This document shows positions 1 through 57,610 of a stretch of DNA of 57,610 bases, piece after piece. The position numbers and the translations under genes are program-made. The notes under the pieces are model-generated. The model worked only from the letters and a program-made list of their open reading frames with translations, did no database searches and was not told the DNA's origin. The DNA is taken from positions 1-57,610 of IMG/VR virus record IMGVR_UViG_3300036832_001282, one strand, 5' to 3'. This DNA comes from a virus (taxonomy: Duplodnaviria; Caudoviricetes). The stretch's first letter is position 1. Each line of letters opens with the position of its first letter.

Positions 1-506
1 TGCCGCAGCGTGGCAGCACTGTCCTTGTCGTTGCGCATGTCGAGATCGGCGAACTCGGCAGCGAACCACGACAACGCATCCTTGTCGGCGTTATCGGTAT
101 TGGCCTTGGCCATGTCGAACGCAGGTGGATAGCATATGCGCCATTTCCGGTAGACATTGGCGTAACTCAGCGTCACGCCTTTGGTGTAGCCGATCGGTGC
201 AACGCCACGGTCTTCCCAGTTGTACTTGGCAATGACTGATTCATCGACCATGTCGCAGATCACCCGCTGCATATGATCTGGCAGCGATGTCGGCAGATCA
301 GGTGGCGTATAAGGCGGCGCATTGGAGTCCAATGCTTCCCACGTTTTCGGCCCGACGATGCCATCGGCGTCGAGGCCACGTGAACGCTGATAGACCCGCA
401 CTGCTTCGGTCAGCGCGCTGTCGAAGTAATAGACCGGCAGCAAGTCGAGCAGATCACGAACATCGGTGTTGCAGTCGCCTTCGGCAATCGTTGGCCGCTC
501 GGTCAT
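1..506 (-). CDS. Peptidoglycan-binding-domain protein, probable endolysin (3' truncated by window edge)
   Basis: Not in the ORF track; translated by hand from ATG at 506 after a GGAGG RBS: MTERPTIAEGDCNTDVRDLL...EAVRVYQRSRGLDADGIVGPKTWEAL (PG_binding_1-like signature). The frame stays open to base 1. Confidence 0.75.
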   Translation of the reverse strand, partial: MTERPTIAEGDCNTDVRDLLDLLPVYYFDSALTEAVRVYQRSRGLDADGIVGPKTWEALDSNAPPYTPPDLPTSLPDHMQRVICDMVDESVIAKYNWEDRGVAPIGYTKGVTLSYANVYRKWRICYPPAFDMAKANTDNADKDALSWFAAEFADLDMRNDKDSAATLR

Positions 507-526
507 ATTTGCCCCTCCAACAAACT

Positions 527-557
527 AAAAAAGAGGCTGGCACGTCAAGCCAGCCCC
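527..557 (-). terminator. Intrinsic terminator between Pro-rich gene and lysin
   Basis: Minus strand GGGGCTGGC-TTGACGT-GCCAGCCTC followed by TTTTTT; one G-U pair works only on the minus strand. Confidence 0.7.
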
Positions 558-569
558 GTCTTCGTTCAG

Positions 570-1313
570 TTAGTTCCTTGGTCCACCAGAGGGTGGCGGC
601 TCAACGATGGGATGCGTTGGCGCTGCCGGTGCCGGTGGCGGAACATCGATCAAGAACCAGACGCCGCCTTTACCGGGGATGTAGACAAACACCAAGTTCT
701 TGACCCCGCCCGGACCGGACTCACCGGGAAGGTAGATCGGCTGACTTGGAGTCATGCCGTTGCCTTCTTCGGGAGGCTCCGTGCCTGGAGGAATCGGGAT
801 CACGATCGGCGGCGTCGGGAACGGCTGATTGCCGCCGCCCCAGATGCCGGGAGGCGAGCCATTGCCACCGGGAGGCTGCGGCCAGATGCCGGGCGGAATC
901 GGATGTGAGACCCACGGAGGTGGGCCGCCAGGAGCCATCGGCGGCGTCGGGAACGGTTGATTGCCGCCGCCCCAGATGCCGGGAGGCGAGCCACTGCCGG
1001 GCGGCATATGGATCGGCGGCGTCGGGAACGGCTGATTGCCACCGCCCCAGATGCCGGGAGGCTGGCTACCGCCACCGGGCGGGAAGTAAATCGGCGGCGT
1101 CGGGAATGGTTGATTGCCGCCGCCCCAGATGCCAGGAGGCGAGCTACTGCCTGGAGGATTGGGCCAGACATTAGGCGGGATCGGATGGCTCACTCCCGGC
1201 GGCGGACCACCAGGTGCGATCGGATGCGCGGGCCAACCGGGCACACCGAAACCGGGATCAACCGGGCCACCACCGCCGCTGATAGGAACAATGTAGGCTA
1301 GGAAACCAGCCAT
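570..1313 (-). CDS. Pro/Gly-rich repeat protein, unknown function
   Basis: 247 aa with AGGAG RBS; four copies of PPGIWGGGNQPFPTPP; co-oriented with late genes. Confidence 0.75.
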   Translation of the reverse strand: MAGFLAYIVPISGGGGPVDPGFGVPGWPAHPIAPGGPPPGVSHPIPPNVWPNPPGSSSPPGIWGGGNQPFPTPPIYFPPGGGSQPPGIWGGGNQPFPTPPIHMPPGSGSPPGIWGGGNQPFPTPPMAPGGPPPWVSHPIPPGIWPQPPGGNGSPPGIWGGGNQPFPTPPIVIPIPPGTEPPEEGNGMTPSQPIYLPGESGPGGVKNLVFVYIPGKGGVWFLIDVPPPAPAAPTHPIVEPPPSGGPRN

Positions 1314-1409
1314 TTCTTTCTCCTCTCGGGTTGTCGTAAAACTTACAAACTAACTAAACGGCACCGCACCATAGCGACTCGCGGAGCCTGTGTCAGTGCC
1401 TGCTGAGAA

Positions 1410-1787
1410 TTAACGCGTCGTGCCATCGACGACAGTAGCGGTGCCTTCCCACAGTCGTTCCTGCAGGCCATTCGGCATCAGCCGCACAAGATCGGTCACA
1501 TAATCACCCGCTGCTAACCGGACCGATTTGTTGCGCTCGATGAAGATCGTGAACGCGCCCCCGACTGCATCAGTGATATAGATGCCGTCATCCGGCGACG
1601 AGAACGAAAAGACGGTCGCCTCGTGATCGCTTTCGCGTTTCCTGATTTCCAGTTTCAGCAGCGAGCCGGTAAGATCGATCGGCGTCTTGGTGCCGTCGTC
1701 GGCAATGGCGTTGTAGAGAAATGGCACCACCCAATCCTCATTCTTGGCGATGTTCATTTCACCCGTGTAGTATGCCGGACCAGCCAT
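1410..1787 (-). CDS. Small virion-associated protein (BppU N-terminal/Ig-like fold suspected)
   Basis: 125 aa with PIDLTG...LEIR and ITDAVGGAFTI patterns typical of baseplate-adaptor domains; adjacent to fibre genes. Confidence 0.5.
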   Translation of the reverse strand: MAGPAYYTGEMNIAKNEDWVVPFLYNAIADDGTKTPIDLTGSLLKLEIRKRESDHEATVFSFSSPDDGIYITDAVGGAFTIFIERNKSVRLAAGDYVTDLVRLMPNGLQERLWEGTATVVDGTTR

Positions 1788-1788
1788 G

Positions 1789-2400
1789 TCACGCCGCCTT
1801 CTTGACGCCCTTGAGCGTCTTGGCTTTCACGCCCTCAAACCGTGTATCAACATCGTCGTAGGTCAGGATCGTCGGCGAAGTCGAATTGAGATCGGCGATA
1901 CACTGTGCTTCGATGCTGCGGCAGGCTTCGACATGCGCATAAACCGCGTTATACATATCAATCGCTTCCTGCGCCGTGATCGCATAGTGAACGCCGTCCT
2001 GGGTGAAGTCGATGGCTGTCGCTGGATCAACCGACTGAGCATAGAGCGCCAGATTGGACAGCAGCGTCTGACTCGTTCGATCAGATTTTGCCGGTATCGT
2101 CCCGCTTGCGGCGTTGAATGAAATGCCAGCAGTAACAGAGTCGAAGCGAACCTGTGCCGCGTAGTCGATCAAGATCGCAGGCGTCTCGGTCGGCTGCGCA
2201 TAAGGACGGACATCGGGCGGCGGTAGCACGCCCGGATATGCAGACATATCAGGTGGTGGTGGCCCGACTTTCTCCAGAGTTTCTATTGGCTGATTATAGG
2301 GAACGATACGAGCGCCTGGATAAGCCGATGCAGGGACGGCCGCATCCGTATCATTATGAGTGGCGACAACGGCACCATTGGCGCAGTAAAGTAGCAGCAT
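1789..2400 (-). CDS. Tail fibre assembly/chaperone-like protein (DUF4376-like C-terminus)
   Basis: Directly downstream of a fibre gene; YAAQVRF...AGI...KSDRTSQ...HVEACRSIEA pattern. Confidence 0.55.
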   Translation of the reverse strand: MLLLYCANGAVVATHNDTDAAVPASAYPGARIVPYNQPIETLEKVGPPPPDMSAYPGVLPPPDVRPYAQPTETPAILIDYAAQVRFDSVTAGISFNAASGTIPAKSDRTSQTLLSNLALYAQSVDPATAIDFTQDGVHYAITAQEAIDMYNAVYAHVEACRSIEAQCIADLNSTSPTILTYDDVDTRFEGVKAKTLKGVKKAA

Positions 2401-2404
2401 GGGC

Positions 2405-3646
2405 TCACCCAGAGATCATAGAGTTTGAATTGCCGACGGTGTTCAGCGGCGGGGATAGGGCACCACTTGCCACGTTTACTCCGGGAATATTAACAGCGGA
2501 CCCTAAAGTAGCGTACACCGCAACCCCAGTGCCATTGTTCGCATAATAACCAGCGCCGCCAGCAGTCATCGCCGATCCGGCGGCCCATAATCCGTATTGT
2601 CCGTTGTTATAGCTTCTTAGAACAATGGCATGAGTAGAATAATAACTCTCAAATCCATTACGCGCATTGCCCTTGGCTGTTATATAACCATTCTTAATAG
2701 AAGTGCCGCATTGGCAGGTGAACCCGGAGCCATTGTTTGATGCGGCTATTGTGCCGTTCACAGTATTAGCAAGCACGTCACCCTGAAACTCATAGCCCCA
2801 AACACCAGTGCAACCGCTTACTGAAATCCACTGACCGTGCATCACCAAATACGCCTGATTGACCATGAGCCCAGCATTACCGCCGGTTCCATGGACGGCA
2901 ATATTACTGATAACCGGAAGTCCTGCGTTAAACAAAAGTAGCGGCCCCCAATCGTTGTCGTTAACAACTGAGCCGTCTCCGGTTATGAGAAGATTACTGA
3001 TACTAAAATCGTTGAGAACCACCATCGAGTGGCCATTGATGAAGTGCAATTCCGTGCCAAGGGTTGCCCGCAACATCGCTACGTGATTGTTGGCGTCCGC
3101 CAAATTGTAGCCGACGCCAGTGACCACAAAGCTTCCCTCGTTCGGAGCCGCTGCAATCAGCGGTGCGCCGGTAATGGCAATCTTGGATGAGTTGGGGTGC
3201 TCCAGAACCACGCTAGTGTTATAGACAAACTGCTGTGCCACACCGGAAGTCGCACCAGCAATCTGTAAAGTCACAAACCCGTTGCGGAGAATTTTGTACT
3301 TCGCAAGCCAGTTCATCGCCTCGTTAAGATCAGCAAACTTCGCGCCTGGACCATGCACCGTATACGTCACCGGATGATCGATGAAGTACTCAACATTAGT
3401 GATGAAACCCTCAATGGCCTTGCGCAGTTGCTGCAAGTCAGCATTGCTTGGCGCACCGCACGTCGCCCCGGAGAAGTCGAAGTATCCGCGCAGGTAGGCG
3501 CGATTGACGACCTCGACGATCTCGCGCTGGTCGAACTCGACTGCCCCGGCAGGGACGATGGAGCCTTCAATACCTGCGGCGGGAACGCCATCGATATAGG
3601 GCGCGTTCGGGTTGCTGGGCTGATCTGGCGGTCCGTTGTACAGCAT
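2405..3646 (-). CDS. Tail fibre/spike with beta-helix-like C-terminus
   Basis: N-terminal anchor GSIVPAGAVEFDQREIV...DLQQL as in fibres of Mu-like tails; C-terminal NNGxG repeats rich in N/G/A. Confidence 0.65.
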   Translation of the reverse strand: MLYNGPPDQPSNPNAPYIDGVPAAGIEGSIVPAGAVEFDQREIVEVVNRAYLRGYFDFSGATCGAPSNADLQQLRKAIEGFITNVEYFIDHPVTYTVHGPGAKFADLNEAMNWLAKYKILRNGFVTLQIAGATSGVAQQFVYNTSVVLEHPNSSKIAITGAPLIAAAPNEGSFVVTGVGYNLADANNHVAMLRATLGTELHFINGHSMVVLNDFSISNLLITGDGSVVNDNDWGPLLLFNAGLPVISNIAVHGTGGNAGLMVNQAYLVMHGQWISVSGCTGVWGYEFQGDVLANTVNGTIAASNNGSGFTCQCGTSIKNGYITAKGNARNGFESYYSTHAIVLRSYNNGQYGLWAAGSAMTAGGAGYYANNGTGVAVYATLGSAVNIPGVNVASGALSPPLNTVGNSNSMISG

Positions 3647-3659
3647 CGATTTATTCCCC

Positions 3660-4358
3660 TTACGAGATTGTCAGTTCGTCCCACTCGACGCCCATGGTGA
3701 ACTGCCACGGACCGCCAGCAGGCAGCGTCACTGTCACCACCAGACCTTCGTAGCGATCCAGCAATAACGAATGTTCACCCTGCAACCGCTCGAACAGGTT
3801 CATTCGCGACGAAGTAAACGGCTTAGCGGTGTCTGTCGGCGTGGCGAACACCTGACAATCCATCGGCGCGGCATCCAGGGTTCGCACACCGGGTGTCAGC
3901 GGTGCCGTGTTGGCGATCGTCATCATGGCGCGCGAGCCATGCATGCTGGTGCGCAACTGATTGTTCGGCGAGGTGAAGTTGGCTGAGATGCCGCCGCTGT
4001 CGAAGTTATTCCAGGCTCGTGCAGCGAACACCTTGAAGATAGCGACACCGCCGAGGAAGATGTTGTTGGCCCAGGCCGACATTCGAAGGCGGCGCACCGA
4101 GGCATAGTACGGGATCGGATCAGAAGTCCCCGGCCACATGAACGAGAAGATCGGCACATCGGTCAGCGCCGTCGAATTTGGCAGTATCCCGCTGGACGCG
4201 GTGAGCATGTACATGCCGCCACCGGCATATTCCAGCGGCAGCATCGACATCAGATGCATCGGCCGCTGCAAGGAGCCGTCGAGCGACGGCGACACGTCCT
4301 TCATGCGCACGTTGAACAGGTTGCCCAGCCCGTCTTTGATCTGTTTGTTGTCCATCAT
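3660..4358 (-). CDS. Hypothetical virion-associated protein
   Basis: 232 aa ORF with 4-nt overlap to the upstream gene, inside the tail cluster. Confidence 0.6.
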   Translation of the reverse strand: MMDNKQIKDGLGNLFNVRMKDVSPSLDGSLQRPMHLMSMLPLEYAGGGMYMLTASSGILPNSTALTDVPIFSFMWPGTSDPIPYYASVRRLRMSAWANNIFLGGVAIFKVFAARAWNNFDSGGISANFTSPNNQLRTSMHGSRAMMTIANTAPLTPGVRTLDAAPMDCQVFATPTDTAKPFTSSRMNLFERLQGEHSLLLDRYEGLVVTVTLPAGGPWQFTMGVEWDELTIS

Positions 4359-5509
4359 AACCTCGCGTTGGCGACGTAGTGGCCTGTGTAAAAGTGATTT
4401 GCAACAATCCCCGCACTACACAAAATATAGCCAATGCCGCTAGACCCGATCCAATTAGAGGTCAGCGCAGGCGTGGGTTGGCCACTAGCATCTTCCCAAA
4501 CACCAGTTGCTCCATTCTGCGGACGATACAAAGTCACAGTTGGGGCAGCGCGCATTTCCACAGTAAATCGGAAGCCAGGAAGATAGAGCCCAGACGCGTC
4601 AGCTAAAGCCACAAGCGCGCCACCGTATGCAGCAATTCCAGGCTTTTCCGTATACTGATAACTTTTGCAGTAGTAGCGTTTACACGCAGCCAGCTCCTCA
4701 TCGAACGGCCGCAACTGAAACGGCGGCGCGACGGCACCCGCGTAGAGACCGACATCGAATAGTTCGAACACGTTGCCGTTTGTTGCAAATAGATTGGATT
4801 GCGTGCTACTTCCAACGTAGTTGGTGCTACCCCAGGCTCCCGCAGGTCCGGCGTAAGTCGTTCCACACATCACGGAGAACATCAGATCAATAGCCGCGCT
4901 TGTATCCGTTGGCCATGTCCCAGTCGTCTCTGGAGGAACGGTGACAGACTTAACAACATCGACATTTGCCTCAGCAGCGGCAATTGTAAACTCTGCTGGA
5001 TAGCTTCTGGTAAGAACAGACCCATTGCGAAACACGACGGTATAAGTACCGGCTGGCGCTCTGACACCAAATTGACAAGTCATCTGCTTTGCTGCCGCCG
5101 TACCTAATCCCAGATTAATGACGCGCAGACCTTCAATCCGTGTAAACAGATGGCAATAATCACCCGCTGCTAGAGATGGCCGCGCAGTTGTTACTGTAAG
5201 ACGCAATCTATTGGGCGAACCTCCAGGCGTCGGACTGGCAACTCTGGATGCGGTAAATACAGAGCTAAGAGAACTGCCCGGCCCCCATTGATCGGCGATG
5301 ACGGCGGTCGCAGTCACTGGGCTTAACTGCGACTGATCAATCCACATCCCACCGTTGATGATGTAATTGAACGAACTGGTCGGCAGCACTGTCGTTGCTG
5401 AGATCGCGGCCCACTTCTCACCGTCCCATTTGTAGGTCGGCAAACCAGCGGTTGGTGTTGGCGGATATAACTGTCCAACGGTTGGCGAGGTTGGGAAATC
5501 TAAGTTCAT
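4355..5509 (-). CDS. Tail fibre/carbohydrate-binding-like protein
   Basis: N-terminal [13 protein letters not shown]...YKWDGEKW motif, NYIINGGM..Q domain start and ELAACKRYY motif, all common in phage fibre tips. Confidence 0.6.
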
Positions 5510-8463
5510 CGGCGGCGCTCCAGTGTCGCGATGCGCGCGTTCAGTTGCTTCACCGCATTGATGAGCGTGAAGATCAGCGACGTGGTGTCGAGGTCGCGAA
5601 TGTCGGTCACCGGCTCACCGTCGATGAAGCCCTTATGCTTGGTGACCATGTGGGGCAAAAGCGGCTCAACCTCCTGCGCAACGAGCCCAATAAATTCCTT
5701 GCCATCTTTCGCAGCTTGATAGTGGCCTGAGTTCTTATAGGGAACGACTGGTGTGTCTTTTGGCACTGGCTCGTCATAAATGGCATTGCTTGGCGGATCG
5801 GTGGTGTCGTTGCCCTTGAACGTGTACTTCACCGGCCGCAGTGCCAGGACTTCATCGAGCCCATGGGTGTATTCACCAATGACATTCTTGATGCGTTCGT
5901 CGGAGCTATCAGCCCAAGGGCCGCCGCCTGGCTTATAAGCCTGCCCACTAAATATTAAAACGCCATCACTGCGCCACATGGTGTTCGACGCATTTTGTAG
6001 TTGCATAGTATTATCGGCGGTTTGCACATACATAAGGCCTATGCGAGTGCCACTCGAATTGAGCCACTCGTAATGAACATTTCCTCCGGGTACTGCACCA
6101 TTATGAACCCATCCGCCGTTAATGACTACCTCGCTACCAAAGGTGGCTATAGAGGTAGCGCGAGTGATGGTCAGTGCGGTAGGAAGACCTCCACCAGTGT
6201 CATTACGAGGAGCGATAAGAAAGTTAGACCCGGCATTGGCTCCACTTTCGGCGGAACCGTCACCAAACACCATGATCCATCGTTCACTTCCGTTCGTCTT
6301 TCCGCTGAAGTTGTTGGAGTAACCAGACCCCGGTTTATCCAGCCATAATTCTGGGTGCCAAGCTGATGGTTTGATGCTGACACGGGTAGCAAGGGTGATC
6401 TGGCTATTAGGGACTACAGCGCGGTTGATCTGAATCGGAGTGTCGAGCCATGTCCCGTCATCGTTATATCTGGCGATACCAAAGTTAGACCCGGAGTTGC
6501 TTCCACTCTCAGTCGCGCTGTCGTTAACAACGACATTCCATCTGAGTAGACCGTTTTTGGTGCCAACAATATTTCCCTGCCCACCGCCATACGTGATAGC
6601 GGTAGCGCAGCCAGTGCCCCCACCACTCTGGACTACAAGCGAGCCCGTCATCGTGCCGCCGCTGATGGGTACAAATTGTGTTGGGTCATATGTTGGCACG
6701 TTGAGCGCCGACACCCATTGCGCTGAGTTGCCGTCGTTATAGCGCAGCCACAGATTACCGCTGTCGTTCTCCCACCAGAGACTTCCGTCTAATGCACTTG
6801 GTGGCGCGGTCGGGCTAACGATGACGCCAGCCCTGGCATCGACATACTGCTTGGGAGCGGCCTCAAGGTTTGCGGTTGGATTGCCTTGAAGTAACAGTTG
6901 CCCGGTCATCGTGTCACCGGCCTTCAGCACCCGCATATCGGAATACTGTTTGGTTGCTGCCTGCATCGGCTGGGTCGGATCGTTCGCCAGCACGATCGGG
7001 CCGGTCATGGTGCCGCCAGCAAGCGGCATGACTTTTTGCCATGCTGCGTTCACTCGCCCATAGGCAAACGAGTCGGACGGCGCGTCAATGATGCCGCCGC
7101 TGTGCCCATCGACGTATTGCTTCGTTGCCGCCTGCAACGGCTGCGTAGGGTCGGCTGCAAGCGTCAGCGCTCCGGTCATGGTATCGCCGGCCTTGACCAC
7201 TCGCAGATCGGCATATTGCTTGGTCGCAGCTTGAAGTGGCTGTGCCGGATCGGCAGCGAGAGTCAACGGCCCGGTCATGGCATCGCCAGCCTTGGCGATC
7301 TTGGCGTCGACTGTTTGTTTAGTTGCAGCTTCCAGCGGCTGCGTCGGATTAGCTGACAGCAGCAACGCGCCGGTCATCGTCCCGCCAGCAACTGGGAGAC
7401 CACGCTGCCAACTCGTATTCAATCGGCCATAGAGATAGCCATCGACCGGCGCTTCCGGCAGATTTCCTGGCGCATGCGCATCGACGTAAGCCTTGGTCGC
7501 AGCTTGCAACGGCTGCGTCGGATCACCTGACAGCACTAATGTGCCGGTCATCGTATCCCCGGCCTTGAGCACACGAGTGTCGGTGTATTGTTTAGTCGCC
7601 GCCTGCAACGGCTGGGTCGGATCGGCCTGCAGCGTTAACGCACCAGTCAGGTTGCCACCCGAGAGCGGCAGCACCCGCTGCCAGGACGAATTCAGGCGGC
7701 CGTAGCTGTACGAATCGATCGGCGCTTCAGGCAGATTTCCCGGCGCGTGGGCATCCACATACGCCTTGGTCGCAGCTTGCAATGGCGAGGTCGGATCGCC
7801 GGGAAGGATCAGCGCCCCGGTCATTGTATCGCCAGTCTTGGTCACCTTGCCGTCGACCATTTGCTTGGTCGCCGCCTGCAACGGCAACGTCGGATCACCG
7901 GGCAGCGTCAGCGCCCCCGACATGGTGTCGCCACTACGCAGCACACGAGCATCCACCATCTGCTTGGTTGCGGCTTGTAGCGGTTGCGTCGGGTCACCGG
8001 GTAAAGTCAATGCTCCGGTCATGGTGTCGCCAGTCAAGGCGACCTTGGCGTCCACCGTTCGCTTGGTGGCGGCTTGCAACGGCTGAGTCGGATCGGCCCA
8101 CAACGTCAGTGCACCCGTCATGGTCGCGCCAATCAACGGCACCACCTGATGCCACGCTGCATCGACGCGACCATAGGCTGAGCCGTCTACAGGGGCGTCA
8201 CCCAGGCCACCGGCCGGACCCTGCGGTCCCACCGGCCCTGGAACGCCTTGCGCCCCCGCAGGCCCCGTTTGCCCGGTACCTCCAGGCGGTCCCATCGGTC
8301 CTGCCGTGCCAGGAACACCCTGCGGCCCTACCGGCCCCTGCGGTCCTATCGGACCAGCCGGACCAACGGACGGAATCAACAACTCAACCGTTGGGTTGGC
8401 CGTATTGGAAGCCACCGTGATTCGTGGCGCTCCCAACGTTGTCGCGGTCACATGCTCGACCAT
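5506..8463 (-). CDS. Long tail fibre with collagen segment, internal repeats and C-terminal intramolecular chaperone (peptidase S74-like)
   Basis: Gly-X-Y run; 11 GxTMTGxLxLxxDPTxPLxAATKxxVD repeats; C-terminal SDERIKN...LRPVKY...IGLVAQEV...LINAVKQL. Confidence 0.85.
6840..8200 (-). repeat. Coding tandem repeats of the tail fibre (~33-aa units, boundaries approximate)
   Basis: 11 near-identical units interspersed with 4 (D/E)APxDxxxYGRxxxxW motifs. Confidence 0.85.
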
Positions 8464-9560
8464 TACGGAATTCCTAGCGGCAGATATTGAGTGTTGATCG
8501 GTTGCGTGTAGTCCAGCGATTGATACGGTGAATAGTCGTACACGATTTTGGTGTGCGCAGGTTTATAGCGATTGAAAATACATTCAAGATCATCGGCGAT
8601 CCCGATGCGAAGTAAGCGGTCCACGCCAGTGCGGCTGGAATTGCAATGGAAGTAAATGAGCTTCTTAGCGTAGACTTGGATTGACCAGACATAACGCATT
8701 TCCGCCGGACCCAATCGCCAGCGGTAGCTGTCCGGCGCGAGTTTGTCGCTGCCACGCGTATCGCCGACACGGGATACACCACACATATACGGTGCGCGTT
8801 CAGTGATAACGATGCTGTAACCAAGCTCATCGGCCAATTCATAGAAGAACGCCCGTGATTGCGCACCCAACAGCGTCATCTTGGTGACGAGCGCCTTGCG
8901 TCGTCCCATCAAGTCGGTCGGCGGATCGATCAAACACGAATCAGGCAGTCCCCAGTTGCGTTCCCAGTCTGACAGCAATTCCGTCGTCAGACGCGGATCG
9001 GACTCGATTTCCAACAAGTCAGCGGCGCGACCATCAACGAAGCCCCAGTACTGCGCCAACCCGATCATGGTCCGGATCAAAATCGATTCCGGATCGCGCG
9101 ACCATGCTGCCCCGCGCGGCAGCAACGAGATCAGCGCCTGGGCATAATCATCTCCGGACCGGCGGACGTGCCGGTCATCATTAGCCGTGAGTGAATAAGT
9201 CGGCGGCTTTCTAGCCGTAATCGGCCGCAGGTTAGGGCGGCCAAAGTCCGGTGATCCGGTCGACAGATCGGTCGCAATCAGCGACGCCGTTGGCTTACCA
9301 AGAGTCGGCTGATCTAAACTAGGCGAGCCTGCAATCAGATCAGTCGGTGTCAGATGCGCAATGGATGAAGGCACCCCAGCGGTTGGCTGACCGAGAACCG
9401 GTGAAGCTGGCGTAAAGTTGTTGGCCACCAATATCGGAGCCAACGAATAAGATACACCGGCATTGGAAACGAAGTAGGTTTGACTGGTACCGATGTCAGT
9501 ACTGACAACCGATCCAAGCCCCGCCCGTGACGAAGTAACCGTCTGTGTTTTCGCCGCCAT
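8463..9560 (-). CDS. Baseplate protein, Mu gp48/YmfQ (DUF2313)-like, with N-terminal extension
   Basis: [17 protein letters not shown]...[14 protein letters not shown]...[13 protein letters not shown]. Confidence 0.8.
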
Positions 9561-9561
9561 G

Positions 9562-11667
9562 TCATGTGGTTAGTATTTGTGGGTTGACCCAGCACGTGGT
9601 CGACGGCTTGCCCAGCCGAACAAGCCCGCGCACGCGACCGGTGCGTTGCGGCGTGAATGGGACTTGCAGGAGTTGCTTAGAGCCGGGCACACCGGGCCAG
9701 CCTGCGGTGAAGCCAGATGGTACAACTCCAGCAAAAGCTGACGCACCAAAGTTAGCAGTAGCAGCCTGTCCAGTGGCCGAAGTAACCATAAAAAACGGGA
9801 AAAACACTCCAGGCAGAGAACTAAAATCAACTCCTCCAACTCCAGTCGACGGATTATTAGTCGATCCACTGGTAGCATTCCAACTTCCTAATGCTCCGTT
9901 TCTGAACCAAATAAGACGAGCAGAAAGATCAATGGCTACCCCAACTGCATTTGTCGTAATAGAACCTACACTAATTACGGGAACGGCAGTTCCGTTTACT
10001 ACTATCTGTCCCGCACCGTTAACCAAGACCGCATTAGCGCTGTTTCCAGCTACCGCACTCAAAAGAGCAAACCCAACAAGACAGTTCGAAAAAGTTGCTA
10101 CTGTATATTCAATATAGTACTTATTGGAGCCAAGCCCGATAACGCCACGAGCAGATGAGTTATTTCCCCCAGCAGTCGCAATAAGGTTACCTCCGCTAAG
10201 TGTCATTGGAGTTGTATTAGTAGGAAGATCACCAGGGTTCCATGTAGTAGTAGCTGGTCCAGCCCAGGTATTACTGGAGCTAGTTAAAACGGCAGGAGTT
10301 GTCAACACGTTCGTCGGCAGACTGGACACAAAACTTGCCACCGGATTGCCCGCTGTGCCCATGTATTCCAACAGCAGCGAGATATCATCGTTGTTAAGTG
10401 AGAGTGACGAGACAATCTCCACCGTGGCCGTCTTCGCTACGCCAATCGCCGTGTTCTCGACATCGAACGCAAAGCAGTCGAGCGTAAGGACGGATTTGTC
10501 AGATCGCGCACTCGACACCAGCTTGAGACTGTAAGCGCCGATATCATCCTGTGCACCGCCGGTCAGAGTGGTGCTACGATCGGTGGTGATGTCTCCGGCC
10601 GAGGTGTGACGCTCGTTTAAAACGTTGGTGCCATCGTAACAGTTGACCAGTTCAACAATATCTCCGGTATTATTACCAGTTCCAGGTGTTGCGTACCGTA
10701 CGGCTGCACCTGCGATGCGACAACTATCAAACAACGCTCGGCCTGTAGTGTTGCCGTAGGCGGCCACCAGCGTTCCGGTAATGGCGCTAAGATCAACACC
10801 GCGACAGGTAGTAAGCATACCGTAACCGGTACTATTAAGCGCCATGAACAAAGTTGACGGCAGGATCGCTCCAATAACAGCCGATGGCGTATTGATCCAC
10901 TCCAGTTCCCATGTTCCGAGAGAGGTATTAAATCCCTGAGACGCATTGCCGAATTGAACCGGCGTATTGTCCAAAATCAACTTAGTCGTCGCTGCGCCCT
11001 GCTGTATTCTTGATGAAGTGGAAGTATTTGTTATTTTAATAGAACAGTCCTTGAGATAAAGTGTTTTCGTGAAGCTAGAGTTGCCATTGCACTGAAAGCT
11101 GCCGCCTGTGCCAGCAACAGTAAAAATAAAGCCTTGCCAGAACATATTGCATAAGGGGTCCAATGCAATGGAGACTGCACCACTAGTAGTGATAGAAGCT
11201 CCTGGCAGCACATCCCCGGCGACCGGCGGCACAGACCCGCCGCGATTGACCGAAACAATCTGAATAAGCCCGAACCCTGCGGTGCCAAACCCATACCCGC
11301 CGCCTGGATAAGTAAGACTTTGGGTTTCGCTATGATCGCTGGAAACAAATACCCGATCACCAACAGCCGGGCGGTTACTTTGGTTTACGCCGATGCATAA
11401 CAGCGTTCCCGCCGCCGCGCTCCAGCCATAGGTTGACTGGCCGCTGACATTGGTGAAGACCGCGCCACCTGTCACCGTTGCGTTATTGGCAACAGGCCAG
11501 GTCGGCTCGGTCGTACCAGAGGTTCCAGCCGTGGTGACACGAAACACATATTCCTTGCCTGCCGCCGGAACCGTCGGCTTGATCAGATCACCGATGCTGT
11601 AGGCATGGCTCGCCTGCCAGACCGGAACGCTGGCATAGGTGGCGGATGAGACGTACCAGTCTGCCAT
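9562..11667 (-). CDS. Large virion protein/putative receptor-binding protein
   Basis: 701 aa rich in T/G/S/N; N-terminal WQASHAYSIGDLI module; SPRY/lectin-like C-terminal segment (KYYIEYT...VGVAIDLSARLIWFRNG...ANFGASAF). Confidence 0.55.
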   Translation of the reverse strand: MADWYVSSATYASVPVWQASHAYSIGDLIKPTVPAAGKEYVFRVTTAGTSGTTEPTWPVANNATVTGGAVFTNVSGQSTYGWSAAAGTLLCIGVNQSNRPAVGDRVFVSSDHSETQSLTYPGGGYGFGTAGFGLIQIVSVNRGGSVPPVAGDVLPGASITTSGAVSIALDPLCNMFWQGFIFTVAGTGGSFQCNGNSSFTKTLYLKDCSIKITNTSTSSRIQQGAATTKLILDNTPVQFGNASQGFNTSLGTWELEWINTPSAVIGAILPSTLFMALNSTGYGMLTTCRGVDLSAITGTLVAAYGNTTGRALFDSCRIAGAAVRYATPGTGNNTGDIVELVNCYDGTNVLNERHTSAGDITTDRSTTLTGGAQDDIGAYSLKLVSSARSDKSVLTLDCFAFDVENTAIGVAKTATVEIVSSLSLNNDDISLLLEYMGTAGNPVASFVSSLPTNVLTTPAVLTSSSNTWAGPATTTWNPGDLPTNTTPMTLSGGNLIATAGGNNSSARGVIGLGSNKYYIEYTVATFSNCLVGFALLSAVAGNSANAVLVNGAGQIVVNGTAVPVISVGSITTNAVGVAIDLSARLIWFRNGALGSWNATSGSTNNPSTGVGGVDFSSLPGVFFPFFMVTSATGQAATANFGASAFAGVVPSGFTAGWPGVPGSKQLLQVPFTPQRTGRVRGLVRLGKPSTTCWVNPQILTT

Positions 11668-11673
11668 CGGGCT

Positions 11674-12054
11674 TTACTGATTTGGCGTGCGGATGGTGAA
11701 AGCACCAAGTGTGAAGCCGCCACCGGACGTGACCGATTGCGCCGCCGACAGCGAACCATTCGCCAGCAATCGGGCATTGACGGTGTCGACGACGGCCCAC
11801 TTCAACGCCGTGCCAGTGGCGGTCACCGCGCCATTGCTGATCGGATTTGATGTGATCTGGCGACCGTTCGGCGTGCCAGCAACCGGCCCATTGAAGACAT
11901 TGCCGCTGCCGAAATAATTGCTACCGAGTGCGTATGTCCCAGTCGCATCGGTATACGATGATGGGTCTTGCGAACAGATATAGATGCGATCCGCGTAAGT
12001 TTTGATCGCGACCAGCCCGTTATCGAGTGCATAGTCGCTTAACAGATTGGCCAT
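11674..12054 (-). CDS. Small virion protein
   Basis: 126 aa beta-rich ORF between baseplate J and fibre genes. Confidence 0.55.
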   Translation of the reverse strand: MANLLSDYALDNGLVAIKTYADRIYICSQDPSSYTDATGTYALGSNYFGSGNVFNGPVAGTPNGRQITSNPISNGAVTATGTALKWAVVDTVNARLLANGSLSAAQSVTSGGGFTLGAFTIRTPNQ

Positions 12055-12069
12055 CCGACGCTCCCCTCA

Positions 12070-13143
12070 TTAACCGTATAACAGATCGCCAAGCGTCGGC
12101 ATATAGCCGGGACTCGGCATCACCGTATCTTGCGAAGTCAAATCATAAGCCCGTACACCTGACGCATTCATAATCGCGGCATCGCTCCAAGCCCGATACC
12201 AAGTCTCTCCCGGTATCGACATCGAAAGAAATTGCTGTTCCAAACTCACTTCGATGGCGGCGCGTGTGCTGGCATCATCGCTATCTAGCCAGCTGATACG
12301 CAGATTGATCGGATACGGAATTGGTGACTCAACAAAAATGTCTTTAACCGTCACCGGCCGCACTTTGTCGAGATAAGCTGCAACCGTGTCAACGTCATCC
12401 GGCAGGGGGAAACCACCGTTGTCAGCACGTAGATCATCCATCATGAAGCGGACAGTACAGGTACCAACACCCATCTCCATCGGAAAACACCATGCACGTG
12501 TTACGCCAGGAACGCGCAAAGTCCAGTTCACATAATCATCGGCGTCACCGCCCATCGGCGGCTGCCGAATGCGTTGAAGTATACGTGCTCGCAACTCGTC
12601 ATCGGTTTCTTCATCCGTTCCACCGGTCAAAAAATCAACAACTACAGTCGTCGAAGCATCAACAATTGAATCCGATATGGAAAGCGTGGTACCCGGATCA
12701 AGATTTCCTGCGACACCCGGCACCATGGCCAGGATTGAACCAGACACTGCTGTATTACTGAGCGTAATATCAGCCATTGTCTGAAATTCCATTGTCGAGT
12801 AACTAAGAATCGTACCCTGCGGAACAACCACCCCAAAAGTGCCGTTGAACAATGCGCTTCCAATCGAAGGCGTCGCCATCTTGCGACCGGTCGTACCATC
12901 AGCATTCACCAACCAAATGTCACCATGACGATCGAGCCATTCAGTCTCGGCCGTATCTGGAAGCAATTGCAACGACAGCCAATCAACATATTGCAGCGTC
13001 AACTGACAAAGCGCACCCATGATGTCGCTAAGGACGCGCAGCACACTATTCGGCACCATAGCGTCCGCACCCGGCAAACTACCAGCAACCGCATCGCGGA
13101 CATTCTGTCGGATTTGTTTAAGAGTTGGCGTCGACCACGGCAT
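12070..13143 (-). CDS. Baseplate J-like protein (Mu gp47)
   Basis: QLLPDTAETEWLDRH, GGTDEETDDELRARIL, GGDADDYVNW...VPGVTRAW. Confidence 0.9.
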   Translation of the reverse strand: MPWSTPTLKQIRQNVRDAVAGSLPGADAMVPNSVLRVLSDIMGALCQLTLQYVDWLSLQLLPDTAETEWLDRHGDIWLVNADGTTGRKMATPSIGSALFNGTFGVVVPQGTILSYSTMEFQTMADITLSNTAVSGSILAMVPGVAGNLDPGTTLSISDSIVDASTTVVVDFLTGGTDEETDDELRARILQRIRQPPMGGDADDYVNWTLRVPGVTRAWCFPMEMGVGTCTVRFMMDDLRADNGGFPLPDDVDTVAAYLDKVRPVTVKDIFVESPIPYPINLRISWLDSDDASTRAAIEVSLEQQFLSMSIPGETWYRAWSDAAIMNASGVRAYDLTSQDTVMPSPGYMPTLGDLLYG

Positions 13144-13157
13144 AATCGGCTCATCAA

Positions 13158-13658
13158 CTACTGTTCTATGATGTCATTCCAGAGCACTTCGTAACGCAAA
13201 TCAACAGCGAGTTCGGGACCGCGATAAAGCCGCACCAGCGCATCGATGCGCTCGACCCCAACGCGCACCGCCTTAACATACATACGAGACGCCACCTTCA
13301 GATCAATAAACGGTTGAATGGCTTCACGAATGTATTGTTCAACCAACGTCACCGTTGCGCCTTCACGCGCTTCCGGCCCAAGAATTTTACTGCGGATAAG
13401 CAGCCAGAGCCGCGAACCGATCGGCCACCCGCTCCATATTTCCTGCGCATCGAGATCACCCCACCAACCCATACGATCAGTACTGTCAGGATCGGGCAGA
13501 ATATCAGTCGGATTGGCGAGACGATTGGTACCAAGCGCCACGATCACCGCAGTTGCCAGCGCCTGGGTATCGTCTAACGTACCGTCGCTTAACAGCAACC
13601 AATCAATGCTGAAACTGAGCGGAAAGTCATCGTACTGAACGAGACGAACATCACTCAT
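13158..13658 (-). CDS. Baseplate wedge protein (Mu gp46-like)
   Basis: LATAVIVALGTNRLA...GWWGD...IGSRLWLLIRSK signature. Confidence 0.9.
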   Translation of the reverse strand: MSDVRLVQYDDFPLSFSIDWLLLSDGTLDDTQALATAVIVALGTNRLANPTDILPDPDSTDRMGWWGDLDAQEIWSGWPIGSRLWLLIRSKILGPEAREGATVTLVEQYIREAIQPFIDLKVASRMYVKAVRVGVERIDALVRLYRGPELAVDLRYEVLWNDIIEQ

Positions 13659-14506
13659 TACGAACCAAGCCTCGTTTCAAGCACCTTTATGCGCTCTTTC
13701 AACTCGGCTATTTCCTGCATCATCGTTTGTATGATAGTGGGCGGGCCAGAACCTTCACGCCCAATAGCGCCCTTGCGCGCCAGCGTGTTGAAAGCCGGGC
13801 TTCCATCCGCCAATAACACTGGCAGAAACATCGCTTTGTCCGCCAGACCGCCCAAATAGACCTTCTTGCTGGGATGCACCTGAATGGCGGTATCCTTGTC
13901 GTCAAGTAACAACCGGTGCTCCTTGTTGACGTGCTCCGTCATGCTGCCATTGAGATCGATGTACTGACTAGAATCATTTTTATAAACCGACTTCTGGCCC
14001 TTGTCGGATTGCTGGCCTTGTTGGCTGCCAGCATCGCCACCACCCGCAGTATCAAGCTGTTGCGCACCACCTTGACCCTGCTGTTGCTGCTTCTGCACCA
14101 ATTGCAACCGCAACTTCTTGTCAGTCGGCCCGCTCCAAAACCCGCCATCCTTTGTCAGATGAAATTGCTGCGAATCATCCTTGGTACGAAACATCGCAAC
14201 ATCGCCAGGATCAAGCCCCTTCAATCGATGTCGGCGATCATCGATGATATGAGCAACCGGAAACGCTCGGCTACCACCAATGAAGCTAGAAAAATGCTCA
14301 GCTGAACCACCGTCATCTGGACCCATATTAACTGACGAAAAGCCGTAGTTTTGCGGCGCTTCTATCTTCTCACGCTGCTCGCCAGCCATGAAATTGGCTT
14401 TGACTTCCTGCATCTGCGTAGTGTCATTCACTTCACCAATGACACCGCGCGTGCCGCCAGCGGAATAAGCCCGATAAGCCACATTGAGCGGTGTTGCTCG
14501 ATGCAT
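13658..14506 (-). CDS. Baseplate spike/assembly protein (Mu gp45-like)
   Basis: QNYGFSS...GGSR...DDRRHRLKGLDPGDVAMF signature; lies between gp44- and gp46-like genes. Confidence 0.85.
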   Translation of the reverse strand: MHRATPLNVAYRAYSAGGTRGVIGEVNDTTQMQEVKANFMAGEQREKIEAPQNYGFSSVNMGPDDGGSAEHFSSFIGGSRAFPVAHIIDDRRHRLKGLDPGDVAMFRTKDDSQQFHLTKDGGFWSGPTDKKLRLQLVQKQQQQGQGGAQQLDTAGGGDAGSQQGQQSDKGQKSVYKNDSSQYIDLNGSMTEHVNKEHRLLLDDKDTAIQVHPSKKVYLGGLADKAMFLPVLLADGSPAFNTLARKGAIGREGSGPPTIIQTMMQEIAELKERIKVLETRLGS

Positions 14507-14520
14507 GACGTTTCCTTTAT

Positions 14521-15693
14521 CTAGTCCGCAGTAACATTAGGGCCATTAGCACCAGCAGGCTGCTCTCGCGCATTAGGATCAACCGGCCCCGTCGTCGCGG
14601 TCCATGGCCCAATGTCGGCGATTGTATCCCGCAACAACCACGGAATAACAAGATCGAGTTGAGTTTTTGTTCCGCCTTGACGATCCTGCATGAAAGTAAC
14701 GGTTTGAATTGACAGAACTTGATTAAGAATACACATCGGGCTGATAATCTTTACGTTCATGCCAGCGACCCAAAGCAGCGGCGGATTTGACTCCGGTACA
14801 AACCAACCCTGAACCATGACAGTCGCCTGAATCTTGGTGCCTTCTGACCAGATTTTCTCGGCATCGGCCGCCGTCTGCGTTGCTCCTTCATCCAACGGTA
14901 CTGGCGCAGTCGCCAGGATATTGCCGTAACCGGTACCGGACGCAGACTTCTCGATTTCACTCGCTTGTGTCCCGCTCGATTGATCACTTGCTGGCTTGTT
15001 CGCCAACATGACATATACACCAAACAGATTAGCGATAGAAATCACACACTGGCAACTTAGAATATTCACTCCTTCAATCAATGACCCAATAACCTTGTTG
15101 CTGTGCGGCCAGATAATCAACGCAGTACCAGCAAAATCACTCCCCATCACTGCCCCGCGTACGCGCGCGAGGCTTTCCAAAAAATCCCAAATCGTTTCAG
15201 CTGGCGTACTTGGCTGTGCCTGCGGAAATTTGTAGTGATCGTCCTGACCTATATTGTTAACCTTGACCCCGTATCGCCCCATCAAAGTGCTGGCGATTTC
15301 GTAAAGCGTCATATTGTCAAACGAATTATTAGGCTTCTTATCAACACTGCTTTTGAAACCAACCCACGTATAACTACGGCCGGACAATTGAACACCGTGA
15401 GAATTGGCATCATAAGCAACCTGCCGATCAGTGATGATGCCATTGGCAATCGCCTTAACCCCACCAAGCGTGATATTGACCCAAGCACCCGGTTTGAGTT
15501 GAAGCTTGGTCCATATATCAGGAATGGTTTCGCGCTCAGCTGTGGAAAAACGAAACAACGCCGAACTATCAGCCCATCGATGCTGTATCCACACTGTTTC
15601 CCAATCCGAGAACCTCATACCGTTAGGAGCAACCACGGTGATCTCGGCAATCTCCAGTGGATTGGGATATTGAGGTAAGCTAAAAACGGGCAT
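14521..15693 (-). CDS. Baseplate hub protein (Mu gp44/gpP-like)
   Basis: FSDWETVWI, GIITDRQVAYDANSHGVQLSGRS, ETIWDFLESLAR, LIEGVNIL. Confidence 0.85.
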   Translation of the reverse strand: MPVFSLPQYPNPLEIAEITVVAPNGMRFSDWETVWIQHRWADSSALFRFSTAERETIPDIWTKLQLKPGAWVNITLGGVKAIANGIITDRQVAYDANSHGVQLSGRSYTWVGFKSSVDKKPNNSFDNMTLYEIASTLMGRYGVKVNNIGQDDHYKFPQAQPSTPAETIWDFLESLARVRGAVMGSDFAGTALIIWPHSNKVIGSLIEGVNILSCQCVISIANLFGVYVMLANKPASDQSSGTQASEIEKSASGTGYGNILATAPVPLDEGATQTAADAEKIWSEGTKIQATVMVQGWFVPESNPPLLWVAGMNVKIISPMCILNQVLSIQTVTFMQDRQGGTKTQLDLVIPWLLRDTIADIGPWTATTGPVDPNAREQPAGANGPNVTAD

Positions 15694-15694
15694 G

Positions 15695-16369
15695 TTAGCG
15701 CGATAATGCCTGTCCAGTCATCGGCGCGAAGGCCGGATGAACGATGTCATTCTCGTCTCGAAGCTCGTCGGCGCGACCAGCATCAGCATAGAGCTTATAA
15801 GCATAAACCAGCGTCGGCTGCGGAGCCGCAAACCGATAGGTGAGCATTTTTGGTAACGGCCGCTCCGTGTTGGTCAGATGACTGATGATGGCAGCGTAGG
15901 TGCTGGTCAACATCATGTAGCCAACGCTATCCATCTGATCAGCGATGATTTCCTGCATCGGCGGAAACGCGGTCTGAACAATCTGCCGCGCGACTTCCAC
16001 CTCATTACGGCTGATAAAAGTCGTGTTGGCAATAATCAATGCCTGCGTCGCCAATGCAAATTGTATCAACGAATTCCATACCACGATCGCGCCGGGCAAT
16101 GTGGGAACTGGCGTGTAGTTCACCGCCGTCAAACGCACCTGATCCATCTGCGCAAGCGAAATGCCGTTTTGTTGAGATAACTGAAAAATTGATTGCAGCG
16201 GTAGCCCGGCCGCATCTGCCCTGATGAGACGTTCAGCGTTGACGCGAAAATAAGACGCCTGCATCCGCATCTGCGCCCCAAGATCACCGTTGGTCGGAGT
16301 CTGAGCCAATAGTTCTAGCAATACGGTATTTGCGATCGGTACCGCTTGCACAGCATCAGTTCTGAACAT
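15695..16369 (-). CDS. C-terminal part of Mu gpN-like DNA circularization/tail initiator protein
   Basis: C-terminal PTLVYAYKLYADAGRADELRDENDIVHPAF matches the gpN C-terminal pattern. Confidence 0.7.
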   Translation of the reverse strand: MFRTDAVQAVPIANTVLLELLAQTPTNGDLGAQMRMQASYFRVNAERLIRADAAGLPLQSIFQLSQQNGISLAQMDQVRLTAVNYTPVPTLPGAIVVWNSLIQFALATQALIIANTTFISRNEVEVARQIVQTAFPPMQEIIADQMDSVGYMMLTSTYAAIISHLTNTERPLPKMLTYRFAAPQPTLVYAYKLYADAGRADELRDENDIVHPAFAPMTGQALSR

Positions 16370-16371
16370 TC

Positions 16372-16995
16372 TCAGCGACCGATCGTAGTTGAACTCAACG
16401 GAACAGCCAAAGGAAGCTGGCCATCGCCGACATTACTGATAATCACTTTGTAGAGCCCATCAGCTTGCGCCTCCAACTGCACTTTCGTGTCTGTCACTGG
16501 CTGCGCTGGAGCAAGCCCAAATTCGACAAAGCTCATGTCGAACATGGCATAGCCGCCGAACTTCTGTTCCTCAACCATACGGTAACGCGTGCAGACAACA
16601 TTGATGGTCAGATTGTCAACTACCGCCGCCACACGCGCCATGTGAGGAAGCTGCAAAATGCCGTAACCGCCAATATCGAGCCGTTGCTGCAGCACGTCAC
16701 GCGCCAAACGATAATCCCGCATATAAAGCAGAGCGGAAACCGGCGACCCACTATCTACCGGTGCTGTCGGGATCGTGTCACGCATGAACGAAACGCAGTA
16801 ACCACGAACTGTAAATTCAACAGCGCGTCTACCCATATCTTCCGCGTAAGGCAAATCGCGCTTTGGAAATTCATGAATAACAGTTCGCCGTCCACTCTCA
16901 CGTGCGCCGCTCTCGACATGAAACGGACAGCCGTCAAACATCGCTGGCAACAGCGCGTCACGCCATGGCGTATGAATGTCTCGAATCGTGGCCAT
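16372..16995 (-). CDS. DNA circularization N-terminal domain protein (Mu gpN-like)
   Basis: WRDALLPAMFDGCPFHV...GRRTVIHEFPKRDLPYAEDMGR...FDMSFVE. Confidence 0.85.
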   Translation of the reverse strand: MATIRDIHTPWRDALLPAMFDGCPFHVESGARESGRRTVIHEFPKRDLPYAEDMGRRAVEFTVRGYCVSFMRDTIPTAPVDSGSPVSALLYMRDYRLARDVLQQRLDIGGYGILQLPHMARVAAVVDNLTINVVCTRYRMVEEQKFGGYAMFDMSFVEFGLAPAQPVTDTKVQLEAQADGLYKVIISNVGDGQLPLAVPLSSTTIGR

Positions 16996-16999
16996 AGAT

Positions 17000-19900
17000 T
17001 CAGCCTGCTAAACCACCACCAAATGCATTTCCTGCGGGTATCCGAGGGCCACGCTGCGTCGGCGTCGCCTGCGTCTGCCGGGTCATCTCGACCGTCTTGA
17101 ACAAACCGTCGCCAGAAGCAGCCACGCTGGTATGCGGCGGCGCATTGACATCGACACTCAACTTGCCAGTGCCACGAACATTGTGCGTCATGTTGAGCGC
17201 TGATCGATTGAAATTGTCGAGAGCGCCAAGCTGCTCACCAGCGCCAGCACCCTGATCGCCACCTCCCAACAAACCGCCAAGCAGACCACCCAGCCCACCG
17301 CCACCGCCACCACCTCCAAGTAAACTACCGATGATGCCACCAAAACCACCGCCACCGCCTCCAAGTAAACTACCAATGATGCCGCCAAGACCACCGCCAC
17401 CGCCACCAATCATGCTCATGATGTTGCCAAACCCACCCGGCATGCCGCCAAGACCGCCGCCAAGACCGCCGCCAAGACCACCGCCAAGACCGCCGCCACC
17501 GCCGCCGCCACCGCCACCGCCGCCGCCACCGCCACCGCCACCGCCACCGCCGCCAGTAGCAGCAGCGATATTGGGCATGGCCCCCGGATCACCGCTGCCT
17601 TCACCACGACGAACCGCAAGACTGGTACGATCTCGCCAACTCAAAGAAACACCACCCTTGCCGGATGCGGTACCGCCCTGATTGCCGCCCAGCATCTCAA
17701 CCTGCTCGCGGCCATTAACCGTACGCGTGCGGCCGGTGAGAAAGCCAACGTGATGTGGTAGCACGCCAACATCACCCGGCTTGATTGCACCTTTAACCCC
17801 GGTGCCCCATTTGTAGAAGCTCGCCGCCGCCAATGAACCAGTGCCCTTAACACCAGCCTCTTTCAGTTCGGCATTGACGAACGCAGCACACCATTTGGTT
17901 TGCGCCGGATCGATGTGGATACCCTGTTTAGCGAAGAACGACGACAGCTTGGAATTGTCGCGAATTTCATCTTCACCGAGATGCTGCTTGGCCAAAGCCA
18001 GCGCTTGCACGGTGCCGATCGCACGGCCGGTCCCCTCCAGGCCAGGACTACCGGGCGCTGGCTGACCTTCCGCAATCGTGCCACCACCACCACCAGCGCC
18101 AGGGCCAGCGCCAGGGCCAGCGCCAGGGCCAGCGCCAGGACCAGCGCCAGCGTCAGAAGACATCGCAGCTTGCTGTTTCTTAACCCAACCGACATCTGGG
18201 TTCTCTTGCACAAACCGCTCGCCGGTTTTCGGATCAAAAGAAACGCGTGCACCACCTGAATGTACACGACCAGACTCGTTGCCGGTCGCGAGACTGGAAA
18301 CGTTCGAGCCACCAAGTACCGGAGTGGTGTATTGCTTCGAAAACTGCGCCATCGATTCGGCGCTGAACTTTTGTCCTAATTTGTTTTTGGTCGAACTCGG
18401 ATAATACTTCGGATCACGCAATGTCGCTTCAAGCGTCTTCCCACGCGCCGCCGCACGGTTCATTACGCTTTCAATATAAGCCTGCTTTGCCTTCGGCCCT
18501 TGACCACCAACTTCTGCTTCGGCCGACGCCTGCAGCAACCGCGCGACTTCCGGATTCTGTAGCTCCTTGCCGAACCGAGATCGCACATTAGCCAAGCTGC
18601 CATGCTGCACAGCATCAGCAGGCGCGTTACCAGGGCCAGCGCCAGGGCCAGCGCCAGGGCCAGCGCCAGGGCCAGCGCCAGGGCCAGTGCCAGGACCAGT
18701 ATCAGCGCCAGGACCAGTGCCAGGGCCAGCGCCAGGACCAGTATCAGCGCCAGGACCAGTGCCAGGGCCAGTGCCAGGGCCAGTGCCAGGGCCAGTGCCA
18801 GGGCCACCCCAGCCGCCACCGCCAAAGCCTCCGAGACCGCCCATGCGAGCCGCCAGCGAGCCGCCGGGACCAAGCCTTAGAAAACCAGCACCGCCAACAC
18901 CACCAAGACCAATATCACTTTGCTGCAGAAAATCATTCAGCCGTTTAAGCTCAGCCGTGTTAGCCTCGATGTACTTCTGCCACTCGTCATTACCCCCGCC
19001 ACGCTGATCGACTTGCTGCGAAAGCGGCCAGTCAGACATATCACCAGAGCCGAAGAACTGCGGCCGAGTTGCACCGCCAACAGCTGGTGGCAAACCTTCT
19101 CCCAACTGCTCTTCGAGACTCTTTTTGCCGCCACCAGCCTTGCTCCTCAACCAAGAAAAAATACCAAATGGATCACCCCAGCCTTCACCAATTTCAAGTT
19201 CGTTGGCTGATTTTCCTTCTCTCGCTTGACGGCGCAAATCATGTTTCAATGGCGTGCCTGCTTCGGCCCAACTCGCCATCCCCATGAAATCACCAAATAA
19301 ACCAGCCTTGGCGGCCAATGGCAACGTCGGCGCAAGTTTCCCGTACGCCCATGACCCCCATTCACTTCCCTTCATAGCCCCCATTGCACCAACATCATTT
19401 CCAAGATTTTTGATGTTCTGCCACGGATTGAGCAGATCAAGTAACGATCTATTGGGCGCAGGATGCTCGCCAGGACTACGCCCTTTTATTTTGGCAGCAA
19501 GACCTTCCACGCTGTAAACATCAGGCGTAGTCGCAATGCCAAGTGTCGGCGCGAGCCAAGGAAGTAACTGTCCACCTATTTGGCCGATTTTGGATAACCA
19601 TCCACTACCAACGGAAGGAACCTTTGGTGCCTCCTTGGCTATATCACTCCATGGTCCTTTCGGCGGCGGCTCGCCACCGGTCCCGTACTTCTCGAACCAA
19701 GACTCAACATTGCTTTTCGGAATCTCAGGTGCCTTACCAGCCACCTTGGCTGCGGCCTCTGCTTCTGCGGCAGCACCAGCGCCAGCGTCACCAGCGGCAC
19801 CGGCGTCAGTAGCGGCGGCACGACGACCAAAAATCCGTTTTAATATTTTAACCCCGCCCCAGATACCCGCACCAGCCGCAAGTCCGATAGCAGGATCAAC

Positions 19901-20989
19901 CAGCATTGGATGCTTCTCGGCCTGCTCAGTAGCAAATTCCTCCAACTTAGTAACAATTGGAGCAAACTTAGACATAAACTTTGAGGTTGCATCACTGATT
20001 GTGCTTGTTAACTTGGACCACGCTTCCGCGTTTTCCTCAAGCTGCTTTCCAACCTCATCAAATTCCGCGTTTAGCTCCTTCTGTTTTTCCGGACTAACTG
20101 CCTCAAATCCCTCACCACCTTTCTGCTCAGACTTGCGCATAAGTCGACGCGCCGCGTCTTCATCAAGCCCATAAACAGTTTGCGCGTACTTCTTAACATC
20201 CTGCGTCCCGTGAAATGCAAAATCTTTATCGCCCTGCCCCTGGTAGTATCGACGCGAAGCCTCCTCAACCTCCCGCATGCGACGCCCAGCAAGATTAAGC
20301 GCCTGTGGCCCCTGACCCTCTCTCATCAATCTATTGAATTCTTGCGCATCCTTTAGAGCTTGTCCGATCTGCCCATACTTAATACCGCCTTCACGAAGAA
20401 TGCCCTCTCCACCAATCCGGGTGATCCTCCCGGCTTGATCAATCATGCTACCCAAAGCACTTCTTGCTCGATCGCTGCTAAGCCCAATCTGAGTCAACGA
20501 ATCAATAAGATATTTATATTGCCCAGGAATCTGAGCCACATTTTCGGCGCTGGTTCTCAGCGTACTAAACTTCTCACCAACCTCCGCAACACTTTTGGCC
20601 ACTTCATACAAGGCCGTAGGCAACAAGGCGACAGCTGTTGCCAACCCACCAATGCCACCGCCAGCCAACTTTGCCATCTCGCCGAATTCGCGCAGCGGCA
20701 AACCGGTCAACTGCGAACCAAAACGCCCAAGGTCTTTAATTGCTGAATTGACGCCTTCATGGATAAGTTTACTATGTTCTCGTAACTCCTTAGACTGCTT
20801 TGTAACTTCACCAAGATTTTTTCCTAGTTTTTCGATCTCCTTGTTGGTCTGCCCAGCAATCTGCTGACCAATCTCCTTGATCTGAGAGTCCTTTCCGAAC
20901 TCCGCAATAGCAGCCTTGATACGCGCAAGCTCAGGCGTCGCCTCGTCAACGAGACGTACAGTCAGCGTTAGTTCTTGTTCAGACGCCAT
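17000..20989 (-). CDS. Tape measure protein with cell-wall hydrolase domains and Gly-rich linkers
   Basis: Follows the tail chaperone; helical N-terminus; SleB/Hydrolase_2-like AEVGGQG...ESVMNR; CHAP/TIGR02594-like WCAAFVN...HVGF...LGGNQG. Confidence 0.85.
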   Translation of the reverse strand: MASEQELTLTVRLVDEATPELARIKAAIAEFGKDSQIKEIGQQIAGQTNKEIEKLGKNLGEVTKQSKELREHSKLIHEGVNSAIKDLGRFGSQLTGLPLREFGEMAKLAGGGIGGLATAVALLPTALYEVAKSVAEVGEKFSTLRTSAENVAQIPGQYKYLIDSLTQIGLSSDRARSALGSMIDQAGRITRIGGEGILREGGIKYGQIGQALKDAQEFNRLMREGQGPQALNLAGRRMREVEEASRRYYQGQGDKDFAFHGTQDVKKYAQTVYGLDEDAARRLMRKSEQKGGEGFEAVSPEKQKELNAEFDEVGKQLEENAEAWSKLTSTISDATSKFMSKFAPIVTKLEEFATEQAEKHPMLVDPAIGLAAGAGIWGGVKILKRIFGRRAAATDAGAAGDAGAGAAAEAEAAAKVAGKAPEIPKSNVESWFEKYGTGGEPPPKGPWSDIAKEAPKVPSVGSGWLSKIGQIGGQLLPWLAPTLGIATTPDVYSVEGLAAKIKGRSPGEHPAPNRSLLDLLNPWQNIKNLGNDVGAMGAMKGSEWGSWAYGKLAPTLPLAAKAGLFGDFMGMASWAEAGTPLKHDLRRQAREGKSANELEIGEGWGDPFGIFSWLRSKAGGGKKSLEEQLGEGLPPAVGGATRPQFFGSGDMSDWPLSQQVDQRGGGNDEWQKYIEANTAELKRLNDFLQQSDIGLGGVGGAGFLRLGPGGSLAARMGGLGGFGGGGWGGPGTGPGTGPGTGPGTGPGADTGPGAGPGTGPGADTGPGTGPGAGPGAGPGAGPGAGPGNAPADAVQHGSLANVRSRFGKELQNPEVARLLQASAEAEVGGQGPKAKQAYIESVMNRAAARGKTLEATLRDPKYYPSSTKNKLGQKFSAESMAQFSKQYTTPVLGGSNVSSLATGNESGRVHSGGARVSFDPKTGERFVQENPDVGWVKKQQAAMSSDAGAGPGAGPGAGPGAGPGAGGGGGTIAEGQPAPGSPGLEGTGRAIGTVQALALAKQHLGEDEIRDNSKLSSFFAKQGIHIDPAQTKWCAAFVNAELKEAGVKGTGSLAAASFYKWGTGVKGAIKPGDVGVLPHHVGFLTGRTRTVNGREQVEMLGGNQGGTASGKGGVSLSWRDRTSLAVRRGEGSGDPGAMPNIAAATGGGGGGGGGGGGGGGGGGGGGGLGGGLGGGLGGGLGGMPGGFGNIMSMIGGGGGGLGGIIGSLLGGGGGGFGGIIGSLLGGGGGGGGLGGLLGGLLGGGDQGAGAGEQLGALDNFNRSALNMTHNVRGTGKLSVDVNAPPHTSVAASGDGLFKTVEMTRQTQATPTQRGPRIPAGNAFGGGLAG
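17270..17555 (-). repeat. Poly-Gly and GGGL/GGIIGSLLG coding repeats
   Basis: CCR triplet runs on the plus strand within the tape measure C-terminus. Confidence 0.85.
18092..18806 (-). repeat. 12-bp GPGA/GPGT coding tandem repeats (two blocks, ~18092-18150 and ~18631-18806)
   Basis: Repeated CAGGGCCAGYGC units on the plus strand; they explain the spurious ALALAL/ARASAR ORFs in other frames. Confidence 0.9.
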
Positions 20990-20994
20990 GACTG

Positions 20995-21195
20995 TTAATC
21001 GCGATCCGTATCTTCCGACTCATTCCGCTGTAATTCAGCCAGCCGAATTGAATAACGCATATGCGTTTTCACCTCGTTCAACGGCATGTCGAGGAACACC
21101 AGAGGCGAGCAGTGGTAGTAATGAGCTAGACGATAGCAATCGAGCGCAAAATCGTCGTCTTGACCTACCAAGACGTTGGATCGGGGAGAAAAAAA
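20995..21195 (-). CDS. Tail assembly chaperone C-terminal extension made by -1 frameshift
   Basis: The -1 frame reads FFSPRSNVLVGQDDDFALDCYRLAHYYHCSPLVFLDMPL from a T7 slippery run at 21189-21195. Confidence 0.7.
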   Translation of the reverse strand, partial: FFSPRSNVLVGQDDDFALDCYRLAHYYHCSPLVFLDMPLNEVKTHMRYSIRLAELQRNESEDTDRD

Positions 21196-21602
21196 CGCCG
21201 CAACCTGTATGAGCATGAATTCCAATCAACAGGATGCATGTCATTGAGCAATGGCAACAGCACGCCGCTCAACTGCGCCATCATTTTCGTCATCTTGGCT
21301 TCATCGACGACGATCTCTCCCGTTCCATCGATACGCACCGGATTGCCGCACATGACAATGTCACGGCCAGTAGGTTCGCGAAAGGTAAGTTCCGTCAGCC
21401 GTTCGCGCTTATTACCAAAGATCGACTTGCGCAACAGTTTGACCGTGATCGGCCAGGAGTCGTTTGGCTCCTGCGCCTCGACCGGCGCGCCGGTCATGTC
21501 GACCAGCGCGTTATCCTGTGGCGGCTCTGGCTGCTTTGGTTGCTTTGGTTGCTGCTCTTCCGATTCAGCAACAAAACCCTCGCGTAACGCTGGCTTAGTC
21601 AT
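21165..21602 (-). CDS. Tail assembly chaperone (FluMu gp41-like)
   Basis: ELTFREPTGRDI...MAQLSG...MHPVDW; lies between tube and tape measure; GAGGA RBS. Confidence 0.85.
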   Translation of the reverse strand: MTKPALREGFVAESEEQQPKQPKQPEPPQDNALVDMTGAPVEAQEPNDSWPITVKLLRKSIFGNKRERLTELTFREPTGRDIVMCGNPVRIDGTGEIVVDEAKMTKMMAQLSGVLLPLLNDMHPVDWNSCSYRLRRFFLPDPTSW

Positions 21603-21619
21603 CTAAACGTCCTCTTGTT

Positions 21620-22027
21620 TTACCGTGTGCTAACCACAGCCGGAATGTAGACCGACGCAGGCGTGCTCTGCCATGCCGTCACCGCCATGCCCTCCCAGCG
21701 AACGCGAGTTTGACCATCACGAGTATTTTGTTCAAGACCCGCTTTGCAGATCGCATCGGTCATCTGCCATGTCCAGCCATTGGCAAGTTCAGCGACCACC
21801 GTGATGTCGAACTGCAGATCAAGCGTCTGAATGTCAAAGTTTGACACCGTCGACAAATCTGCTTCGATGTACGGCACGCGCGGTAACTCCTGATAACCGT
21901 GAATGCCGTCTTGCCCCGCCAGCATGGTTCGTTCGAGCATGCTGTGCGAGATCGTAAAGTTGCCACGCAACGCGACTTGCACGCCGTCCACGTTGAGATG
22001 CGCAACACCTGCAATTTTCTGTGCCAT
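21620..22027 (-). CDS. Tail tube protein (Mu gpM-like)
   Basis: KIAGVAHLNVDG...GQDGIHGYQELPRVPYIE...VVAELANG; directly after the sheath gene. Confidence 0.9.
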   Translation of the reverse strand: MAQKIAGVAHLNVDGVQVALRGNFTISHSMLERTMLAGQDGIHGYQELPRVPYIEADLSTVSNFDIQTLDLQFDITVVAELANGWTWQMTDAICKAGLEQNTRDGQTRVRWEGMAVTAWQSTPASVYIPAVVSTR

Positions 22028-22092
22028 TGTAGCTTACTCCTCCTATTCACACGACATCGCGCACGGCAACGTCGATCGGATTATGTTTTCGA

Positions 22093-23658
22093 TCAAGCCG
22101 GAAGAACGCCAGTCACGCCGAACGTATTGCCTGTGGCCGCATCAATCTGAGCATTGTACTGCAGCCGGAACTGAGCAAGGACTGCAAACACTCTCAGTTG
22201 ATTGATGAGATCAGGCGGATAGAGCACGTTGATCCGGTTAACGTCCTGCGTGTCCCTTTCAACAATAAGGTTCTGGACGAATTGACCGGCGTTTTCGACA
22301 AGGCCGTTGAACTGATCAATCAGATATTCCGAGATCAATTCCCCTTTGATGACGGACGGAGTGACGATCGCTTGGCCAGGACCGTAACGCGTACCGTCAT
22401 TGGCGAGCTTCATGCGCGGGAACTTAGTGGTGATCGCTGACTTCTGGTTACGAATCAACCGCGCCAGCGTCGCCAACGTGGTGACCAATTCATAAGCCGT
22501 ATCAGGGTTGCCATAGAGGTTCAGCTGATAGGTCGTAGTCTCACGCGAAATCATCGGCTGATTGTCAGAACCGGGTTTTTGAGTCGCAAGACCGTTGCTG
22601 GCAAGCCCTTGCAGTTCGTTCGCATCAAAACGAGTATGCAGCGGAGCCAGCTTGATCTGATTGAGAGTCAGAGTCTGCAACGGACGCGCCGGATCGTTAA
22701 GCAGTGCCCGCTGTGCCTTCGCCGTGTAGGCTGCGGCCCACTCATAAACCGGCGACGGGCTCGCCACCTCGACCGCCATTACCGACGACACGCCGGAATT
22801 GCGCGTGTTACCCCATGTGATCAGATTGGGATAGGTGTCGCGCTTGGCCGAGAACAGATGGCCGTACAACTGACGCATCCAACCCCAACGCCCGGAATCC
22901 TCGAATCCGTATTCCTGCTCCCACGCCATCAGCGAAGTCGAGTCAGTATACGGGATCGCCACGTACTCGAAGATTTGCTCACCGAGTGCAGAAATGGCAG
23001 CATCGAAGATCGGCGCGCCAGTACCGCCCGCCAACTTCCCGCCAGTCGGCAAGGTCATGACCAGACCGGGAGGATTGATTTCACCGCCAACACCACCGAA
23101 GTAATTCGTCTGCACGGTGATATCGTTACCGTTCAAACCCATCCACCGACAGGTAAGCGTGACCGTACCAGTAGCAGCAGCAGCATCAACTGGGAGGTCT
23201 TCTTGAGCAGTGACGGCATCAGCAATTGCAGTCGCGATGTCATCGGCTGTGTCACTTGGCACGACATTAACCGGAATGTGCTCACCACCGATGTAAAGAT
23301 GAATCGTACCAGCATCAGTTGGCGGCGTCGTGACCACGATAGTGCCAGTAGCCGCCACACCAGCAGTCACCGTCACGGGTAAGCCGAAGACTTGATTCCC
23401 TACGTTATTTTTGAAGTAGCTTTTGAACATTCTGGCCAATTCAGAACCTTGGCCAAATGCTGCATCAGCCTGCGCCTGTGATCCGATCGCCAGCGGAATA
23501 TCCGGCGTAGCACTGCCGCCTCCAACGCCACTGATCATCACGCCAGTGAGCAGCGCCGGAAATCCAAGGACTGGAAGCCCGGCTTGTGAAGGATCAACCT
23601 CGACATAGTAAAGCGGGATTTTTATGTCACTAGGAATGTTCGAGAACGAAATGGGCAT
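22093..23658 (-). CDS. Tail sheath protein (Mu gpL-like)
   Basis: ISFSNIPSDIKIPLYYVEVD, FGQGSELARM, DPARPLQTL, PPDLINQLRVFAVLAQFRLQ. Confidence 0.95.
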   Translation of the reverse strand: MPISFSNIPSDIKIPLYYVEVDPSQAGLPVLGFPALLTGVMISGVGGGSATPDIPLAIGSQAQADAAFGQGSELARMFKSYFKNNVGNQVFGLPVTVTAGVAATGTIVVTTPPTDAGTIHLYIGGEHIPVNVVPSDTADDIATAIADAVTAQEDLPVDAAAATGTVTLTCRWMGLNGNDITVQTNYFGGVGGEINPPGLVMTLPTGGKLAGGTGAPIFDAAISALGEQIFEYVAIPYTDSTSLMAWEQEYGFEDSGRWGWMRQLYGHLFSAKRDTYPNLITWGNTRNSGVSSVMAVEVASPSPVYEWAAAYTAKAQRALLNDPARPLQTLTLNQIKLAPLHTRFDANELQGLASNGLATQKPGSDNQPMISRETTTYQLNLYGNPDTAYELVTTLATLARLIRNQKSAITTKFPRMKLANDGTRYGPGQAIVTPSVIKGELISEYLIDQFNGLVENAGQFVQNLIVERDTQDVNRINVLYPPDLINQLRVFAVLAQFRLQYNAQIDAATGNTFGVTGVLPA

Positions 23659-23684
23659 GCCACATCTCCTTTTACTTAGAGTTA

Positions 23685-24023
23685 TTAAGAACGCGCAGGC
23701 TCAGCCGCTGGTGTCGACTGATGCCGATGCTGCTGATGCTGAGATTCTTTCTGTTGGTGATTCTCAGCAATCGTAATCGATCCATCGGCAAGACGCCGAT
23801 GCGTAAACCGATCGAGCGGCCATTCGACCGATCCGGACGAACGAAACGCTATCGCGTGCGGATGACGCAACACCGAACGCAATTCATCGCTGGCGGGAAC
23901 CACACGAACTCTTGGCGGCGTCATATTCTTAGCGATAGCGCGTAGACGCGCTTGCTTTGCAGCAATGCGTGTCGAACGTGGATCAGGACGCGGAGCCGCG
24001 TCCATGCCCGTACGAGTGGCCAT
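23685..24023 (-). CDS. Small tail-associated protein (DUF2635/Mu gp38-like)
   Basis: Upstream of the sheath gene; HP...VEWP...FTHRRLADGSI motif; GGGAG RBS. Confidence 0.6.
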   Translation of the reverse strand: MATRTGMDAAPRPDPRSTRIAAKQARLRAIAKNMTPPRVRVVPASDELRSVLRHPHAIAFRSSGSVEWPLDRFTHRRLADGSITIAENHQQKESQHQQHRHQSTPAAEPARS

Positions 24024-24079
24024 GATCTAGTCTCCCTGGTTTGTAAAAAGCGGTGAACCGCTTTAGAAAACGAGTTCGA

Positions 24080-24460
24080 TCACTTCACTTTCCAAGTGAT
24101 CTTCTCGCCTAGAAGTGCGTCCATGCGGTCGCACAATCGAAGCCAAAGCTCTTCACGCAGGATCGGGCGATGCGATGTGAGATGATGTGGCACTGCAAAA
24201 CGTCTGGGAACATGACGCGTATACGTGTACGAATGTACTGGCCTTTGCTTTTTTGAAAGTCGCGAGCGCGGCCAGACCGAAGTTGTCATGACACCGTCTG
24301 TCGGTTCTTCCGTGTTCGGGTAATGCCGATGCATATCCTCGATCTGCCACACTTCAAGCTCGTGCTTCATGTCGGTCGTACTGAAAGTCGTCACGGCAGC
24401 AATCGTTCGATCGATGCACGCTTGAAACTCCGAAGTGTCGATCGTTACTTCAATCGCCAT
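24080..24460 (-). CDS. Neck/tail completion protein (putative)
   Basis: 126 aa, coupled to neighbours in the head-tail joining block. Confidence 0.5.
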   Translation of the reverse strand: MAIEVTIDTSEFQACIDRTIAAVTTFSTTDMKHELEVWQIEDMHRHYPNTEEPTDGVMTTSVWPRSRLSKKQRPVHSYTYTRHVPRRFAVPHHLTSHRPILREELWLRLCDRMDALLGEKITWKVK

Positions 24461-25068
24461 CAGGACGCTGTTAAATCGTACTGAATTGTAAATGGATCGT
24501 TCGCGCCAGGATCGAATGGCCAGGGATAAGCGACGGTGACATGCACCGTATCGAGCGTATCCGTGATGACAGGTGGGAAGCCGGTACGGAACATGATGGT
24601 CAGATCCATTTGCAGTTCAGCAAACGGCGTTTCATTGTTCTGCCCAGAATTACCAAATGCATGCCTGCGACTGCCACGCGTTACGGATTCAATCTCAACC
24701 GCAGGAAACGGCGACGGCATCGGGAACGTGTGCCACATTGGATTGGTCAGCAGATTCATGAGCGTCCAGTGCGCCGCGTCGAGACTATCCTCTGCCAACT
24801 CAGTATCATTGTTCAACAACCTAACCGAAAAGCCAAGTTTCATGGAATTGATAAACCGGGGCTCACCAGCATTAGCATCACCATCCGGCGACAACGTTTC
24901 TTCCATAAAATAACAACCCAGATACGGAAGATGTTCTGGCTGAATGACAGGAGCACGTGAAGTACCAAAACGCTTGATGGTCGAAAACGTGGGCACAGCT
25001 TTGATACGCTCAAGCAGCCCACGACAGATGATATAACTGTACGAATACAGATCGGGCGTCAAAGTCAT
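24460..25068 (-). CDS. Tail terminator/completion protein (putative)
   Basis: Position before the sheath gene; LPYLGCY..EE pattern typical of tail terminators. Confidence 0.6.
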   Translation of the reverse strand: MTLTPDLYSYSYIICRGLLERIKAVPTFSTIKRFGTSRAPVIQPEHLPYLGCYFMEETLSPDGDANAGEPRFINSMKLGFSVRLLNNDTELAEDSLDAAHWTLMNLLTNPMWHTFPMPSPFPAVEIESVTRGSRRHAFGNSGQNNETPFAELQMDLTIMFRTGFPPVITDTLDTVHVTVAYPWPFDPGANDPFTIQYDLTAS

Positions 25069-25424
25069 GATGCTGTAACAGCCCGCTTGAGTATCAGCGT
25101 CACTTCACCACCTGCATTCCCAGCCCAGTGAACGTTGTCAATTTCAAACGAGCCACCCGCAACACCGCTATCGAACGGAATATCGACCAGATCGCCCTGC
25201 AACGGCTGCACCGTAAAATCGGATTGCAGAATGTAAAGTTCAGTACGCGTATCCTGATAGATCGAACCGTCAAGCCCAACCACTTCAACCTCGTTGGTGT
25301 CGAAGATACCGCGCGATGCGTAAGCTGACTGCCCAGGCTGACTATTTACCGGAGTAAACGTCACCGGCCGCGCAAACACCTCATAGCACGGCGTATACAC
25401 CAGTAGTGCGAAGTTGATAGCCAT
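25065..25424 (-). CDS. Head closure protein (lambda gpFII-like)
   Basis: FARPVTFTP...RGIFD...PLQGDLV...GGEVTLIL. Confidence 0.7.
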   Translation of the reverse strand: MAINFALLVYTPCYEVFARPVTFTPVNSQPGQSAYASRGIFDTNEVEVVGLDGSIYQDTRTELYILQSDFTVQPLQGDLVDIPFDSGVAGGSFEIDNVHWAGNAGGEVTLILKRAVTAS

Positions 25425-25428
25425 CTAG

Positions 25429-26094
25429 CTAAACCGGAAACCTCATGTAGTGAGTCAAAATGCTCTCGACCGCCGTCAACGTCGGTGATTTGGCACCAAC
25501 TGAACGTAACAATAATTCATTCGGATCAAAAAACGACACCCGCGCGCCTTTATGACTGATCTGTCGAACACCAGCCGCCTGCGCCTGCACCATGCGAATA
25601 CGTTCTTCGCGAATTAGTAGCACAGCCGCACGTTTCAACGGCAACGGAGTCTCAGTTGGCACATTATAACCACCCCAATAATGCACCGTGACCGGATGAT
25701 TCCAACTTGCTGATACAGCGCCACCAAGCTGAATATTAGAAAGCTTGCCTGCAGCTTCTCCAAGTTCATAACCACCAACCGGCAACACATCAAGCCCACT
25801 GCCAACTGAAATACTGATAATATCCGCAGCCTTGACCGGCCAATGCGTCAGATACAACCGGCCATTCATCGTTTCACGCCACGTCTCACTCACTTCCTCG
25901 TAACCAAACGTAACAGTCGGATGTCGATTAGCTCGCTCAGCAATTTCTTCAGAAAACGTTGTGATCATCGATTGTATGATTGCGTCTTGCGACGTATCAG
26001 TTAAACTGATACCAAGCCAAAGCTTAGCTTCGTCCAACGTCAACAAATCGGTTGACGTAGCTGGCGTCAGAATATTAACCGTAATATCAGCCAT
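25429..26094 (-). CDS. Head-tail adaptor (gp6/phiE125 gp8-like)
   Basis: LLTLDEAKLWLGI...D..IQSMI, LTHWPV, VTVHYWGGY...PLPLKRA. Confidence 0.8.
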   Translation of the reverse strand: MADITVNILTPATSTDLLTLDEAKLWLGISLTDTSQDAIIQSMITTFSEEIAERANRHPTVTFGYEEVSETWRETMNGRLYLTHWPVKAADIISISVGSGLDVLPVGGYELGEAAGKLSNIQLGGAVSASWNHPVTVHYWGGYNVPTETPLPLKRAAVLLIREERIRMVQAQAAGVRQISHKGARVSFFDPNELLLRSVGAKSPTLTAVESILTHYMRFPV

Positions 26095-26097
26095 GGC

Positions 26098-27579
26098 TCA
26101 GCCAGTTTCAGTTTGAAATTGTTCAAACAACCCACGCAATTCCAGCGTCGGTCCACGCGATCCATCACTTAGCAACGGCACTGCCACGAAATTCTGCCGA
26201 TCAATCGACCAGCCTTTCAACACAATTGCCTTACCCGGTTCACCTTGTGGACCCTGTAAGCCGCGCTCACCCTTCTCACCGGCAATGCCGCGCTGGCCTT
26301 GCCGTGCGATCATTTGCCAATCAGGGCCGGGACAAGAACCAGGGTTATCACAACGCGAAATAAAACTCGCACCATTACAAACCGTGATGTCGAGTTGCTG
26401 ATACTTCACTTCGGCATCATAAGTACCGCGCACCTGCGGCGTGCGCGCATCTTGACCACCAGCCGCAATACAAATCCAATCCGCACTTGTACCCGGTTGC
26501 AGACCAGTATCTACACTTGCCTGAAATGTACTACGCTCGTGACACACAACATCACCTGCATAGAACACGGTATCAGACTTCCATATCTTCACAACTGATA
26601 ATTTGCCAGGAAGCCCATCGGCACCACGCTCACCTTGCTCCCCGCGCGGACCAACAACCGATTCACCGCGCTCACCTTTCGGTCCGATCGCACCTTCACG
26701 CCCAGGCACACCCTCCAGACCTTGCTTACCCTGCTCACCTCGTTCACCGCGCTCCCCGCGCTCTCCGGACAGACCGCGCTCACCGCACGGTCCCATCGGA
26801 CCGATAGCGAAATCACCGGGATCACCCTTGCGGCCTTGCTCGCCTCGAACACCGGGCGCACCGTCACGCCCCGGCACGCCGTCACGACCAGCCGCACCAG
26901 CGAGTCCAACTTCGCCGCGCTCGCCCGGATCACCCTTTGGCCCTGGCTCACCGCGCGCACCATCGCGCCCAGGCAAACCACGTTCACCCATCGGACCCGC
27001 CGCTCCTTGTGGACCCGTTGTGCCCACAGGCCCCCTCGGCCCTTCAGGACCAATGATGCTCAGCCCCGGCGCTCCCTGCGGCCCCGAATCGCCTTTAATG
27101 GCCTCTCCCTTTGGCCCTGGCGGCCCCTGGAGCCCGGTTTCGCCCTTGACCCCATATCCCTGCGCCCCCTGCGGTCCAGCCTCTCCACGAAGCCCCTGCG
27201 CACCCTGCGGACCCATCGGTCCTGGCAGTCCCGACGCACCGCGCTCGCCTACCGGACCCATGACGCTCATACCGTCGCGTCCTGGCGCACCATCCGCACC
27301 ATCGTGAACCTGCCCCAGCCGCTCCTGCGCCAAAGTCATAAAATCCAGTAGTTTCTGACTCAGAATTGCCTCGAACGCCCGTTCGCGCTCGGCCTGCCGC
27401 ACCTCGAACGCCCGCTCACGCTCGGCGTCACGCACCCGCAACTCCGACACCAACTGCATCGCTTGTGACTGCATCAGCGCCTTTTCGCGCTGCCACGAAA
27501 CGCGTTCTTGCACCAGCGTCTCGGCAAGAGCTTCCCGCCATGCGTCAAGTAAAAGGTCGCTGGATTCGGGAAGCGGCAT
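26098..27579 (-). CDS. Collagen-like protein downstream of portal
   Basis: Long Gly-X-Y tract, coiled-coil N-terminus and W/Y-containing small modules. Start moved from 27858 to the ATG at 27579 to avoid a long portal overlap. Confidence 0.75.
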
Positions 27580-29008
27580 TGAGAAGTCGTTGTGTCTCTC
27601 TTCTAATGTCATCGCTGGAAGCCTTTGGCGGCGGTGGCTTTGGTTTAGTTGCATTGATCGGTGCAGCCGATGGCTGACCGGAAGCAGGCGGCGCTGGCGG
27701 CGGATGTGGCCCGCTGGCCGCACCCGCAGCACCGGGAGGAGTGATACCTGCAGCTGCTTCCAGCGGGACCACCTGTTGCTGCACGCGCGGTGAATCGCCG
27801 TAAGGAACGCTGTCGAGACTTTCCAGATTGCGTGCTTCGTTGGGTGAATAAATGCCACCCATGACGCCTTCTTTCAGTGCCTCAATGCGATCCTTCATCG
27901 CCGAACGCAGCAACGCGGCTGTCGAAAGCTCGGTGTACTCGTCAGGCTCACCCTTCAATTGAAACAAGCGATCAAACGCCTGCTCGATGTGATTGAGCGT
28001 AAAACCCAGACCCGTCGAAACCCAGAACTGCATCAGCGCTTCGGTCGACCCGAATGCCGTCCCGCCCAGACCAAGAAGCGCCAACGGAATACGAAACACC
28101 AATGCGATGTTCTGATTAGAGTACTTCAGTATCTCGGCCAACTGAGAATCACGACCGCCTGCTGACCACGGCACCACTTTCAAGCCATGCGTCAGAACTG
28201 GCGTCTTGCCTTGTGAAAGTCCTTTCGAACGTTCATCCCAGCGATCCTGCAACGCCTGCACCTGATCAATATCAAGATCAAGATCAGTCGAGATCACCGC
28301 CGCCGGTCGCGCTTGGTTCAAGTAAAAATTGATCTGTTGCGACGTGATCGCCCCTGTCGTCGTCAAGTCGTTGACCGCCGCCAACAATGGCGACTGACCC
28401 CACAACGGAAACGGATAACGTCGATCGGCATGCATCCGGATATGCAAGACATCGCGCTGCGGTACCAAGATCGGATACTCATCCACCAAATATTGCTGCA
28501 CCACCATGTTGCCGCCGAGGCGATAAAACACATCACCAGTCGGCGCGACCATTGGCTTGCATAGATTCGAATCCATCAAATGTAATTCGGTGACTTCGTA
28601 TCGGTCATTGCGCAACGCCAGCGCATAGGCGTTACCGTCGAGATACAATTGCCGTGTCGCATTGAGCATGAAATCGCTGCTGGTCTGATAAGAATTCGGC
28701 GTGCGCAGAATGCGCGACAATGCCGAATTCTTCACCCGGTCACGACCACCTTTGTTATTTGCCCGCCAATGATCTCCGGTACACATCGCAACAGTTTGCG
28801 AATAAGCCGACACGCAAGCTTCGACCATGGCCGACGCTGACCCAAGTCCACTCGGGTCCATTCCAAGTTGCCACCAATTCGACGGCGCACCATCCGGCAA
28901 CCAGCCGCCTGTAATCGGTAATTGGTACGGTCCAGGGCGAACTTCTCCTTCCACTGCGCGTGTGATGCTGCGCAATCCGCGAGCAAGCAATTGCCGCGCC
29001 GAGATCAT
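27545..29008 (-). CDS. Portal protein, HK97 family
   Basis: [59 protein letters not shown]. Confidence 0.95.
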
Positions 29009-29096
29009 GTTTAACTAAACCTTTTGAAAAGAGCGCCGGGCGCTTACAGTCGCCCCCACAGTTTGAAGCACGTCAATTCGTGCTGGCGCACTCAAC

Positions 29097-29411
29097 TCAA
29101 GACGACGACGGCGGCTTTGGTGCCGGACGCGGCTGTGCCGCAGTCGTGTGCCGGGTCTGATAATGCCCTGACCGGCCGCTTTCCATATGCTTGGTCATGG
29201 GCTCAGCCTGTCCATGCGGATCAGGATCACCGCCATCTGGTTCGTGCTCGGTGAAATGCTTGCCAAGCGCGGCTTCATCATTTTCTTCCTGCGTCGGAGT
29301 CGGTTTGCCTTTGGTGCGCTCGGCAAACTCCTCCAGTGATTTGGCCTTGGCCTCGCGGCCAGCTTCCAAACGGCGCTTGTTGTCTTCACTCAGTTCATGC
29401 TGTTCAGCCAT
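29097..29411 (-). CDS. Hypothetical protein between capsid and portal
   Basis: AAGGAGG RBS before ATG at 29411; GKPTPTQEEND motif. Confidence 0.7.
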   Translation of the reverse strand: MAEQHELSEDNKRRLEAGREAKAKSLEEFAERTKGKPTPTQEENDEAALGKHFTEHEPDGGDPDPHGQAEPMTKHMESGRSGHYQTRHTTAAQPRPAPKPPSSS

Positions 29412-29436
29412 GTCGGCCTCCTTACCAAAGATCAAA

Positions 29437-29460
29437 GCGCAGGTGAGAATTCACCCGCGC
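29437..29460 (-). terminator. Hairpin after capsid gene (weak terminator or stabiliser)
   Basis: GCGCGGGTGA-ATTC-TCACCTGCGC followed by TTT on the minus strand. Confidence 0.45.
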
Positions 29461-29471
29461 CATTATTCAAG

Positions 29472-31778
29472 CTACCACGTGATAGCGCTCGTTGTAGCAA
29501 CCATTCCAGACCGCCTAAATGACCAATTAAGAGGGAAGATCATTCGAAGCGCCAATGAATCCGTCTGGAACAGTGAGCGTTGTGGAGAAGCGACAGTACC
29601 GGGTGAGCCGCTGACAAGGTCGGCCGGTGACGTATCTTCCATATGGAGCGTGGCCTGATCAGAAATCTCGAACCGCATGGCGTCGGCCTGCATCACCACG
29701 AAGTCGGCGGCGTCCACCAGGATCACCGTCTTCGGCGGCACCGTCGCCGAGTCGATGATCGGAATGTTGTTCAGCGTGCCACGGCCGACTTCGTCCTTGA
29801 ACGGGAAGACGCCCGTGTTAGGAGCGCTGACCAACGATGCTGACAGCATGTCCGCCGGGTTCATCAACCAAGCCGGTGAGCGGATGTTGCCGTAGGTGGC
29901 AGTGACCAACGCACCGATCATGTTCTTGATGTCGCCAACCACCGCCGCAATGCCGCCACCCGCCGTTGCACCCACTGGCGTCACGCCATTGAGAATGCCA
30001 GCCGGACGAATGGTGGTCGCCGGATTGTTGTCGAGCAAAACCGAATCCAACGAGATCGCCGTATCCTCTTGGATCGCCTGCCGCAGCACGCCCTCGATCG
30101 CAGGAATGCTGTGATCCGCCATCTCACGCGTCCACGTCGTGATCACGGCCATCTTCTTCGGAATGAAGGTCTGGCTGGTGAACGCGCCCTGCCGGACCGG
30201 GATCGCCATGCCTTCACCAACGAACGATCCGGCAATCGTCGGCGTCCGCGACCGGGTCGGCAACAGGATTTTCCCGGCCTGCCCGAAACTAAGCGACGTA
30301 CCCTTGGCCGCCAGTCGCGGGAAGATGCTTTGCGGAAGCAGCAAAGCCATCATGTCGGCGTAGATTTGATGCACCAGTTCTTGTGCCCAACCCACCACCG
30401 TGGTCATGGCAGGCGCTGACGGTGCGCGCATCGTCCAGTCGAGCACCACCTTGTGCGCTTCGTCATCACCATAGATGCGAAGCCGTTCGACATCCGGCAG
30501 CGTGCCCCGGATTTTCGCCATGCCATGGCAAACACCAGCATGCACGAGATAATCGATCGGCTCCCAGTCCTTCTTCGAGTGTTTAACGATGATCGGCGCG
30601 CTGACACCCTCATTAGTTGGCGTACGATATGGCACCAGCGAACGACGAGTCGGGGCACCATTATCTTCACGAGCGGTCGCGGCCCCTCGCGTCTTTTCAT
30701 AATCGACCAATGCAACATACTGATTCTGCAGTTGCTTGATCTGCGCATTCAGCAGCGTCGACTTCTCCAAGTCAGCGTCGCTAACATTGGTGTCGTCCTG
30801 CTTGCTGAAATGCTCGTCCAGTTCTTCCAGCTTATTGGCGATCTGCTGTTGCAGATCAATAATACGTTGCGAAAGCGGAACCGTGCTCATGGCTCGGTCC
30901 TTCCCTTGACTACGAGACGTGTCGCCTTGCTTGGCAATGAAATCCCGCCGTACGATGCCGCCCTGATTGCCATGCTTGGCGAAGACGACATCCATCGTGG
31001 CCGGACTAACACCCAGCGATTTGGCAACCGCCAGGGCATTCGGGTTGGCTGGCACACTCACCAGCGACGTTTCGAGCAGTTCCTGTTTGAGATAGCGCTG
31101 ACCGGCAAAACCGCCGACGTTCAGACTTTTAAGCGGCACCGCCTCGATCGGATGAAAACCAACCGAGACCGTACGCAGGATTCCAGCATTGACCAGCTTG
31201 CGTATCTCGTCGATGCGATCGGATGTCCCTTCCGGCGCAAGCTCCAGATGCCCGCGCAACGCGCCTTTTTCCACGCGCAAATTGTGCCAGCGACCAATCG
31301 GAAAATCGCTCTTGTGATTGAACAACGCAATCGGATTGTTCTTGAACGACTCGATATCCCAACCGGCGCTGCTGATGACATCGCCCATGCGATCGACAGT
31401 CTCGTCGCTCAACACGAATTCCATACCGCTCACAGTCGCACTATGCGACTTGTGCAAGACCGATTTATGCACTGCCGCTACAGCGGCACGATTCTCCTGA
31501 TAATCGGTCCACATCACCTGACATTCGTCTTCGTCCAGATCATCGGTGCAGCGATCCATGAACTCTTCATAAGTCTCGTCGTCATCCGGCGGATCAACAT
31601 TGTCATCACCGTTGTCTTTTGCTTTTTTCGGCGGTTCGCCACCGTGCTCGGCGCGCCACATCGAAAGGCATGCCGCCACCGCCTGCTCTTGCGGCCGTTT
31701 GCCGTCGCCCATCATCTCGGGCACACACCTTGCGCTGAAATCACTTTGCGATTCACCCGGCTTTGGCTTCATCGGCAT
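29472..31778 (-). CDS. Fused HK97-type prohead protease + major capsid protein
   Basis: Protease: DRMGDVI...NPIALFNH...PIGRW...VSVGF...LLETSLVSVPANPNAL. A coiled coil follows, then capsid motifs FVGEG..IP, KKMAVIT and PAGILN. Confidence 0.92.
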   Translation of the reverse strand: MPMKPKPGESQSDFSARCVPEMMGDGKRPQEQAVAACLSMWRAEHGGEPPKKAKDNGDDNVDPPDDDETYEEFMDRCTDDLDEDECQVMWTDYQENRAAVAAVHKSVLHKSHSATVSGMEFVLSDETVDRMGDVISSAGWDIESFKNNPIALFNHKSDFPIGRWHNLRVEKGALRGHLELAPEGTSDRIDEIRKLVNAGILRTVSVGFHPIEAVPLKSLNVGGFAGQRYLKQELLETSLVSVPANPNALAVAKSLGVSPATMDVVFAKHGNQGGIVRRDFIAKQGDTSRSQGKDRAMSTVPLSQRIIDLQQQIANKLEELDEHFSKQDDTNVSDADLEKSTLLNAQIKQLQNQYVALVDYEKTRGAATAREDNGAPTRRSLVPYRTPTNEGVSAPIIVKHSKKDWEPIDYLVHAGVCHGMAKIRGTLPDVERLRIYGDDEAHKVVLDWTMRAPSAPAMTTVVGWAQELVHQIYADMMALLLPQSIFPRLAAKGTSLSFGQAGKILLPTRSRTPTIAGSFVGEGMAIPVRQGAFTSQTFIPKKMAVITTWTREMADHSIPAIEGVLRQAIQEDTAISLDSVLLDNNPATTIRPAGILNGVTPVGATAGGGIAAVVGDIKNMIGALVTATYGNIRSPAWLMNPADMLSASLVSAPNTGVFPFKDEVGRGTLNNIPIIDSATVPPKTVILVDAADFVVMQADAMRFEISDQATLHMEDTSPADLVSGSPGTVASPQRSLFQTDSLALRMIFPLNWSFRRSGMVATTSAITW

Positions 31779-31789
31779 TGCTGCCTCCT

Positions 31790-32340
31790 TCAGTTATTCC
31801 ACGGATGCAATGGATCAGTCGGTCGGCCTGATGCATCGCAGCCACGAACGACACGTTTGACCGTATTGGTACGCTCGTGCTGAAACCATTCGTCGATCAG
31901 GCGTTCATGCAATTCACGCACAACCTGCCGTTCCGGATCATTGCGCACGCGCTCGATCAGTTCGGCCTTCGACGGCACCAGCAAGATCATGTCGCCTTCG
32001 ACGACAGCAAGTTTCTCACGCCACCATGCGCGAAGCTTTTCCGATGCCGCCGTGATGATCACCCAGGCCACATGCTCGCGTGGCGCACACGCCAATTTAG
32101 CCAATCGCCTGTTGCGCTCGGTCAACAGCAGCGGCGTGAAATCAGACGAACGATCACGGCCCAGGCTCCAATCCTTGGCGATCGTGTCGATGTCAATCAG
32201 ACTATCCTCTGGTCGCTTGTGCTCACGCACATAAGTCGACTTGCCAGCGGCAGGCGGACCGCACACCAGCACGACACGGCAATTCGGCTTCGGCAGGCGT
32301 TCCGGCCGCGCCAGATCACCGTACGGACGCTGCAGCGTCC
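31790..32340 (-). CDS. P-loop (AAA_33-like) protein; start uncertain
   Basis: VLVCGPPAAGKSTYV Walker A and IDIDTI; C-terminal GCDASGRPTDPLHPW tail like those of phage HNH proteins. The track start (32524) overlaps another likely gene. Confidence 0.65.
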
Positions 32341-32537
32341 TACCTCTTTTTTGCGCTCTGCTGAACAAGATGTTTAGCCCGATGCTTGGCTCGGATGGGA
32401 GCCATGATCGTTTCATCAATCGGATTATCAACTGGACCCAAGATGGCAGCATGCAACGCGGCATCCTGCTTGTTGCCGTTCTCGTCCTCGTAAAAGAATT
32501 CGTTTGAAACCGTGTCAGAATCACGCGGCGATGGCAC
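32340..32537 (-). CDS. Small hypothetical protein
   Basis: AGGAG RBS 7 nt before an in-frame GTG at 32537; protein-like 65-aa sequence. Confidence 0.45.
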   Translation of the reverse strand: MPSPRDSDTVSNEFFYEDENGNKQDAALHAAILGPVDNPIDETIMAPIRAKHRAKHLVQQSAKKR

Positions 32538-35496
32538 GCGGCTTCTCCTTCTTGACGCGACCGACATACTGCTTGAAACGGCTATAGGATTCCGGGTCTT
32601 TGAGATTCAAGCGCCCACGCCAGCCGCTGTTCAACAGCAATTCCTTGCCACGCGGTGAATCAGCAATCTTCCAGATCGACTTCGGATCATCGCTGCGTAC
32701 CAGCTTCAGCAACTCGTCATCCTTGGTCTTCGGCAATTCCATTTCAGTCTGCGGCGGCTCCTCGTCCTCATCCGGCGGAAGATCAATGTCCGCCATGCCG
32801 TAATCTATTGCGTATTGCAGACGCTGACGATCATCCATCTGATCCCAGTACTCGCCCTGATATTCTTCTACGCTATCATTCAAATAACTCGGTGGATCGA
32901 CATCACCCGCATCACTCTCGGCCTTACCGTTGAACGTTCTAATAACGACCGATTCCAGCTGACTACGCATGTCTTCAGTCAATCGTTCCGAAAGCTCGGC
33001 GGGTTTGATCCCAGGCAAATTCATTTGATCAGGACTCGGCCCGCCGATCGGCTCTTGCAGCTTCTTATCATCCCATGACAGATCAGGATCGTCACGTCCC
33101 TCGCCAGAACTAGATTCGTATTCCTCGATTTTCAACGCATCGAACAACTGTTTGTCAGTATACGGAATCGCGGCGTCACCATTCTCGTCACGTATGTCAC
33201 GCACCTCATTGAGCGCGTCAGTAAACCACACTGGTATCTCTTGCATGCGATTAAAATCATCTGCAAGCGTCCGCTTAGCTTCTTCCAACGCCTGACCACT
33301 ATCACGCCAGCTGTCTACTTCACTCTCGTAAAACTCATCATGTGTGCGAGCCATCCAACGCTGTTGAACCGCCTCCTGCTGATCGTCGCCAAGCATGCTC
33401 CAGTCATCGGCTTCTATGGTATTGCCACTACGCGGCGATCCGGTTGAGCTATATAATTTTCCAGCCAACGTACTACGTAATGACGCCCACGCCGCTGGCG
33501 TAGGCACGTAGCCGTACTTAGCCCAGGCATAGCCACCAACATCAATATTGGCCGTGACATTCACTTCGTTGATGCCAAGCGCCTCATACACTTCGACATT
33601 GCCTGCCAGCACTTTCTTGCCAACATTGGCGTGAGTCTTGCTTTTTTGCAGCTTAAAATACGCGCTGTAGGCCGAGTGTTTGACCGGATCGATATGCCGC
33701 TCATAGTTACCGATTTTGTTGCCATTACTGTCATACAAATACCCCCTCACATCAAAATGCCCGCCATCGTAACTGATAGTCATATCGGACGGTACGCCAC
33801 CAAGAAACACATCCTTGAACGCAGCTGGCTCAATACCGATCTGATCATTCCATTTTTTGATGATCGCCTGCTCACCACCAGACGGAGCACTGATTTTCAC
33901 TTTAGCCTTGTCAAAATCTTCCTTAGCCACCGGCTTCGGGCTCTTGCTCAGCTTCGGTTTGCTGATTGGCTCAGATACTGATGATGCTGATGGTATCGGT
34001 TTCGGAATCGATATCGGTTTTGGCGTAGCCGGTTTTACACCCGGCACCTTGCCGCCACCGCTGCCACCGCCACCATCGGTCCACTTGCCAGACTCATCGC
34101 GCGGCTCATCAGACACATCATGCGCCGCCCTCGGCACCGTGATCATGATATTGTCGAAACCATTGGCCAAATGGCCGTTGGCGTAAAAGAACCGGTACGC
34201 GACTTCGGCAAATTTCTGGTAAGTCGCCGGATCGAGCAGCCGTTGCGCATCCTTCAGCGAGATCAGCTGATAGCCCTTGGACCCTGCCGGTTTCTTGGCA
34301 ATGCCCTGATCCTTGGTCCACTTATCGGCGATCTCGATCAGCTTGGTGATGCCGATATCAACACGTGCGATCTTAACTTCACGGCCGTCGTTCTTCAGGT
34401 TGCCGTCTTCGGCATCAATCCCCAACTGCCCGGCCCAGGTATGATGCCCGTCGAGAATGTAGTCATCTTTTGAAATCACCAACCGCTTGTAAAAACCACG
34501 ATCCTTAATGCGCGCCATCTGCGCCGCGACCTTAGTACCGTCGATCTCGCTTTGAGTGGCGCGAAGATTGGCGGATTTCTCACGCCCCTTCTCGATATCG
34601 TAACCTTCTTTCTTGAGGTACTTGATGAATTCCTTGGTGCGCTTGGCCGGGATCACCGGCATCTCAGCGCGAGGAATGCCGATCTGATCCGCACAGAATA
34701 AGTTGGTGCCTGCAATACTGACGTTGCAGAGATTGAAAACCGGCGCAGTCTCGCCATGCTCAGCCATCTCGGCCGCCGTCTCGCCGAGACGCTTGATCAG
34801 CGTCGAGACTTGCTTGACTTGATTTAGCTCGACCTTGCGATTCTCGAACAGCGCCCGCTGCGCATCATAAACATTGCTGGTGTGAATGGTACCCTTGCTG
34901 TCGAGATAAGCATGCGGCGAATACCCCTTACCGGGATGCTTGGCACCCTTTGGCGGCTTGGTTTGCTGAACGCTGCCACTGCCGCCACCGCCGCCATCGG
35001 TCCACTTACCGCCTTCGTCGCGCGGCTCGTCGGACACATCATGCGCGAATTTACATTGTTTTTTCAAACCACCAAAATCATGATCAATGACTTTTATATT
35101 TTCTGGTTTAACCGGTTCAGTCAGTACATGCTCAAATCCTGCTCCAGAAGTTTGTTGTGCTGATGACGGCACTTTCACCGAAAGCAAAGCAAGTTGTGTA
35201 TCTTCATCAAATTGCTCCCCTAACCAATTCGTTATAGCGTCTTCAGCCGCTACTATCGACGTAAACGTATAAATTGCAGGTTGCGGCTCTTCAAGAAGAC
35301 TAGCTCTATCACCAATTGTTGGCTGAAGCCCATTCTGCATAATATTCGGAACATTTTCAGTTGGCGTCACATGATAAAGTGTTATGTGACTGCCACCACT
35401 ATCGCTGCCACCACCACCACTACCACCACCACCCGTCCACTTACCGCCTTCGTCACGCGGCTCGTCAGACACATCGTGCGCAGCTCGTGTCAGCAC
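32521..35496 (-). CDS. Modular multi-domain protein: ART-like, ParB/Srx-like and GNAT-like domains, each preceded by a repeated peptide
   Basis: Three AHDVSDEPRDExGKWTxGGG repeats; LYHVT...IMQNGL; LRATQSEI...ILDGHHTW; VGKKVL...GINEVNVTANIDVGGYAWAKYGY. Confidence 0.75.
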   Translation of the reverse strand: MLTRAAHDVSDEPRDEGGKWTGGGGSGGGGSDSGGSHITLYHVTPTENVPNIMQNGLQPTIGDRASLLEEPQPAIYTFTSIVAAEDAITNWLGEQFDEDTQLALLSVKVPSSAQQTSGAGFEHVLTEPVKPENIKVIDHDFGGLKKQCKFAHDVSDEPRDEGGKWTDGGGGGSGSVQQTKPPKGAKHPGKGYSPHAYLDSKGTIHTSNVYDAQRALFENRKVELNQVKQVSTLIKRLGETAAEMAEHGETAPVFNLCNVSIAGTNLFCADQIGIPRAEMPVIPAKRTKEFIKYLKKEGYDIEKGREKSANLRATQSEIDGTKVAAQMARIKDRGFYKRLVISKDDYILDGHHTWAGQLGIDAEDGNLKNDGREVKIARVDIGITKLIEIADKWTKDQGIAKKPAGSKGYQLISLKDAQRLLDPATYQKFAEVAYRFFYANGHLANGFDNIMITVPRAAHDVSDEPRDESGKWTDGGGGSGGGKVPGVKPATPKPISIPKPIPSASSVSEPISKPKLSKSPKPVAKEDFDKAKVKISAPSGGEQAIIKKWNDQIGIEPAAFKDVFLGGVPSDMTISYDGGHFDVRGYLYDSNGNKIGNYERHIDPVKHSAYSAYFKLQKSKTHANVGKKVLAGNVEVYEALGINEVNVTANIDVGGYAWAKYGYVPTPAAWASLRSTLAGKLYSSTGSPRSGNTIEADDWSMLGDDQQEAVQQRWMARTHDEFYESEVDSWRDSGQALEEAKRTLADDFNRMQEIPVWFTDALNEVRDIRDENGDAAIPYTDKQLFDALKIEEYESSSGEGRDDPDLSWDDKKLQEPIGGPSPDQMNLPGIKPAELSERLTEDMRSQLESVVIRTFNGKAESDAGDVDPPSYLNDSVEEYQGEYWDQMDDRQRLQYAIDYGMADIDLPPDEDEEPPQTEMELPKTKDDELLKLVRSDDPKSIWKIADSPRGKELLLNSGWRGRLNLKDPESYSRFKQYVGRVKKEKPRAIAA

Positions 35497-35500
35497 TGAC

Positions 35501-36046
35501 TTAGCTTTCCATCACGCAGAGCAACTGCTCGATCGAGCGCGCTTCATGCCGACACGTACGATTAGTTCCCACAAGCCATTCGTTGAAAGCGCGTTGTTCG
35601 TGATTAGTTTCGATCCAAAATTCATCAAGCACAAGTATCGAACCGTAAACGAGCCGTGACCCGATATTCTTGAGCACGGTTTTGGTCGAACTGTAGAGAT
35701 CACAATCGATGTGAACGAGCGCGACATCGCCTTTATGAGTTTCCAAAAACTTCGGCAACGTATCCTCGAACATCCCGACAATCAGTTCAGCATTATTCGG
35801 TACTTCCGGAATCGGACAACTGAAATGTCCTTTCTGGTAGCTGCTCCACGGTTCCGGCAGTCCTTTGAAACTGTCAAAACCATAGATCATCCGATTCAAC
35901 AACGGCACACTACCTGCCAGACAACGAAGCGTCGTGCCAGTCGCAACACCGAATTCAAGTATCAAACCTTCTGGTGCAAGCGCTGCAGCATGCCGCAGCA
36001 CTTGAAACCGATCGACGTACCAAACCGTATGAGACGGTGTGCGCAT
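35501..36046 (-). CDS. Class I SAM methyltransferase (TylF/Methyltransf_24-like)
   Basis: LEFGVATG, YGFDSFKGLPE, GMFEDTL, VHIDCDLYSST, LDEF; TGATG coupling with the upstream gene. Confidence 0.85.
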   Translation of the reverse strand: MRTPSHTVWYVDRFQVLRHAAALAPEGLILEFGVATGTTLRCLAGSVPLLNRMIYGFDSFKGLPEPWSSYQKGHFSCPIPEVPNNAELIVGMFEDTLPKFLETHKGDVALVHIDCDLYSSTKTVLKNIGSRLVYGSILVLDEFWIETNHEQRAFNEWLVGTNRTCRHEARSIEQLLCVMES

Positions 36047-37251
36047 CACAACTTCACTAGTGCGCTGGCCCAATCACCAAGATCGTCCTGCTTACAGACT
36101 TTTATGTTCTGATAAAACGGCGACAGCCAACGCCAACTGGACCAGTAGCTCAGCAACAACTTGATGTTCGGATGCCCGATCGCACCGGCAAGATGAATCG
36201 CAGCCGTGTCAATTGAAACTATCGTATCGCAACATTCCATCAGTGCTGCACAGTCGGCAAAATCTTCGAAGTCAAACTGTTCGATACCTGCATCGGCGCA
36301 ACGTTGCTGCACGCTGACCAGACGCACGCCGGGCAACGCTTCGACCAGCAGCGGCAGCGGCAGCGCTCGCGGATAATCACCGCTATGCGCCACGCGTGGC
36401 GACCACGCCACGCCAACAAGACGGCCATGCGTATTGCCAAGCGTGCGCCGCCATTTGTCGACCAAGATCGGATTGGTTTGCAAATACGAATCAAGCGGCA
36501 CCGTGTCTGGCTGCTGCCACAGCATCCGCAACAGAAACAATAGTGAACAGAAATAATCAGCAGGCACCGGCTCGTTCACGACTGGCGCAACTTGCTCGCC
36601 CAGACGTTTCAATTCCGGCGGCAACCATAGTATCACTTCAGCGCCCATCGACCTGAGCATGCCAACGTAACGCAGACACATGATCGAATCGCCGAAACCG
36701 TGATCGTGAATCAGCAAAAGACGCTTGTCATGAAGCGGCTCACCGCACCAGCGCCGCAGCCCGAATTCAACACACTCAAGATATTGCGGCCGGGTAAACA
36801 ACGAGCCGCTGGTCTCGATCGCCGTGGCATACAAATCAAAACCTTCGCGCCAATGACCCAATTCTAATAAACACATTCCAGAATTATATTTTGCAGCTAG
36901 TGTATCAGCATACGATGCTGCGGTTTGAAACGCTACCAGTGCATTCAGCAACTGATCACCGCTGCGCATAGCCTCGCGCCCAGCATCGAGAAAATGTACG
37001 TACTTGTCGATCACTCCGGGCGATGTCTGTTTCGGCACCGCACGATAACCGATATGTTGCCCGCCACGATGAATCGCGATCTTCGAGCCGAATGGAATCG
37101 TGGCAAGGTGCCCATTTGCTGTTCGGACTGACAACACTTCGCCGTCAGTAGTCAGCGCTCGCCAACCATCAACGGTTTCTTCGACCGCCAGAATTGGCAG
37201 TAGGTCTGGCGGATCAAAATTTGCGTAACTTTGTTTGCTTGCCATAGGCAT
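36046..37251 (-). CDS. TPR-like + glycosyltransferase (GT9/GT-B-like) protein
   Basis: LLELGHWREGFDLY, WCGEPLHDKRLLLIHDHGFGDSIMCLRY, DFADCAALMECCDTIVSIDTAAIHLAGAIG, WRW. Confidence 0.8.
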   Translation of the reverse strand: MPMASKQSYANFDPPDLLPILAVEETVDGWRALTTDGEVLSVRTANGHLATIPFGSKIAIHRGGQHIGYRAVPKQTSPGVIDKYVHFLDAGREAMRSGDQLLNALVAFQTAASYADTLAAKYNSGMCLLELGHWREGFDLYATAIETSGSLFTRPQYLECVEFGLRRWCGEPLHDKRLLLIHDHGFGDSIMCLRYVGMLRSMGAEVILWLPPELKRLGEQVAPVVNEPVPADYFCSLLFLLRMLWQQPDTVPLDSYLQTNPILVDKWRRTLGNTHGRLVGVAWSPRVAHSGDYPRALPLPLLVEALPGVRLVSVQQRCADAGIEQFDFEDFADCAALMECCDTIVSIDTAAIHLAGAIGHPNIKLLLSYWSSWRWLSPFYQNIKVCKQDDLGDWASALVKL

Positions 37252-37263
37252 TTTAATCTGCTA

Positions 37264-37397
37264 GGTCATGATTTCTTAGGCACGGTGCATTACGGTCTAA
37301 TCGGCACTGCTGGGTAAGGCGTGTTAATGCAGGCGCAGTATGGTGCGGCACAGAATGGTCGGCTTATCCCGTAACGGCGAGGCTTGACAAGGCAGGC
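37264..37397 (+). ncRNA. Two-unit GGY-NN pentamer mini-array (putative guide RNA)
   Basis: GGC AC GGT GC ATT AC GGT CT ... GGT AA GGC GT GTT AA TGCAGGC GC AGT AT GGT GC GGC AC ... GGC GA GGC TT GAC AA GGCAGGC; same grammar as 55518-57610. Confidence 0.6.
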
Positions 37398-37401
37398 TAA
37401 A

Positions 37402-37433
37402 GAAAACGGTCATTCTCACGAGTGACCGTTTTC
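37402..37433. terminator. Bidirectional intrinsic terminator
   Basis: GAAAACGGTCATTC-TCAC-GAGTGACCGTTTTC with T-tracts on both strands; the G-U pair works on the plus strand. Confidence 0.75.
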
Positions 37434-37445
37434 ACTTTTATAGAA

Positions 37446-38525
37446 TCACTTCCAATTTGGCGTAAGCCAACTAATACCTCTTGGATCACGTAGTGCCCAC
37501 GACACTGGCCATCGAATTTTCAACGCCAGCGAATCAGTTTGATACATCGATTTTCGCGGTCCAGCTGTCGGCACTGCTGATGGCACAGAATCCATATGCA
37601 GCGCTGCAGCAGTTGCAACTTCGACATGCGGAGCAGGATCAAGCGCGGCCACTAATGCAGCAGGTGCAATTGCGAGCATATCGCCGCCAATCGAATTTGT
37701 TCCAAGCACAACAACATTGCTGGCTTCGAAAATGAACCGCAACGCCATTGAAACAGCACGACCGGGTGAGACAACAATTAGATACGGTCCATTTTGACCA
37801 ACTGATGAAACAGCGTTAATCAACGATGTTAAATCTTCAGCAAATGCTTCAACGGAGTCAGCATTATTACTTGCTGTCAACGCAGCGATGCCGTTACGCA
37901 AACCAGCTGGTCGCGCCGCTGTTGCCGGATTGACATCGAATAACGTGTCATCGAGCGCACAACCAGCAGAACGCATCAAGGCATCGCCGATCAGCTGCTC
38001 GGCATTACTGGATTCAATCATTTCACGTGTTAGCACCGCAATTGATGCAAGCTTGAACGGCGTCAACAACGCTGGTGTTGCTGATAATTGGCGAACTGGA
38101 ATTGGATCACCTTCAGCAACAAATCCTGAATTAGCTCCTGATGCACTGAATCCTGGTGCACTGATTGAAGCACGGCCAGCAAAATCAAGTAACAATGAAC
38201 GTTTGAATACCTCGGCCGCCGCTGTCGCCGGGCCAAGACCAGCCAGCATGTCATTGACAGTTCGTTGCGCTAATTCTGCAGCCCAAGTAGATACCGTCGT
38301 CATTGCAGGCGCAGAAGCAGCGCGCTCGATCACTTCCAACGTGAGCTTGTCGCTTGGCCACATCAACGCTGCCGCTTCTTGCGGAGACATCTTGCGTACA
38401 ATGCCGACTGCTTTCGCTGTCAGCGCCCGCACGAAAGTGTTGCCTTGCGGCAGCGGCAGCGGGTTGCGCTTGAAAGCGCGACCTGAAAAAGCAGATGTCC
38501 CGATGTATTCCATCGCCTGTGCCAT
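37446..38525 (-). CDS. Second major-capsid-like protein (paralog of the capsid part of 29472-31778)
   Basis: RAASAPAMTTVSTWAAEL vs RAPSAPAMTTVVGWAQEL; FVAEGDPIPVRQ vs FVGEGMAIPVRQ; SMYQTDSLAL vs SLFQTDSLAL. Confidence 0.85.
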   Translation of the reverse strand: MAQAMEYIGTSAFSGRAFKRNPLPLPQGNTFVRALTAKAVGIVRKMSPQEAAALMWPSDKLTLEVIERAASAPAMTTVSTWAAELAQRTVNDMLAGLGPATAAAEVFKRSLLLDFAGRASISAPGFSASGANSGFVAEGDPIPVRQLSATPALLTPFKLASIAVLTREMIESSNAEQLIGDALMRSAGCALDDTLFDVNPATAARPAGLRNGIAALTASNNADSVEAFAEDLTSLINAVSSVGQNGPYLIVVSPGRAVSMALRFIFEASNVVVLGTNSIGGDMLAIAPAALVAALDPAPHVEVATAAALHMDSVPSAVPTAGPRKSMYQTDSLALKIRWPVSWALRDPRGISWLTPNWK

Positions 38526-38540
38526 TGAACTGAAACTCCG

Positions 38541-40475
38541 CTATCCGATGAGTCGCGCTACGTCGATCTTCGGCTTCGCCAGTGGCGCGACACCCAAAGC
38601 CATCGCTAAAGCTACGAGTCCATCAATGCGGCCGGTCGAACGCTTCTTCGACAAGCGTCTGTTACTTGAATCCTTGCCGACATCACGCACGCCGTCGCGG
38701 CCTTCAACGATAACAGCATTTGCAACGCACATATTTAAAATCGGATTGTTACCGTGTGCGATCTCACGATCAAGAATGCGGCCTTCCAACTCGCGCAGCG
38801 CTGGCGACATCGAGGCGGTACCCTGACCAAACTCAACCCATTGCTCATCGATGATGCGCTCAGGAATGCCGCCTTGCACCAGCCACGGCCGCAGATGCTT
38901 GAAATTCCAGCGATCGAATGCGACCTTGCGGATTTTGTGAACTGATAGAATGTTCAGTATCTGCGGCACCACCTTGTCGTAGCTAACGGCGTTGCCGTCG
39001 ACCGTGTTGAGCAGACCTTCCTTGTACCATTGATCATAGGGCACGTGATCGGTGCGCGAGCGCTCGGCCAGTCCTTCATGCGGCAACCAGAACCACGGCC
39101 GCACATGCCAGACCCGATCAATTTTTCCAACAAGAACCATCGAAGTTAGATCGTTAGTTTCCGACAGATCGAGCCCGGCATAGACTTCCTTGCATTGCGT
39201 CAGATCACCAACTGGCATACCACACTTGGCCCACAACGCAGGCGCGATGAACTGAGAGATCGCCTCAACGCGCTGGTTCAGGATCAGGTTTCGAAACTCA
39301 GCCTCACGCGACGGCATGCGGCGAGCATCTTCCGCCATCGCCCGCACTTCCACCGGGTTCAAGAAGTGACCAAACGCCGGGTTCGCCAGCTTGATGGTGG
39401 CTTCTTCGAATGGCGGCAACGTAATCGGCGCAGTGTAGAGCCGGCAGACCACGCGCGGATCGTGACCGGCAATCGCATCCTCGATCAACACCGACAACAA
39501 ATCTGTGTCAGATGGAGCCTGCGTCGAGATGATAATCGACAATGGATTCTCTTGCGCGCCAGTCGCAGTCTCCAGCGCCTCGTACAGCTTCGAACGCGGA
39601 CCACGCACTTGACCTAACTCATCATGGACGATGAAACTTGGCGACAAACCATAAGCCGTCGAGGCTTCCGCCGATAGCGCGCGATAGTGCGTACCGACAC
39701 CGAAACATACTAATTCTTTGGTGCTTTCCTTGACCGTCACAGTGCCACGCAAGGCTGGCGACATGCGCACGATCTTGGCCGCCAGCATGAAGATCAACGC
39801 CGCCTGCTCGCGCGATTGCGCGGTCGAGAACAGCTGGCTGTTCGGCCGCGCCATCGGCCCGCAGAGATGCACCAGCAACAACACTGCAGCGAGCGCAGAC
39901 TTGCCGTTCTTACGACCAAAGCTGAGAATGGCGCGGCGGGTGCCGTGCGGATTGTCATAGATGTTGCGAAGCTCGGTCTTCTGCCATTCGTCGAGCCGGA
40001 AGGGTTGACCAATCAGCTTGCCTTCCGGGATGTAACACTTGCGCTCGATCCAATCGATGATGTCGTCACCAGTGGGTTTGCGATTGAATTCCGGTGCCAG
40101 CGTCGTCGGCGCTGAAGCGGGCGGCGGCCGGAAGAATGACACCACCACATCTGACACAGCTTCGGGCTCGTCCTCTGCAACCTCTTCGGCCCTGATCTCT
40201 TCGTCCTCCTCGAACACAACAGCAGCCTGCGCCGCCGGGCGCGGCGCTGGTGGTCGCGGTCGCGGCGGCGGCGGTGGCGGTGGCGGCTTTGGCGCTTTGG
40301 GCGGCTTCGGCTTCGGCGGCTTTGGTGGCTGCGGCTTCGGCGTCTCATCGCCGTCGTCATCTTCGTCGTCGCCCAACACATTGGGCAACAACTCGGTGTC
40401 GTCCGTCTCGCCCTGCCAATCCCGTATCTTCCGGCCACGCGGCCGGTTCATCCAATCGTCGCGGAGACGCGCCAC
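38541..40475 (-). CDS. terL: Terminase large subunit
   Basis: GRKNGKS Walker A, IVHDEL Walker B, IIISTQ, YAGLDLS, FDRW, RIDGLVALAMA. Confidence 0.95.
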   Translation of the reverse strand: MARLRDDWMNRPRGRKIRDWQGETDDTELLPNVLGDDEDDDGDETPKPQPPKPPKPKPPKAPKPPPPPPPPRPRPPAPRPAAQAAVVFEEDEEIRAEEVAEDEPEAVSDVVVSFFRPPPASAPTTLAPEFNRKPTGDDIIDWIERKCYIPEGKLIGQPFRLDEWQKTELRNIYDNPHGTRRAILSFGRKNGKSALAAVLLLVHLCGPMARPNSQLFSTAQSREQAALIFMLAAKIVRMSPALRGTVTVKESTKELVCFGVGTHYRALSAEASTAYGLSPSFIVHDELGQVRGPRSKLYEALETATGAQENPLSIIISTQAPSDTDLLSVLIEDAIAGHDPRVVCRLYTAPITLPPFEEATIKLANPAFGHFLNPVEVRAMAEDARRMPSREAEFRNLILNQRVEAISQFIAPALWAKCGMPVGDLTQCKEVYAGLDLSETNDLTSMVLVGKIDRVWHVRPWFWLPHEGLAERSRTDHVPYDQWYKEGLLNTVDGNAVSYDKVVPQILNILSVHKIRKVAFDRWNFKHLRPWLVQGGIPERIIDEQWVEFGQGTASMSPALRELEGRILDREIAHGNNPILNMCVANAVIVEGRDGVRDVGKDSSNRRLSKKRSTGRIDGLVALAMALGVAPLAKPKIDVARLIG

Positions 40476-40477
40476 TG

Positions 40478-41053
40478 TTAGTTCCTCGTGTTTTGATCAG
40501 GATCGGCTGGCGTCGTGATCGAGGCGTGACCCCAATCGGACCACGGCCGCTCGTTGGTAGTGTCGGTCGCTTTCGAGCCTGCCGTCTCACGCGCATAACG
40601 CGATTGATTAGTTAGCCGCAGCCGCGTCGCCAGCTGATCAGCGCGCGAAGTCTCAGCAGCGTGCATGCGATGCGCCTGATAAAGCTCTTTCCTCCACCCC
40701 GCCACCTGCTTCCACTGCACCTTGGTCGGCCGCGACATCGACTCAACCTGATTTATCCGGCCCCGCAACGCCGCGATATCGGCGGCGAACGCATCGGCAA
40801 AGCAGACGTGACGCACGTAGCCCTTGAGCAGTGGCCGGTTTTCGGAGGTAAACCAATCCACAGGTAGTCGCTGCACGATCGCATCCCACAGGGATACCTC
40901 TGCGGGTTCCAAGCCAAGGGGGGCAGGTTCCCTGAGCCCTGGTACGATGACACCCTCGGCCTGGAAGGCACTGCGGGTTTTTGGACCTCTGGTCAGCATG
41001 TATATCTCCTTGATATTGCGAGAGAATTCAGCATCCTGTATGAGTTCCTTCAA
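40478..41053 (-). CDS. terS: Terminase small subunit (start may be ~40999)
   Basis: Immediately upstream of terL; P..L...E...W..IV and LATRLRLTNQSR patterns of P27-type TerS. Confidence 0.75.
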   Translation of the reverse strand: MKELIQDAEFSRNIKEIYMLTRGPKTRSAFQAEGVIVPGLREPAPLGLEPAEVSLWDAIVQRLPVDWFTSENRPLLKGYVRHVCFADAFAADIAALRGRINQVESMSRPTKVQWKQVAGWRKELYQAHRMHAAETSRADQLATRLRLTNQSRYARETAGSKATDTTNERPWSDWGHASITTPADPDQNTRN

Positions 41054-41135
41054 ACAAATAAACCCCCGAATACAATCCTAACAAACAAACTTTTATGGAA
41101 AAAATCCTCGTAATTCGGACCGAAAACCCCTTTAA

Positions 41136-41148
41136 TATCAAGTACTTA
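41136..41148 (+). promoter_or_regulatory. IHF-consensus site in the putative packaging region
   Basis: TATCAAGTACTTA matches WATCAANNNNTTR; a 1-mismatch copy TATCAATAACATA lies at 41246-41258. Confidence 0.45.
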
Positions 41149-41448
41149 TTGAAAATACCTCCCAACAGGAGAGCGCCGCCGCGCCGGGGGAATGGAACCC
41201 TCCGAAGATTTCCCACACCCCCCTACCCCCGGAATTCTCCAACGATATCAATAACATAAGGATGCTTTTTAGGGTTCCTAGGAGTTCCAAGCGAGTTCCA
41301 CTCAGGCTCCCCCCTGAAAAATGGAACTTTTTAGGACCATATCCACTGATCGAAATATACCATCAGCATTTGATCCTAATCAACGCTAGTGTGTACGAGA
41401 AGCTCACTGATGCGCTGAAACGCGAGAGCTACCCACCTAGCGCCCACC

Positions 41449-41754
41449 TCAATCCAACGCACCACCAACGCCTACAGGCGGCTTTCTAGGACCATCCCAA
41501 GGCACCAATCGAAGCCCATCCGGACCATCTCGCACGTCGAGCTTGGCCAGCTTGCCAACCTTACCACGCAGACTCTGCGTTCCGCTGTGCTTCCAGCGCA
41601 TGATCAGTTCAACTTCAGGATCAACACCACGTTGAAGTAACAATCGCGCGCCATCTAACAAAGGTTCGCGCGCACACAACAGAAACTCACCATCCACATA
41701 TGCGTTGTAATACCCATCTCGTTTCTTGCGCTCTTCCACATCAAGAAACATCAC
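41449..41754 (-). CDS. Hypothetical protein
   Basis: 101 aa with GGA RBS; REPLLDGARLLLQRGVDP motif; co-oriented. Confidence 0.65.
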   Translation of the reverse strand: MMFLDVEERKKRDGYYNAYVDGEFLLCAREPLLDGARLLLQRGVDPEVELIMRWKHSGTQSLRGKVGKLAKLDVRDGPDGLRLVPWDGPRKPPVGVGGALD

Positions 41755-41778
41755 TTCGTCTCCACTCGCTTTGTCAGT

Positions 41779-42105
41779 TCACTTCGTCTGCCAGCATGGA
41801 TGCGACTTATCCACCGGCCAGCCATCTCGGCCAATCTCATTTGAGTAACCACGCTGCTCGATCACACGCTTGATCGAATCATGACATGACGCACATAATG
41901 ACTGCAATTCACCAAACTCAAATTTATGCCGATCACCTTGATGCGGCTCGACGTGGTCAACACATACAGCTGGCACCACCAAACTACGCGACTGCAAACA
42001 GATCACACACAATGGATGCTTAATCAGTTGCGCCCTGCGTCGCTTCTTCCAGCGATTCAAACCATACCACTGATTGCCTGGATTGGTGTGCTTCGCCATG
42101 TTCAT
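41779..42105 (-). CDS. HNH endonuclease, packaging-associated (HK97 gp74-like)
   Basis: WKKRR..QL..HPLCVIC...VDHVEPH...LQSLCASCHD; lies upstream of terS. Confidence 0.9.
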   Translation of the reverse strand: MNMAKHTNPGNQWYGLNRWKKRRRAQLIKHPLCVICLQSRSLVVPAVCVDHVEPHQGDRHKFEFGELQSLCASCHDSIKRVIEQRGYSNEIGRDGWPVDKSHPCWQTK

Positions 42106-42198
42106 CACTTGAAGTGAGCGAAGCGTCAGATCGCGGCGTCTGACGCCAGCCCATTTTTCCCGAGACGCAGAACCTGCACGAGAAAAATCCTGCAATGA

Positions 42199-42507
42199 TC
42201 ACGAACTGATAAATCGTGGAAGCTCGATAATCTCTCGGCAAGCAACGTCGCGATTGATGTTGGTTTCCTCGATGCGCGCTCGCATGCTGAGATGCTCGTC
42301 GACCAGCTGCATCAACTCGACTACTTGCGAATAGGCCGGATGCTCAGTCGCCACCACTCGCAGCTTGCGCGCCAGATCACGCAATGGGCTTTCATGTGTC
42401 ATGAACTGAAACTCGAAGCGCGCTGCGTAGCGCAGTCGATGCGAATTCTGCATCGTACTTCGCCTCCCAACCAGCGATCTATAACCTCGATTCGCCGCCT
42501 CGCGCAA
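42199..42507 (-). CDS. Hypothetical protein (start uncertain)
   Basis: Co-oriented ORF with a helical C-terminal half. Confidence 0.4.
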   Translation of the reverse strand: MREAANRGYRSLVGRRSTMQNSHRLRYAARFEFQFMTHESPLRDLARKLRVVATEHPAYSQVVELMQLVDEHLSMRARIEETNINRDVACREIIELPRFISS

Positions 42508-42527
42508 GAGCCCATGGTCATAAAATC

Positions 42528-43031
42528 CTACCTCGCTTCCACGTCAGAACTGGCCAGCAGCACTGGCACTTCGCGACCCAGCAACGCCAGCAAAACCCGC
42601 GATCTCTCAGCACCGGACAGCCCATCGTAAACCCCAAGCTTGCCCGCGAACGAACCACGCTTGATGCGCACCGGATCACCTTTCAGCAAGCCTCTCGGCT
42701 TCGGAAGTTGCACCAGACCATCATCGTCCTCGCGCTTGCGAATCGCATCCATGATCTTGTTCGCCACCTGCACTGGCTTGCCATCCGACATCAACAAGCG
42801 CACCACGCCAACGCTCCAACGCACCTCCCACCAGCGATCCATGATTTCAACAAACACATAGCCGGGAAACAGCGGCACGATCTTTTTCAACCTGCCTTGC
42901 TTGATCAGGATTTTTGGTAAGTAGGTTTTGAAGCGCGCTTGTTCGAGGAAGCGCGCAGCGACTCTTTCGCGCTGCGATTCAGTTTGCACGACTGACCAAA
43001 ACGACTTGGCTGATTGTCGCAACGATGCCAT
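42528..43031 (-). CDS. NusG/RfaH-family transcription antiterminator
   Basis: WSVVQT...E..AARFL, PLFPGYVFV, VGVVRLL (NGN domain); GDPVRIKRGSFAG..G...VLLALLGR (KOW domain). Confidence 0.9.
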   Translation of the reverse strand: MASLRQSAKSFWSVVQTESQRERVAARFLEQARFKTYLPKILIKQGRLKKIVPLFPGYVFVEIMDRWWEVRWSVGVVRLLMSDGKPVQVANKIMDAIRKREDDDGLVQLPKPRGLLKGDPVRIKRGSFAGKLGVYDGLSGAERSRVLLALLGREVPVLLASSDVEAR

Positions 43032-43681
43032 TGCTGTTCTTTCGCAGTCGCCCATCGACAGTTCTTAGGCTCATAATCTCCATTATTGTCAGGATAACGA
43101 TCAATGGAATGTTGCGGCGAAGGCTTCAATCCCATATCAACCAAAAAATTCTCGAAGCTGTCATTCCAACGCTTACATACTTTCACACCACGACCACCAT
43201 AATTAGAAAACTTATTTGTGCCAGGAACATTACAACGAGCCCTCATACCAAGCCACGAAGAATATTCAGAAGAAATACCAGAATCTCTAGCATGCCCATG
43301 CTTCGCGCGTTTCACAGATAATTCTTTATTCAAACAACCACATGATCCCGTATGCCCACTAGTTAAACTACCAGTACTAACTATCAAACTATTTCCACAA
43401 TCACATCTACACTTCCAACACGCTGCCTCATGCTTATCATTCTTAACACGTCGTAACACAATCAAACGCTTAAATTTTTGTCCTAACAAACTAGATGCTT
43501 TCAAACACTTTCCACAAGATTTACTTTTTCCACTGCGTAAATTCCCGCGACTAACTACTGCATCATTTCCGCAATCACAACGACACAACCAATACGCCAT
43601 TCCAGAATTTGAACTACCTTTTCGACTCAACACAAACAATCGACCAAAATGCTGTCCACACAAATCAATCAACTTGCTCAT
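42905..43681 (-). CDS. Putative homing endonuclease (CxCDCG repeats + HNH-like C-terminus)
   Basis: Two GQ.F.RL.VL...W.CRCDCGN repeats, YGGRG..VC.RW, SIDRYPDNNGDYEPKNCRWAT; noticeably AT-richer than neighbours. Confidence 0.8.
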   Translation of the reverse strand: MSKLIDLCGQHFGRLFVLSRKGSSNSGMAYWLCRCDCGNDAVVSRGNLRSGKSKSCGKCLKASSLLGQKFKRLIVLRRVKNDKHEAACWKCRCDCGNSLIVSTGSLTSGHTGSCGCLNKELSVKRAKHGHARDSGISSEYSSWLGMRARCNVPGTNKFSNYGGRGVKVCKRWNDSFENFLVDMGLKPSPQHSIDRYPDNNGDYEPKNCRWATAKEQQWHRCDNQPSRFGQSCKLNRSAKESLRASSNKRASKPTYQKS

Positions 43682-44271
43682 TTCACTTCTCCGTCTCGAT
43701 GCAACCAACACATCCTCGGATCACCACGGTAACCTGATTCAAACACAGCCCACACAAAATCCTGCGTGCCACCTCCAGGCTTATTGCCTGCCGCAATCCA
43801 CTGACCGGGCGGCATCGAAGGTCGCGGAGTTAAAAAATAAACTTTTTTCAAAGGCAAGTCACGCAGCCAATGCGCGGCGTTCAATCTCCGCGTCAGCATG
43901 ATCATCGCCACCTTGTCGGCAAACAACATCGCGTGCTCGCAAAATTCCTGTATCAGATCGAACGGCGGATTGCAGACAATCGACATCTGTTGCGGATCAC
44001 GACGCGCGAAGTGAAACATCTGCATGAAGTCTTTTCGCTCGAATGCACTATTCAACTTGTGGCGCTTGCGATTCACAATATCACTTCCACGAATCCCGTA
44101 ACCTGCCGCTTTCGCTGAACTGAGAATCGTTCCAATACCACATGCCGGGTCGTATATCGTTGAAGCAAACTCTTCAACTTCAAATAAACGTTCACTACAC
44201 CATGAAGGCTCGACGTACCAACCATCCTTGGCTTTCTCGAAAATGTGCGACTCACGACGGCGTTTCATCAC
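43678..44271 (-). CDS. Putative N6-adenine DNA methyltransferase
   Basis: WYVEP, YDPACGIG (SAM binding), IVCNPPF (catalytic). Confidence 0.75.
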   Translation of the reverse strand: MMKRRRESHIFEKAKDGWYVEPSWCSERLFEVEEFASTIYDPACGIGTILSSAKAAGYGIRGSDIVNRKRHKLNSAFERKDFMQMFHFARRDPQQMSIVCNPPFDLIQEFCEHAMLFADKVAMIMLTRRLNAAHWLRDLPLKKVYFLTPRPSMPPGQWIAAGNKPGGGTQDFVWAVFESGYRGDPRMCWLHRDGEVK

Positions 44272-45185
44272 TTCACCGATTGATGCACCGGCAGGGCAAT
44301 CCAACCAACAACAGCAAACTCTTTTATAAATCGCTTAACAGCATTACCCCAATAAAACAACGCTTGACCTTGCGTCACCTCATGTGGATCAACCAACGTA
44401 GTAAAAGTCATACGACCAGTATGAAAACAAATGGCGTCGGCAGACTGCGCCGCATCAGCAAACCATTTAGTCTCAGTACAATTATTCACCAACATAATTG
44501 CAGTCTTGACGTGCTTGTTCTCAATCTCAGTCAAAAGCTTAGCAACAAACTTCGCGACCACAGTACGACCAAACGGTGGATTGAGCCAAACTCGACCACG
44601 CCAATCCTGCTTGAGCGCATCATTCTGCTTACTGAAAAACTTCGTCGCCTTGACAATCCGCTGCGCTTCCGGACACGACGCCGGATCAAGATCGATCCCG
44701 CCAAGTGTTGTACGTGCTGATTTGATAATCGACGCTGGCGTGAAAAACTCGGCAAGACCCTGTTGCCGGATCGAACCGCGTTCGAGCATCGAGACAATTT
44801 TGATCTTGCCTTTAGTAACAGTCTTGGCAAAAGCATCTGGAGCTTTGAGGTCTTTACGCCAGCGATGGGCGGTGAGATCGCCGGGATCGTTGGCTGGTAA
44901 ACCACGTTTCAGTACAGAAACTTGGTTTTTGTTGCCGCGCCCTGGTCCTGCATGTGGAACTTCAGCCAGCGCATCCCGCCAGATCACATACTCGCGCTGA
45001 CACCGGAGCTTATACTCGACCGCAGCATGGGCGCGCTCGCGATCCTGCGAGGCGATGAAGGCATCAACGAAAACCTGCATCGCCTGAAGCTCGTCAAGTT
45101 TCTCCTCCGCTGCCGCTGTCGGCATGCCCGGCAACAACGCCGGACGTTGCGGCATCACCATTGGCACCGGATCGGATTTGCTCAT
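44268..45185 (-). CDS. Phage Dam-like N6-adenine DNA methyltransferase with N-terminal extension
   Basis: FFTP, IDLDPAS, DALKQDWRGRVWLNPPF, TETKWF. Confidence 0.85.
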   Translation of the reverse strand: MSKSDPVPMVMPQRPALLPGMPTAAAEEKLDELQAMQVFVDAFIASQDRERAHAAVEYKLRCQREYVIWRDALAEVPHAGPGRGNKNQVSVLKRGLPANDPGDLTAHRWRKDLKAPDAFAKTVTKGKIKIVSMLERGSIRQQGLAEFFTPASIIKSARTTLGGIDLDPASCPEAQRIVKATKFFSKQNDALKQDWRGRVWLNPPFGRTVVAKFVAKLLTEIENKHVKTAIMLVNNCTETKWFADAAQSADAICFHTGRMTFTTLVDPHEVTQGQALFYWGNAVKRFIKEFAVVGWIALPVHQSVK

Positions 45186-45858
45186 CGTAGCGGCCTTTGA
45201 TCCCCGCAATCTGCCCTCGCGTCAAACCAAATCTATCCCGAATCTCCACCGGAGCGAAACCCCGCTGCAGCATTTCATGTATCTGCCCAAGCATCTCAAC
45301 AGTGACTTTGACATTGACCAAATGCGAACTGATTTTTGACGTAACCCACTGCAGTTTGCCAGACCCGTCAATCAGCCAATCGCGCTTAATCCGCAAATGC
45401 GTATGCCGCTGCGTCCGCATGGTGTACTCGCTATAACCAAGCTGTTCACCGATTGCTTTCGGACTCAGACCCTCGTTGCATAAAACACGAATTCGTTCTT
45501 GATCAGCTAAATCAACTTTCTGCCGTGGCCCTTTACGTTTAGGTCCACGCTTATGCGTATGCTTATTTCGAAACTGTTGCGCCATATATTCCTGACGCAG
45601 TCTCAACAGCAACGCATTATCAGAAAAATCAGTAAAATCATAAACCGATTTATCAGGAATCTTCAGCGGATTGATCTTGTAGGTTTCCATCAGTCGCCTT
45701 GCGGCGGCTTCCGCAGCTTCGGCCTCACCGAGAGTCGAAGCTGCAGTTGCACGCCGCAAGCACTTCTGAAAACGTCGCAGATTCTCGAAAGTTTCGTTTT
45801 TAGTCGAGAACATGATTCTCATCAGCAGCTTGGCCGTTACCGGACGCAGTCGCCGCAT
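45094..45858 (-). CDS. Hypothetical protein (DUF2786-like N-terminus, HTH-like C-terminal parts); start uncertain
   Basis: KCLRRA...GEAEAAEAAARRLMETYKI; GLSPKAIGEQLGYSE. Confidence 0.55.
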   Translation of the reverse strand: MRRLRPVTAKLLMRIMFSTKNETFENLRRFQKCLRRATAASTLGEAEAAEAAARRLMETYKINPLKIPDKSVYDFTDFSDNALLLRLRQEYMAQQFRNKHTHKRGPKRKGPRQKVDLADQERIRVLCNEGLSPKAIGEQLGYSEYTMRTQRHTHLRIKRDWLIDGSGKLQWVTSKISSHLVNVKVTVEMLGQIHEMLQRGFAPVEIRDRFGLTRGQIAGIKGRYDEQIRSGANGDAATSGVVAGHADSGSGGET

Positions 45859-46366
45859 TGTCCGAGATTAACAGCTTGTGCTGAATGTCTTCCATGATCT
45901 CACCGATCACTGATCGCGGTTTCTGCCCGCGACTCTTCCACGTCGCCATCAGCGACAACGCTGTGTTCCCGGCATCCTCGCCAGCTTCGACGATCTTACT
46001 GCCGGTGATAACCGCAAGTTGACCACGCAACTGCGCCGCCGCGTTGATAACTTTACGAGCTTTAGTCTCTTCACTCACTTCGGCAGAACGCTTTGGTCGC
46101 GGCGGCCTGATCAACTTCTTGACCAGACTATTGATCACAAGATCAACGTAATTCGAACTACGAGCGCGCTTCAACCAACCCAAGAACACACCGTTGATCT
46201 GATCCTGGGTCAACTGAGCAATAACACACTTCCCCGAACACTCCGCAACCCAAGTGTCAACCAAAGTCTTGACGACTAGGCCATCTTTGCCGATCAGATT
46301 TTTAGGGGGTGCTGGAAGCGACTTCAACACTTCATCCGGTGAACTAACAGAAGCTTCGGCAGTCAT
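45800..46366 (-). CDS. Hypothetical protein
   Basis: 188 aa with GGAGG RBS. Confidence 0.7.
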   Translation of the reverse strand: MTAEASVSSPDEVLKSLPAPPKNLIGKDGLVVKTLVDTWVAECSGKCVIAQLTQDQINGVFLGWLKRARSSNYVDLVINSLVKKLIRPPRPKRSAEVSEETKARKVINAAAQLRGQLAVITGSKIVEAGEDAGNTALSLMATWKSRGQKPRSVIGEIMEDIQHKLLISDNAATASGNGQAADENHVLD

Positions 46367-46559
46367 AACAAACCTCCACCGATAAGTGAGGTCGTCTTAC
46401 ACGCTAGCCAGTTAACGGCCTACGGCCCTGGTTCTGCGACGCGCCTCGCCTTGCATCCCAAATCATTTCCGCCAAGGTGTCAATCCCTTTGTTTGTTTTC
46501 ACCATCCGGCGGGTGCGCGGACGTGCTCACGGACGTGGTCACGAGCACCTGCGCTTCCG

Positions 46560-46875
46560 CCTGTCAGTGTCGGGTGTGTACGGGGGCGGATGCCTAAGCT
46601 CATAGGAATAAGGATAGCTACCTAGGGTTGTATAGGGCTCTACTGAAGGTAGTATATGCATATATAATAATAGTTATTATAGATATACCATACACACCCA
46701 TACACAGTAGTTGTAACAGTATTGAAAACATTAAGTTTTTTGTCTGTGTACTGGGGTATTCAAACTGTTAGTTAGCCATACGCAGCCGTACGCACTGTGT
46801 ATTCTATTTGTTCTTTTAGGGTGTGTATGCCCCTAGGCGTGTGTCTGCCTCGGCCTGACCGGCACACACAAGGTT
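46560..46875. other. AT-rich intergenic region, candidate replication origin/promoter region
   Basis: Directly downstream of the primase; AT-rich core (TATATGCATATATAATAATAGTTATTATAGATATA) with scattered TGTGTA/TACACA copies. Confidence 0.45.
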
Positions 46876-49473
46876 TCAGTCCGATTTAGGTTCGTCGGGG
46901 AGCCCGCCAGTGATCACTGTCAGCCCGTCTTTAAACGACCCGATCATTCCCCATTTTGCCGCCTCGTGCCGCCGCTGCATTTCATCCAAAAGGCGCGCTT
47001 CCTTGTGCCGATTGGCAAAGCAGTACAGCTTGGTTTGAATCCCTCCGACGCGGATGCGGCAAGGCGATCCGGCGTCGGTTTTAAGCAGCCTGACGCAGGC
47101 ATCCCAGGCGCCTTCGAATGTGCCGCGCCATTGCTGCCATGACGTGCCGCGACCGCCGCTTATGATGTTCTCGATCTCACGCTCAACCTGCACCCTGGTG
47201 AACACGAGGCCGCGCGTGTCGTCTTCCGACAGATCGATCATCTCCTGCTCGACCTGGGAATACGAACGATCTATCATTTCGGTTTTGGCGGCGCTTTTCA
47301 GCGCGAGGTAAGGATCGAACTTTGTCAGATCGCGACGCTCAAGCCAGCGCGACAGTTCGGCAATGTTGCCGTCGTCGTCGATCCACGCAGCAAATGTTTT
47401 TGCTTCTTCTGGCAGTATCTCGCGGCCGTTGTTCAGCACGCTGAACCGCCGGTCGCCTGGAGGAATCGCGATGGCGTTGGCGTGATTGGTCGCCACCATC
47501 AGCGAACTGTAGGCATAACCGTCGAACGACGGTTTGTATTTGCCCTTGAACTTATAGCGTTTCAGCACCGGATCGGCTGCGTTCTTCAGCGCTTCATAGA
47601 TTGATTTGCGCTCGCCGCGCCGATGTGCGGTCGGTGATGTCATCGCTTCGTCGATGGTGACCAGAATCGAGCCGAACCGCCAGTCGGTATAGATCGCCTG
47701 ACTGCCGTTGCCTGCGATGATGTCGAAATCCTCGGCCTGGGTGTACTCCTCGCCGAACAGCTTATAGAGCACGCGAAACAGCATGCCGCGTCCGGTGCCG
47801 TAGCGTCCTTCGCGCCTGCCGTCTTCGGTGTCGGCCACGAAGATCACCGAGATGCCGGGTATCCATGGCTTGGCTTGCTTATGCGCCAGCGCGTCATAAA
47901 ACCACTCGCGTTCGGCCTGATCGGGCAGGAAGCGTTCCATGAACGTGACGAACGGCGCGATGTCGCCAGCGCCGCTATGCACTGGCTTGCGATAACGGTT
48001 CTTGTACAGCTTGCCGCCTTCGGCATAAGTCGGGAAGGTTTTATCCGGGCACATCCGCACCCCAGCCACGCCGATCCGGTTTTCATTTACTTCCCAGATG
48101 TCAGTGGCATGCAGATAAGTGATGCCGCCGCGCGGCCCTTTTTTCTCTTCGCGCCAGCTTCGATACTCGCGTTGAAACGCCACCGGTTTGATTCGGCAGC
48201 GCTCGTCAACCGTTTCAAACAGATCGACCACCATGTCAGTGCTGACTTCATAGCCGTAGCACTGCAACAGCCAGTTATATTTTTCCTGCATCGTGGCATT
48301 GTGTGGTGGACGTGGCGGTTTGATTTCGCCGCTGTTTGAACTGGCGCGCCAGTTGGTGCCGCCTTTTGGCAGCGCGATGCCAAGTTGTTCGGCGATCTGT
48401 TTCAGCTTTGCGCCGAACGCCGATGTGTCCAGCGGCTGCAGCTCGACCAGATAATGCCGGTCGTTGGTTTTCCAGTCCTTGATCATCGGGCAGTCAAAGC
48501 GTTTCGACCAGAACACGCTGCAGCGGTCCAGCCTGTCGGTCGTCACGCCTGCCACGAATGTCGGTGACACCCGTAAGTCTGATCGGGTGAATATCAGCGT
48601 TTCAAGATCGGTGTAGCTGATTTGTTGCTCGCCTTGGTACACATCGAACCGTGTAGCTTCATCGATATCAAATACATCTTCGCCGACGCCATCGCCTTCC
48701 GCATCGGCCTCATCGATCCTGATCCAACCTTGCTGTTCCGCCCATAGCTCGAATGCCGTCAATAATTCCAGCACCTGATCGCGGGTTATTTCCGGCAGTT
48801 GCGCTAACGGCGTATTCATCAAGGTCGGAAAATCATCGGCCCATGCATAACTGGTTTCGACCGCGCCATCGCTTGCGTAGCTACGCGGCCCATGAACTGC
48901 AAACTGTCTGGAGCAGTGCCCGCCACTGGTCGGCTTGCCACCGAATGTTTCGATCTGATGATAATGCTCTGCGGTTTCGTCCGGCCGATGATATTTGCGA
49001 CTGCCAAGGCGGACGAAATCATCACCGCTCAGCCGCACGAAGATCGCCATCTTGTCGCCGCCGCCATAGCGCGTAGGTCCGCGCTTGGCCACGTCCGGCA
49101 AATGCTGTGTCAGCCAGTCCAGCATGAACGTCGTGGCAGCGGCGTCATCGATATCGAAATCGAGCGCTGCCAGACCATGCTCGATGCGGACGCCGGTCGA
49201 TTCTGCATCCGGGTAGATTTTACCCCAGCGCTTGAGCTTCTTGGCGGTGTCGCCTTTGCCGCTTGGCTCGATGTTCTTGGCGGCATAGTCCTTGAGATTC
49301 CAACCTTTCAGTACAGGAATCTTGCCGCGATCGGGAATAGGTAAATATCCACACTCGAACAATCGCATCCGTGTCTGAAACACGTCGTCGTTGTCCGCCA
49401 CGGGTTTTGACTCCGCACGCATGATCAAAGGAAGCTGGAGACTTGAGGAATCAAGAAGGCGCGAATACGCCAC
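46876..49473 (-). CDS. Primase-helicase (bifunctional Prim-Pol N-terminus, SF3/DUF5906-like C-terminus)
   Basis: GYLPIP..GKIP...GW, STGVR..GLAALDFDIDD; GRYGTGRG, VTIDEA, MVATNH..AI....DRRF. Confidence 0.85.
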   Translation of the reverse strand: MAYSRLLDSSSLQLPLIMRAESKPVADNDDVFQTRMRLFECGYLPIPDRGKIPVLKGWNLKDYAAKNIEPSGKGDTAKKLKRWGKIYPDAESTGVRIEHGLAALDFDIDDAAATTFMLDWLTQHLPDVAKRGPTRYGGGDKMAIFVRLSGDDFVRLGSRKYHRPDETAEHYHQIETFGGKPTSGGHCSRQFAVHGPRSYASDGAVETSYAWADDFPTLMNTPLAQLPEITRDQVLELLTAFELWAEQQGWIRIDEADAEGDGVGEDVFDIDEATRFDVYQGEQQISYTDLETLIFTRSDLRVSPTFVAGVTTDRLDRCSVFWSKRFDCPMIKDWKTNDRHYLVELQPLDTSAFGAKLKQIAEQLGIALPKGGTNWRASSNSGEIKPPRPPHNATMQEKYNWLLQCYGYEVSTDMVVDLFETVDERCRIKPVAFQREYRSWREEKKGPRGGITYLHATDIWEVNENRIGVAGVRMCPDKTFPTYAEGGKLYKNRYRKPVHSGAGDIAPFVTFMERFLPDQAEREWFYDALAHKQAKPWIPGISVIFVADTEDGRREGRYGTGRGMLFRVLYKLFGEEYTQAEDFDIIAGNGSQAIYTDWRFGSILVTIDEAMTSPTAHRRGERKSIYEALKNAADPVLKRYKFKGKYKPSFDGYAYSSLMVATNHANAIAIPPGDRRFSVLNNGREILPEEAKTFAAWIDDDGNIAELSRWLERRDLTKFDPYLALKSAAKTEMIDRSYSQVEQEMIDLSEDDTRGLVFTRVQVEREIENIISGGRGTSWQQWRGTFEGAWDACVRLLKTDAGSPCRIRVGGIQTKLYCFANRHKEARLLDEMQRRHEAAKWGMIGSFKDGLTVITGGLPDEPKSD

Positions 49474-49797
49474 TCAAACCCGATTCGACAACCGTTGCAT
49501 CAGCCGGTCAATATCTTTCGTGGTCTTCAACACCTCGACCACAACGCCTAGGGCGGATAGTTTTTTGTGATACTGCCGCTGGTGCGGCGACAGCCGTCCA
49601 CCGCGCGGTCGCTTGAGTTCCACCAATACGATCACACCATTCGGCATAAAACAGATTCGATCTGGAAAACCTCGTTTTGTGCTTGACACCTTTTCACACA
49701 GACCGCCAATCGCTTCGACCCGCCGCACCAGTTCGGCCTCGATCGCTTTTTCCTGCTTGACAGCTGAAACCGATGCGCGCACTTTTGTCTCCAGCAA
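49474..49797 (-). CDS. VRR-NUC domain nuclease
   Basis: EKAIE..L...V...GG, GFPDRI, VELKRPRGGRLSPHQ. Confidence 0.9.
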   Translation of the reverse strand: MLETKVRASVSAVKQEKAIEAELVRRVEAIGGLCEKVSSTKRGFPDRICFMPNGVIVLVELKRPRGGRLSPHQRQYHKKLSALGVVVEVLKTTKDIDRLMQRLSNRV

Positions 49798-49845
49798 AGA
49801 ACAGACACAGACTTAAATAAACAAACACTAGAAGCGAAGTTAAAG

Positions 49846-51087
49846 ATGTCGAAGCATTCCAGCCTTGTCGGCGGCAGTAATGCTGGGCGCATTCTTTCGT
49901 GTCCCGCCAGCTATCAGACCACAGCGGCATTGCCGCCAAGCGCCGATGTCACCAGTCCATACGCCGAAGAAGGCACGCATCTGCATCATGTGATGGATCA
50001 CCTGATGCGAGCACGCCAATTGAATAATGATCTTGAACTTGGGCATTTTTCCGAATCGCTTGTCGGCAAGCATTTCTACGACCGTGAACTGATCGAGGAC
50101 CGGTTGGATGACGCGATCGGTCCTGCGCTGGACGCGCTCACCGATCTGGAGCATGAATACGGCGATGATTTCACCGTGTTCGGTGTCGAGCAGATCGTAC
50201 GTTTTGCAGGCATCCCAGGCGCTTTTGGCACCGCCGATTTGTTGCTCGGTTCACCCTCTCATCTGATTCTGGCCGACTGGAAATTTGGCGCTGGCGTGCC
50301 GGTCAGCGCCACCTATAGCAACGACCAAGGCGATGAGTTTGTTAACTCGCAATTGATGTTCTATCTGACTGCGGCCTACGGCAGTCTGAATAATTTATTT
50401 GGTAATCGTCAGATCATCGGTGCGATCATTCAGCCACGCACCAATACGCCGCTCACTCATACCGAAATTACTCGCGACGAACTGAGATATTTTGCGGAAG
50501 ATTTGGAAGCCGCCGTGATCGAGGCAGTCGGCCGCGAGCCGCGCCGTGCCAAAGGCGAGTGGTGCCGGTTTGCCGCCTGCAAGGTCACCTGCCCGTTATG
50601 GACCGGGCCATTGCTCGATCTCTCGGCGCTGGGTGTGCGCAAGCCCGAACCTCCCAAATCAACGGCTTATGGTGAATACCTCGCCGCTGCCAAGGCGCTG
50701 ATCGACATGCTGATTGTTTTCAAACCCACGCTGGATGAGCAGCTGCATAGTTTTCTTGAGGCAGGCGGCATCGTCCCCGGCTGGAAGCTCAAACACAAAA
50801 CCAAAAATCGTGCTTGGATCGACGAGACCGTTGTTGCACCTGCGCTGAAAAAGCTCGGCTTCACCAAGGACGAGATATGGCAAGCGCCCAAGCTGCAAAC
50901 TTTCAGCAGCACCGACGCCACCGCCAAGCGCCGCAACGTCGCCATCCCCGATCACTTGCGCGTCGCACCGCCAACTAACGAGACCACGATTGCCGCCGAC
51001 AGCGATCCGGCCCCGCCGGTCGAGCCTGCCAAGGCAGTCGCGAATTTTACGACCGCACTGAAGAAGCTGACAGCAAACATGAAATAG
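49846..51087 (+). CDS. DUF2800 / Cas4-like PD-(D/E)XK nuclease
   Basis: HS..GGS.A.R...CP.S, AEEGT.LH, VEQ, FGTAD, DWKFG.G..V, QLMFY, IIQPR, GEWCRFAACKVTCP. Confidence 0.85.
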   Translation: MSKHSSLVGGSNAGRILSCPASYQTTAALPPSADVTSPYAEEGTHLHHVMDHLMRARQLNNDLELGHFSESLVGKHFYDRELIEDRLDDAIGPALDALTDLEHEYGDDFTVFGVEQIVRFAGIPGAFGTADLLLGSPSHLILADWKFGAGVPVSATYSNDQGDEFVNSQLMFYLTAAYGSLNNLFGNRQIIGAIIQPRTNTPLTHTEITRDELRYFAEDLEAAVIEAVGREPRRAKGEWCRFAACKVTCPLWTGPLLDLSALGVRKPEPPKSTAYGEYLAAAKALIDMLIVFKPTLDEQLHSFLEAGGIVPGWKLKHKTKNRAWIDETVVAPALKKLGFTKDEIWQAPKLQTFSSTDATAKRRNVAIPDHLRVAPPTNETTIAADSDPAPPVEPAKAVANFTTALKKLTANMK

Positions 51088-51097
51088 GAGACAGGAT

Positions 51098-51832
51098 ATG
51101 GGTAATGTGACCAAGCTGCGTAGTACCGGTGTTGCCGATATGACGGCGTACGCCGCCAAGCTGGCGACCGGCATTGCCGAGAGCCGTGCCACGACTATCA
51201 TTCCCGGCGGCAAGCCGTTTCTGAAAATACTGAAGTCGCGTGAATGGGCGTTCGGCAGCAGCAATGATCCGGTGCAAACCGGCAGTCATTGGGTCATCAA
51301 CATTATGTCGTTGCAACACGGCTGGAGTTGCTGGCTCGAAAACGAGTTAAAGGGCGAGGTGCTGGCACCGATGACCGAACCAAAGCCGGTGCGGCCGGAC
51401 CCGATCATGGGCAAGGAATTCGCGGAAACGCGAGCATTCGATCTGAAGTGCATCGATGGCGATGATGCTGGCACTGAAGTAACTTACAAGAATTCCAGCA
51501 AAGGCTGCATCCGCGCTGTTGATGATCTGCTGGACATGATCTACAAGCAGCTTAACGAAAACCCGAATTATTCCTGCCCGGTGGTCACGCTCAACATCGA
51601 TTCATATCAACACTCCAAATGGAATGAGATTTTCACTCCGGTGTTTGATATCACCGGCTGGGCAGACATTTCCGGTAACCTGAGCCCTGATGAAGAGTTA
51701 GAAGCACTGCCTGAGCCAGAGCCAGAGCCAGCGCCAGCGCCAGCAGTAAAGAAAAAGCCGCCGCTGACAACGGCGCAACCGGCACCAACAGCGACCGCGC
51801 ACGCCGGTCAACGCCGCCGTCCTGGCCGTTAG
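51098..51832 (+). CDS. Putative ssDNA-binding/replication accessory protein
   Basis: Lies between the DUF2800-like nuclease and the polymerase; aromatic-rich beta pattern with an acidic/Pro tail; GGAG RBS. Confidence 0.55.
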   Translation: MGNVTKLRSTGVADMTAYAAKLATGIAESRATTIIPGGKPFLKILKSREWAFGSSNDPVQTGSHWVINIMSLQHGWSCWLENELKGEVLAPMTEPKPVRPDPIMGKEFAETRAFDLKCIDGDDAGTEVTYKNSSKGCIRAVDDLLDMIYKQLNENPNYSCPVVTLNIDSYQHSKWNEIFTPVFDITGWADISGNLSPDEELEALPEPEPEPAPAPAVKKKPPLTTAQPAPTATAHAGQRRRPGR

Positions 51833-51836
51833 CCCA

Positions 51837-54053
51837 ATGCAGCGTCGTGCCGAAACTGGTGCCACCTTCGCGCATGACGCCATTGGATTCTTGGATTTCG
51901 AAACTGTCAGCCGCACGCAGGAACTCAAAGCGGCTGGCACCTATCGCTATGCGGTCGAGGCCGACGCTATCATTGCCGCGTTCGCCATCGGCAACGCCCC
52001 GACGCGAACGATCGCGGTGACGGACTTTCCGGCTTCATTGCGCTGGTCCGACATGCCGGAAGATTTCCGCGCTCATCATCTCAGGGTGCAACGCGGTGAA
52101 GCGGTGTGGGCGGCCTGGAATGCCGGATTCGACAAGGCGATCTGGAATTACTGCACCGACTTTCCGCCGCTTGAGCCAGAGCACATCATCGACGTGATGG
52201 CGCAGGCTGCGGCCAGCGGCTTGGCACCTGATCTAAAACATGCAGCAAAACAGTGTGGAGCCGTAGCTAAACTTGAAACCGGCAGCGATCTGATAAAATT
52301 GTTTTGCATTCCGCTTGAACTTCGCAAGAGTGATATTCGCAAGCGCTATGGCGATGCCATAGCAACGCCGTTAACGCATCCTAACGAGTGGGCGCAATTC
52401 GTTGTCTATGCTGCCGCCGATATCGAGGCTATGCGCGGCGTGTTCATGCGCACCCGGCAATTGCCATGGCAGGAGTGGCAGCACTACTGGGCGAGCGAAC
52501 ACATCAACGAACGCGGTGCCACTATCGATCTTAAAATGGTCGCGCACGCCGCCAAGCTGGCGGAAGAGGACAAGTATCGATCCAAGAAAGAATTGCCATA
52601 TCTTACTGCAGGCGCGGTCAAGACCGTGGATCAAGTCAAGTGCATGACCGAGTGGCTGCTAAAACATCTGCCGGTAAACGGCCGTGATATTTTGATCAAA
52701 CGCGTACCTGAGATTGATGAAGAAACTGGTGTTGAGACGCGTCCGGCTAAAATGAGCCTGACGCGTAGACAAGTCGAGAAATTGATTGTGCTATTGCAGG
52801 CGCAACCAAATTTAGCGTCGGCGGAAGTGTTGCGTGTGCTGCAGCTGCGGTTGTACGGCGGAAGTAAAACTCCTGCTAAATTCAATCGTGTGCTTTGGCA
52901 ACACGTCGATGGCGTATTGTACGGTCAGTATGTTTTCAACGGCGCAGCGCATACCGGGCGCTATTCTTCGAAAGGCACACAAATTCACAACTTAGCTCGT
53001 GACGTGTTGGACAACGAGCCCGATCTGATCGACGCCGTGCTGAACGAATGCGATTATGATACGTTGCAACAACTCGGCACTAACGATCCGGTTGCGCGCA
53101 AGCTGGCATTGCTGATTCGCCCGATATTCGTTCCGCAACCAGATCATGTATTTGTTTGGAGCGACTGGTCGCAGATTGAAGCTCGCGTGCTGCCGTGGCT
53201 GGCTGGTGACGATACTCGCGCCATGGCGCGACTGGAGATTTTCAGCGATGTCGATAACGATCCGAGTTTGCCTGATCTTTACACTAGAACCGCCAGCGAC
53301 ATTTCCGGTTTGCCAATAGAACAAGTAACAAAACCAATTCGTCAGCGCGGTAAGGTTGCCGAATTGGCCTTGGGTTTTGGCGGCGGTGTCAATGCGCTAC
53401 TAAACATGGGCGTTAACTATGGCTTGCACCTAGAACCTGAAGAAGCCAAGCTGATCGTAGCGCGCTGGCGTGAGGCCAACCGATGGGCGGCCGACTTTTC
53501 CAGTGCGTTGTGGAACGCCATGCGCGAGGCGCATCGTTTTCAAAAGCAGTTTGTTCCTGCCGGTCGCGTTGGTTTTATCTTTCTCGGAGATTATCTTGGC
53601 GGCTCGATGTTGATGCGATTGCCGTCAGGGCGGCTGCTGACATACCGGGGCTTACGCTGGGAACAACTCGACGTGCTTGATGACGACGACCAGCCAACTG
53701 GCGAAAAAACTCTGGAGTTGACCTATGGACGTGGCCACGCCCGTGTCAAATTATGGGCCGGAATTTTAGTTGAAAATGCCACTCAAGCCTGCGCAGCAGA
53801 TTTTTTGCGCGGCACTTTGGTGCGGCTGATCGAGCATAAGTTCGATGTGCGCCTGCACACGCACGACGAGATCGTGTTGGAAGCTCGCGCGGCCGACGCC
53901 CGACAAGTCGCCGCCAAATTGCGCGCGATCATGCAACAGGGTTTTGACTGGTCGGAAGGTTTGCCACTGATGAGCGAGGAGACCATCGCCTACGGCTACA
54001 CCAAGCACGCTGGCAGTTACTGGCAAGAAGAATTAGTTGGTTCAGTCGGATGA
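51837..54053 (+). CDS. Phage DNA polymerase, family A
   Basis: Exo DFET, AWNAGFD, YAAADI; TGRYSS...Q.HNL; motif A DWSQIEARV; motif B RQRGKVAELALGFG; motif C HTHDEIV. Confidence 0.95.
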   Translation: MQRRAETGATFAHDAIGFLDFETVSRTQELKAAGTYRYAVEADAIIAAFAIGNAPTRTIAVTDFPASLRWSDMPEDFRAHHLRVQRGEAVWAAWNAGFDKAIWNYCTDFPPLEPEHIIDVMAQAAASGLAPDLKHAAKQCGAVAKLETGSDLIKLFCIPLELRKSDIRKRYGDAIATPLTHPNEWAQFVVYAAADIEAMRGVFMRTRQLPWQEWQHYWASEHINERGATIDLKMVAHAAKLAEEDKYRSKKELPYLTAGAVKTVDQVKCMTEWLLKHLPVNGRDILIKRVPEIDEETGVETRPAKMSLTRRQVEKLIVLLQAQPNLASAEVLRVLQLRLYGGSKTPAKFNRVLWQHVDGVLYGQYVFNGAAHTGRYSSKGTQIHNLARDVLDNEPDLIDAVLNECDYDTLQQLGTNDPVARKLALLIRPIFVPQPDHVFVWSDWSQIEARVLPWLAGDDTRAMARLEIFSDVDNDPSLPDLYTRTASDISGLPIEQVTKPIRQRGKVAELALGFGGGVNALLNMGVNYGLHLEPEEAKLIVARWREANRWAADFSSALWNAMREAHRFQKQFVPAGRVGFIFLGDYLGGSMLMRLPSGRLLTYRGLRWEQLDVLDDDDQPTGEKTLELTYGRGHARVKLWAGILVENATQACAADFLRGTLVRLIEHKFDVRLHTHDEIVLEARAADARQVAAKLRAIMQQGFDWSEGLPLMSEETIAYGYTKHAGSYWQEELVGSVG

Positions 54054-55447
54054 GACAAAAATCTGAGCTTCGTTCCGGCCAGCAGCATATCATCGACGCG
54101 TTGTACCAGAACAACGAGATGATCTGCGCCTTGCGCCCAGGCGGCGGCAAGACCATCGCCGCCTTGACCGCCATCGAGGAGCTTATCTGCCACGGTGAGA
54201 TCAGGCACGCTCTGGTGACCGCGCCGAAACGCGTGGCCAGGATCGTGTGGCCGGATGAATTGGAGACCTGGGAGAACACGAGCCGCTTGCGCTGCGCCGT
54301 GCTCAGCGCCGGTCCGGCCGAACGCAGCGTGCTGCTGCACGACGCGCCAAACCGCGATCTGACCATCTTCGGCCATGACATCATCGAGTGGCTCATCATG
54401 CAGATCGACAAACTGCCGTCCGATCATCCGTTGTTCGATTTGCTGGTGATCGATGAAATTTCCCGGTTTCGCAATCCGCGAGGCAAGCGCTACAAATTAT
54501 TATGCAAGCATATTCACCGCTGGCGCATGGTGTGGGGCTTGTCCGGCACCTTGCGGCCGTCGAGCGCCATGGATTTGTTCGGCCCGGTGCGCTTGGTATC
54601 ACGCGGCAAGCTCTGGGGCAGGAGCTTCTATCAATGGCAGAAGGAAAGATTTTTCCCAACTGATTACAACGGTTATAACTGGGAGCCGAAACCGGGCGCG
54701 GAAGATCGTATCAATGCCGAAATCGTCCCGTGGCTGGTCACCGCCGAGATACCGCAACTACCCGAACCGACGATCGTGCTTGACCGGCTCGAACTGCCGG
54801 AAGCAGCACGGCGCGAGTATAACCGGATGGAGCGCCGGTTGATTGCCGATATAGGCCAGAACGAGACCGTGATTGCCGACAGTCGCGCCATCGCGATCGG
54901 CAAACTGAGCCAGATGAGCAACGGTTTTATTTATTCTAGTGATAATTCAAAAACCGTACACGCGCTGCACGACGCCAAGCGTGATTGGCTGCGTGACCTG
55001 ATCGAGACTTCAACGTCACCGATGCTGCTGATCTACGAATTTCGTGAAGACCTGTCGATGCTGCGTGAGTTGCTTGGCGACAGCCTGCCGTATCTCGGCG
55101 CTGGTGTTTCCGACAAGCGCGCCGAACAGCACGTCAAGCGCTGGAACGAAGGCCGCCTGCCGTTCATGGCCTTGCACCCTGCCAGCGCCGCCCACGGCTT
55201 GAATCTGCAGCATGGCGGCGCGGACATGACATGGATCGCACCGACGTGGAATTCTGAATTATGGGAGCAAACTATTGCGCGGCTGCACCGCTCCGGTCAG
55301 ACTCGGCAAGTGGTGATTCGCGTCGGCATCGCCATCGGCACCATCGATGAAATGAAGCTCGATCGTGTGCATCTGAAGCTGTCGGCACAACAAAGCTTCG
55401 AGCGCTACGTCAGTCATCGTACTTTGAATCTGGCATCTGTAGACTGA
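54050..55447 (+). CDS. SNF2-family helicase
   Basis: PGGGKT, LVIDEIS, GLSGT, HPASAAHGLNLQ, QTIARLHRSGQ. Confidence 0.93.
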   Translation: MRQKSELRSGQQHIIDALYQNNEMICALRPGGGKTIAALTAIEELICHGEIRHALVTAPKRVARIVWPDELETWENTSRLRCAVLSAGPAERSVLLHDAPNRDLTIFGHDIIEWLIMQIDKLPSDHPLFDLLVIDEISRFRNPRGKRYKLLCKHIHRWRMVWGLSGTLRPSSAMDLFGPVRLVSRGKLWGRSFYQWQKERFFPTDYNGYNWEPKPGAEDRINAEIVPWLVTAEIPQLPEPTIVLDRLELPEAARREYNRMERRLIADIGQNETVIADSRAIAIGKLSQMSNGFIYSSDNSKTVHALHDAKRDWLRDLIETSTSPMLLIYEFREDLSMLRELLGDSLPYLGAGVSDKRAEQHVKRWNEGRLPFMALHPASAAHGLNLQHGGADMTWIAPTWNSELWEQTIARLHRSGQTRQVVIRVGIAIGTIDEMKLDRVHLKLSAQQSFERYVSHRTLNLASVD

Positions 55448-55479
55448 AAGGATCGTCAGTCGCGACACACCTCTGAAGT

Positions 55480-55512
55480 AAAAATGCCCGCACCTTGCGA
55501 TGCGAGCATTTT
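55480..55512 (-). terminator. Intrinsic terminator closing the array transcript
   Basis: Minus strand AAAATGCTCGCATC-GCAA-GGTGCGGGCATTTTT: GNRA loop, and two G-U pairs valid only on the minus strand. May also stop the convergent helicase transcript. Confidence 0.8.
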
Positions 55513-55517
55513 CATTT

Positions 55518-57610
55518 ACCTGCCTTGCGAGGCTGAACCGCTCCGTTCCTTGCCCGTCCGTCCGTGCCTATCCGGTCCCCGCCTGCCGTGCTTAACCGCG
55601 CCGATCACGACCGGAATCACACCGCGCCATAATCAGCCACGTCGTATCATGCCTGCCGGATACCGCCATACACCGCCGCTTCCCGCCATTCGCACCTTTC
55701 AGGCCGAAACGAACCGTGCCTGCGTCACCGTGCCCGTCCGCTCCTGTCCCAGCCGCTCCAATGACCGCCGTGCCTGCTTTGCCGTGCCTAGCCAATCCTA
55801 GCCTGATCGATCCGAAACGAACCGTGCCTGCATTGCCAATCCGGGGCCGTCCTATCCTACCACTCCAGGCCGGTTCCCGCCTCGCCTGCACTGCCATGTC
55901 ATACCGCGCCGATCACGACCGGGAAGCGCCTATCCATTCCGCACCTGCCAATCCTAGCCGTGCCTACTCGCACCCAATCGTTTACGAGCCACGCCTGCCA
56001 GTCCGTACTCTGCCGAACCCATCTGCAACGAACCATAACCCGCCAAACAAACCATGTCCGAACGAGCCTGAACGATCCGTGCCTGCCGGTCCTTGCCAGA
56101 TCGCAACTGAACGAACACCGACGAGCCCCACCGCTCGCACCGCGCCATGTCCGCGCCTGCCACACCACGCCCAGCCATGCCTGTCCGTGCCGGTCCCAAT
56201 TTAGCCAATTGCGCCATGCCTGCGCTGCCGCGCCAACCATGCCGGTCTAGGCCCTGCCGCGCCATTCCCATGCTTCCGCTGCCGTCCGCGCCCTGCCGCG
56301 TCGCTCCACGTCCCGCCGATTCCGTTTCTGCCGTACCTGCTTCGCCTTGCCTTGCCTGCTTTGCTTAGCCCTTCCGTGCCTAGGCTATCCTAGACCACAT
56401 GCGCCGATCCCTACTGTCCGTGCCTGCTTTGCTCATCCGCAACGAGCCTAACTAGACCTGTCACAGCCACATCCTTCCGCACCCGTCCGTGCCTGCCAGT
56501 CCACGCCATGCTGCTCCGCGCCCTGCCCGCGTTCCGCCGTGCCTATCCTTGCCTGTCGTCCACGCCCAGCCCTTCCATGTCTATCCAATCATGTCACGCC
56601 GCGCCTGCCTTGCCGATCCGAATCGCTTTGGGATGCGCCGGACCAAATCACACCATCCATGCCTGCCGAACACCGCCCAACACTGCCCAGTTCTTCCCTT
56701 GCCATTCCAATGACAGCCGCGCCTGCTTTGCCGTGCCAAACCTAGCCGAGACGAAATCAGGCCGACCGCTCCCGTCCACGCACGGCCTTACCCTGCCGCG
56801 CCTGCTTACCCCGTGAAGTAACAAATCGTGCCTGCATTACTTCGCCAAGCCGATCCTGATCATGCCACTCCGGTCTGCGCGATCCGCGCCTTGCCTGCTT
56901 CGCCGATCCTTGCCGGTTCGTGCCAGTCCTAACCGATCCGCGCCTGCCGTGCCCTTCCTTGCCTAATCGCTCCGTATTCTGCCAATGCAACCGGGTAAAC
57001 ACCGCAACCCGCCTGCCGTGTCTAGCTGAGCCCTGCCCAATCGATCCTTTCCTTTCCATTCCGCGCCTGCTTCGCCGATCCGGTCCACGCCTTGCTCAGC
57101 CCGTCCGTCCATTCCATGCCTGCTTCGCCTTATTGTGCCGGTCCCCGTCGAGCCGTGCCTTTCCTTACCGTGCCGCACCTATTCGCAGCCGCTTCACGCC
57201 TGCCTTGCCACGCCCTGCCCGTCCTTATCGGTCCAATCCTTGCCTGCTTCACCTTGCCTTGCCTGCCATCCTTGCACCGCCGCGCCGCTCCTTAACTGTA
57301 CGCGCCTGCTAATGCCTTGCCGACCCCTGCTCTGCCACAACGATCACTAATGTGCCGTGCCTGCATTGCCTTGCAATGCCGTTCGCGCCGGTCCGCGTCT
57401 TTCACCACCTCGCCTGCACGGCCATGCACGGCCATGTCTCGTCACGCCGGTCCGCGTCTTTCACCACCTCGCCTGCACGGCCATGCACTGCCATGCACTG
57501 ACGAACCGGAGCGGGCCGGACCATTTCGGCCGGACCATGCCTAGCCTGCTTCGCCTTTCCACGCCTAAACTGTCCGAATCGAATTGAACCGTTTCAGCCA
57601 ATCCTCGCCT
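55518..57610 (-). repeat. Non-coding GGY-NN pentamer array punctuated by GCAGGC (putative guide-RNA array), truncated at window end
   Basis: 34 exact RCCTGC copies on the plus strand from 55518 to 57544, plus variants; the intervening sequence has 5-nt periodicity; no credible ORF. Confidence 0.85.

What the first reader, a model, noticed from the sequence alone, without database searches (positions are those of the whole stretch)
37264..37433. Orphan two-unit mini-array 18 kb away, on the opposite strand, inside the head operon
Seen: the gap between the glycosyltransferase and the second capsid gene parses on the plus strand as GGY-NN pentamers, with TGCAGGC at 37328 and GGCAGGC at 37391 (63 nt apart), followed by a terminator. 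A possible sigma70 promoter, TTGTTT-N17-TAATCT (37231-37259), would start transcription near the first GGT. Inference: a stand-alone guide cassette served in trans by the same effector. Its existence argues that the grammar is functional rather than local slippage.
Basis: partly seen in the sequence, partly recalled or inferred. Interest (0 to 1): 0.85.

Follow-up and report, generated by a model that had tools for sequence, protein, structure and literature searches.

The report
Solo VIPR guide-RNA cassette beside capsid gene
The 194-base gap after a capsid-like gene of this soil phage holds a real two-unit cassette of the recently described VIPR guide RNAs, and one unit is predicted to aim at the capsid-like gene of rival related phages while sparing the phage's own copy.

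Summary
A pentamer model trained only on the 2.1-kb array at 55520-57610 scores 37276-37396 at 27.3 nats. The next best place in the genome scores 12.6, and 0 of 3000 shuffles reach 27.3. The grammar is that of VIPR guide RNAs (vrRNAs), described in 2026 preprints; the same model recovers the four SUSP1 vrRNAs.

On the plus strand there are two units (37281-37333 and 37334-37397). They carry the main array's start and end motifs and unique NN strings, and are followed by a terminator hairpin.

Under the published one-base-skip code, the first nine NN pairs of unit B match exactly one wobble-aligned site in the capsid-like genes of three related IMG/VR phages (21 of 26 bases). The phage's own gene, about 270 nt away, matches 19 of 26.

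Not shown: transcription, a convincing promoter, a target for unit A, and the effector. No vipr gene is on this contig, which is cut at both ends. Solo vrRNAs are already in print, so this is a new member of a known kind.

The parts
37231..37259 (+). It is present but weak and not supported.
   Evidence: Sequence. By my count it matches 3/6 + 3/6. The scan tool found 0 promoter-like sites in 36900-37800.
37281..37333 (+). vrRNA-like unit A, 53 nt and 11 pentamer elements. It starts CACGG and ends TAATG-CAGG. 7 of 12 elements carry GG in the 37276-37333 parse.
   Evidence: Viterbi parse. Quality 0.18 nats/nt, above 4 of 29 main units. Same start and end motifs as main units. No target found.
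37334..37397 (+). vrRNA-like unit B, 63-64 nt and 13 elements. It starts CGCAG and ends CAAGG-CAGG(C). Its NN string is GC AT GC AC AT TC TT CC AC GA TT AA CA.
   Evidence: Parse. Quality 0.267 nats/nt, above 20 of 29 main units, with 8 of 13 elements carrying GG. NN string unique, best 4 of 11 against any main unit. Predicted targets.
37402..37433 (.). Hairpin with A-run before and T-run after. It is a terminator for the plus-strand cassette. By inspection it also terminates the minus-strand capsid-like gene (TTTTCTTT follows on minus).
   Evidence: plus strand, 14 pairs. The fold keeps the hairpin in the centroid structure. The 3' end of the main array has the same layout.
37666..37704 (+). 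The phage's own copy of the site that unit B resembles. It lies inside the capsid-like gene, antisense, with skip bases on codon wobble positions. It matches 6 of the first 9 NN, 8 of 13 NN and 19 of 26 bases.
   Evidence: There is no match to the 9-NN core with up to 3 mismatches in the window.
37446..38525 (-). Second capsid-like gene (359 aa), upstream neighbour of the cassette on the minus strand.
   Evidence: phrog_617 E 2.3e-17. 38 IMG/VR relatives at 45-62% identity. The main head gene is 29472-31778 (phrog_617, 5.2e-77).
36046..37251 (-). 401-aa ORF, glycosyltransferase-like (weak), downstream neighbour on the minus strand.
   Evidence: Pfam GT9 at 21.4 bits, below the cut-off of 22. 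In most relatives its homologue abuts the capsid-like gene without a gap.
55520..57610 (-). Main vrRNA-type array: 31 GCAGGC junctions and abutting units, mostly 43-80 nt (range 19-136). It runs into the contig end.
   Evidence: Unit lengths are mostly 3 or 4 mod 5, which fits the 'staggered' arrays overlapping by 1 nt in the fig. S18 legend of the first VIPR paper.
55488..55506 (.). Two-way terminator-like hairpin shared by the helicase gene (plus strand) and the 3' end of the main array (minus strand).
   Evidence: one site on each strand. Alignment of the two array ends.

Best explanation
The gap holds a small, separately terminated gene for two VIPR guide RNAs (vrRNAs), read on the plus strand, antisense to the head operon. 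Each unit is a run of YNNGG pentamers.

Mechanism, taken from the VIPR papers: Vipr protomers polymerise along such an RNA, hold the GGY bases and present the NN pairs. The NN pairs pair with double-stranded DNA while skipping every third base, which silences transcription.

Unit B is aimed at a conserved stretch (peptide AVGNDIVAI) of the capsid-like gene of related, competing phages. The phage's own copy (SIGGDMLAI) differs at three of the nine core codons and falls below the published match threshold.

Shown here: the grammar, the shared dialect, the terminator, and the code-conforming match to foreign capsid-like genes with a poorer self-match. Inferred: transcription, loading onto a Vipr, and silencing. 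The Vipr could be the phage's own, encoded in the unassembled part next to the main array, or one borrowed from a co-infecting phage.
For: 1. Grammar: 27.3 nats against a next best of 12.6; 0 of 3000 shuffles reach it.
2. The same model, trained on this window only, finds exactly four segments of at least 10 nats in SUSP1 bases 1-50000. They lie at the places the paper gives for its four sequenced vrRNAs, one upstream and three downstream of the 195-aa/146-aa gene pair. In six complete Vipr-bearing phage genomes it finds arrays only next to vipr, plus one marginal 16.6 segment.
3. The pentamer arrays are Vipr-linked. 84 of 120 IMG/VR loci fetched by the pentamer pattern carry a homologue of the SUSP1 195-aa protein. 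The profile A2 hits PDB 36pp 'SUSP1 Vipr protein' at 8.7e-41. 26 of the 30 loci with the GGCAGGC junction dialect have Vipr in the locus, and all 26 of their records match A2.
4. Dialect: both mini units have the main array's start (C-R-Y-GG) and end (..AAG/AATG-CAGG) motifs. The 3' end CAAGG-CAGG-(C)TAAA-GAAAA-hairpin-T-run mirrors the main array's 3' end.
5. The units are not copies. Their NN strings match any main unit at no more than 4 of 11 positions, like main-main pairs.
6. Target: the nine-NN core of unit B has 6 exact hits in IMG/VR. 3 of them (L182, L185, L187) are phrog_617 capsid-like homologues (50-51% identity). Each is hit 220 nt before the stop, antisense, with skips on wobble positions. 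The reversed-pattern control gives 2 hits, neither in a phrog_617 ORF.
7. Base identity, counted by hand, is 21/26 = 0.81 for these targets and 19/26 = 0.73 for the own gene. The Lopez et al. threshold is 0.8.
8. Relatives carry like cassettes ending in hairpins in operon gaps: L010/L011 at the same junction, L073 (two, one with two units and GGCAGGC ends), and L137.
Against: - No RNA evidence exists, and no convincing promoter was found.
- No Vipr homologue is on the contig. HMM best E is 0.95, the genome search gives 0 with a 4/5 positive control, and hhalign reaches at most 1.4% over 136 ORFs.
- Unit A has no target: 0 exact hits for 10-NN and 9-NN patterns, and no clustering of best hits.
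- Unit B matches only 9 of 13 NN pairs (69%) in the foreign genes, under the first paper's 80% NN-pair threshold. It passes only by base identity, or if the last two NN, which lie in the conserved unit end, are set aside (9/11).
- The nine-NN window was chosen after seeing partial local hits.
- Match counts alone are modest. 10 of 300 shuffles reach the own-genome score, and 7 of 200 reach the whole-database score.
- About 40% of the pentamers lack GG.
- The one main-array guide tested in IMG/VR hit only unrelated tail-fibre genes.
- In 6 of 6 complete Vipr-bearing genomes of this dialect, arrays sit next to vipr, so a distant cassette is not the usual layout.
Confidence: 0.7

Rival explanations
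1. Solo guides that work with a foreign Vipr. The phage has no vipr of its own, and the cassette (and perhaps the whole 31-unit array) borrows the Vipr of a co-infecting phage or resident element, as described for VIPR-null phages and satellites. The anatomy is the same as in the best explanation; only the source of the protein differs.
For: No Vipr is on the contig. The relative G002 (rated 100% complete) has three dispersed single cassettes and no A2 match. Of the 21 whole records searched among the 36 Vipr-less loci, only 1 has a (weak) match, and the four rated at least 90% complete have none. The published definition of solo (no Vipr on the contig, or more than 20 kb away) is met as the contig stands.
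Against: The contig is truncated inside the endolysin-like gene at the left end and inside the array at the right end, and is rated 85% complete. Arrays of this dialect normally lie within about 1 kb of vipr, so the gene may sit just beyond base 57610.
Confidence: 0.2
2. Relic. A piece of the array's terminal unit plus its terminator was copied to the capsid/GT junction and is kept only as the terminator of the capsid-like gene. The pentamers would be a decaying passenger.
For: The two array ends share a layout. About 40% of pentamers lack GG. Unit A is at the low end of unit quality. There is no promoter and no RNA data. Most relatives have no gap at this junction.
Against: The NN strings are unlike any main unit, while the scaffold and unit borders are kept. 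Unit B is better than 20 of 29 main units. A decaying copy would not acquire an 18-base, wobble-phased match to relatives' capsid-like genes.
Confidence: 0.07
3. A cis-acting antisense or terminator module that tunes the ratio of capsid-like to downstream gene expression, with no Vipr involved.
For: It sits between two late genes. The hairpin can terminate both strands. The start of the cassette lies opposite the 5' leader of the GT-like gene.
Against: This does not explain the pentamer grammar, the shared unit borders or the coded match to foreign genes. Most relatives manage with no gap at all.
Confidence: 0.03

Closest known systems
VIPR guide RNAs (vrRNAs) of phage-encoded VIPR systems (bioRxiv 10.64898/2026.04.26.720920; structure paper 10.64898/2026.04.26.720927)
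   Same: Runs of YNNGG pentamers, 11 and 13 per unit (published range 9-16). The GG scaffold is conserved and the NN pairs vary freely. The repeat tract is followed by a structured 3' element. The predicted target obeys the one-base skip with skips on wobble positions. There is no self-target above threshold. My model recovers the SUSP1 vrRNAs.
   Different: Units abut with a short GCAGGC junction instead of the about 35-45-nt pseudoknot tail of SUSP1 type II. This fits the 'staggered' kind, which I know only from a figure legend. The third scaffold base is C in only about half of the units. About 40% of pentamers are degenerate. No vipr or vap gene is nearby, and the cassette lies 18 kb from the main array on the other strand.
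Solo/orphan vrRNAs of satellites and VIPR-null phages (bioRxiv 10.64898/2026.10.15.759431)
   Same: One or two vrRNAs with no Vipr on the contig. They are expected to use a Vipr supplied from elsewhere. The self-match is lower than the match to rivals.
   Different: The published cases are Enterobacteriaceae phages in which the solo vrRNAs stand where vipr-vap1 was deleted, or satellites aiming at host REP elements, vipr genes or vrRNAs. Here a soil phage also carries a 31-unit array. The cassette is inserted between two head-operon genes, and its predicted target is a capsid-like gene. Whether the genome is VIPR-null is unknown.
Phage 'morons': small independent transcription units with their own terminator inserted between late genes (concept recalled, no paper read here)
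   Same: An insertion at a junction that is gapless in most of 36 relatives' loci, carrying its own terminator.
   Different: The payload is a guide RNA rather than a protein gene. It is antisense to the operon, and its promoter is not identified.
CRISPR mini-arrays carried by viruses (recalled)
   Same: A virus-borne short guide array aimed at related viruses.
   Different: There are no direct repeats of 25-40 nt. The period is 5 nt and the pairing code is non-contiguous.

Membership tests
VIPR vrRNA | Tandem YNNGG (GGY/NN) pentamers, 9-16 per RNA, some internal degeneracy allowed | tested here: met
   Unit A has 11 elements and unit B has 13. 7 of 12 and 8 of 13 elements carry GG. Score 27.3 nats, and 0 of 3000 shuffles reach it.
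VIPR vrRNA | Scaffold conserved while NN pairs are hypervariable between units | tested here: met
   Unit borders are shared with main units. The NN strings match any main unit at no more than 4 of 11 positions, as main-main pairs do.
VIPR vrRNA | Repeat tract followed by a conserved 3' element | tested here: inconclusive
   There is a short GCAGGC junction plus a terminal hairpin, the same layout as the main array's 3' end. There is no long invariant tail as in SUSP1. The junction PWM alone is weak. The type-specific logos are in supplements that I could not see.
VIPR vrRNA | A vipr (RAMP-like, about 20 kDa) gene in the locus | tested here: not met
   No window ORF hits the Vipr profile. The positive control gave 4 of 5. 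The contig is cut at both ends and rated 85% complete, so the genome as a whole is untested.
VIPR vrRNA | Natural target matching NN pairs with a one-base skip, usually wobble-phased, at 80% or more | tested here: inconclusive
   For unit B the first 9 of 9 NN match exactly in three capsid-like genes, wobble-phased. That is 9/13 NN pairs (69%) and 21/26 bases (0.81, counted by hand), so it passes one published measure and fails the other. For unit A nothing was found.
VIPR vrRNA | No self-target above threshold | tested here: met
   The own capsid-like site matches 19/26 bases, 0.73. There is no window match to the core with up to 3 mismatches.
VIPR vrRNA | Expressed as a small RNA that co-purifies with Vipr | not testable with these tools
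   Only three DNA runs hold the region.
Solo (orphan) vrRNA locus | [quoted passage not shown] | tested here: inconclusive
   Met for the contig as it stands. A vipr just past base 57610 would lie about 20 kb from the cassette, and the contig is incomplete.
Intrinsic terminator | G+C-containing hairpin followed by a T-run | tested here: met
   Plus-strand site 37402-37433 with 14 pairs. A T-run also follows on the minus strand, by inspection.
CRISPR array | Direct repeats of about 25-40 nt separated by spacers of like length | tested here: not met
   Tandem Repeats Finder lists nothing of that kind in the gap. Rfam gives no match in the window.

The most novel reading that the evidence does not exclude
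Weapon and antidote are linked. The guide that silences the AVGNDIVAI allele of the capsid-like gene sits under 300 nt from the phage's own resistant allele (SIGGDMLAI). Recombination between co-infecting relatives would therefore rarely put the guide into a genome that it kills. The pair would spread as a killer-immunity module, and vrRNA cassettes would be moron-like units that settle beside the gene whose rival allele they target. The chance that a target's homologue is the immediate neighbour is about 2 in 52 genes (my estimate). Like cassettes recur at or near this junction in relatives.
Probability: 0.15. Interest if true: 0.7.

Novelty: new member of a known kind. Interest (0 to 1): 0.45.

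Why it matters
VIPR was described only in 2026 and has been studied mostly in Enterobacteriaceae phages. This locus shows the same non-contiguous guide code in an uncultured soil phage. It offers a concrete, testable target, the capsid-like gene of related phages. It also offers a built-in self/non-self contrast of three codons. A guide cassette can therefore sit far from the main array, inside a structural operon. The case also shows that a simple pentamer model trained on one array finds such guides genome-wide. It is not a new kind of system.

Tried and rejected
- Chance or slippage: rejected.
- C-rich sense-strand RNA as the functional strand: considered because the C-rich strand is the sense strand here and in L010/L011, L073 and L137. 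It was set aside because SUSP1 vrRNAs are the G-rich strand. The hairpin also terminates sense transcripts before the tract and G-rich transcripts after it. Early ideas of a Rho site, a TRAP-like ring, G-quadruplexes or Chi sites were dropped once VIPR was found.
- DNA relatives in INPHARED: none. Rfam and tRNA scans: none.
- Effector search:
  - BLAST clustering of array neighbours was swamped by spurious ORFs inside arrays.
  - A motif regex found nothing.
  - The ORFs between the arrays of G004 look like secreted host-type proteins, not Vipr.
  - ESM Atlas on the 188-aa ORF 45800-46366 gave no usable hit.
- Circular closure: rejected. The wrap-around tail of ORF 3-506 does not match its homologues.
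- Contig-end 41-mer in metagenome contigs: 0 hits.
- Targets:
  - The local 1.56-1.93 Mb database gave nothing above controls except unit B.
  - Ten-NN exact scans for units B and A gave 0 hits, and the nine-NN scan for unit A gave 0.
  - Main unit 57472 had 2 hits, both in unrelated tail-fibre genes.
  - Three 7-NN sub-patterns of the L010 cassette gave 0 hits in 191 loci. The positive control gave 6 loci.
- Expression: no RNA holder is listed.
- Population variation: contigs of three soil DNA runs are identical across the gap, so nothing could be learned from them.
- Supplements of all papers were not seen. The type logos and data files (figs S17-S18, data S3-S4 of the first paper) could settle which VIPR type uses the GCAGGC junction.

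Full report
**What is there.** The window is a whole IMG/VR virus record of 57,610 bases. It is classed as linear and rated 85% complete. On the minus strand the order is TerS (40478-41053), TerL (38541-40475), a capsid-like gene (37446-38525), a 194-nt gap, a weakly GT9-like ORF (36046-37251) and a methyltransferase. The capsid-like gene matches phrog_617 at E 2.3e-17. The main head gene is elsewhere, at 29472-31778 (phrog_617, 5.2e-77), and the portal is at 27545-29008.

**The main array.** Bases 55520-57610 hold 31 GCCTGC words on the plus strand. They bound units of 19-136 nt, most of them 43-80 nt, and each unit is a run of CC-N-N-D pentamers. On the minus strand this reads Y-NN-GG. Units abut directly, start C-R-Y-GG and end ..AAG/AATG-CAGG. 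The array follows a two-way terminator after the helicase gene and runs into the contig end.

**Is the gap more than chance?** I trained a segmental pentamer model on the main array alone, without the junction word, and scanned both strands of the genome. The best segment outside the array is 37276-37396, with the C-rich strand on minus, at 27.3 nats. The next best anywhere scores 12.6. 0 of 3000 dinucleotide shuffles of the gap reach 27.3, and 566 other windows reach at most 12.6. Unit B scores above 20 of 29 main units and unit A above 4 of 29. About 40% of the pentamers lack GG. The junction PWM alone is not decisive. The proposed promoter does not meet the consensus.

**What it is.** A literature search found the VIPR preprint 10.64898/2026.04.26.720920. 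I read its Results, Discussion and four Methods sections and several figure legends.
- vrRNAs are 9-16 YNNGG repeats followed by a 3' element.
- The NN pairs pair with DNA while skipping every third base.
- 'Staggered' arrays with a 1-nt overlap exist.

My model, applied to SUSP1 (KT454805.2, bases 1-50000), finds exactly four segments of at least 10 nats. They flank the 195-aa/146-aa gene pair, one upstream and three downstream, as the paper reports for its sequenced vrRNAs.

A profile grown from the SUSP1 195-aa protein finds a homologue in 84 of those 120 loci. Its 41-row alignment A2 hits PDB 36pp, 'SUSP1 Vipr protein', at 8.7e-41. Of 30 loci with the GGCAGGC junction dialect, 26 have Vipr. 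All 26 of their records match A2.

**Anatomy on the plus strand.** Unit A is 37281-33333 in error-free terms 37281-37333: it starts CACGG and ends TAATG-CAGG. Unit B is 37334-37397: it starts CGCAG and ends CAAGG-CAGG-C. After unit B come CTAAAGAAAA, the hairpin and a T-run. The 3' end of the main array has the same layout. The NN strings are not copies of any main unit, matching at no more than 4 of 11 positions, as between main units.

**Target.** I converted the units by the published rule (scaffold to one wildcard).
- A scan of 1.9 Mb of fetched loci put the three best hits of unit B at one homologous site of the capsid-like gene family: L012 with 9 of 12, and the window's own gene and L018 with 8 of 12. 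The site is antisense, 220 nt before the stop, with skips on wobble positions.
- In 33 of 36 homologue loci the best in-gene match is at that site.
- The counts alone are modest. 10 of 300 shuffles reach the own-genome score, and 7 of 200 reach the whole-database score.
- I then scanned IMG/VR for the first nine NN pairs exactly and got 6 loci. Three of them (L182, L185, L187) are capsid-like homologues at 50-51% identity, hit at that same site. The reversed control gave 2 unrelated hits.
- The pattern encodes V-G-[NK]-[DE]-[IM]-V-A-[IM]-A. The targets read AVGNDIVAI and the own gene reads SIGGDMLAI.
- Counted by hand, base identity is 21/26 (0.81) for the targets and 19/26 (0.73) for the own gene. 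The second paper inspects matches at 0.8 or above.
- By NN pairs the targets reach 9/13, below the first paper's 80%. The last two NN lie in the conserved unit end. The nine-NN window was chosen after the local hits.
- The window has no match to the core with up to 3 mismatches.
- Unit A gave nothing.

**Main-array guides.** Among the 16 of 30 guides with a single best own-genome site, 13 are wobble-phased. The rate is 41% for shuffled guides and for random guides (binomial P 0.001). Over all tied sites it is 37 of 93, which is no excess. One main guide scanned in IMG/VR hit only unrelated tail-fibre genes.

**Effector.** No window ORF resembles Vipr. The best HMM E-value is 0.95, the genome search finds 0 with a positive control of 4 of 5, and hhalign reaches at most 1.4% over 136 ORFs. 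This absence is not conclusive. The left-end ORF stops where its homologues go on. In six near-complete genomes of this dialect the arrays lie within about 1 kb of vipr.

**Relatives.**
- In most of the 36 capsid-homologue loci the next ORF starts within about 30 nt of the capsid-like gene. Only L010/L011 carry a cassette at this junction, and it is of another dialect.
- L073 has one cassette after its capsid-like gene and a two-unit cassette with GGCAGGC ends and a terminator. L137 has one.
- G002 (rated 100% complete) has three dispersed cassettes and no A2 match.
- Of 21 further whole records behind Vipr-less loci, 1 has a weak match.
- Cassette orientation relative to neighbouring genes is mixed across unrelated phages.

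**What is already known.** Preprint 10.64898/2026.10.15.759431 describes solo vrRNAs on satellites and on 388 VIPR-null Enterobacteriaceae phages that borrow Vipr in trans. I read its abstract, selected passages and sections 8, 17 and 24. Preprint 10.64898/2026.04.26.720927, of which I read only the abstract, gives the filament and triplex mechanism. Passages of 10.64898/2026.10.21.760802 report 99 VIPR-like clusters with a 5-nt period.

**Verdict.** This is a real guide cassette of a known, very recent kind. Its new points are its position, its predicted capsid target and the self/non-self contrast. Transcription, loading onto a Vipr and silencing are inferred.

Noticed in passing
window 55520-57610: The main array (31 junctions, 2.1 kb, cut by the contig end) is longer than any of the arrays in the 120 IMG/VR loci fetched by the pentamer pattern, whose longest segment is 1600 nt. 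Complete genomes of the same dialect carry only 150-340 nt.
   Followed up: partly
window, all genes: The best own-genome partial matches of the guides are wobble-phased in 13 of the 16 guides that have a single best site, against 41% for shuffled guides. This hints that the main array is aimed at relatives' versions of the phage's own genes. There is no excess when tied sites are counted (37 of 93).
   Followed up: partly
G002 (record of L011): about 26648-26715, 34525-34577, 71413-71455: A relative rated 100% complete carries three single pentamer cassettes, 8 and 37 kb apart, all on one strand, and has no match to the Vipr profile.
   Followed up: partly
window 37267-37285: Logan contigs of two other soil runs break at 37266/37274 and 37284/37286, the 5' edge of the cassette, though all covered bases are identical. 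This may mark a branch point between strains, or it may mean nothing.
   Followed up: no
window 46367-46875: A stretch of about 510 nt without any ORF of 50 aa or more lies upstream of the primase-like gene, with short 10-12-nt repeats (46518-46543, 46688-46706, 46774-46794). It could be an origin or a control region.
   Followed up: no
window 29472-31778 and 37446-38525: There are two head-protein-like genes: a 768-aa protease/head fusion (phrog_617, 5.2e-77) and the 359-aa paralogue-like gene next to the cassette. The role of the second gene is unknown.
   Followed up: partly
window 17000-20989: A 1329-aa ORF is full of glycine-rich short repeats (CCACCG and CCAGGG periods on the plus strand). 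It explains the strong GC skew there.
   Followed up: no
window 937-1151: A 78-nt tandem repeat (2.8 copies, 85% matches) lies inside ORF 570-1313, which has no family match.
   Followed up: no
window 42528-43055: A NusG-like ORF (Pfam NusG 3.1e-14; PHROG 'transcription antiterminator') sits in the early region.
   Followed up: no
L153 (record G006) 3193-5483: A relative of the window's replication module has helicase, a 250-nt array and vipr in a row on one strand. Its junction dialect (GGAYWTCAY-like) is different, and its array orientation relative to the helicase is the opposite of the window's.
   Followed up: partly
L160 (G004) 1-3600: Large arrays at 4-695 and 2610-2765 flank ORFs with signal peptides and C-terminal sorting-like tails. 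The PEP-CTERM-like label is my recollection. This may be host-type cargo or a provirus edge.
   Followed up: no

Follow-up and report, generated by a model that had tools for sequence, protein, structure and literature searches.

The window analysed here is an entire IMG/VR virus record originating from soil metagenomes (57,610 bp, linear, rated 85% complete). It carries two arrays of five-nucleotide repeats that, from the sequence evidence, we read as guide-RNA arrays of the phage system VIPR (Viral Interference Programmable Repeat), each probably closed by a strand-specific terminator hairpin of its own. We put the probability of this reading at roughly three in four. The VIPR system itself is already known, having been first described in 2026 (bioRxiv 10.64898/2026.04.26.720920), and the arrays of this window are an addition to it; they leave the published mechanism unchanged and extend the catalogue. 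The uncultured soil phage holds one of the largest VIPR-type guide arrays met in our analysis (>2.1 kb, at least 41 units) and, far from it, a two-unit copy with the same 3' module.

According to the available part of the text of 10.64898/2026.04.26.720920, the VIPR guide RNAs (vrRNAs) are phage-encoded, about 100 nt long and made of 9-16 YNNGG repeats, with a conserved GGY and hypervariable NN, followed by a structured 3' tail that is called invariable. Vipr, a minimal Cas7-like RAMP with a G-loop and a thumb, is described there as binding the vrRNA, and the NN positions as reading double-stranded DNA with a one-base skip. Both VIPR preprints (10.64898/2026.04.26.720920 and 10.64898/2026.04.26.720927), in the parts available, describe a structured cap or pseudoknot at the 3' end of the SUSP1 vrRNA, and the available part of the second describes a purine-excluding pocket in the SUSP1 structure. 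The word 'terminator' does not occur in the text of 10.64898/2026.04.26.720920 as far as it is available.

The main array lies at the right end of the window, next to the replication module:

55517..57610, minus strand: main vrRNA-type array of GGY/NN pentamers, extending past the contig end.
54050..55447, plus strand: SNF2/DEAD-type helicase gene (Pfam PF00176, PF00270, PF04851).

The helicase gene is the final gene of the plus-strand replication operon and is convergent with the array. The minus strand from 55517 to the contig end contains 42% G, and its GG dinucleotides come round about every 5 nt (autocorrelation 0.34 for lag 5, 0.30 for lag 10). Within the array the junction word GCAGG occurs 41 times, with a median of 54 nt from one to the next. 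Three DNA soil runs contain the array, with one base difference and no indels, and none of their contigs usefully lengthens the window; among RNA runs, none was found that contains 54600-57610. Neither tRNAs nor matches to Rfam at the gathering threshold were found anywhere in the window, and this includes hammerhead ribozymes between the vrRNAs. Outside the main array the GCAGG word occurs 131 times on the minus strand and 53 times on the plus strand of the window, an excess that may reflect the coding strand of most genes.

The second array is small and lies beside the major capsid gene:

37257..37397, plus strand: two-unit mini-array with GCAGGC inside and GGCAGGC at its end, the top period-5 outlier outside the main array.
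37446..38525, minus strand: HK97-type major capsid protein gene (phrog_617 major head protein).

Homologues of the product of this gene bear the name phage major capsid protein and contain PF05065. The mini-array spans about 140 nt, is antisense to both neighbouring genes and is in register with the final two main-array units when the two are aligned. It is real: as the strongest period-5 GG outlier beyond the main array it reaches a power of 12.8, against 8.9 at the next unrelated site of the window. A promoter scan found no sigma-70-like promoter upstream of it.

Both arrays end in the same way, as the sequence-only reading had claimed. The layout, read directly in the sequence, is GGCAGGY followed by 5 nt and then by AAAA-stem-tetraloop-stem-TTTT, and its parts are as follows:

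55518..55524, minus strand: terminal junction word GGCAGGT, the final -1 step of the main array, read in the sequence.
55517-55513, minus strand: main-array linker AAATG, read in the sequence.
55512-55499, minus strand: main-array stem AAAATGCTCGCATC, read in the sequence.
55498-55495, minus strand: main-array loop GCAA, read in the sequence.
55494-55481, minus strand: main-array return stem GGTGCGGGCATTTT, with an extra T at 55480, read in the sequence.
55480..55512, minus strand: main-array hairpin of the intrinsic-terminator type (A4, 10-bp core, GCAA loop, T5), by folding and the strict terminator test; convergent with the helicase gene.
37391-37397, plus strand: mini-array terminal word GGCAGGC, read in the sequence.
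37398-37402, plus strand: mini-array linker TAAAG, read in the sequence.
37403-37415, plus strand: mini-array stem AAAACGGTCATTC, read in the sequence.
37416-37419, plus strand: mini-array loop TCAC, read in the sequence.
37420-37432, plus strand: mini-array return stem GAGTGACCGTTTT, read in the sequence.
37403..37432, plus strand: mini-array hairpin of the terminator type (A4, 9-bp core, TCAC loop, T4), by folding.

The linker is 5 nt long in both arrays and the nine bases CAAGGCAGG preceding Y are the same. The two array ends align without a gap over the entire last 63-nt unit, in which the GG columns are conserved and the intervening bases vary. The stems are unlike, as had been noticed earlier, and no sequence is common to the two. 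The claim that G-U pairs lie on the GGY strand also held: the main stem has two U.G wobbles there and the mini stem one, and the opposite strand has A.C mismatches in their place. Folding of both strands agrees with this: the GG strand gives the more stable hairpin both at the main array (-22.8 against -13.1 kcal/mol; z = -5.2 against -2.0) and at the mini-array (-21.4 against -18.1 kcal/mol; z = -4.8 against -3.8).

We scanned both strands of the 57,610-bp window for terminators by a strict test, which accepts a hairpin of -12 kcal/mol or better abutting a run of at least four T. The scan gave 23 hits at about 22 distinct sites. By our own arithmetic from these hits, the chance of one site within 45 nt past a given array end on a given strand is about 0.009, and the chance for both ends is about 7e-5. 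Both array ends pass on the array strand, where each has the GC-rich stem-loop followed by a U-tract of an intrinsic terminator; the main-array hairpin passes on the minus strand only, and the mini-array hairpin is the sole terminator-like site in 36900-37700.

The assignment to VIPR draws on the repeat itself and on the protein encoded beside such repeats. The main array shows what is asked of a VIPR array, at least four tandem YNNGG units with a conserved GGY and hypervariable NN, with one deviation, A at the Y position. The third base of GGnnnGG is C or T in 63% of cases in the main array, 94% in the array of the related locus L119 and 87% in that of L121; the next two bases are near-uniform. 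In the other, scan-derived arrays the C excess at this position arises partly by construction, since they were chosen with GGC. A occupies the third position in 34% of the main array (GGA in-phase repeats), which contrasts with the purine-excluding pocket in the available description of SUSP1. We scanned IMG/VR at the DNA level alone for six GGCNN units in a row. This gave at least 120 loci and, among the matches listed, 103 of 120 hold period-5 arrays. There are 93 loci with arrays of at least 150 nt among these matches and 72 of them encode a single protein family of about 215 aa, as found with a Vipr profile. For 79 of 82 arrays among the matches listed the gene of this family lies on the GG strand, and the median gap between gene and array is 7 nt.

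The profile built from 41 proteins of this array-linked family (profile A2) matches the PDB chain 36pp_D, "SUSP1 Vipr protein", with E = 7.4e-38, the match covering residues 1-190 of the 202 in the chain. The family member of L119 matches profile A2 with an E-value of 8.7e-52, and its AlphaFold (AF2) model has a pLDDT of 86 and finds Cas7/Csm3/Cmr RAMPs as top Foldseek matches (E about 1e-4, TM 0.3-0.5). A single-sequence search of the PDB with the same protein returned nothing at E <= 0.01, so the link of the family to Vipr rests on profile and fold. The window itself gave no Vipr hit at E <= 10, probably because the contig, rated 85% complete, ends inside the array. The match of the arrays to the published vrRNA code, which the available text of the preprint presents as an experimentally shown guide-RNA system, backs the earlier proposal of a function at the RNA level.

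We searched 13 in-phase segments of the arrays against 3.3 Mb of phage loci, a database far too small for the purpose. The best NN match under a 1-nt skip was 0.73-0.88, where at least 80% is asked of a natural target, and in this far too small set other skip rules and shuffled guides did at least as well as the 1-nt skip. The pattern GGCGAAGCAGGCNNGG gave single, seemingly chance matches only.

The relatives with arrays show how the cassette is organised. The closest relative of the window is L119, with a helicase that is 71% identical. Its cassette lies on the strand opposite the helicase and reads vipr (phrog_4652), a phrog_15946 ORF, a 1.2-kb array that begins at the stop codon of this ORF, and a hairpin. 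The L119 terminator is a perfect 10-bp hairpin followed by T6 and is convergent with the helicase gene. The end of its array differs from those of the window in having an 11-nt linker and a terminal GGCTGGC. From this likeness we infer that a cassette organised as in L119, including a vipr gene, would lie beyond position 57610 of the window. The array of L121 is found between a ParB_N gene and the ribosome-binding site of the next ORF, and has no terminator. L119 and L121 are the only array-bearing loci among 67 viral helicase loci, with L173 showing a borderline signal at its end. No arrays were found in 80 metagenome-contig helicase loci, all of them 56-61% identical, a set that does not include the 65-73% relatives seen in another search. 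A single-protein locus search with the window helicase returned nothing. The VIPR cassette is thus sporadic in this phage group. The family of about 170 aa to which the phrog_15946 ORF belongs (no Pfam; L119 4352-4900, minus strand) directly abuts the array in 16 loci and is a candidate VIPR accessory (vap) gene.

The units of the main array follow a simple grammar. The GCAGGC word is a 4-nt step (GGCA|GGC) between runs of in-phase pentamers, and the junction consensus of the array is GGC..GGC..gGCAGGC..GG. Of the phase changes, 41 of 46 in the main array of the window, 17 of 20 in L119 and 240 of 374 in the other arrays of at least 300 nt are such -1 steps, and L121 has +1 steps in 11 of its 12 phase changes. 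The median internal run in those other arrays counts 10.8 pentamers (IQR 8.4-13.5; n = 312), a length that matches the vrRNA size given in the available preprint text. Both arrays of the window terminate exactly on a 4-nt-step junction. The legend of fig. S18 of 10.64898/2026.04.26.720920, within the part of the preprint available, states that adjacent vrRNAs of staggered arrays share "1 nt overlapping positions", and the -1 phase steps fit this overlap. The -1 phase step is a candidate unit boundary of staggered arrays.

We did not find a conserved structured tail after each vrRNA in the window arrays, which have one hairpin per array end only, and this tail-less organisation would fit the staggered architecture rather than type II. 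A more speculative extension, which we regard as tentative and rather doubtful, is that the GGYN|GGY step is a staggered-array unit boundary serving as a filament stop or processing site, that a plain terminator hairpin replaces the pseudoknot tail, and that the solitary one- or two-unit antisense arrays behind capsid genes, seen in the window and in G002, could be guide-only modules borrowing or titrating the Vipr of another element.

Other explanations of the repeats were considered. A low-complexity protein-coding region was rejected on the ground that a 5-nt period with frequent 4-nt steps cannot hold a reading frame. After the link to VIPR had been made we dropped four more candidates: a protein sponge of the CsrA/Hfq/TRAP type, Chi-site decoys at the genome end, an origin based on R-loops or a G-quadruplex in the manner of immunoglobulin switch regions, and terminal short repeats of the T7 type. 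Two other kinds of step pattern were seen along the way. L121 (18880-19715) combines its +1 steps with a recurrent GGCGAGGAC word about every 60 nt, and the arrays of L197 (6301-7161) and L299 (833 nt) run for about 170 pentamers with one phase change only, between vipr and a gene whose product, by motif reading, may begin like a RusA resolvase.

The role of the hairpin can be explained in other ways. It could primarily be a structural 3' handle of the last vrRNA, like the filament-capping VIPR 'tail', rather than a transcription terminator. The preprints, in their available parts, describe the vrRNA as capped by a conserved 3' tail or pseudoknot with structure, and the two stems of the window keep their length (13-14 bp) and a tetraloop despite their different sequences. 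Moreover, the solitary mini-arrays of L406/L407 and of G002 (a 76,054-bp virus record rated 100% complete) have GC-rich hairpins 0-3 nt past the last GG with no clear T-run. The published tail, however, is called invariable in the available text, whereas the two stems have no sequence in common; canonical U-tracts and A-tracts are present at both hairpins; and the 40 internal units of the main array are without a hairpin, zero inverted repeats having been found in 55440-57610. On balance we think a primarily structural role unlikely.

The hairpins could also belong mainly to the opposite-strand genes, as terminators of the helicase operon and the major capsid gene that the arrays merely abut. 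A- and T-tracts flank both hairpins, and the opposite strands still fold with the energies given above. Terminators commonly follow major capsid genes, and the mini-array hairpin begins 13 nt past the capsid stop codon, a classic terminator position, where its terminator score on the capsid strand is -12.5. Against this explanation, we have found that a helicase-strand terminator within about 170 nt occurs in only 8 of the 118 helicase loci with enough flank, and that the window and L119 are not among these 8. A terminator opposite the helicase strand, at most 170 nt from the helicase stop, occurs in 5 of the 118 (the window, L119, L161, L357 and L143). At the capsid gene, the next ORF follows within -13 to +19 nt, that is without a gap, in 67 of 77 loci, and a gap with a period-5 array after the gene is found only in the window and L406/L407. 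The gap in L406/L407 holds a solitary array of about 15 pentamers antisense to the capsid gene, with a 10-bp hairpin right after the last GG. Also, the wobble pairs favour the array strand at both hairpins, and the main-array hairpin fails the strict terminator test on the plus (helicase) strand. The hairpins are missing in array-less helicase and capsid relatives and therefore arrive with the arrays; the observations support that they come along with the arrays and not with the opposite-strand genes, so that ownership by these genes is improbable. Use of the hairpins from the opposite side as well is possible.

Least probable of all, and to our minds scarcely credible, is that the arrays act at the DNA level (as an origin, packaging or R-loop/G-quadruplex element) or are functionless decaying orphan repeats: the main array does lie beside the replication module with a strong GC skew of -0.33, the contig has no vipr gene, the mini-array is degenerate (GG gaps of 9-15 nt) and G002 has three solitary arrays without a Vipr hit, but a one-strand 5-nt period with variable NN is the RNA code of the available preprint text, arrays and Vipr genes are closely associated on the same strand, and the near identity of the array across the three soil runs speaks against rapid decay.

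With the guide-RNA reading, the arrays would work in the following way. The GG-rich strand would be transcribed into vrRNAs of GGY/NN pentamers, on which the Cas7-like Vipr would polymerise by way of GGY, the NN dinucleotides reading the DNA target with a one-base skip as in the available accounts of the VIPR preprints. The array of this lineage would be staggered, with about 8-12 in-phase pentamers followed by the 4-nt step GGCA|GGC, and the RNA may be processed at these junctions. The A-tract/GC-stem/U-tract hairpin of the array cassette, five bases past the last junction, would end the array transcript by intrinsic termination, and the last vrRNA would keep a stable stem at its 3' end where the SUSP1 type has its 3' pseudoknot tail. 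Since each array is inserted head-on against its neighbour gene (helicase or capsid), read-through from the opposite side is probably also reduced by the hairpin, though less efficiently.

The layout of the array end does not extend to homologous arrays in general. The exact GGCAGGY, 5 nt and AAAA hairpin, for which the earlier reading had advised a check in homologous arrays, is not conserved; L119 and L121 differ, and among the matches listed only 7 of the 96 long arrays with enough 3' flank end in a hairpin with a T-run, whereas a control position shows one in 10 of 98. Over 86 arrays the 3' ends fold no more stably (mean -9.9) than the 5' ends (-11.3) or distant flanks (-11.7). The exact terminal layout is lineage-specific and not a general VIPR feature. 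The direction of the flanking genes is more widely informative: where it could be called among the matches listed, the genes run along the GG strand in 48 cases against 8 upstream and in 46 against 6 downstream, and most arrays sit inside operons. As judged from these gene orders, flanking-gene direction, and not the terminator, is the general proof of the predicted transcribed strand. That the GGY strand is the transcribed one, as had been suggested from the hairpins, is now backed by the direction of flanking genes, by the strand of the Vipr gene and by the link of the hairpins to the arrays. The strand of an array can be told by its flanking genes or, within this lineage, by the asymmetric terminator, and period-5 GG on one strand is a protein-independent signature for finding arrays in metagenomes.

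The arrays can be compared with several known systems. They resemble type II VIPR of Escherichia phage SUSP1, as described in the available text of 10.64898/2026.04.26.720920, in being phage-borne, in their GGY/NN pentamers in runs of about 9-16 repeats, in having a structured element after the last repeat and, in relatives of the window phage, in the Cas7-like protein of about 20 kDa encoded beside the array on the same strand. They differ from it, within the same text, in their size (>2.1 kb and at least 41 units, against about four vrRNAs of about 100 nt), in having GGCAGGC junctions and one terminal hairpin instead of an invariant tail of about 40 nt per unit, in their share of GGA in-phase repeats and in the contig without a vipr gene. 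The staggered vrRNA arrays, compared by the legend of fig. S18 alone, are alike in that one vrRNA's end marks where the next begins, as the -1 steps do here.

Intrinsic bidirectional terminators between convergent genes consist of a GC-rich stem and a tetraloop with a U-tract downstream and a complementary A-tract upstream. Both hairpins of the window share this stem, tetraloop, tracts and convergent placement; unlike such terminators, they are asymmetric through their wobbles, which favour the array strand, and are missing in array-less relatives. CRISPR arrays likewise alternate short conserved punctuation with variable guide segments and have a RAMP as partner. In VIPR, unlike CRISPR, the guide information is non-contiguous (NN per pentamer) and the punctuation is only about 7 nt, and there is no palindromic repeat, no Cas6-type hairpin and no adaptation genes here.

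Arrays of the same kind were also seen in named phages. Gordonia phage Pipp (MN234179; L306, about 3650-3810) has a GGY/NN period-5 array with a power of 24.7 that adjoins the Vipr homologue gene 42, and Mycobacterium phage Donkeykong (NC_051648; L307, about 2600-2900) has one with a power of 21.9 that adjoins the Vipr homologue gene 49. Pipp genes 43/44 and Donkeykong genes 47/48, annotated as hypothetical proteins, overlap these arrays; because the arrays fall inside these ORFs, the CDS calls are probably spurious.

The G002 record, in which no match to the Vipr profile was found, has solitary arrays of the size of one vrRNA at L471 6640-6730, L471 14520-14600 and L407 3505-3610. Two of the three are antisense to their neighbours and are those with the GC-rich hairpins close behind the last GG; the third is in a 5' leader just ahead of a start codon.

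Two further repeats of other kinds were seen in the window. A 78-nt tandem repeat (937-1151; 2.8 copies, 85% match) lies inside overlapping ORFs near the left contig end. Dense tandem repeats of 6, 12, 36 and 45 nt (CCACCG, CCAGGG and similar) occupy 17286-18911 within an ORF of 1329 aa (17000-20989, minus strand) that probably encodes a tail fibre protein of a Gly-rich or collagen-like kind.

Follow-up and report, generated by a model that had tools for sequence, protein, structure and literature searches.

A probable VIPR guide-RNA array of at least 33 units at the contig end of a tailed soil phage

VIPR systems were described only in 2026, and types I to VII are distinguished in the text of that preprint (10.64898/2026.04.26.720920). 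They are recognized by tandem YNNGG pentamers, at least 4 per tract and about 9 to 16 per vrRNA, with a fixed GGY triplet and a hypervariable dinucleotide (NN). In type II, represented by Escherichia phage SUSP1 (PDB 36pp), a vrRNA consists of 9 to 16 YNNGG repeats followed by a pseudoknot tail of about 40 nt, and purines are said not to fit the pocket of the SUSP1 Vipr protein (10.64898/2026.04.26.720927, section 5). A further, “staggered” architecture, in which phage-borne GGY/NN pentamer guides follow one another, the end of each vrRNA also serving as the beginning of the one after it, is characterized as “1-nt overlapping” in the legend to fig. S18 of the first preprint (10.64898/2026.04.26.720920), the text of which gives confirmation by small-RNA sequencing for the ribozyme and single-vrRNA architectures only, not for the staggered one. 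Solo or orphan vrRNAs have been reported, according to the text of a later preprint, from vipr-null phages and satellites (10.64898/2026.10.15.759431). Outside VIPR, the Cas7 filaments of class 1 CRISPR systems likewise consist of a RAMP protein assembled along a guide RNA, and many guides come from one processed array.

Here, we analyzed a viral contig of 57,610 nt (the window), the last 2.1 kb of which is occupied by a G-rich pentamer array. This stretch is very probably the promoter-distal part of a very long VIPR vrRNA array in a tailed soil phage. It represents a kind of system that has already been published, not a new one.

Anatomy of the array and its flanks

The features discussed below are as follows.

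55518..57610, minus strand: VIPR-type vrRNA array with 34 GCAGGY delimiters, comprising 33 complete units and one unit cut by the contig end
57383..57495, minus strand: adjacent pair of units with a 54-nt segment in common at 96% identity (57383-57436 versus 57442-57495)
55479..55514, minus strand: intrinsic terminator hairpin with a 16-bp stem and a U run, directly after the last delimiter (GCAGGT, 55518-55523)
54050..55447, plus strand: SNF2-type DNA helicase gene (PF00176; phrog_62, E 3e-98), convergent with the array
37262..37397, plus strand: candidate second mini-locus with two vrRNA-like units (GCAGGC at 37329 and 37392)
37402..37443, plus strand: terminator with a 14-bp stem and a T run, closing the mini-locus

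On the minus strand of the array, identity at lag 5 is 0.415, compared with 0.290 in 200 shuffles (z 12.6), and at lag 10 it is 0.402 (z 12.2), with depletion at lags 2 and 7. Among sliding 200-nt windows, each of the 20 between 55501 and 57600 scores above the period-5 threshold, and only two do so in the rest of the 57.6 kb (8201-8400 and 37201-37400); the window at 8201-8400 lies within a collagen-like coding repeat. Runs of at least four NNNGG units number 17 in the array and 4 elsewhere on the minus strand, with none on the plus strand, and GG-N3-GG pairs occur 155 times in the array versus 64.4 ± 8.4 in shuffles. The 34 minus-strand GCAGGY delimiters span 55518 to 57549; over the whole window and both strands, GCAGGY occurs 142 times against an expectation of 76.7 ± 8.0, a count reached in 0 of 100 shuffles. 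The G-rich strand of the array contains 876 G and 449 C in 2,093 nt.

The base after GG is C in 83 cases, A in 53, T in 14, and G in 5 (0.51 bit), and the two positions following the GGN triplet carry only 0.09 and 0.11 bit, so that the dinucleotide is essentially free. An earlier note on this DNA had predicted both a period-5 signal above shuffled sequence and this division into low-entropy triplet and high-entropy NN positions, and the values given here bear it out; the 34 delimiters were found exactly at the plus-strand starts that it listed, and its worked example at 55831->55772 reads as it was written. Its semi-constant triplet GGC/GGT/GGA is periodic as proposed, with the caveat that 1-nt register slips affect many units and that the array, while showing the pentamers by which VIPR is defined, has the pyrimidine of GGY as third fixed base in only 63% of in-phase repeats, with GGA in 34%.

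A unit consists of about 8 to 15 pentamers, each made of GG plus one base (C > A > T) and a free dinucleotide, and the units follow one another head to tail; no spacer, ribozyme, or structured tail separates them. The only constant element between them is the 6-nt GCAGGY with weak flanks. This punctuation reads GG-C-A-GG-C, a pentamer cut to four bases that shifts the register by -1. The 33 complete units measure 19 to 117 nt (median, 59 nt), including 19-nt mini-units at 57266 and 56359; their spacing is 5k-1 in 13, 5k-2 in 11, 5k in 6, and 5k+2 in 3, and parsing yields only 18 in-phase guide tracts with 7 or more pentamers (7 to 15 each). Because the array runs past the contig end at 57610, which falls inside it, its length (at least 2.09 kb, here 2.1 kb) and its 34 delimiters are lower bounds.

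The units are mutually distinct, as the earlier note had held in setting them apart from a satellite: repeat families amount to a loose pentamer-phase similarity of 60 to 80%, and duplications are only partial, the best being the 54-nt segment shared at 96% identity by the pair at 57383..57495, which is a recent internal duplication. Logan contigs from two soil runs break in this pair, ending at 57415 and 57459.

Several ORFs of 100 to 162 aa on both strands might suggest a low-complexity protein-coding gene, and a degenerate CRISPR array could also be imagined. Either is extremely improbable. The period is 5 and not 3, none of the eight ORFs of at least 100 aa has a Pfam match, and there is no credible ORF in 55518-57610 (longest, 162 aa) and no period-3 signal. 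Nor did we find 25- to 40-nt repeats alternating with spacers, in agreement with the absence of a repeat-spacer layout stated there; the constant element is only 6 nt long. A search of Rfam gave no ribozyme and no family at gathering score; the only two matches, both to Thr_leader and located at the terminator, reached 21.5 and 20.5 bits (E 0.49 and 0.83), whereas the gathering score is 55. In contrast to CRISPR systems, the guide is discontinuous here, with 2 of every 5 nt free, and neither cas genes nor signs of acquisition machinery are present.

The array is closed by the hairpin at 55479..55514, which has a minimum free energy of -29.4 kcal/mol (z -5.3), with none of 200 shuffles folding as well. 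Terminator-like sites exist on both strands at this position, and the hairpin can also terminate the convergent helicase gene, which is a neighbor outside the VIPR system. No promoter was found within the array, and its folding shows no structure in excess of shuffles (z -1.4); a 3′ tail with pseudoknot of the type II kind was not found after the repeat tracts.

The candidate mini-locus at 37262..37397 occupies an intergenic gap between minus-strand genes. Its period-5 score is 0.30, its GG-N3-GG density is 2.9 per 100 nt versus a plus-strand background of 0.24, and the motif at its 3′ end corresponds to the one found in the main array. Judged on sequence, its signal is weaker than that of the main array.

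Related arrays and their Vipr protein

A search of IMG/VR with the pattern GCAGGCNNGG x3 retrieved at least 122 loci, and in about 100 of the matches listed the hit coincides with a period-5 region of 300 bp or more. We analyzed 61 loci with flanks, two others (L021 and L033) having been dropped beforehand as short tandem repeats. Among these matches, 56 of the 61 loci carry a conserved protein of about 220 aa on the strand of the array, located upstream in 49, downstream in 6, and between arrays in 1; at the remaining 5 of 61 no Vipr match is present, although 4 of these 5 are flanked by 1.5 kb or more on either side. A profile of 40 of the proteins matches PDB 36pp_D, “SUSP1 Vipr protein,” with an E value of 2.2e-19 (profile positions 24-208 aligned to 3-189 of 202), and an AF2 model (pLDDT 88.8) gives 55 PDB matches at E <= 1e-3, to Csm3/Cas7 chains. 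By profile and model, the proteins are thus Vipr homologues with a predicted Csm3/Cas7 fold. An accessory family of about 150 aa (phrog_15946) lies beside vipr and the array in 32 of 63 clustered loci among the matches listed, a count that still includes L021 and L033.

Since GCAGGC arrays co-occur with a Vipr-matching protein of Csm3/Cas7 fold, we assign 55518-57610 to the VIPR vrRNA arrays. The earlier note had suggested possible membership in this class, and the Vipr homologues adjoining 56 of 61 related arrays among the matches listed support the assignment. Its broader proposal of a candidate guide-RNA system other than CRISPR, in which an oligomeric protein would bind the triplets and the dinucleotides would spell a discontinuous code, plausibly against rival phages, holds for the type of array, which is found beside Vipr homologues, but not for novelty, the kind being already published.

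The same loci bear on the idea that the stretch is a G-rich pentamer satellite acting as DNA, through G-quadruplexes, recombination, or packaging signals, and not a VIPR array. With GG every 5 nt on one strand, weak two-tetrad G-quadruplexes could form. Identical punctuation and unit size, however, recur beside Vipr homologues at 56 of the 61 loci (matches listed), all units differ at their NN positions, and a terminator follows on the G-rich strand; we regard a DNA satellite as very improbable.

Because its units lie head to tail and lack a tail, the VIPR array described here is compatible with the published staggered architecture, with which it was compared through the preprint's text and figure legend. 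On that basis, the 1-nt overlap of the legend corresponds to a spacing of 5k-1, which 394 of 467 units of the relatives (matches listed) show but only 13 of 33 here (Fisher p 3e-8). In the same comparison, our array differs from staggered arrays in being more slipped and GGA-rich and in having no vipr on the contig. A at the “Y” position makes up 34% here, against 7% in the pooled relatives and a maximum of 30%, and the Y fraction of 63% lies below the relatives' minimum of 68%, all among the matches listed. The relatives' arrays (matches listed) begin and end with a delimiter, and that of the window likewise ends in one. With 34 delimiters, compared with at most 19 in the flanked loci and 26 in one short locus, it is the longest array among the matches listed and also the most degenerate of its kind. 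Candidates for closer relatives of the array, sought with GGCGAAGCAGGC x2, came to 11 IMG/VR loci, but none shows pentamer periodicity or Vipr, and they were rejected.

SUSP1 shares with our locus and its relatives the pentamer code, a homologous Vipr (in the related arrays), and more than one vrRNA locus per phage, but it has four vrRNAs as opposed to dozens of units here, where no conserved 3′ tail or pseudoknot is found. In Cyanophage Cy-LDV1 (BK059895.1), g34 is a Vipr homologue (53% identical to that of the IMG/VR locus L014) flanked by two GCAGGC-delimited arrays on the same strand, with spacings of 44, 39, 49, and 49 and of 54, 59, and 19, the last being a 19-nt mini-unit such as those at 57266 and 56359. 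Unlike our contig, this temperate cyanophage has only 5 and 4 delimiters, regular 5k-1 spacing, and a vipr gene, in a locus annotated as hypothetical proteins only.

The contig end and the missing vipr gene

No Vipr match at E <= 10 was found on the contig with a 48-sequence HMM, profile A1, or phrog_4652, nor any match at E <= 10 to the accessory family with an HMM built here or phrog_15946. Two ORFs were considered as vipr and rejected: the 247-aa ORF at 570-1313, a Pro/Gly-rich repeat protein with a poor Atlas model and no RAMP features, and the ORF at 45800-46366, which has no family match. Downstream of the array there is no vipr, as the helicase gene occupies that side. The IMG/VR contig is of the linear class, with a CheckV completeness of 85%, and it ends within the array on the side that holds vipr in 49 of 56 relatives (matches listed). 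The absence of vipr may therefore be an artifact of the incomplete contig, and we consider it likely that the ~15% of the genome not covered by the contig contains vipr and the accessory genes, immediately upstream of the array.

The missing end was sought in other collections. The 35-nt stretch at the end of the window has no match in IMG/VR or JGI metagenome contigs, and no close relatives were found of the helicase in IMG/VR or of TerL in prokaryote genomes. One related locus, L061, has a TerL of 59% identity and a VIPR locus upstream of the packaging genes, and for this reason it is uninformative on the missing end. The array is near-identical, with 1 substitution, in a second soil study, and one Logan contig of run X2 extends 46 nt beyond 57610. 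A variant with a 1,296-nt array deletion in run X3 was set aside as too weak, as it is represented by one contig with only 20 nt on one side.

Alternatively, the phage may have no vipr, and the array would be an orphan, its guides either decaying or used by a Vipr that a co-resident prophage or rival phage supplies. The variant with a borrowed Vipr resembles the published “solo vrRNAs,” acting as redirected guides or as a sponge. Consistent with an orphan are the lack of vipr or vap matches across the 57.6 kb, the position of the array at the degenerate end of its family, the absence of a Vipr match at 5 of 61 related arrays (matches listed), and the vipr-null phages with solo vrRNAs in the published text (10.64898/2026.10.15.759431), to which the contig, as it stands without vipr, is similar. 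Yet the contig is only 85% complete and is cut where vipr sits in 49 of 56 relatives (matches listed), and the solo loci of that text are single or paired vrRNAs of SUSP1 type with tails, not at least 33 tail-less units. Decay into junk is further opposed by the near-identity across the two soil studies, the strong terminator, and the second, terminator-bounded mini-locus. We consider an orphan array relying on the protein of another element unlikely, and the alternative in general hardly more probable than that form of it.

Still less probable is a stronger version, in which a phage truly devoid of vipr would use an orphan mega-array of at least 33 guides, together with the two-unit mini-locus, to reprogram or soak up the Vipr filaments of others. 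If true, this would be an RNA-only counter-weapon against prophages and rival phages, far beyond the one or two solo vrRNAs in the published text, and the GGA triplets and register slips would then be explained not by decay but by adaptation to a foreign Vipr or by a decoy function.

Target searches and proposed mode of action

The 18 parsable guides were searched against the phage's own genome and the 122 loci listed (2.5 million positions), allowing 0 to 3 skipped bases, and under the 1-nt-skip rule (NNx) none matched above shuffled guides or above the other skip rules. A single 14-of-14 match of a 7-NN guide, in GC-rich sequence of one of these loci (L043), could not be extended and was rejected. 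In large collections, a small search with five guides used exact patterns with no mismatches allowed and gave 0 matches in IMG/VR, 1 in a metagenome, and 2 in prokaryote genomes. One falls within the MreC gene of an AT-rich organism, another in a palindromic sequence of a cyanobacterial MAG, and the third, out of wobble phase, in an ORF from Bryobacteraceae. We judged all three to be at chance level and not phage-like, and rejected them as targets. A skip-3 comparison across the 122 loci listed found no guides common to other arrays.

For a VIPR array accompanied by a vipr gene beyond the contig end, the following mode of action can be proposed from the related loci and from published VIPR work (bioRxiv 10.64898/2026.04.26.720920 and 10.64898/2026.04.26.720927). 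The sense strand would be the G-rich minus strand, and a long precursor would start upstream, beyond the contig end, and be divided at the delimiters into vrRNAs of 45 to 80 nt. Vipr, a small Cas7-like RAMP protein, would form a filament along each vrRNA in which every pentamer is bound by one protomer, the GGY triplets are buried, and the NN pairs are exposed. These pairs would base-pair with double-stranded DNA, every third target base being skipped, and the bound filament would silence genes of competing phages, satellites, or prophages. We propose that the 4-nt step of the delimiter breaks the register of the filament and would thereby define the RNA ends.

With at least 33 guides in one predicted transcription unit, compared with four in the model phage SUSP1, the array is an extreme example of its class. 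Searches with its GCAGGC signature bring up more than 100 other phage loci with Vipr and accessory genes, and its abundant GGA triplets probe the limits of Vipr binding. The array suggests that units may be delimited, with neither tail nor ribozyme, through a step of 4 nt that interrupts the 5-nt register.

Anatomy of the array

Between positions 55518 and 57610, the minus strand is periodic throughout: bases at lag 5 agree with a frequency of 0.415, compared with 0.290 in shuffled sequence (z 12.6), the lag-10 signal reaches z 12.2, and the period-5 threshold is passed by 20 of 20 sliding windows across the array and by just two windows elsewhere in the genome. GG-N3-GG pairs number 155, versus 64 +/- 8 in shuffles, and when repeats are anchored on that pattern, the base 3' of GG is C in 83, A in 53, T in 14, and G in 5 cases, while the two bases after the fixed triplet are almost free (0.09 and 0.11 bit). 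The earlier note had read this stretch as a semi-constant triplet alternating with a variable dinucleotide, punctuated by 34 GCAGGY delimiters; our recount on the minus strand gave the same number at the same positions. The array is non-coding: its longest open reading frame (ORF) spans 162 amino acids (aa), none of its eight ORFs of at least 100 aa has a Pfam match, and no period-3 signal was found in it. Folding of the array RNA revealed no extra structure relative to shuffles (z -1.4), and no promoter-like sites were found inside the array.

The array comprises 33 complete units of 19 to 117 nt (median, 59 nt) and one more that is interrupted by the contig end, the 5' end of the array lying past 57610, off the contig. 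The units are all distinct, in agreement with the earlier note, except for local duplications, the best of which covers 54 nt at 96%. Unit boundaries follow the consensus GGC-RAR/GCAGGC-RY-GG (the slash marks the boundary). Read as pentamers, the delimiter is GG-C-A-GG-C, in which one base takes the place of the variable dinucleotide, thereby shifting the register by -1. Because degenerate delimiters (ACAGGC and GCAGGG) exist inside the two longest units, the real number of units is probably higher than 33. The last delimiter is directly followed on its 3' side by a hairpin with a 16-bp stem and a U run (folding z -5.3), which can also serve as terminator for the convergent helicase gene. The array end and a candidate second locus in the same genome are as follows.

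55518-55523, minus strand: last delimiter, GCAGGT, at the 3' end of the array
37262-37397, plus strand: candidate second mini-locus with two vrRNA-like units, in an intergenic gap and antisense to its neighbors

The mini-locus is located 18 kb from the main array on the opposite strand, and it contains two GCAGGC motifs 63 nt apart and is enriched in pentamers. A terminator of its own, with a 14-bp stem, closes the mini-locus (37262-37443 in all, plus strand), whose 3' end, CAAGGCAGGC-TAAAGAAAA-hairpin, mirrors the CAAGGCAGGT-AAATGAAAA-hairpin of the main array.

Related arrays and their link to Vipr

A scan of IMG/VR for three GCAGGCNNGG motifs spaced 35 to 65 nt apart retrieved at least 122 loci, in about 100 of which the match coincides with a period-5 region spanning 300 bp or more. 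Clustering of neighboring ORFs in the 63 loci with flanks among the matches listed yielded a single dominant family of about 220 aa, corresponding to phrog_4652. After removal of two short tandem repeats (L021 and L033), the HMM of this family matched in 56 of 61 loci among the matches listed, in every case on the strand of the array; 49 of these 56 loci have the gene upstream of the array and 6 have it downstream, and in the remaining one it is flanked by arrays. A profile of 40 sequences matches PDB entry 36pp_D, “SUSP1 Vipr protein,” over nearly its full length (E 2.2e-19), and the AlphaFold model (pLDDT 88.8) resembles Csm3/Cas7 chains. A second family of about 150 aa (phrog_15946, motif F.WDD..AA...R..QA..LIR), which has no Pfam family, is encoded next to vipr or the array in 32 of the 63 loci clustered among the matches listed (for example, L006:9431-9934 and L019:4047-4502, plus 30 other loci) and is probably an accessory (vap) gene of the GCAGGC-array subtype. 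For five IMG/VR loci (L009, L023, L045, L048, and L076) that carry GCAGGC-type pentamer arrays, flanking sequence of up to 10 kb gave no Vipr match; these may be orphan arrays of the subtype.

One named phage, Cyanophage Cy-LDV1 (BK059895.1), has two arrays of the same type downstream of a vipr homolog. They flank g33, and the homolog is g34, annotated as hypothetical. Both arrays are unannotated in the deposited genome.

3098-3322: GCAGGC-delimited array with 5 delimiters
3904-4077: GCAGGC-delimited array with 4 delimiters

According to the available part of the published description, Vipr is a minimal RAMP protein, vrRNAs consist of 9 to 16 YNNGG repeats that pair by a 1-nt-skip rule, and VIPR is divided into seven types; besides tailed vrRNAs, there are “staggered arrays,” in which adjacent vrRNAs overlap by 1 nt (10.64898/2026.04.26.720920). 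In the structure, as far as described, each repeat is bound by one protomer, with GGY buried and NN presented (10.64898/2026.04.26.720927). The arrays of the relatives start and end with a delimiter, and 394 of 467 of their units (among the matches listed) show the 5k-1 spacing that a 1-nt overlap between units predicts. Given the Vipr homologs beside these arrays, their delimiter-bounded ends, and their spacing, the stretch at 55518-57610 is a tail-less VIPR vrRNA array with units arranged head to tail. The likeness to staggered arrays is drawn from their text description, the 1-nt overlap being theirs and the 5k-1 spacing that of the relatives (10.64898/2026.04.26.720920). The feature is real, and the earlier interpretation of it as a VIPR-like programmable guide-RNA array is correct.

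The phage contig and the missing vipr gene

The IMG/VR record is classed as linear (57,610 bp; CheckV completeness, 85%), without terminal overlap. Its gene content is that of a contractile-tailed phage, with genes for TerL, portal, protease-capsid fusion, sheath, tube, Mu-like baseplate, fibers, primase, DUF2800 nuclease, PolA, and SNF2 helicase. The 768-aa fusion (29472-31778, minus strand) joins a prohead protease (S78) to a major capsid domain, and a separate 359-aa protein (37446-38525, minus strand) is a second match to major-head PHROGs. A NusG-like phage protein (PF02357, E 3e-14; 42528-43055, minus strand) is encoded in the early-gene region, adjoining HNH and methyltransferase genes. 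A PPGIWGGGNQPFPTPP-like repeat occurs about five times in a 247-aa Pro/Gly-rich protein (570-1313, minus strand) that matches no family and is poorly modeled in the Atlas; the gene for this protein adjoins a truncated peptidoglycan-binding (endolysin-like) gene (3-506), whose C terminus is off the contig at the contig start.

The window was found in Logan contigs from three soil-metagenome runs, and the array from an independent soil study shows a single substitution. In the third run, one low-depth contig joins 55898 to 57195, omitting 1296 nt of the array, with just 20 nt on the supporting side; the array may vary in length, or the join may be an artifact of the repeats. Attempts to extend the contig yielded nothing.

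No vipr or accessory gene was matched on the contig at E <= 10 by our own HMMs, profile A1, phrog_4652, or phrog_15946. Because the contig is incomplete and breaks off within the array at its upstream end, the vipr gene probably lies just off the contig. That the phage instead carries an array without vipr is rather unlikely; orphan vrRNAs are on record, but just one or two per phage in the available part of that report (10.64898/2026.10.15.759431).

Proposed function and place among VIPR arrays

Beyond the anatomy, strand, terminator, and family link to Vipr documented here, the array most likely works in a manner extrapolated from the literature. A long precursor would be cut into vrRNAs of unit length, on which Vipr would polymerize with one protomer per pentamer; the filament would read DNA by NN pairs, skipping every third base, and may repress genes of rival mobile elements. 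In our own reading, the 4-nt step at each delimiter would break the 5-nt register and might thus set the ends of filament and RNA without a tail or ribozyme. When 18 in-phase guides were compared with the phage's own genome and the 122 loci, no targets rose above shuffled guides or other skip rules, and no self-targets were conspicuous in the genome. Of six exact-match NNx scans, four gave no hits and the others gave 1 and 2; these three hits are no more than chance would give, and their contexts are not those of phages.

This VIPR kind is already published, and the array adds one more member to it. It is the longest of the arrays retrieved, its 34 delimiters spanning at least 2.03 kb; among the matches listed, no locus with flanks has more than 19 delimiters, and one short locus has 26. 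The “Y” position is A in 34% of its in-phase repeats, compared with 7% in pooled relatives (maximum, 30%). Just 13 of its 33 units show 5k-1 spacing (Fisher p 3e-8 versus relatives), and by its periodicity measures the array ranks within the lowest eighth of its family. This member stands out for its size, degeneracy, and GGA usage and for the missing protein gene.
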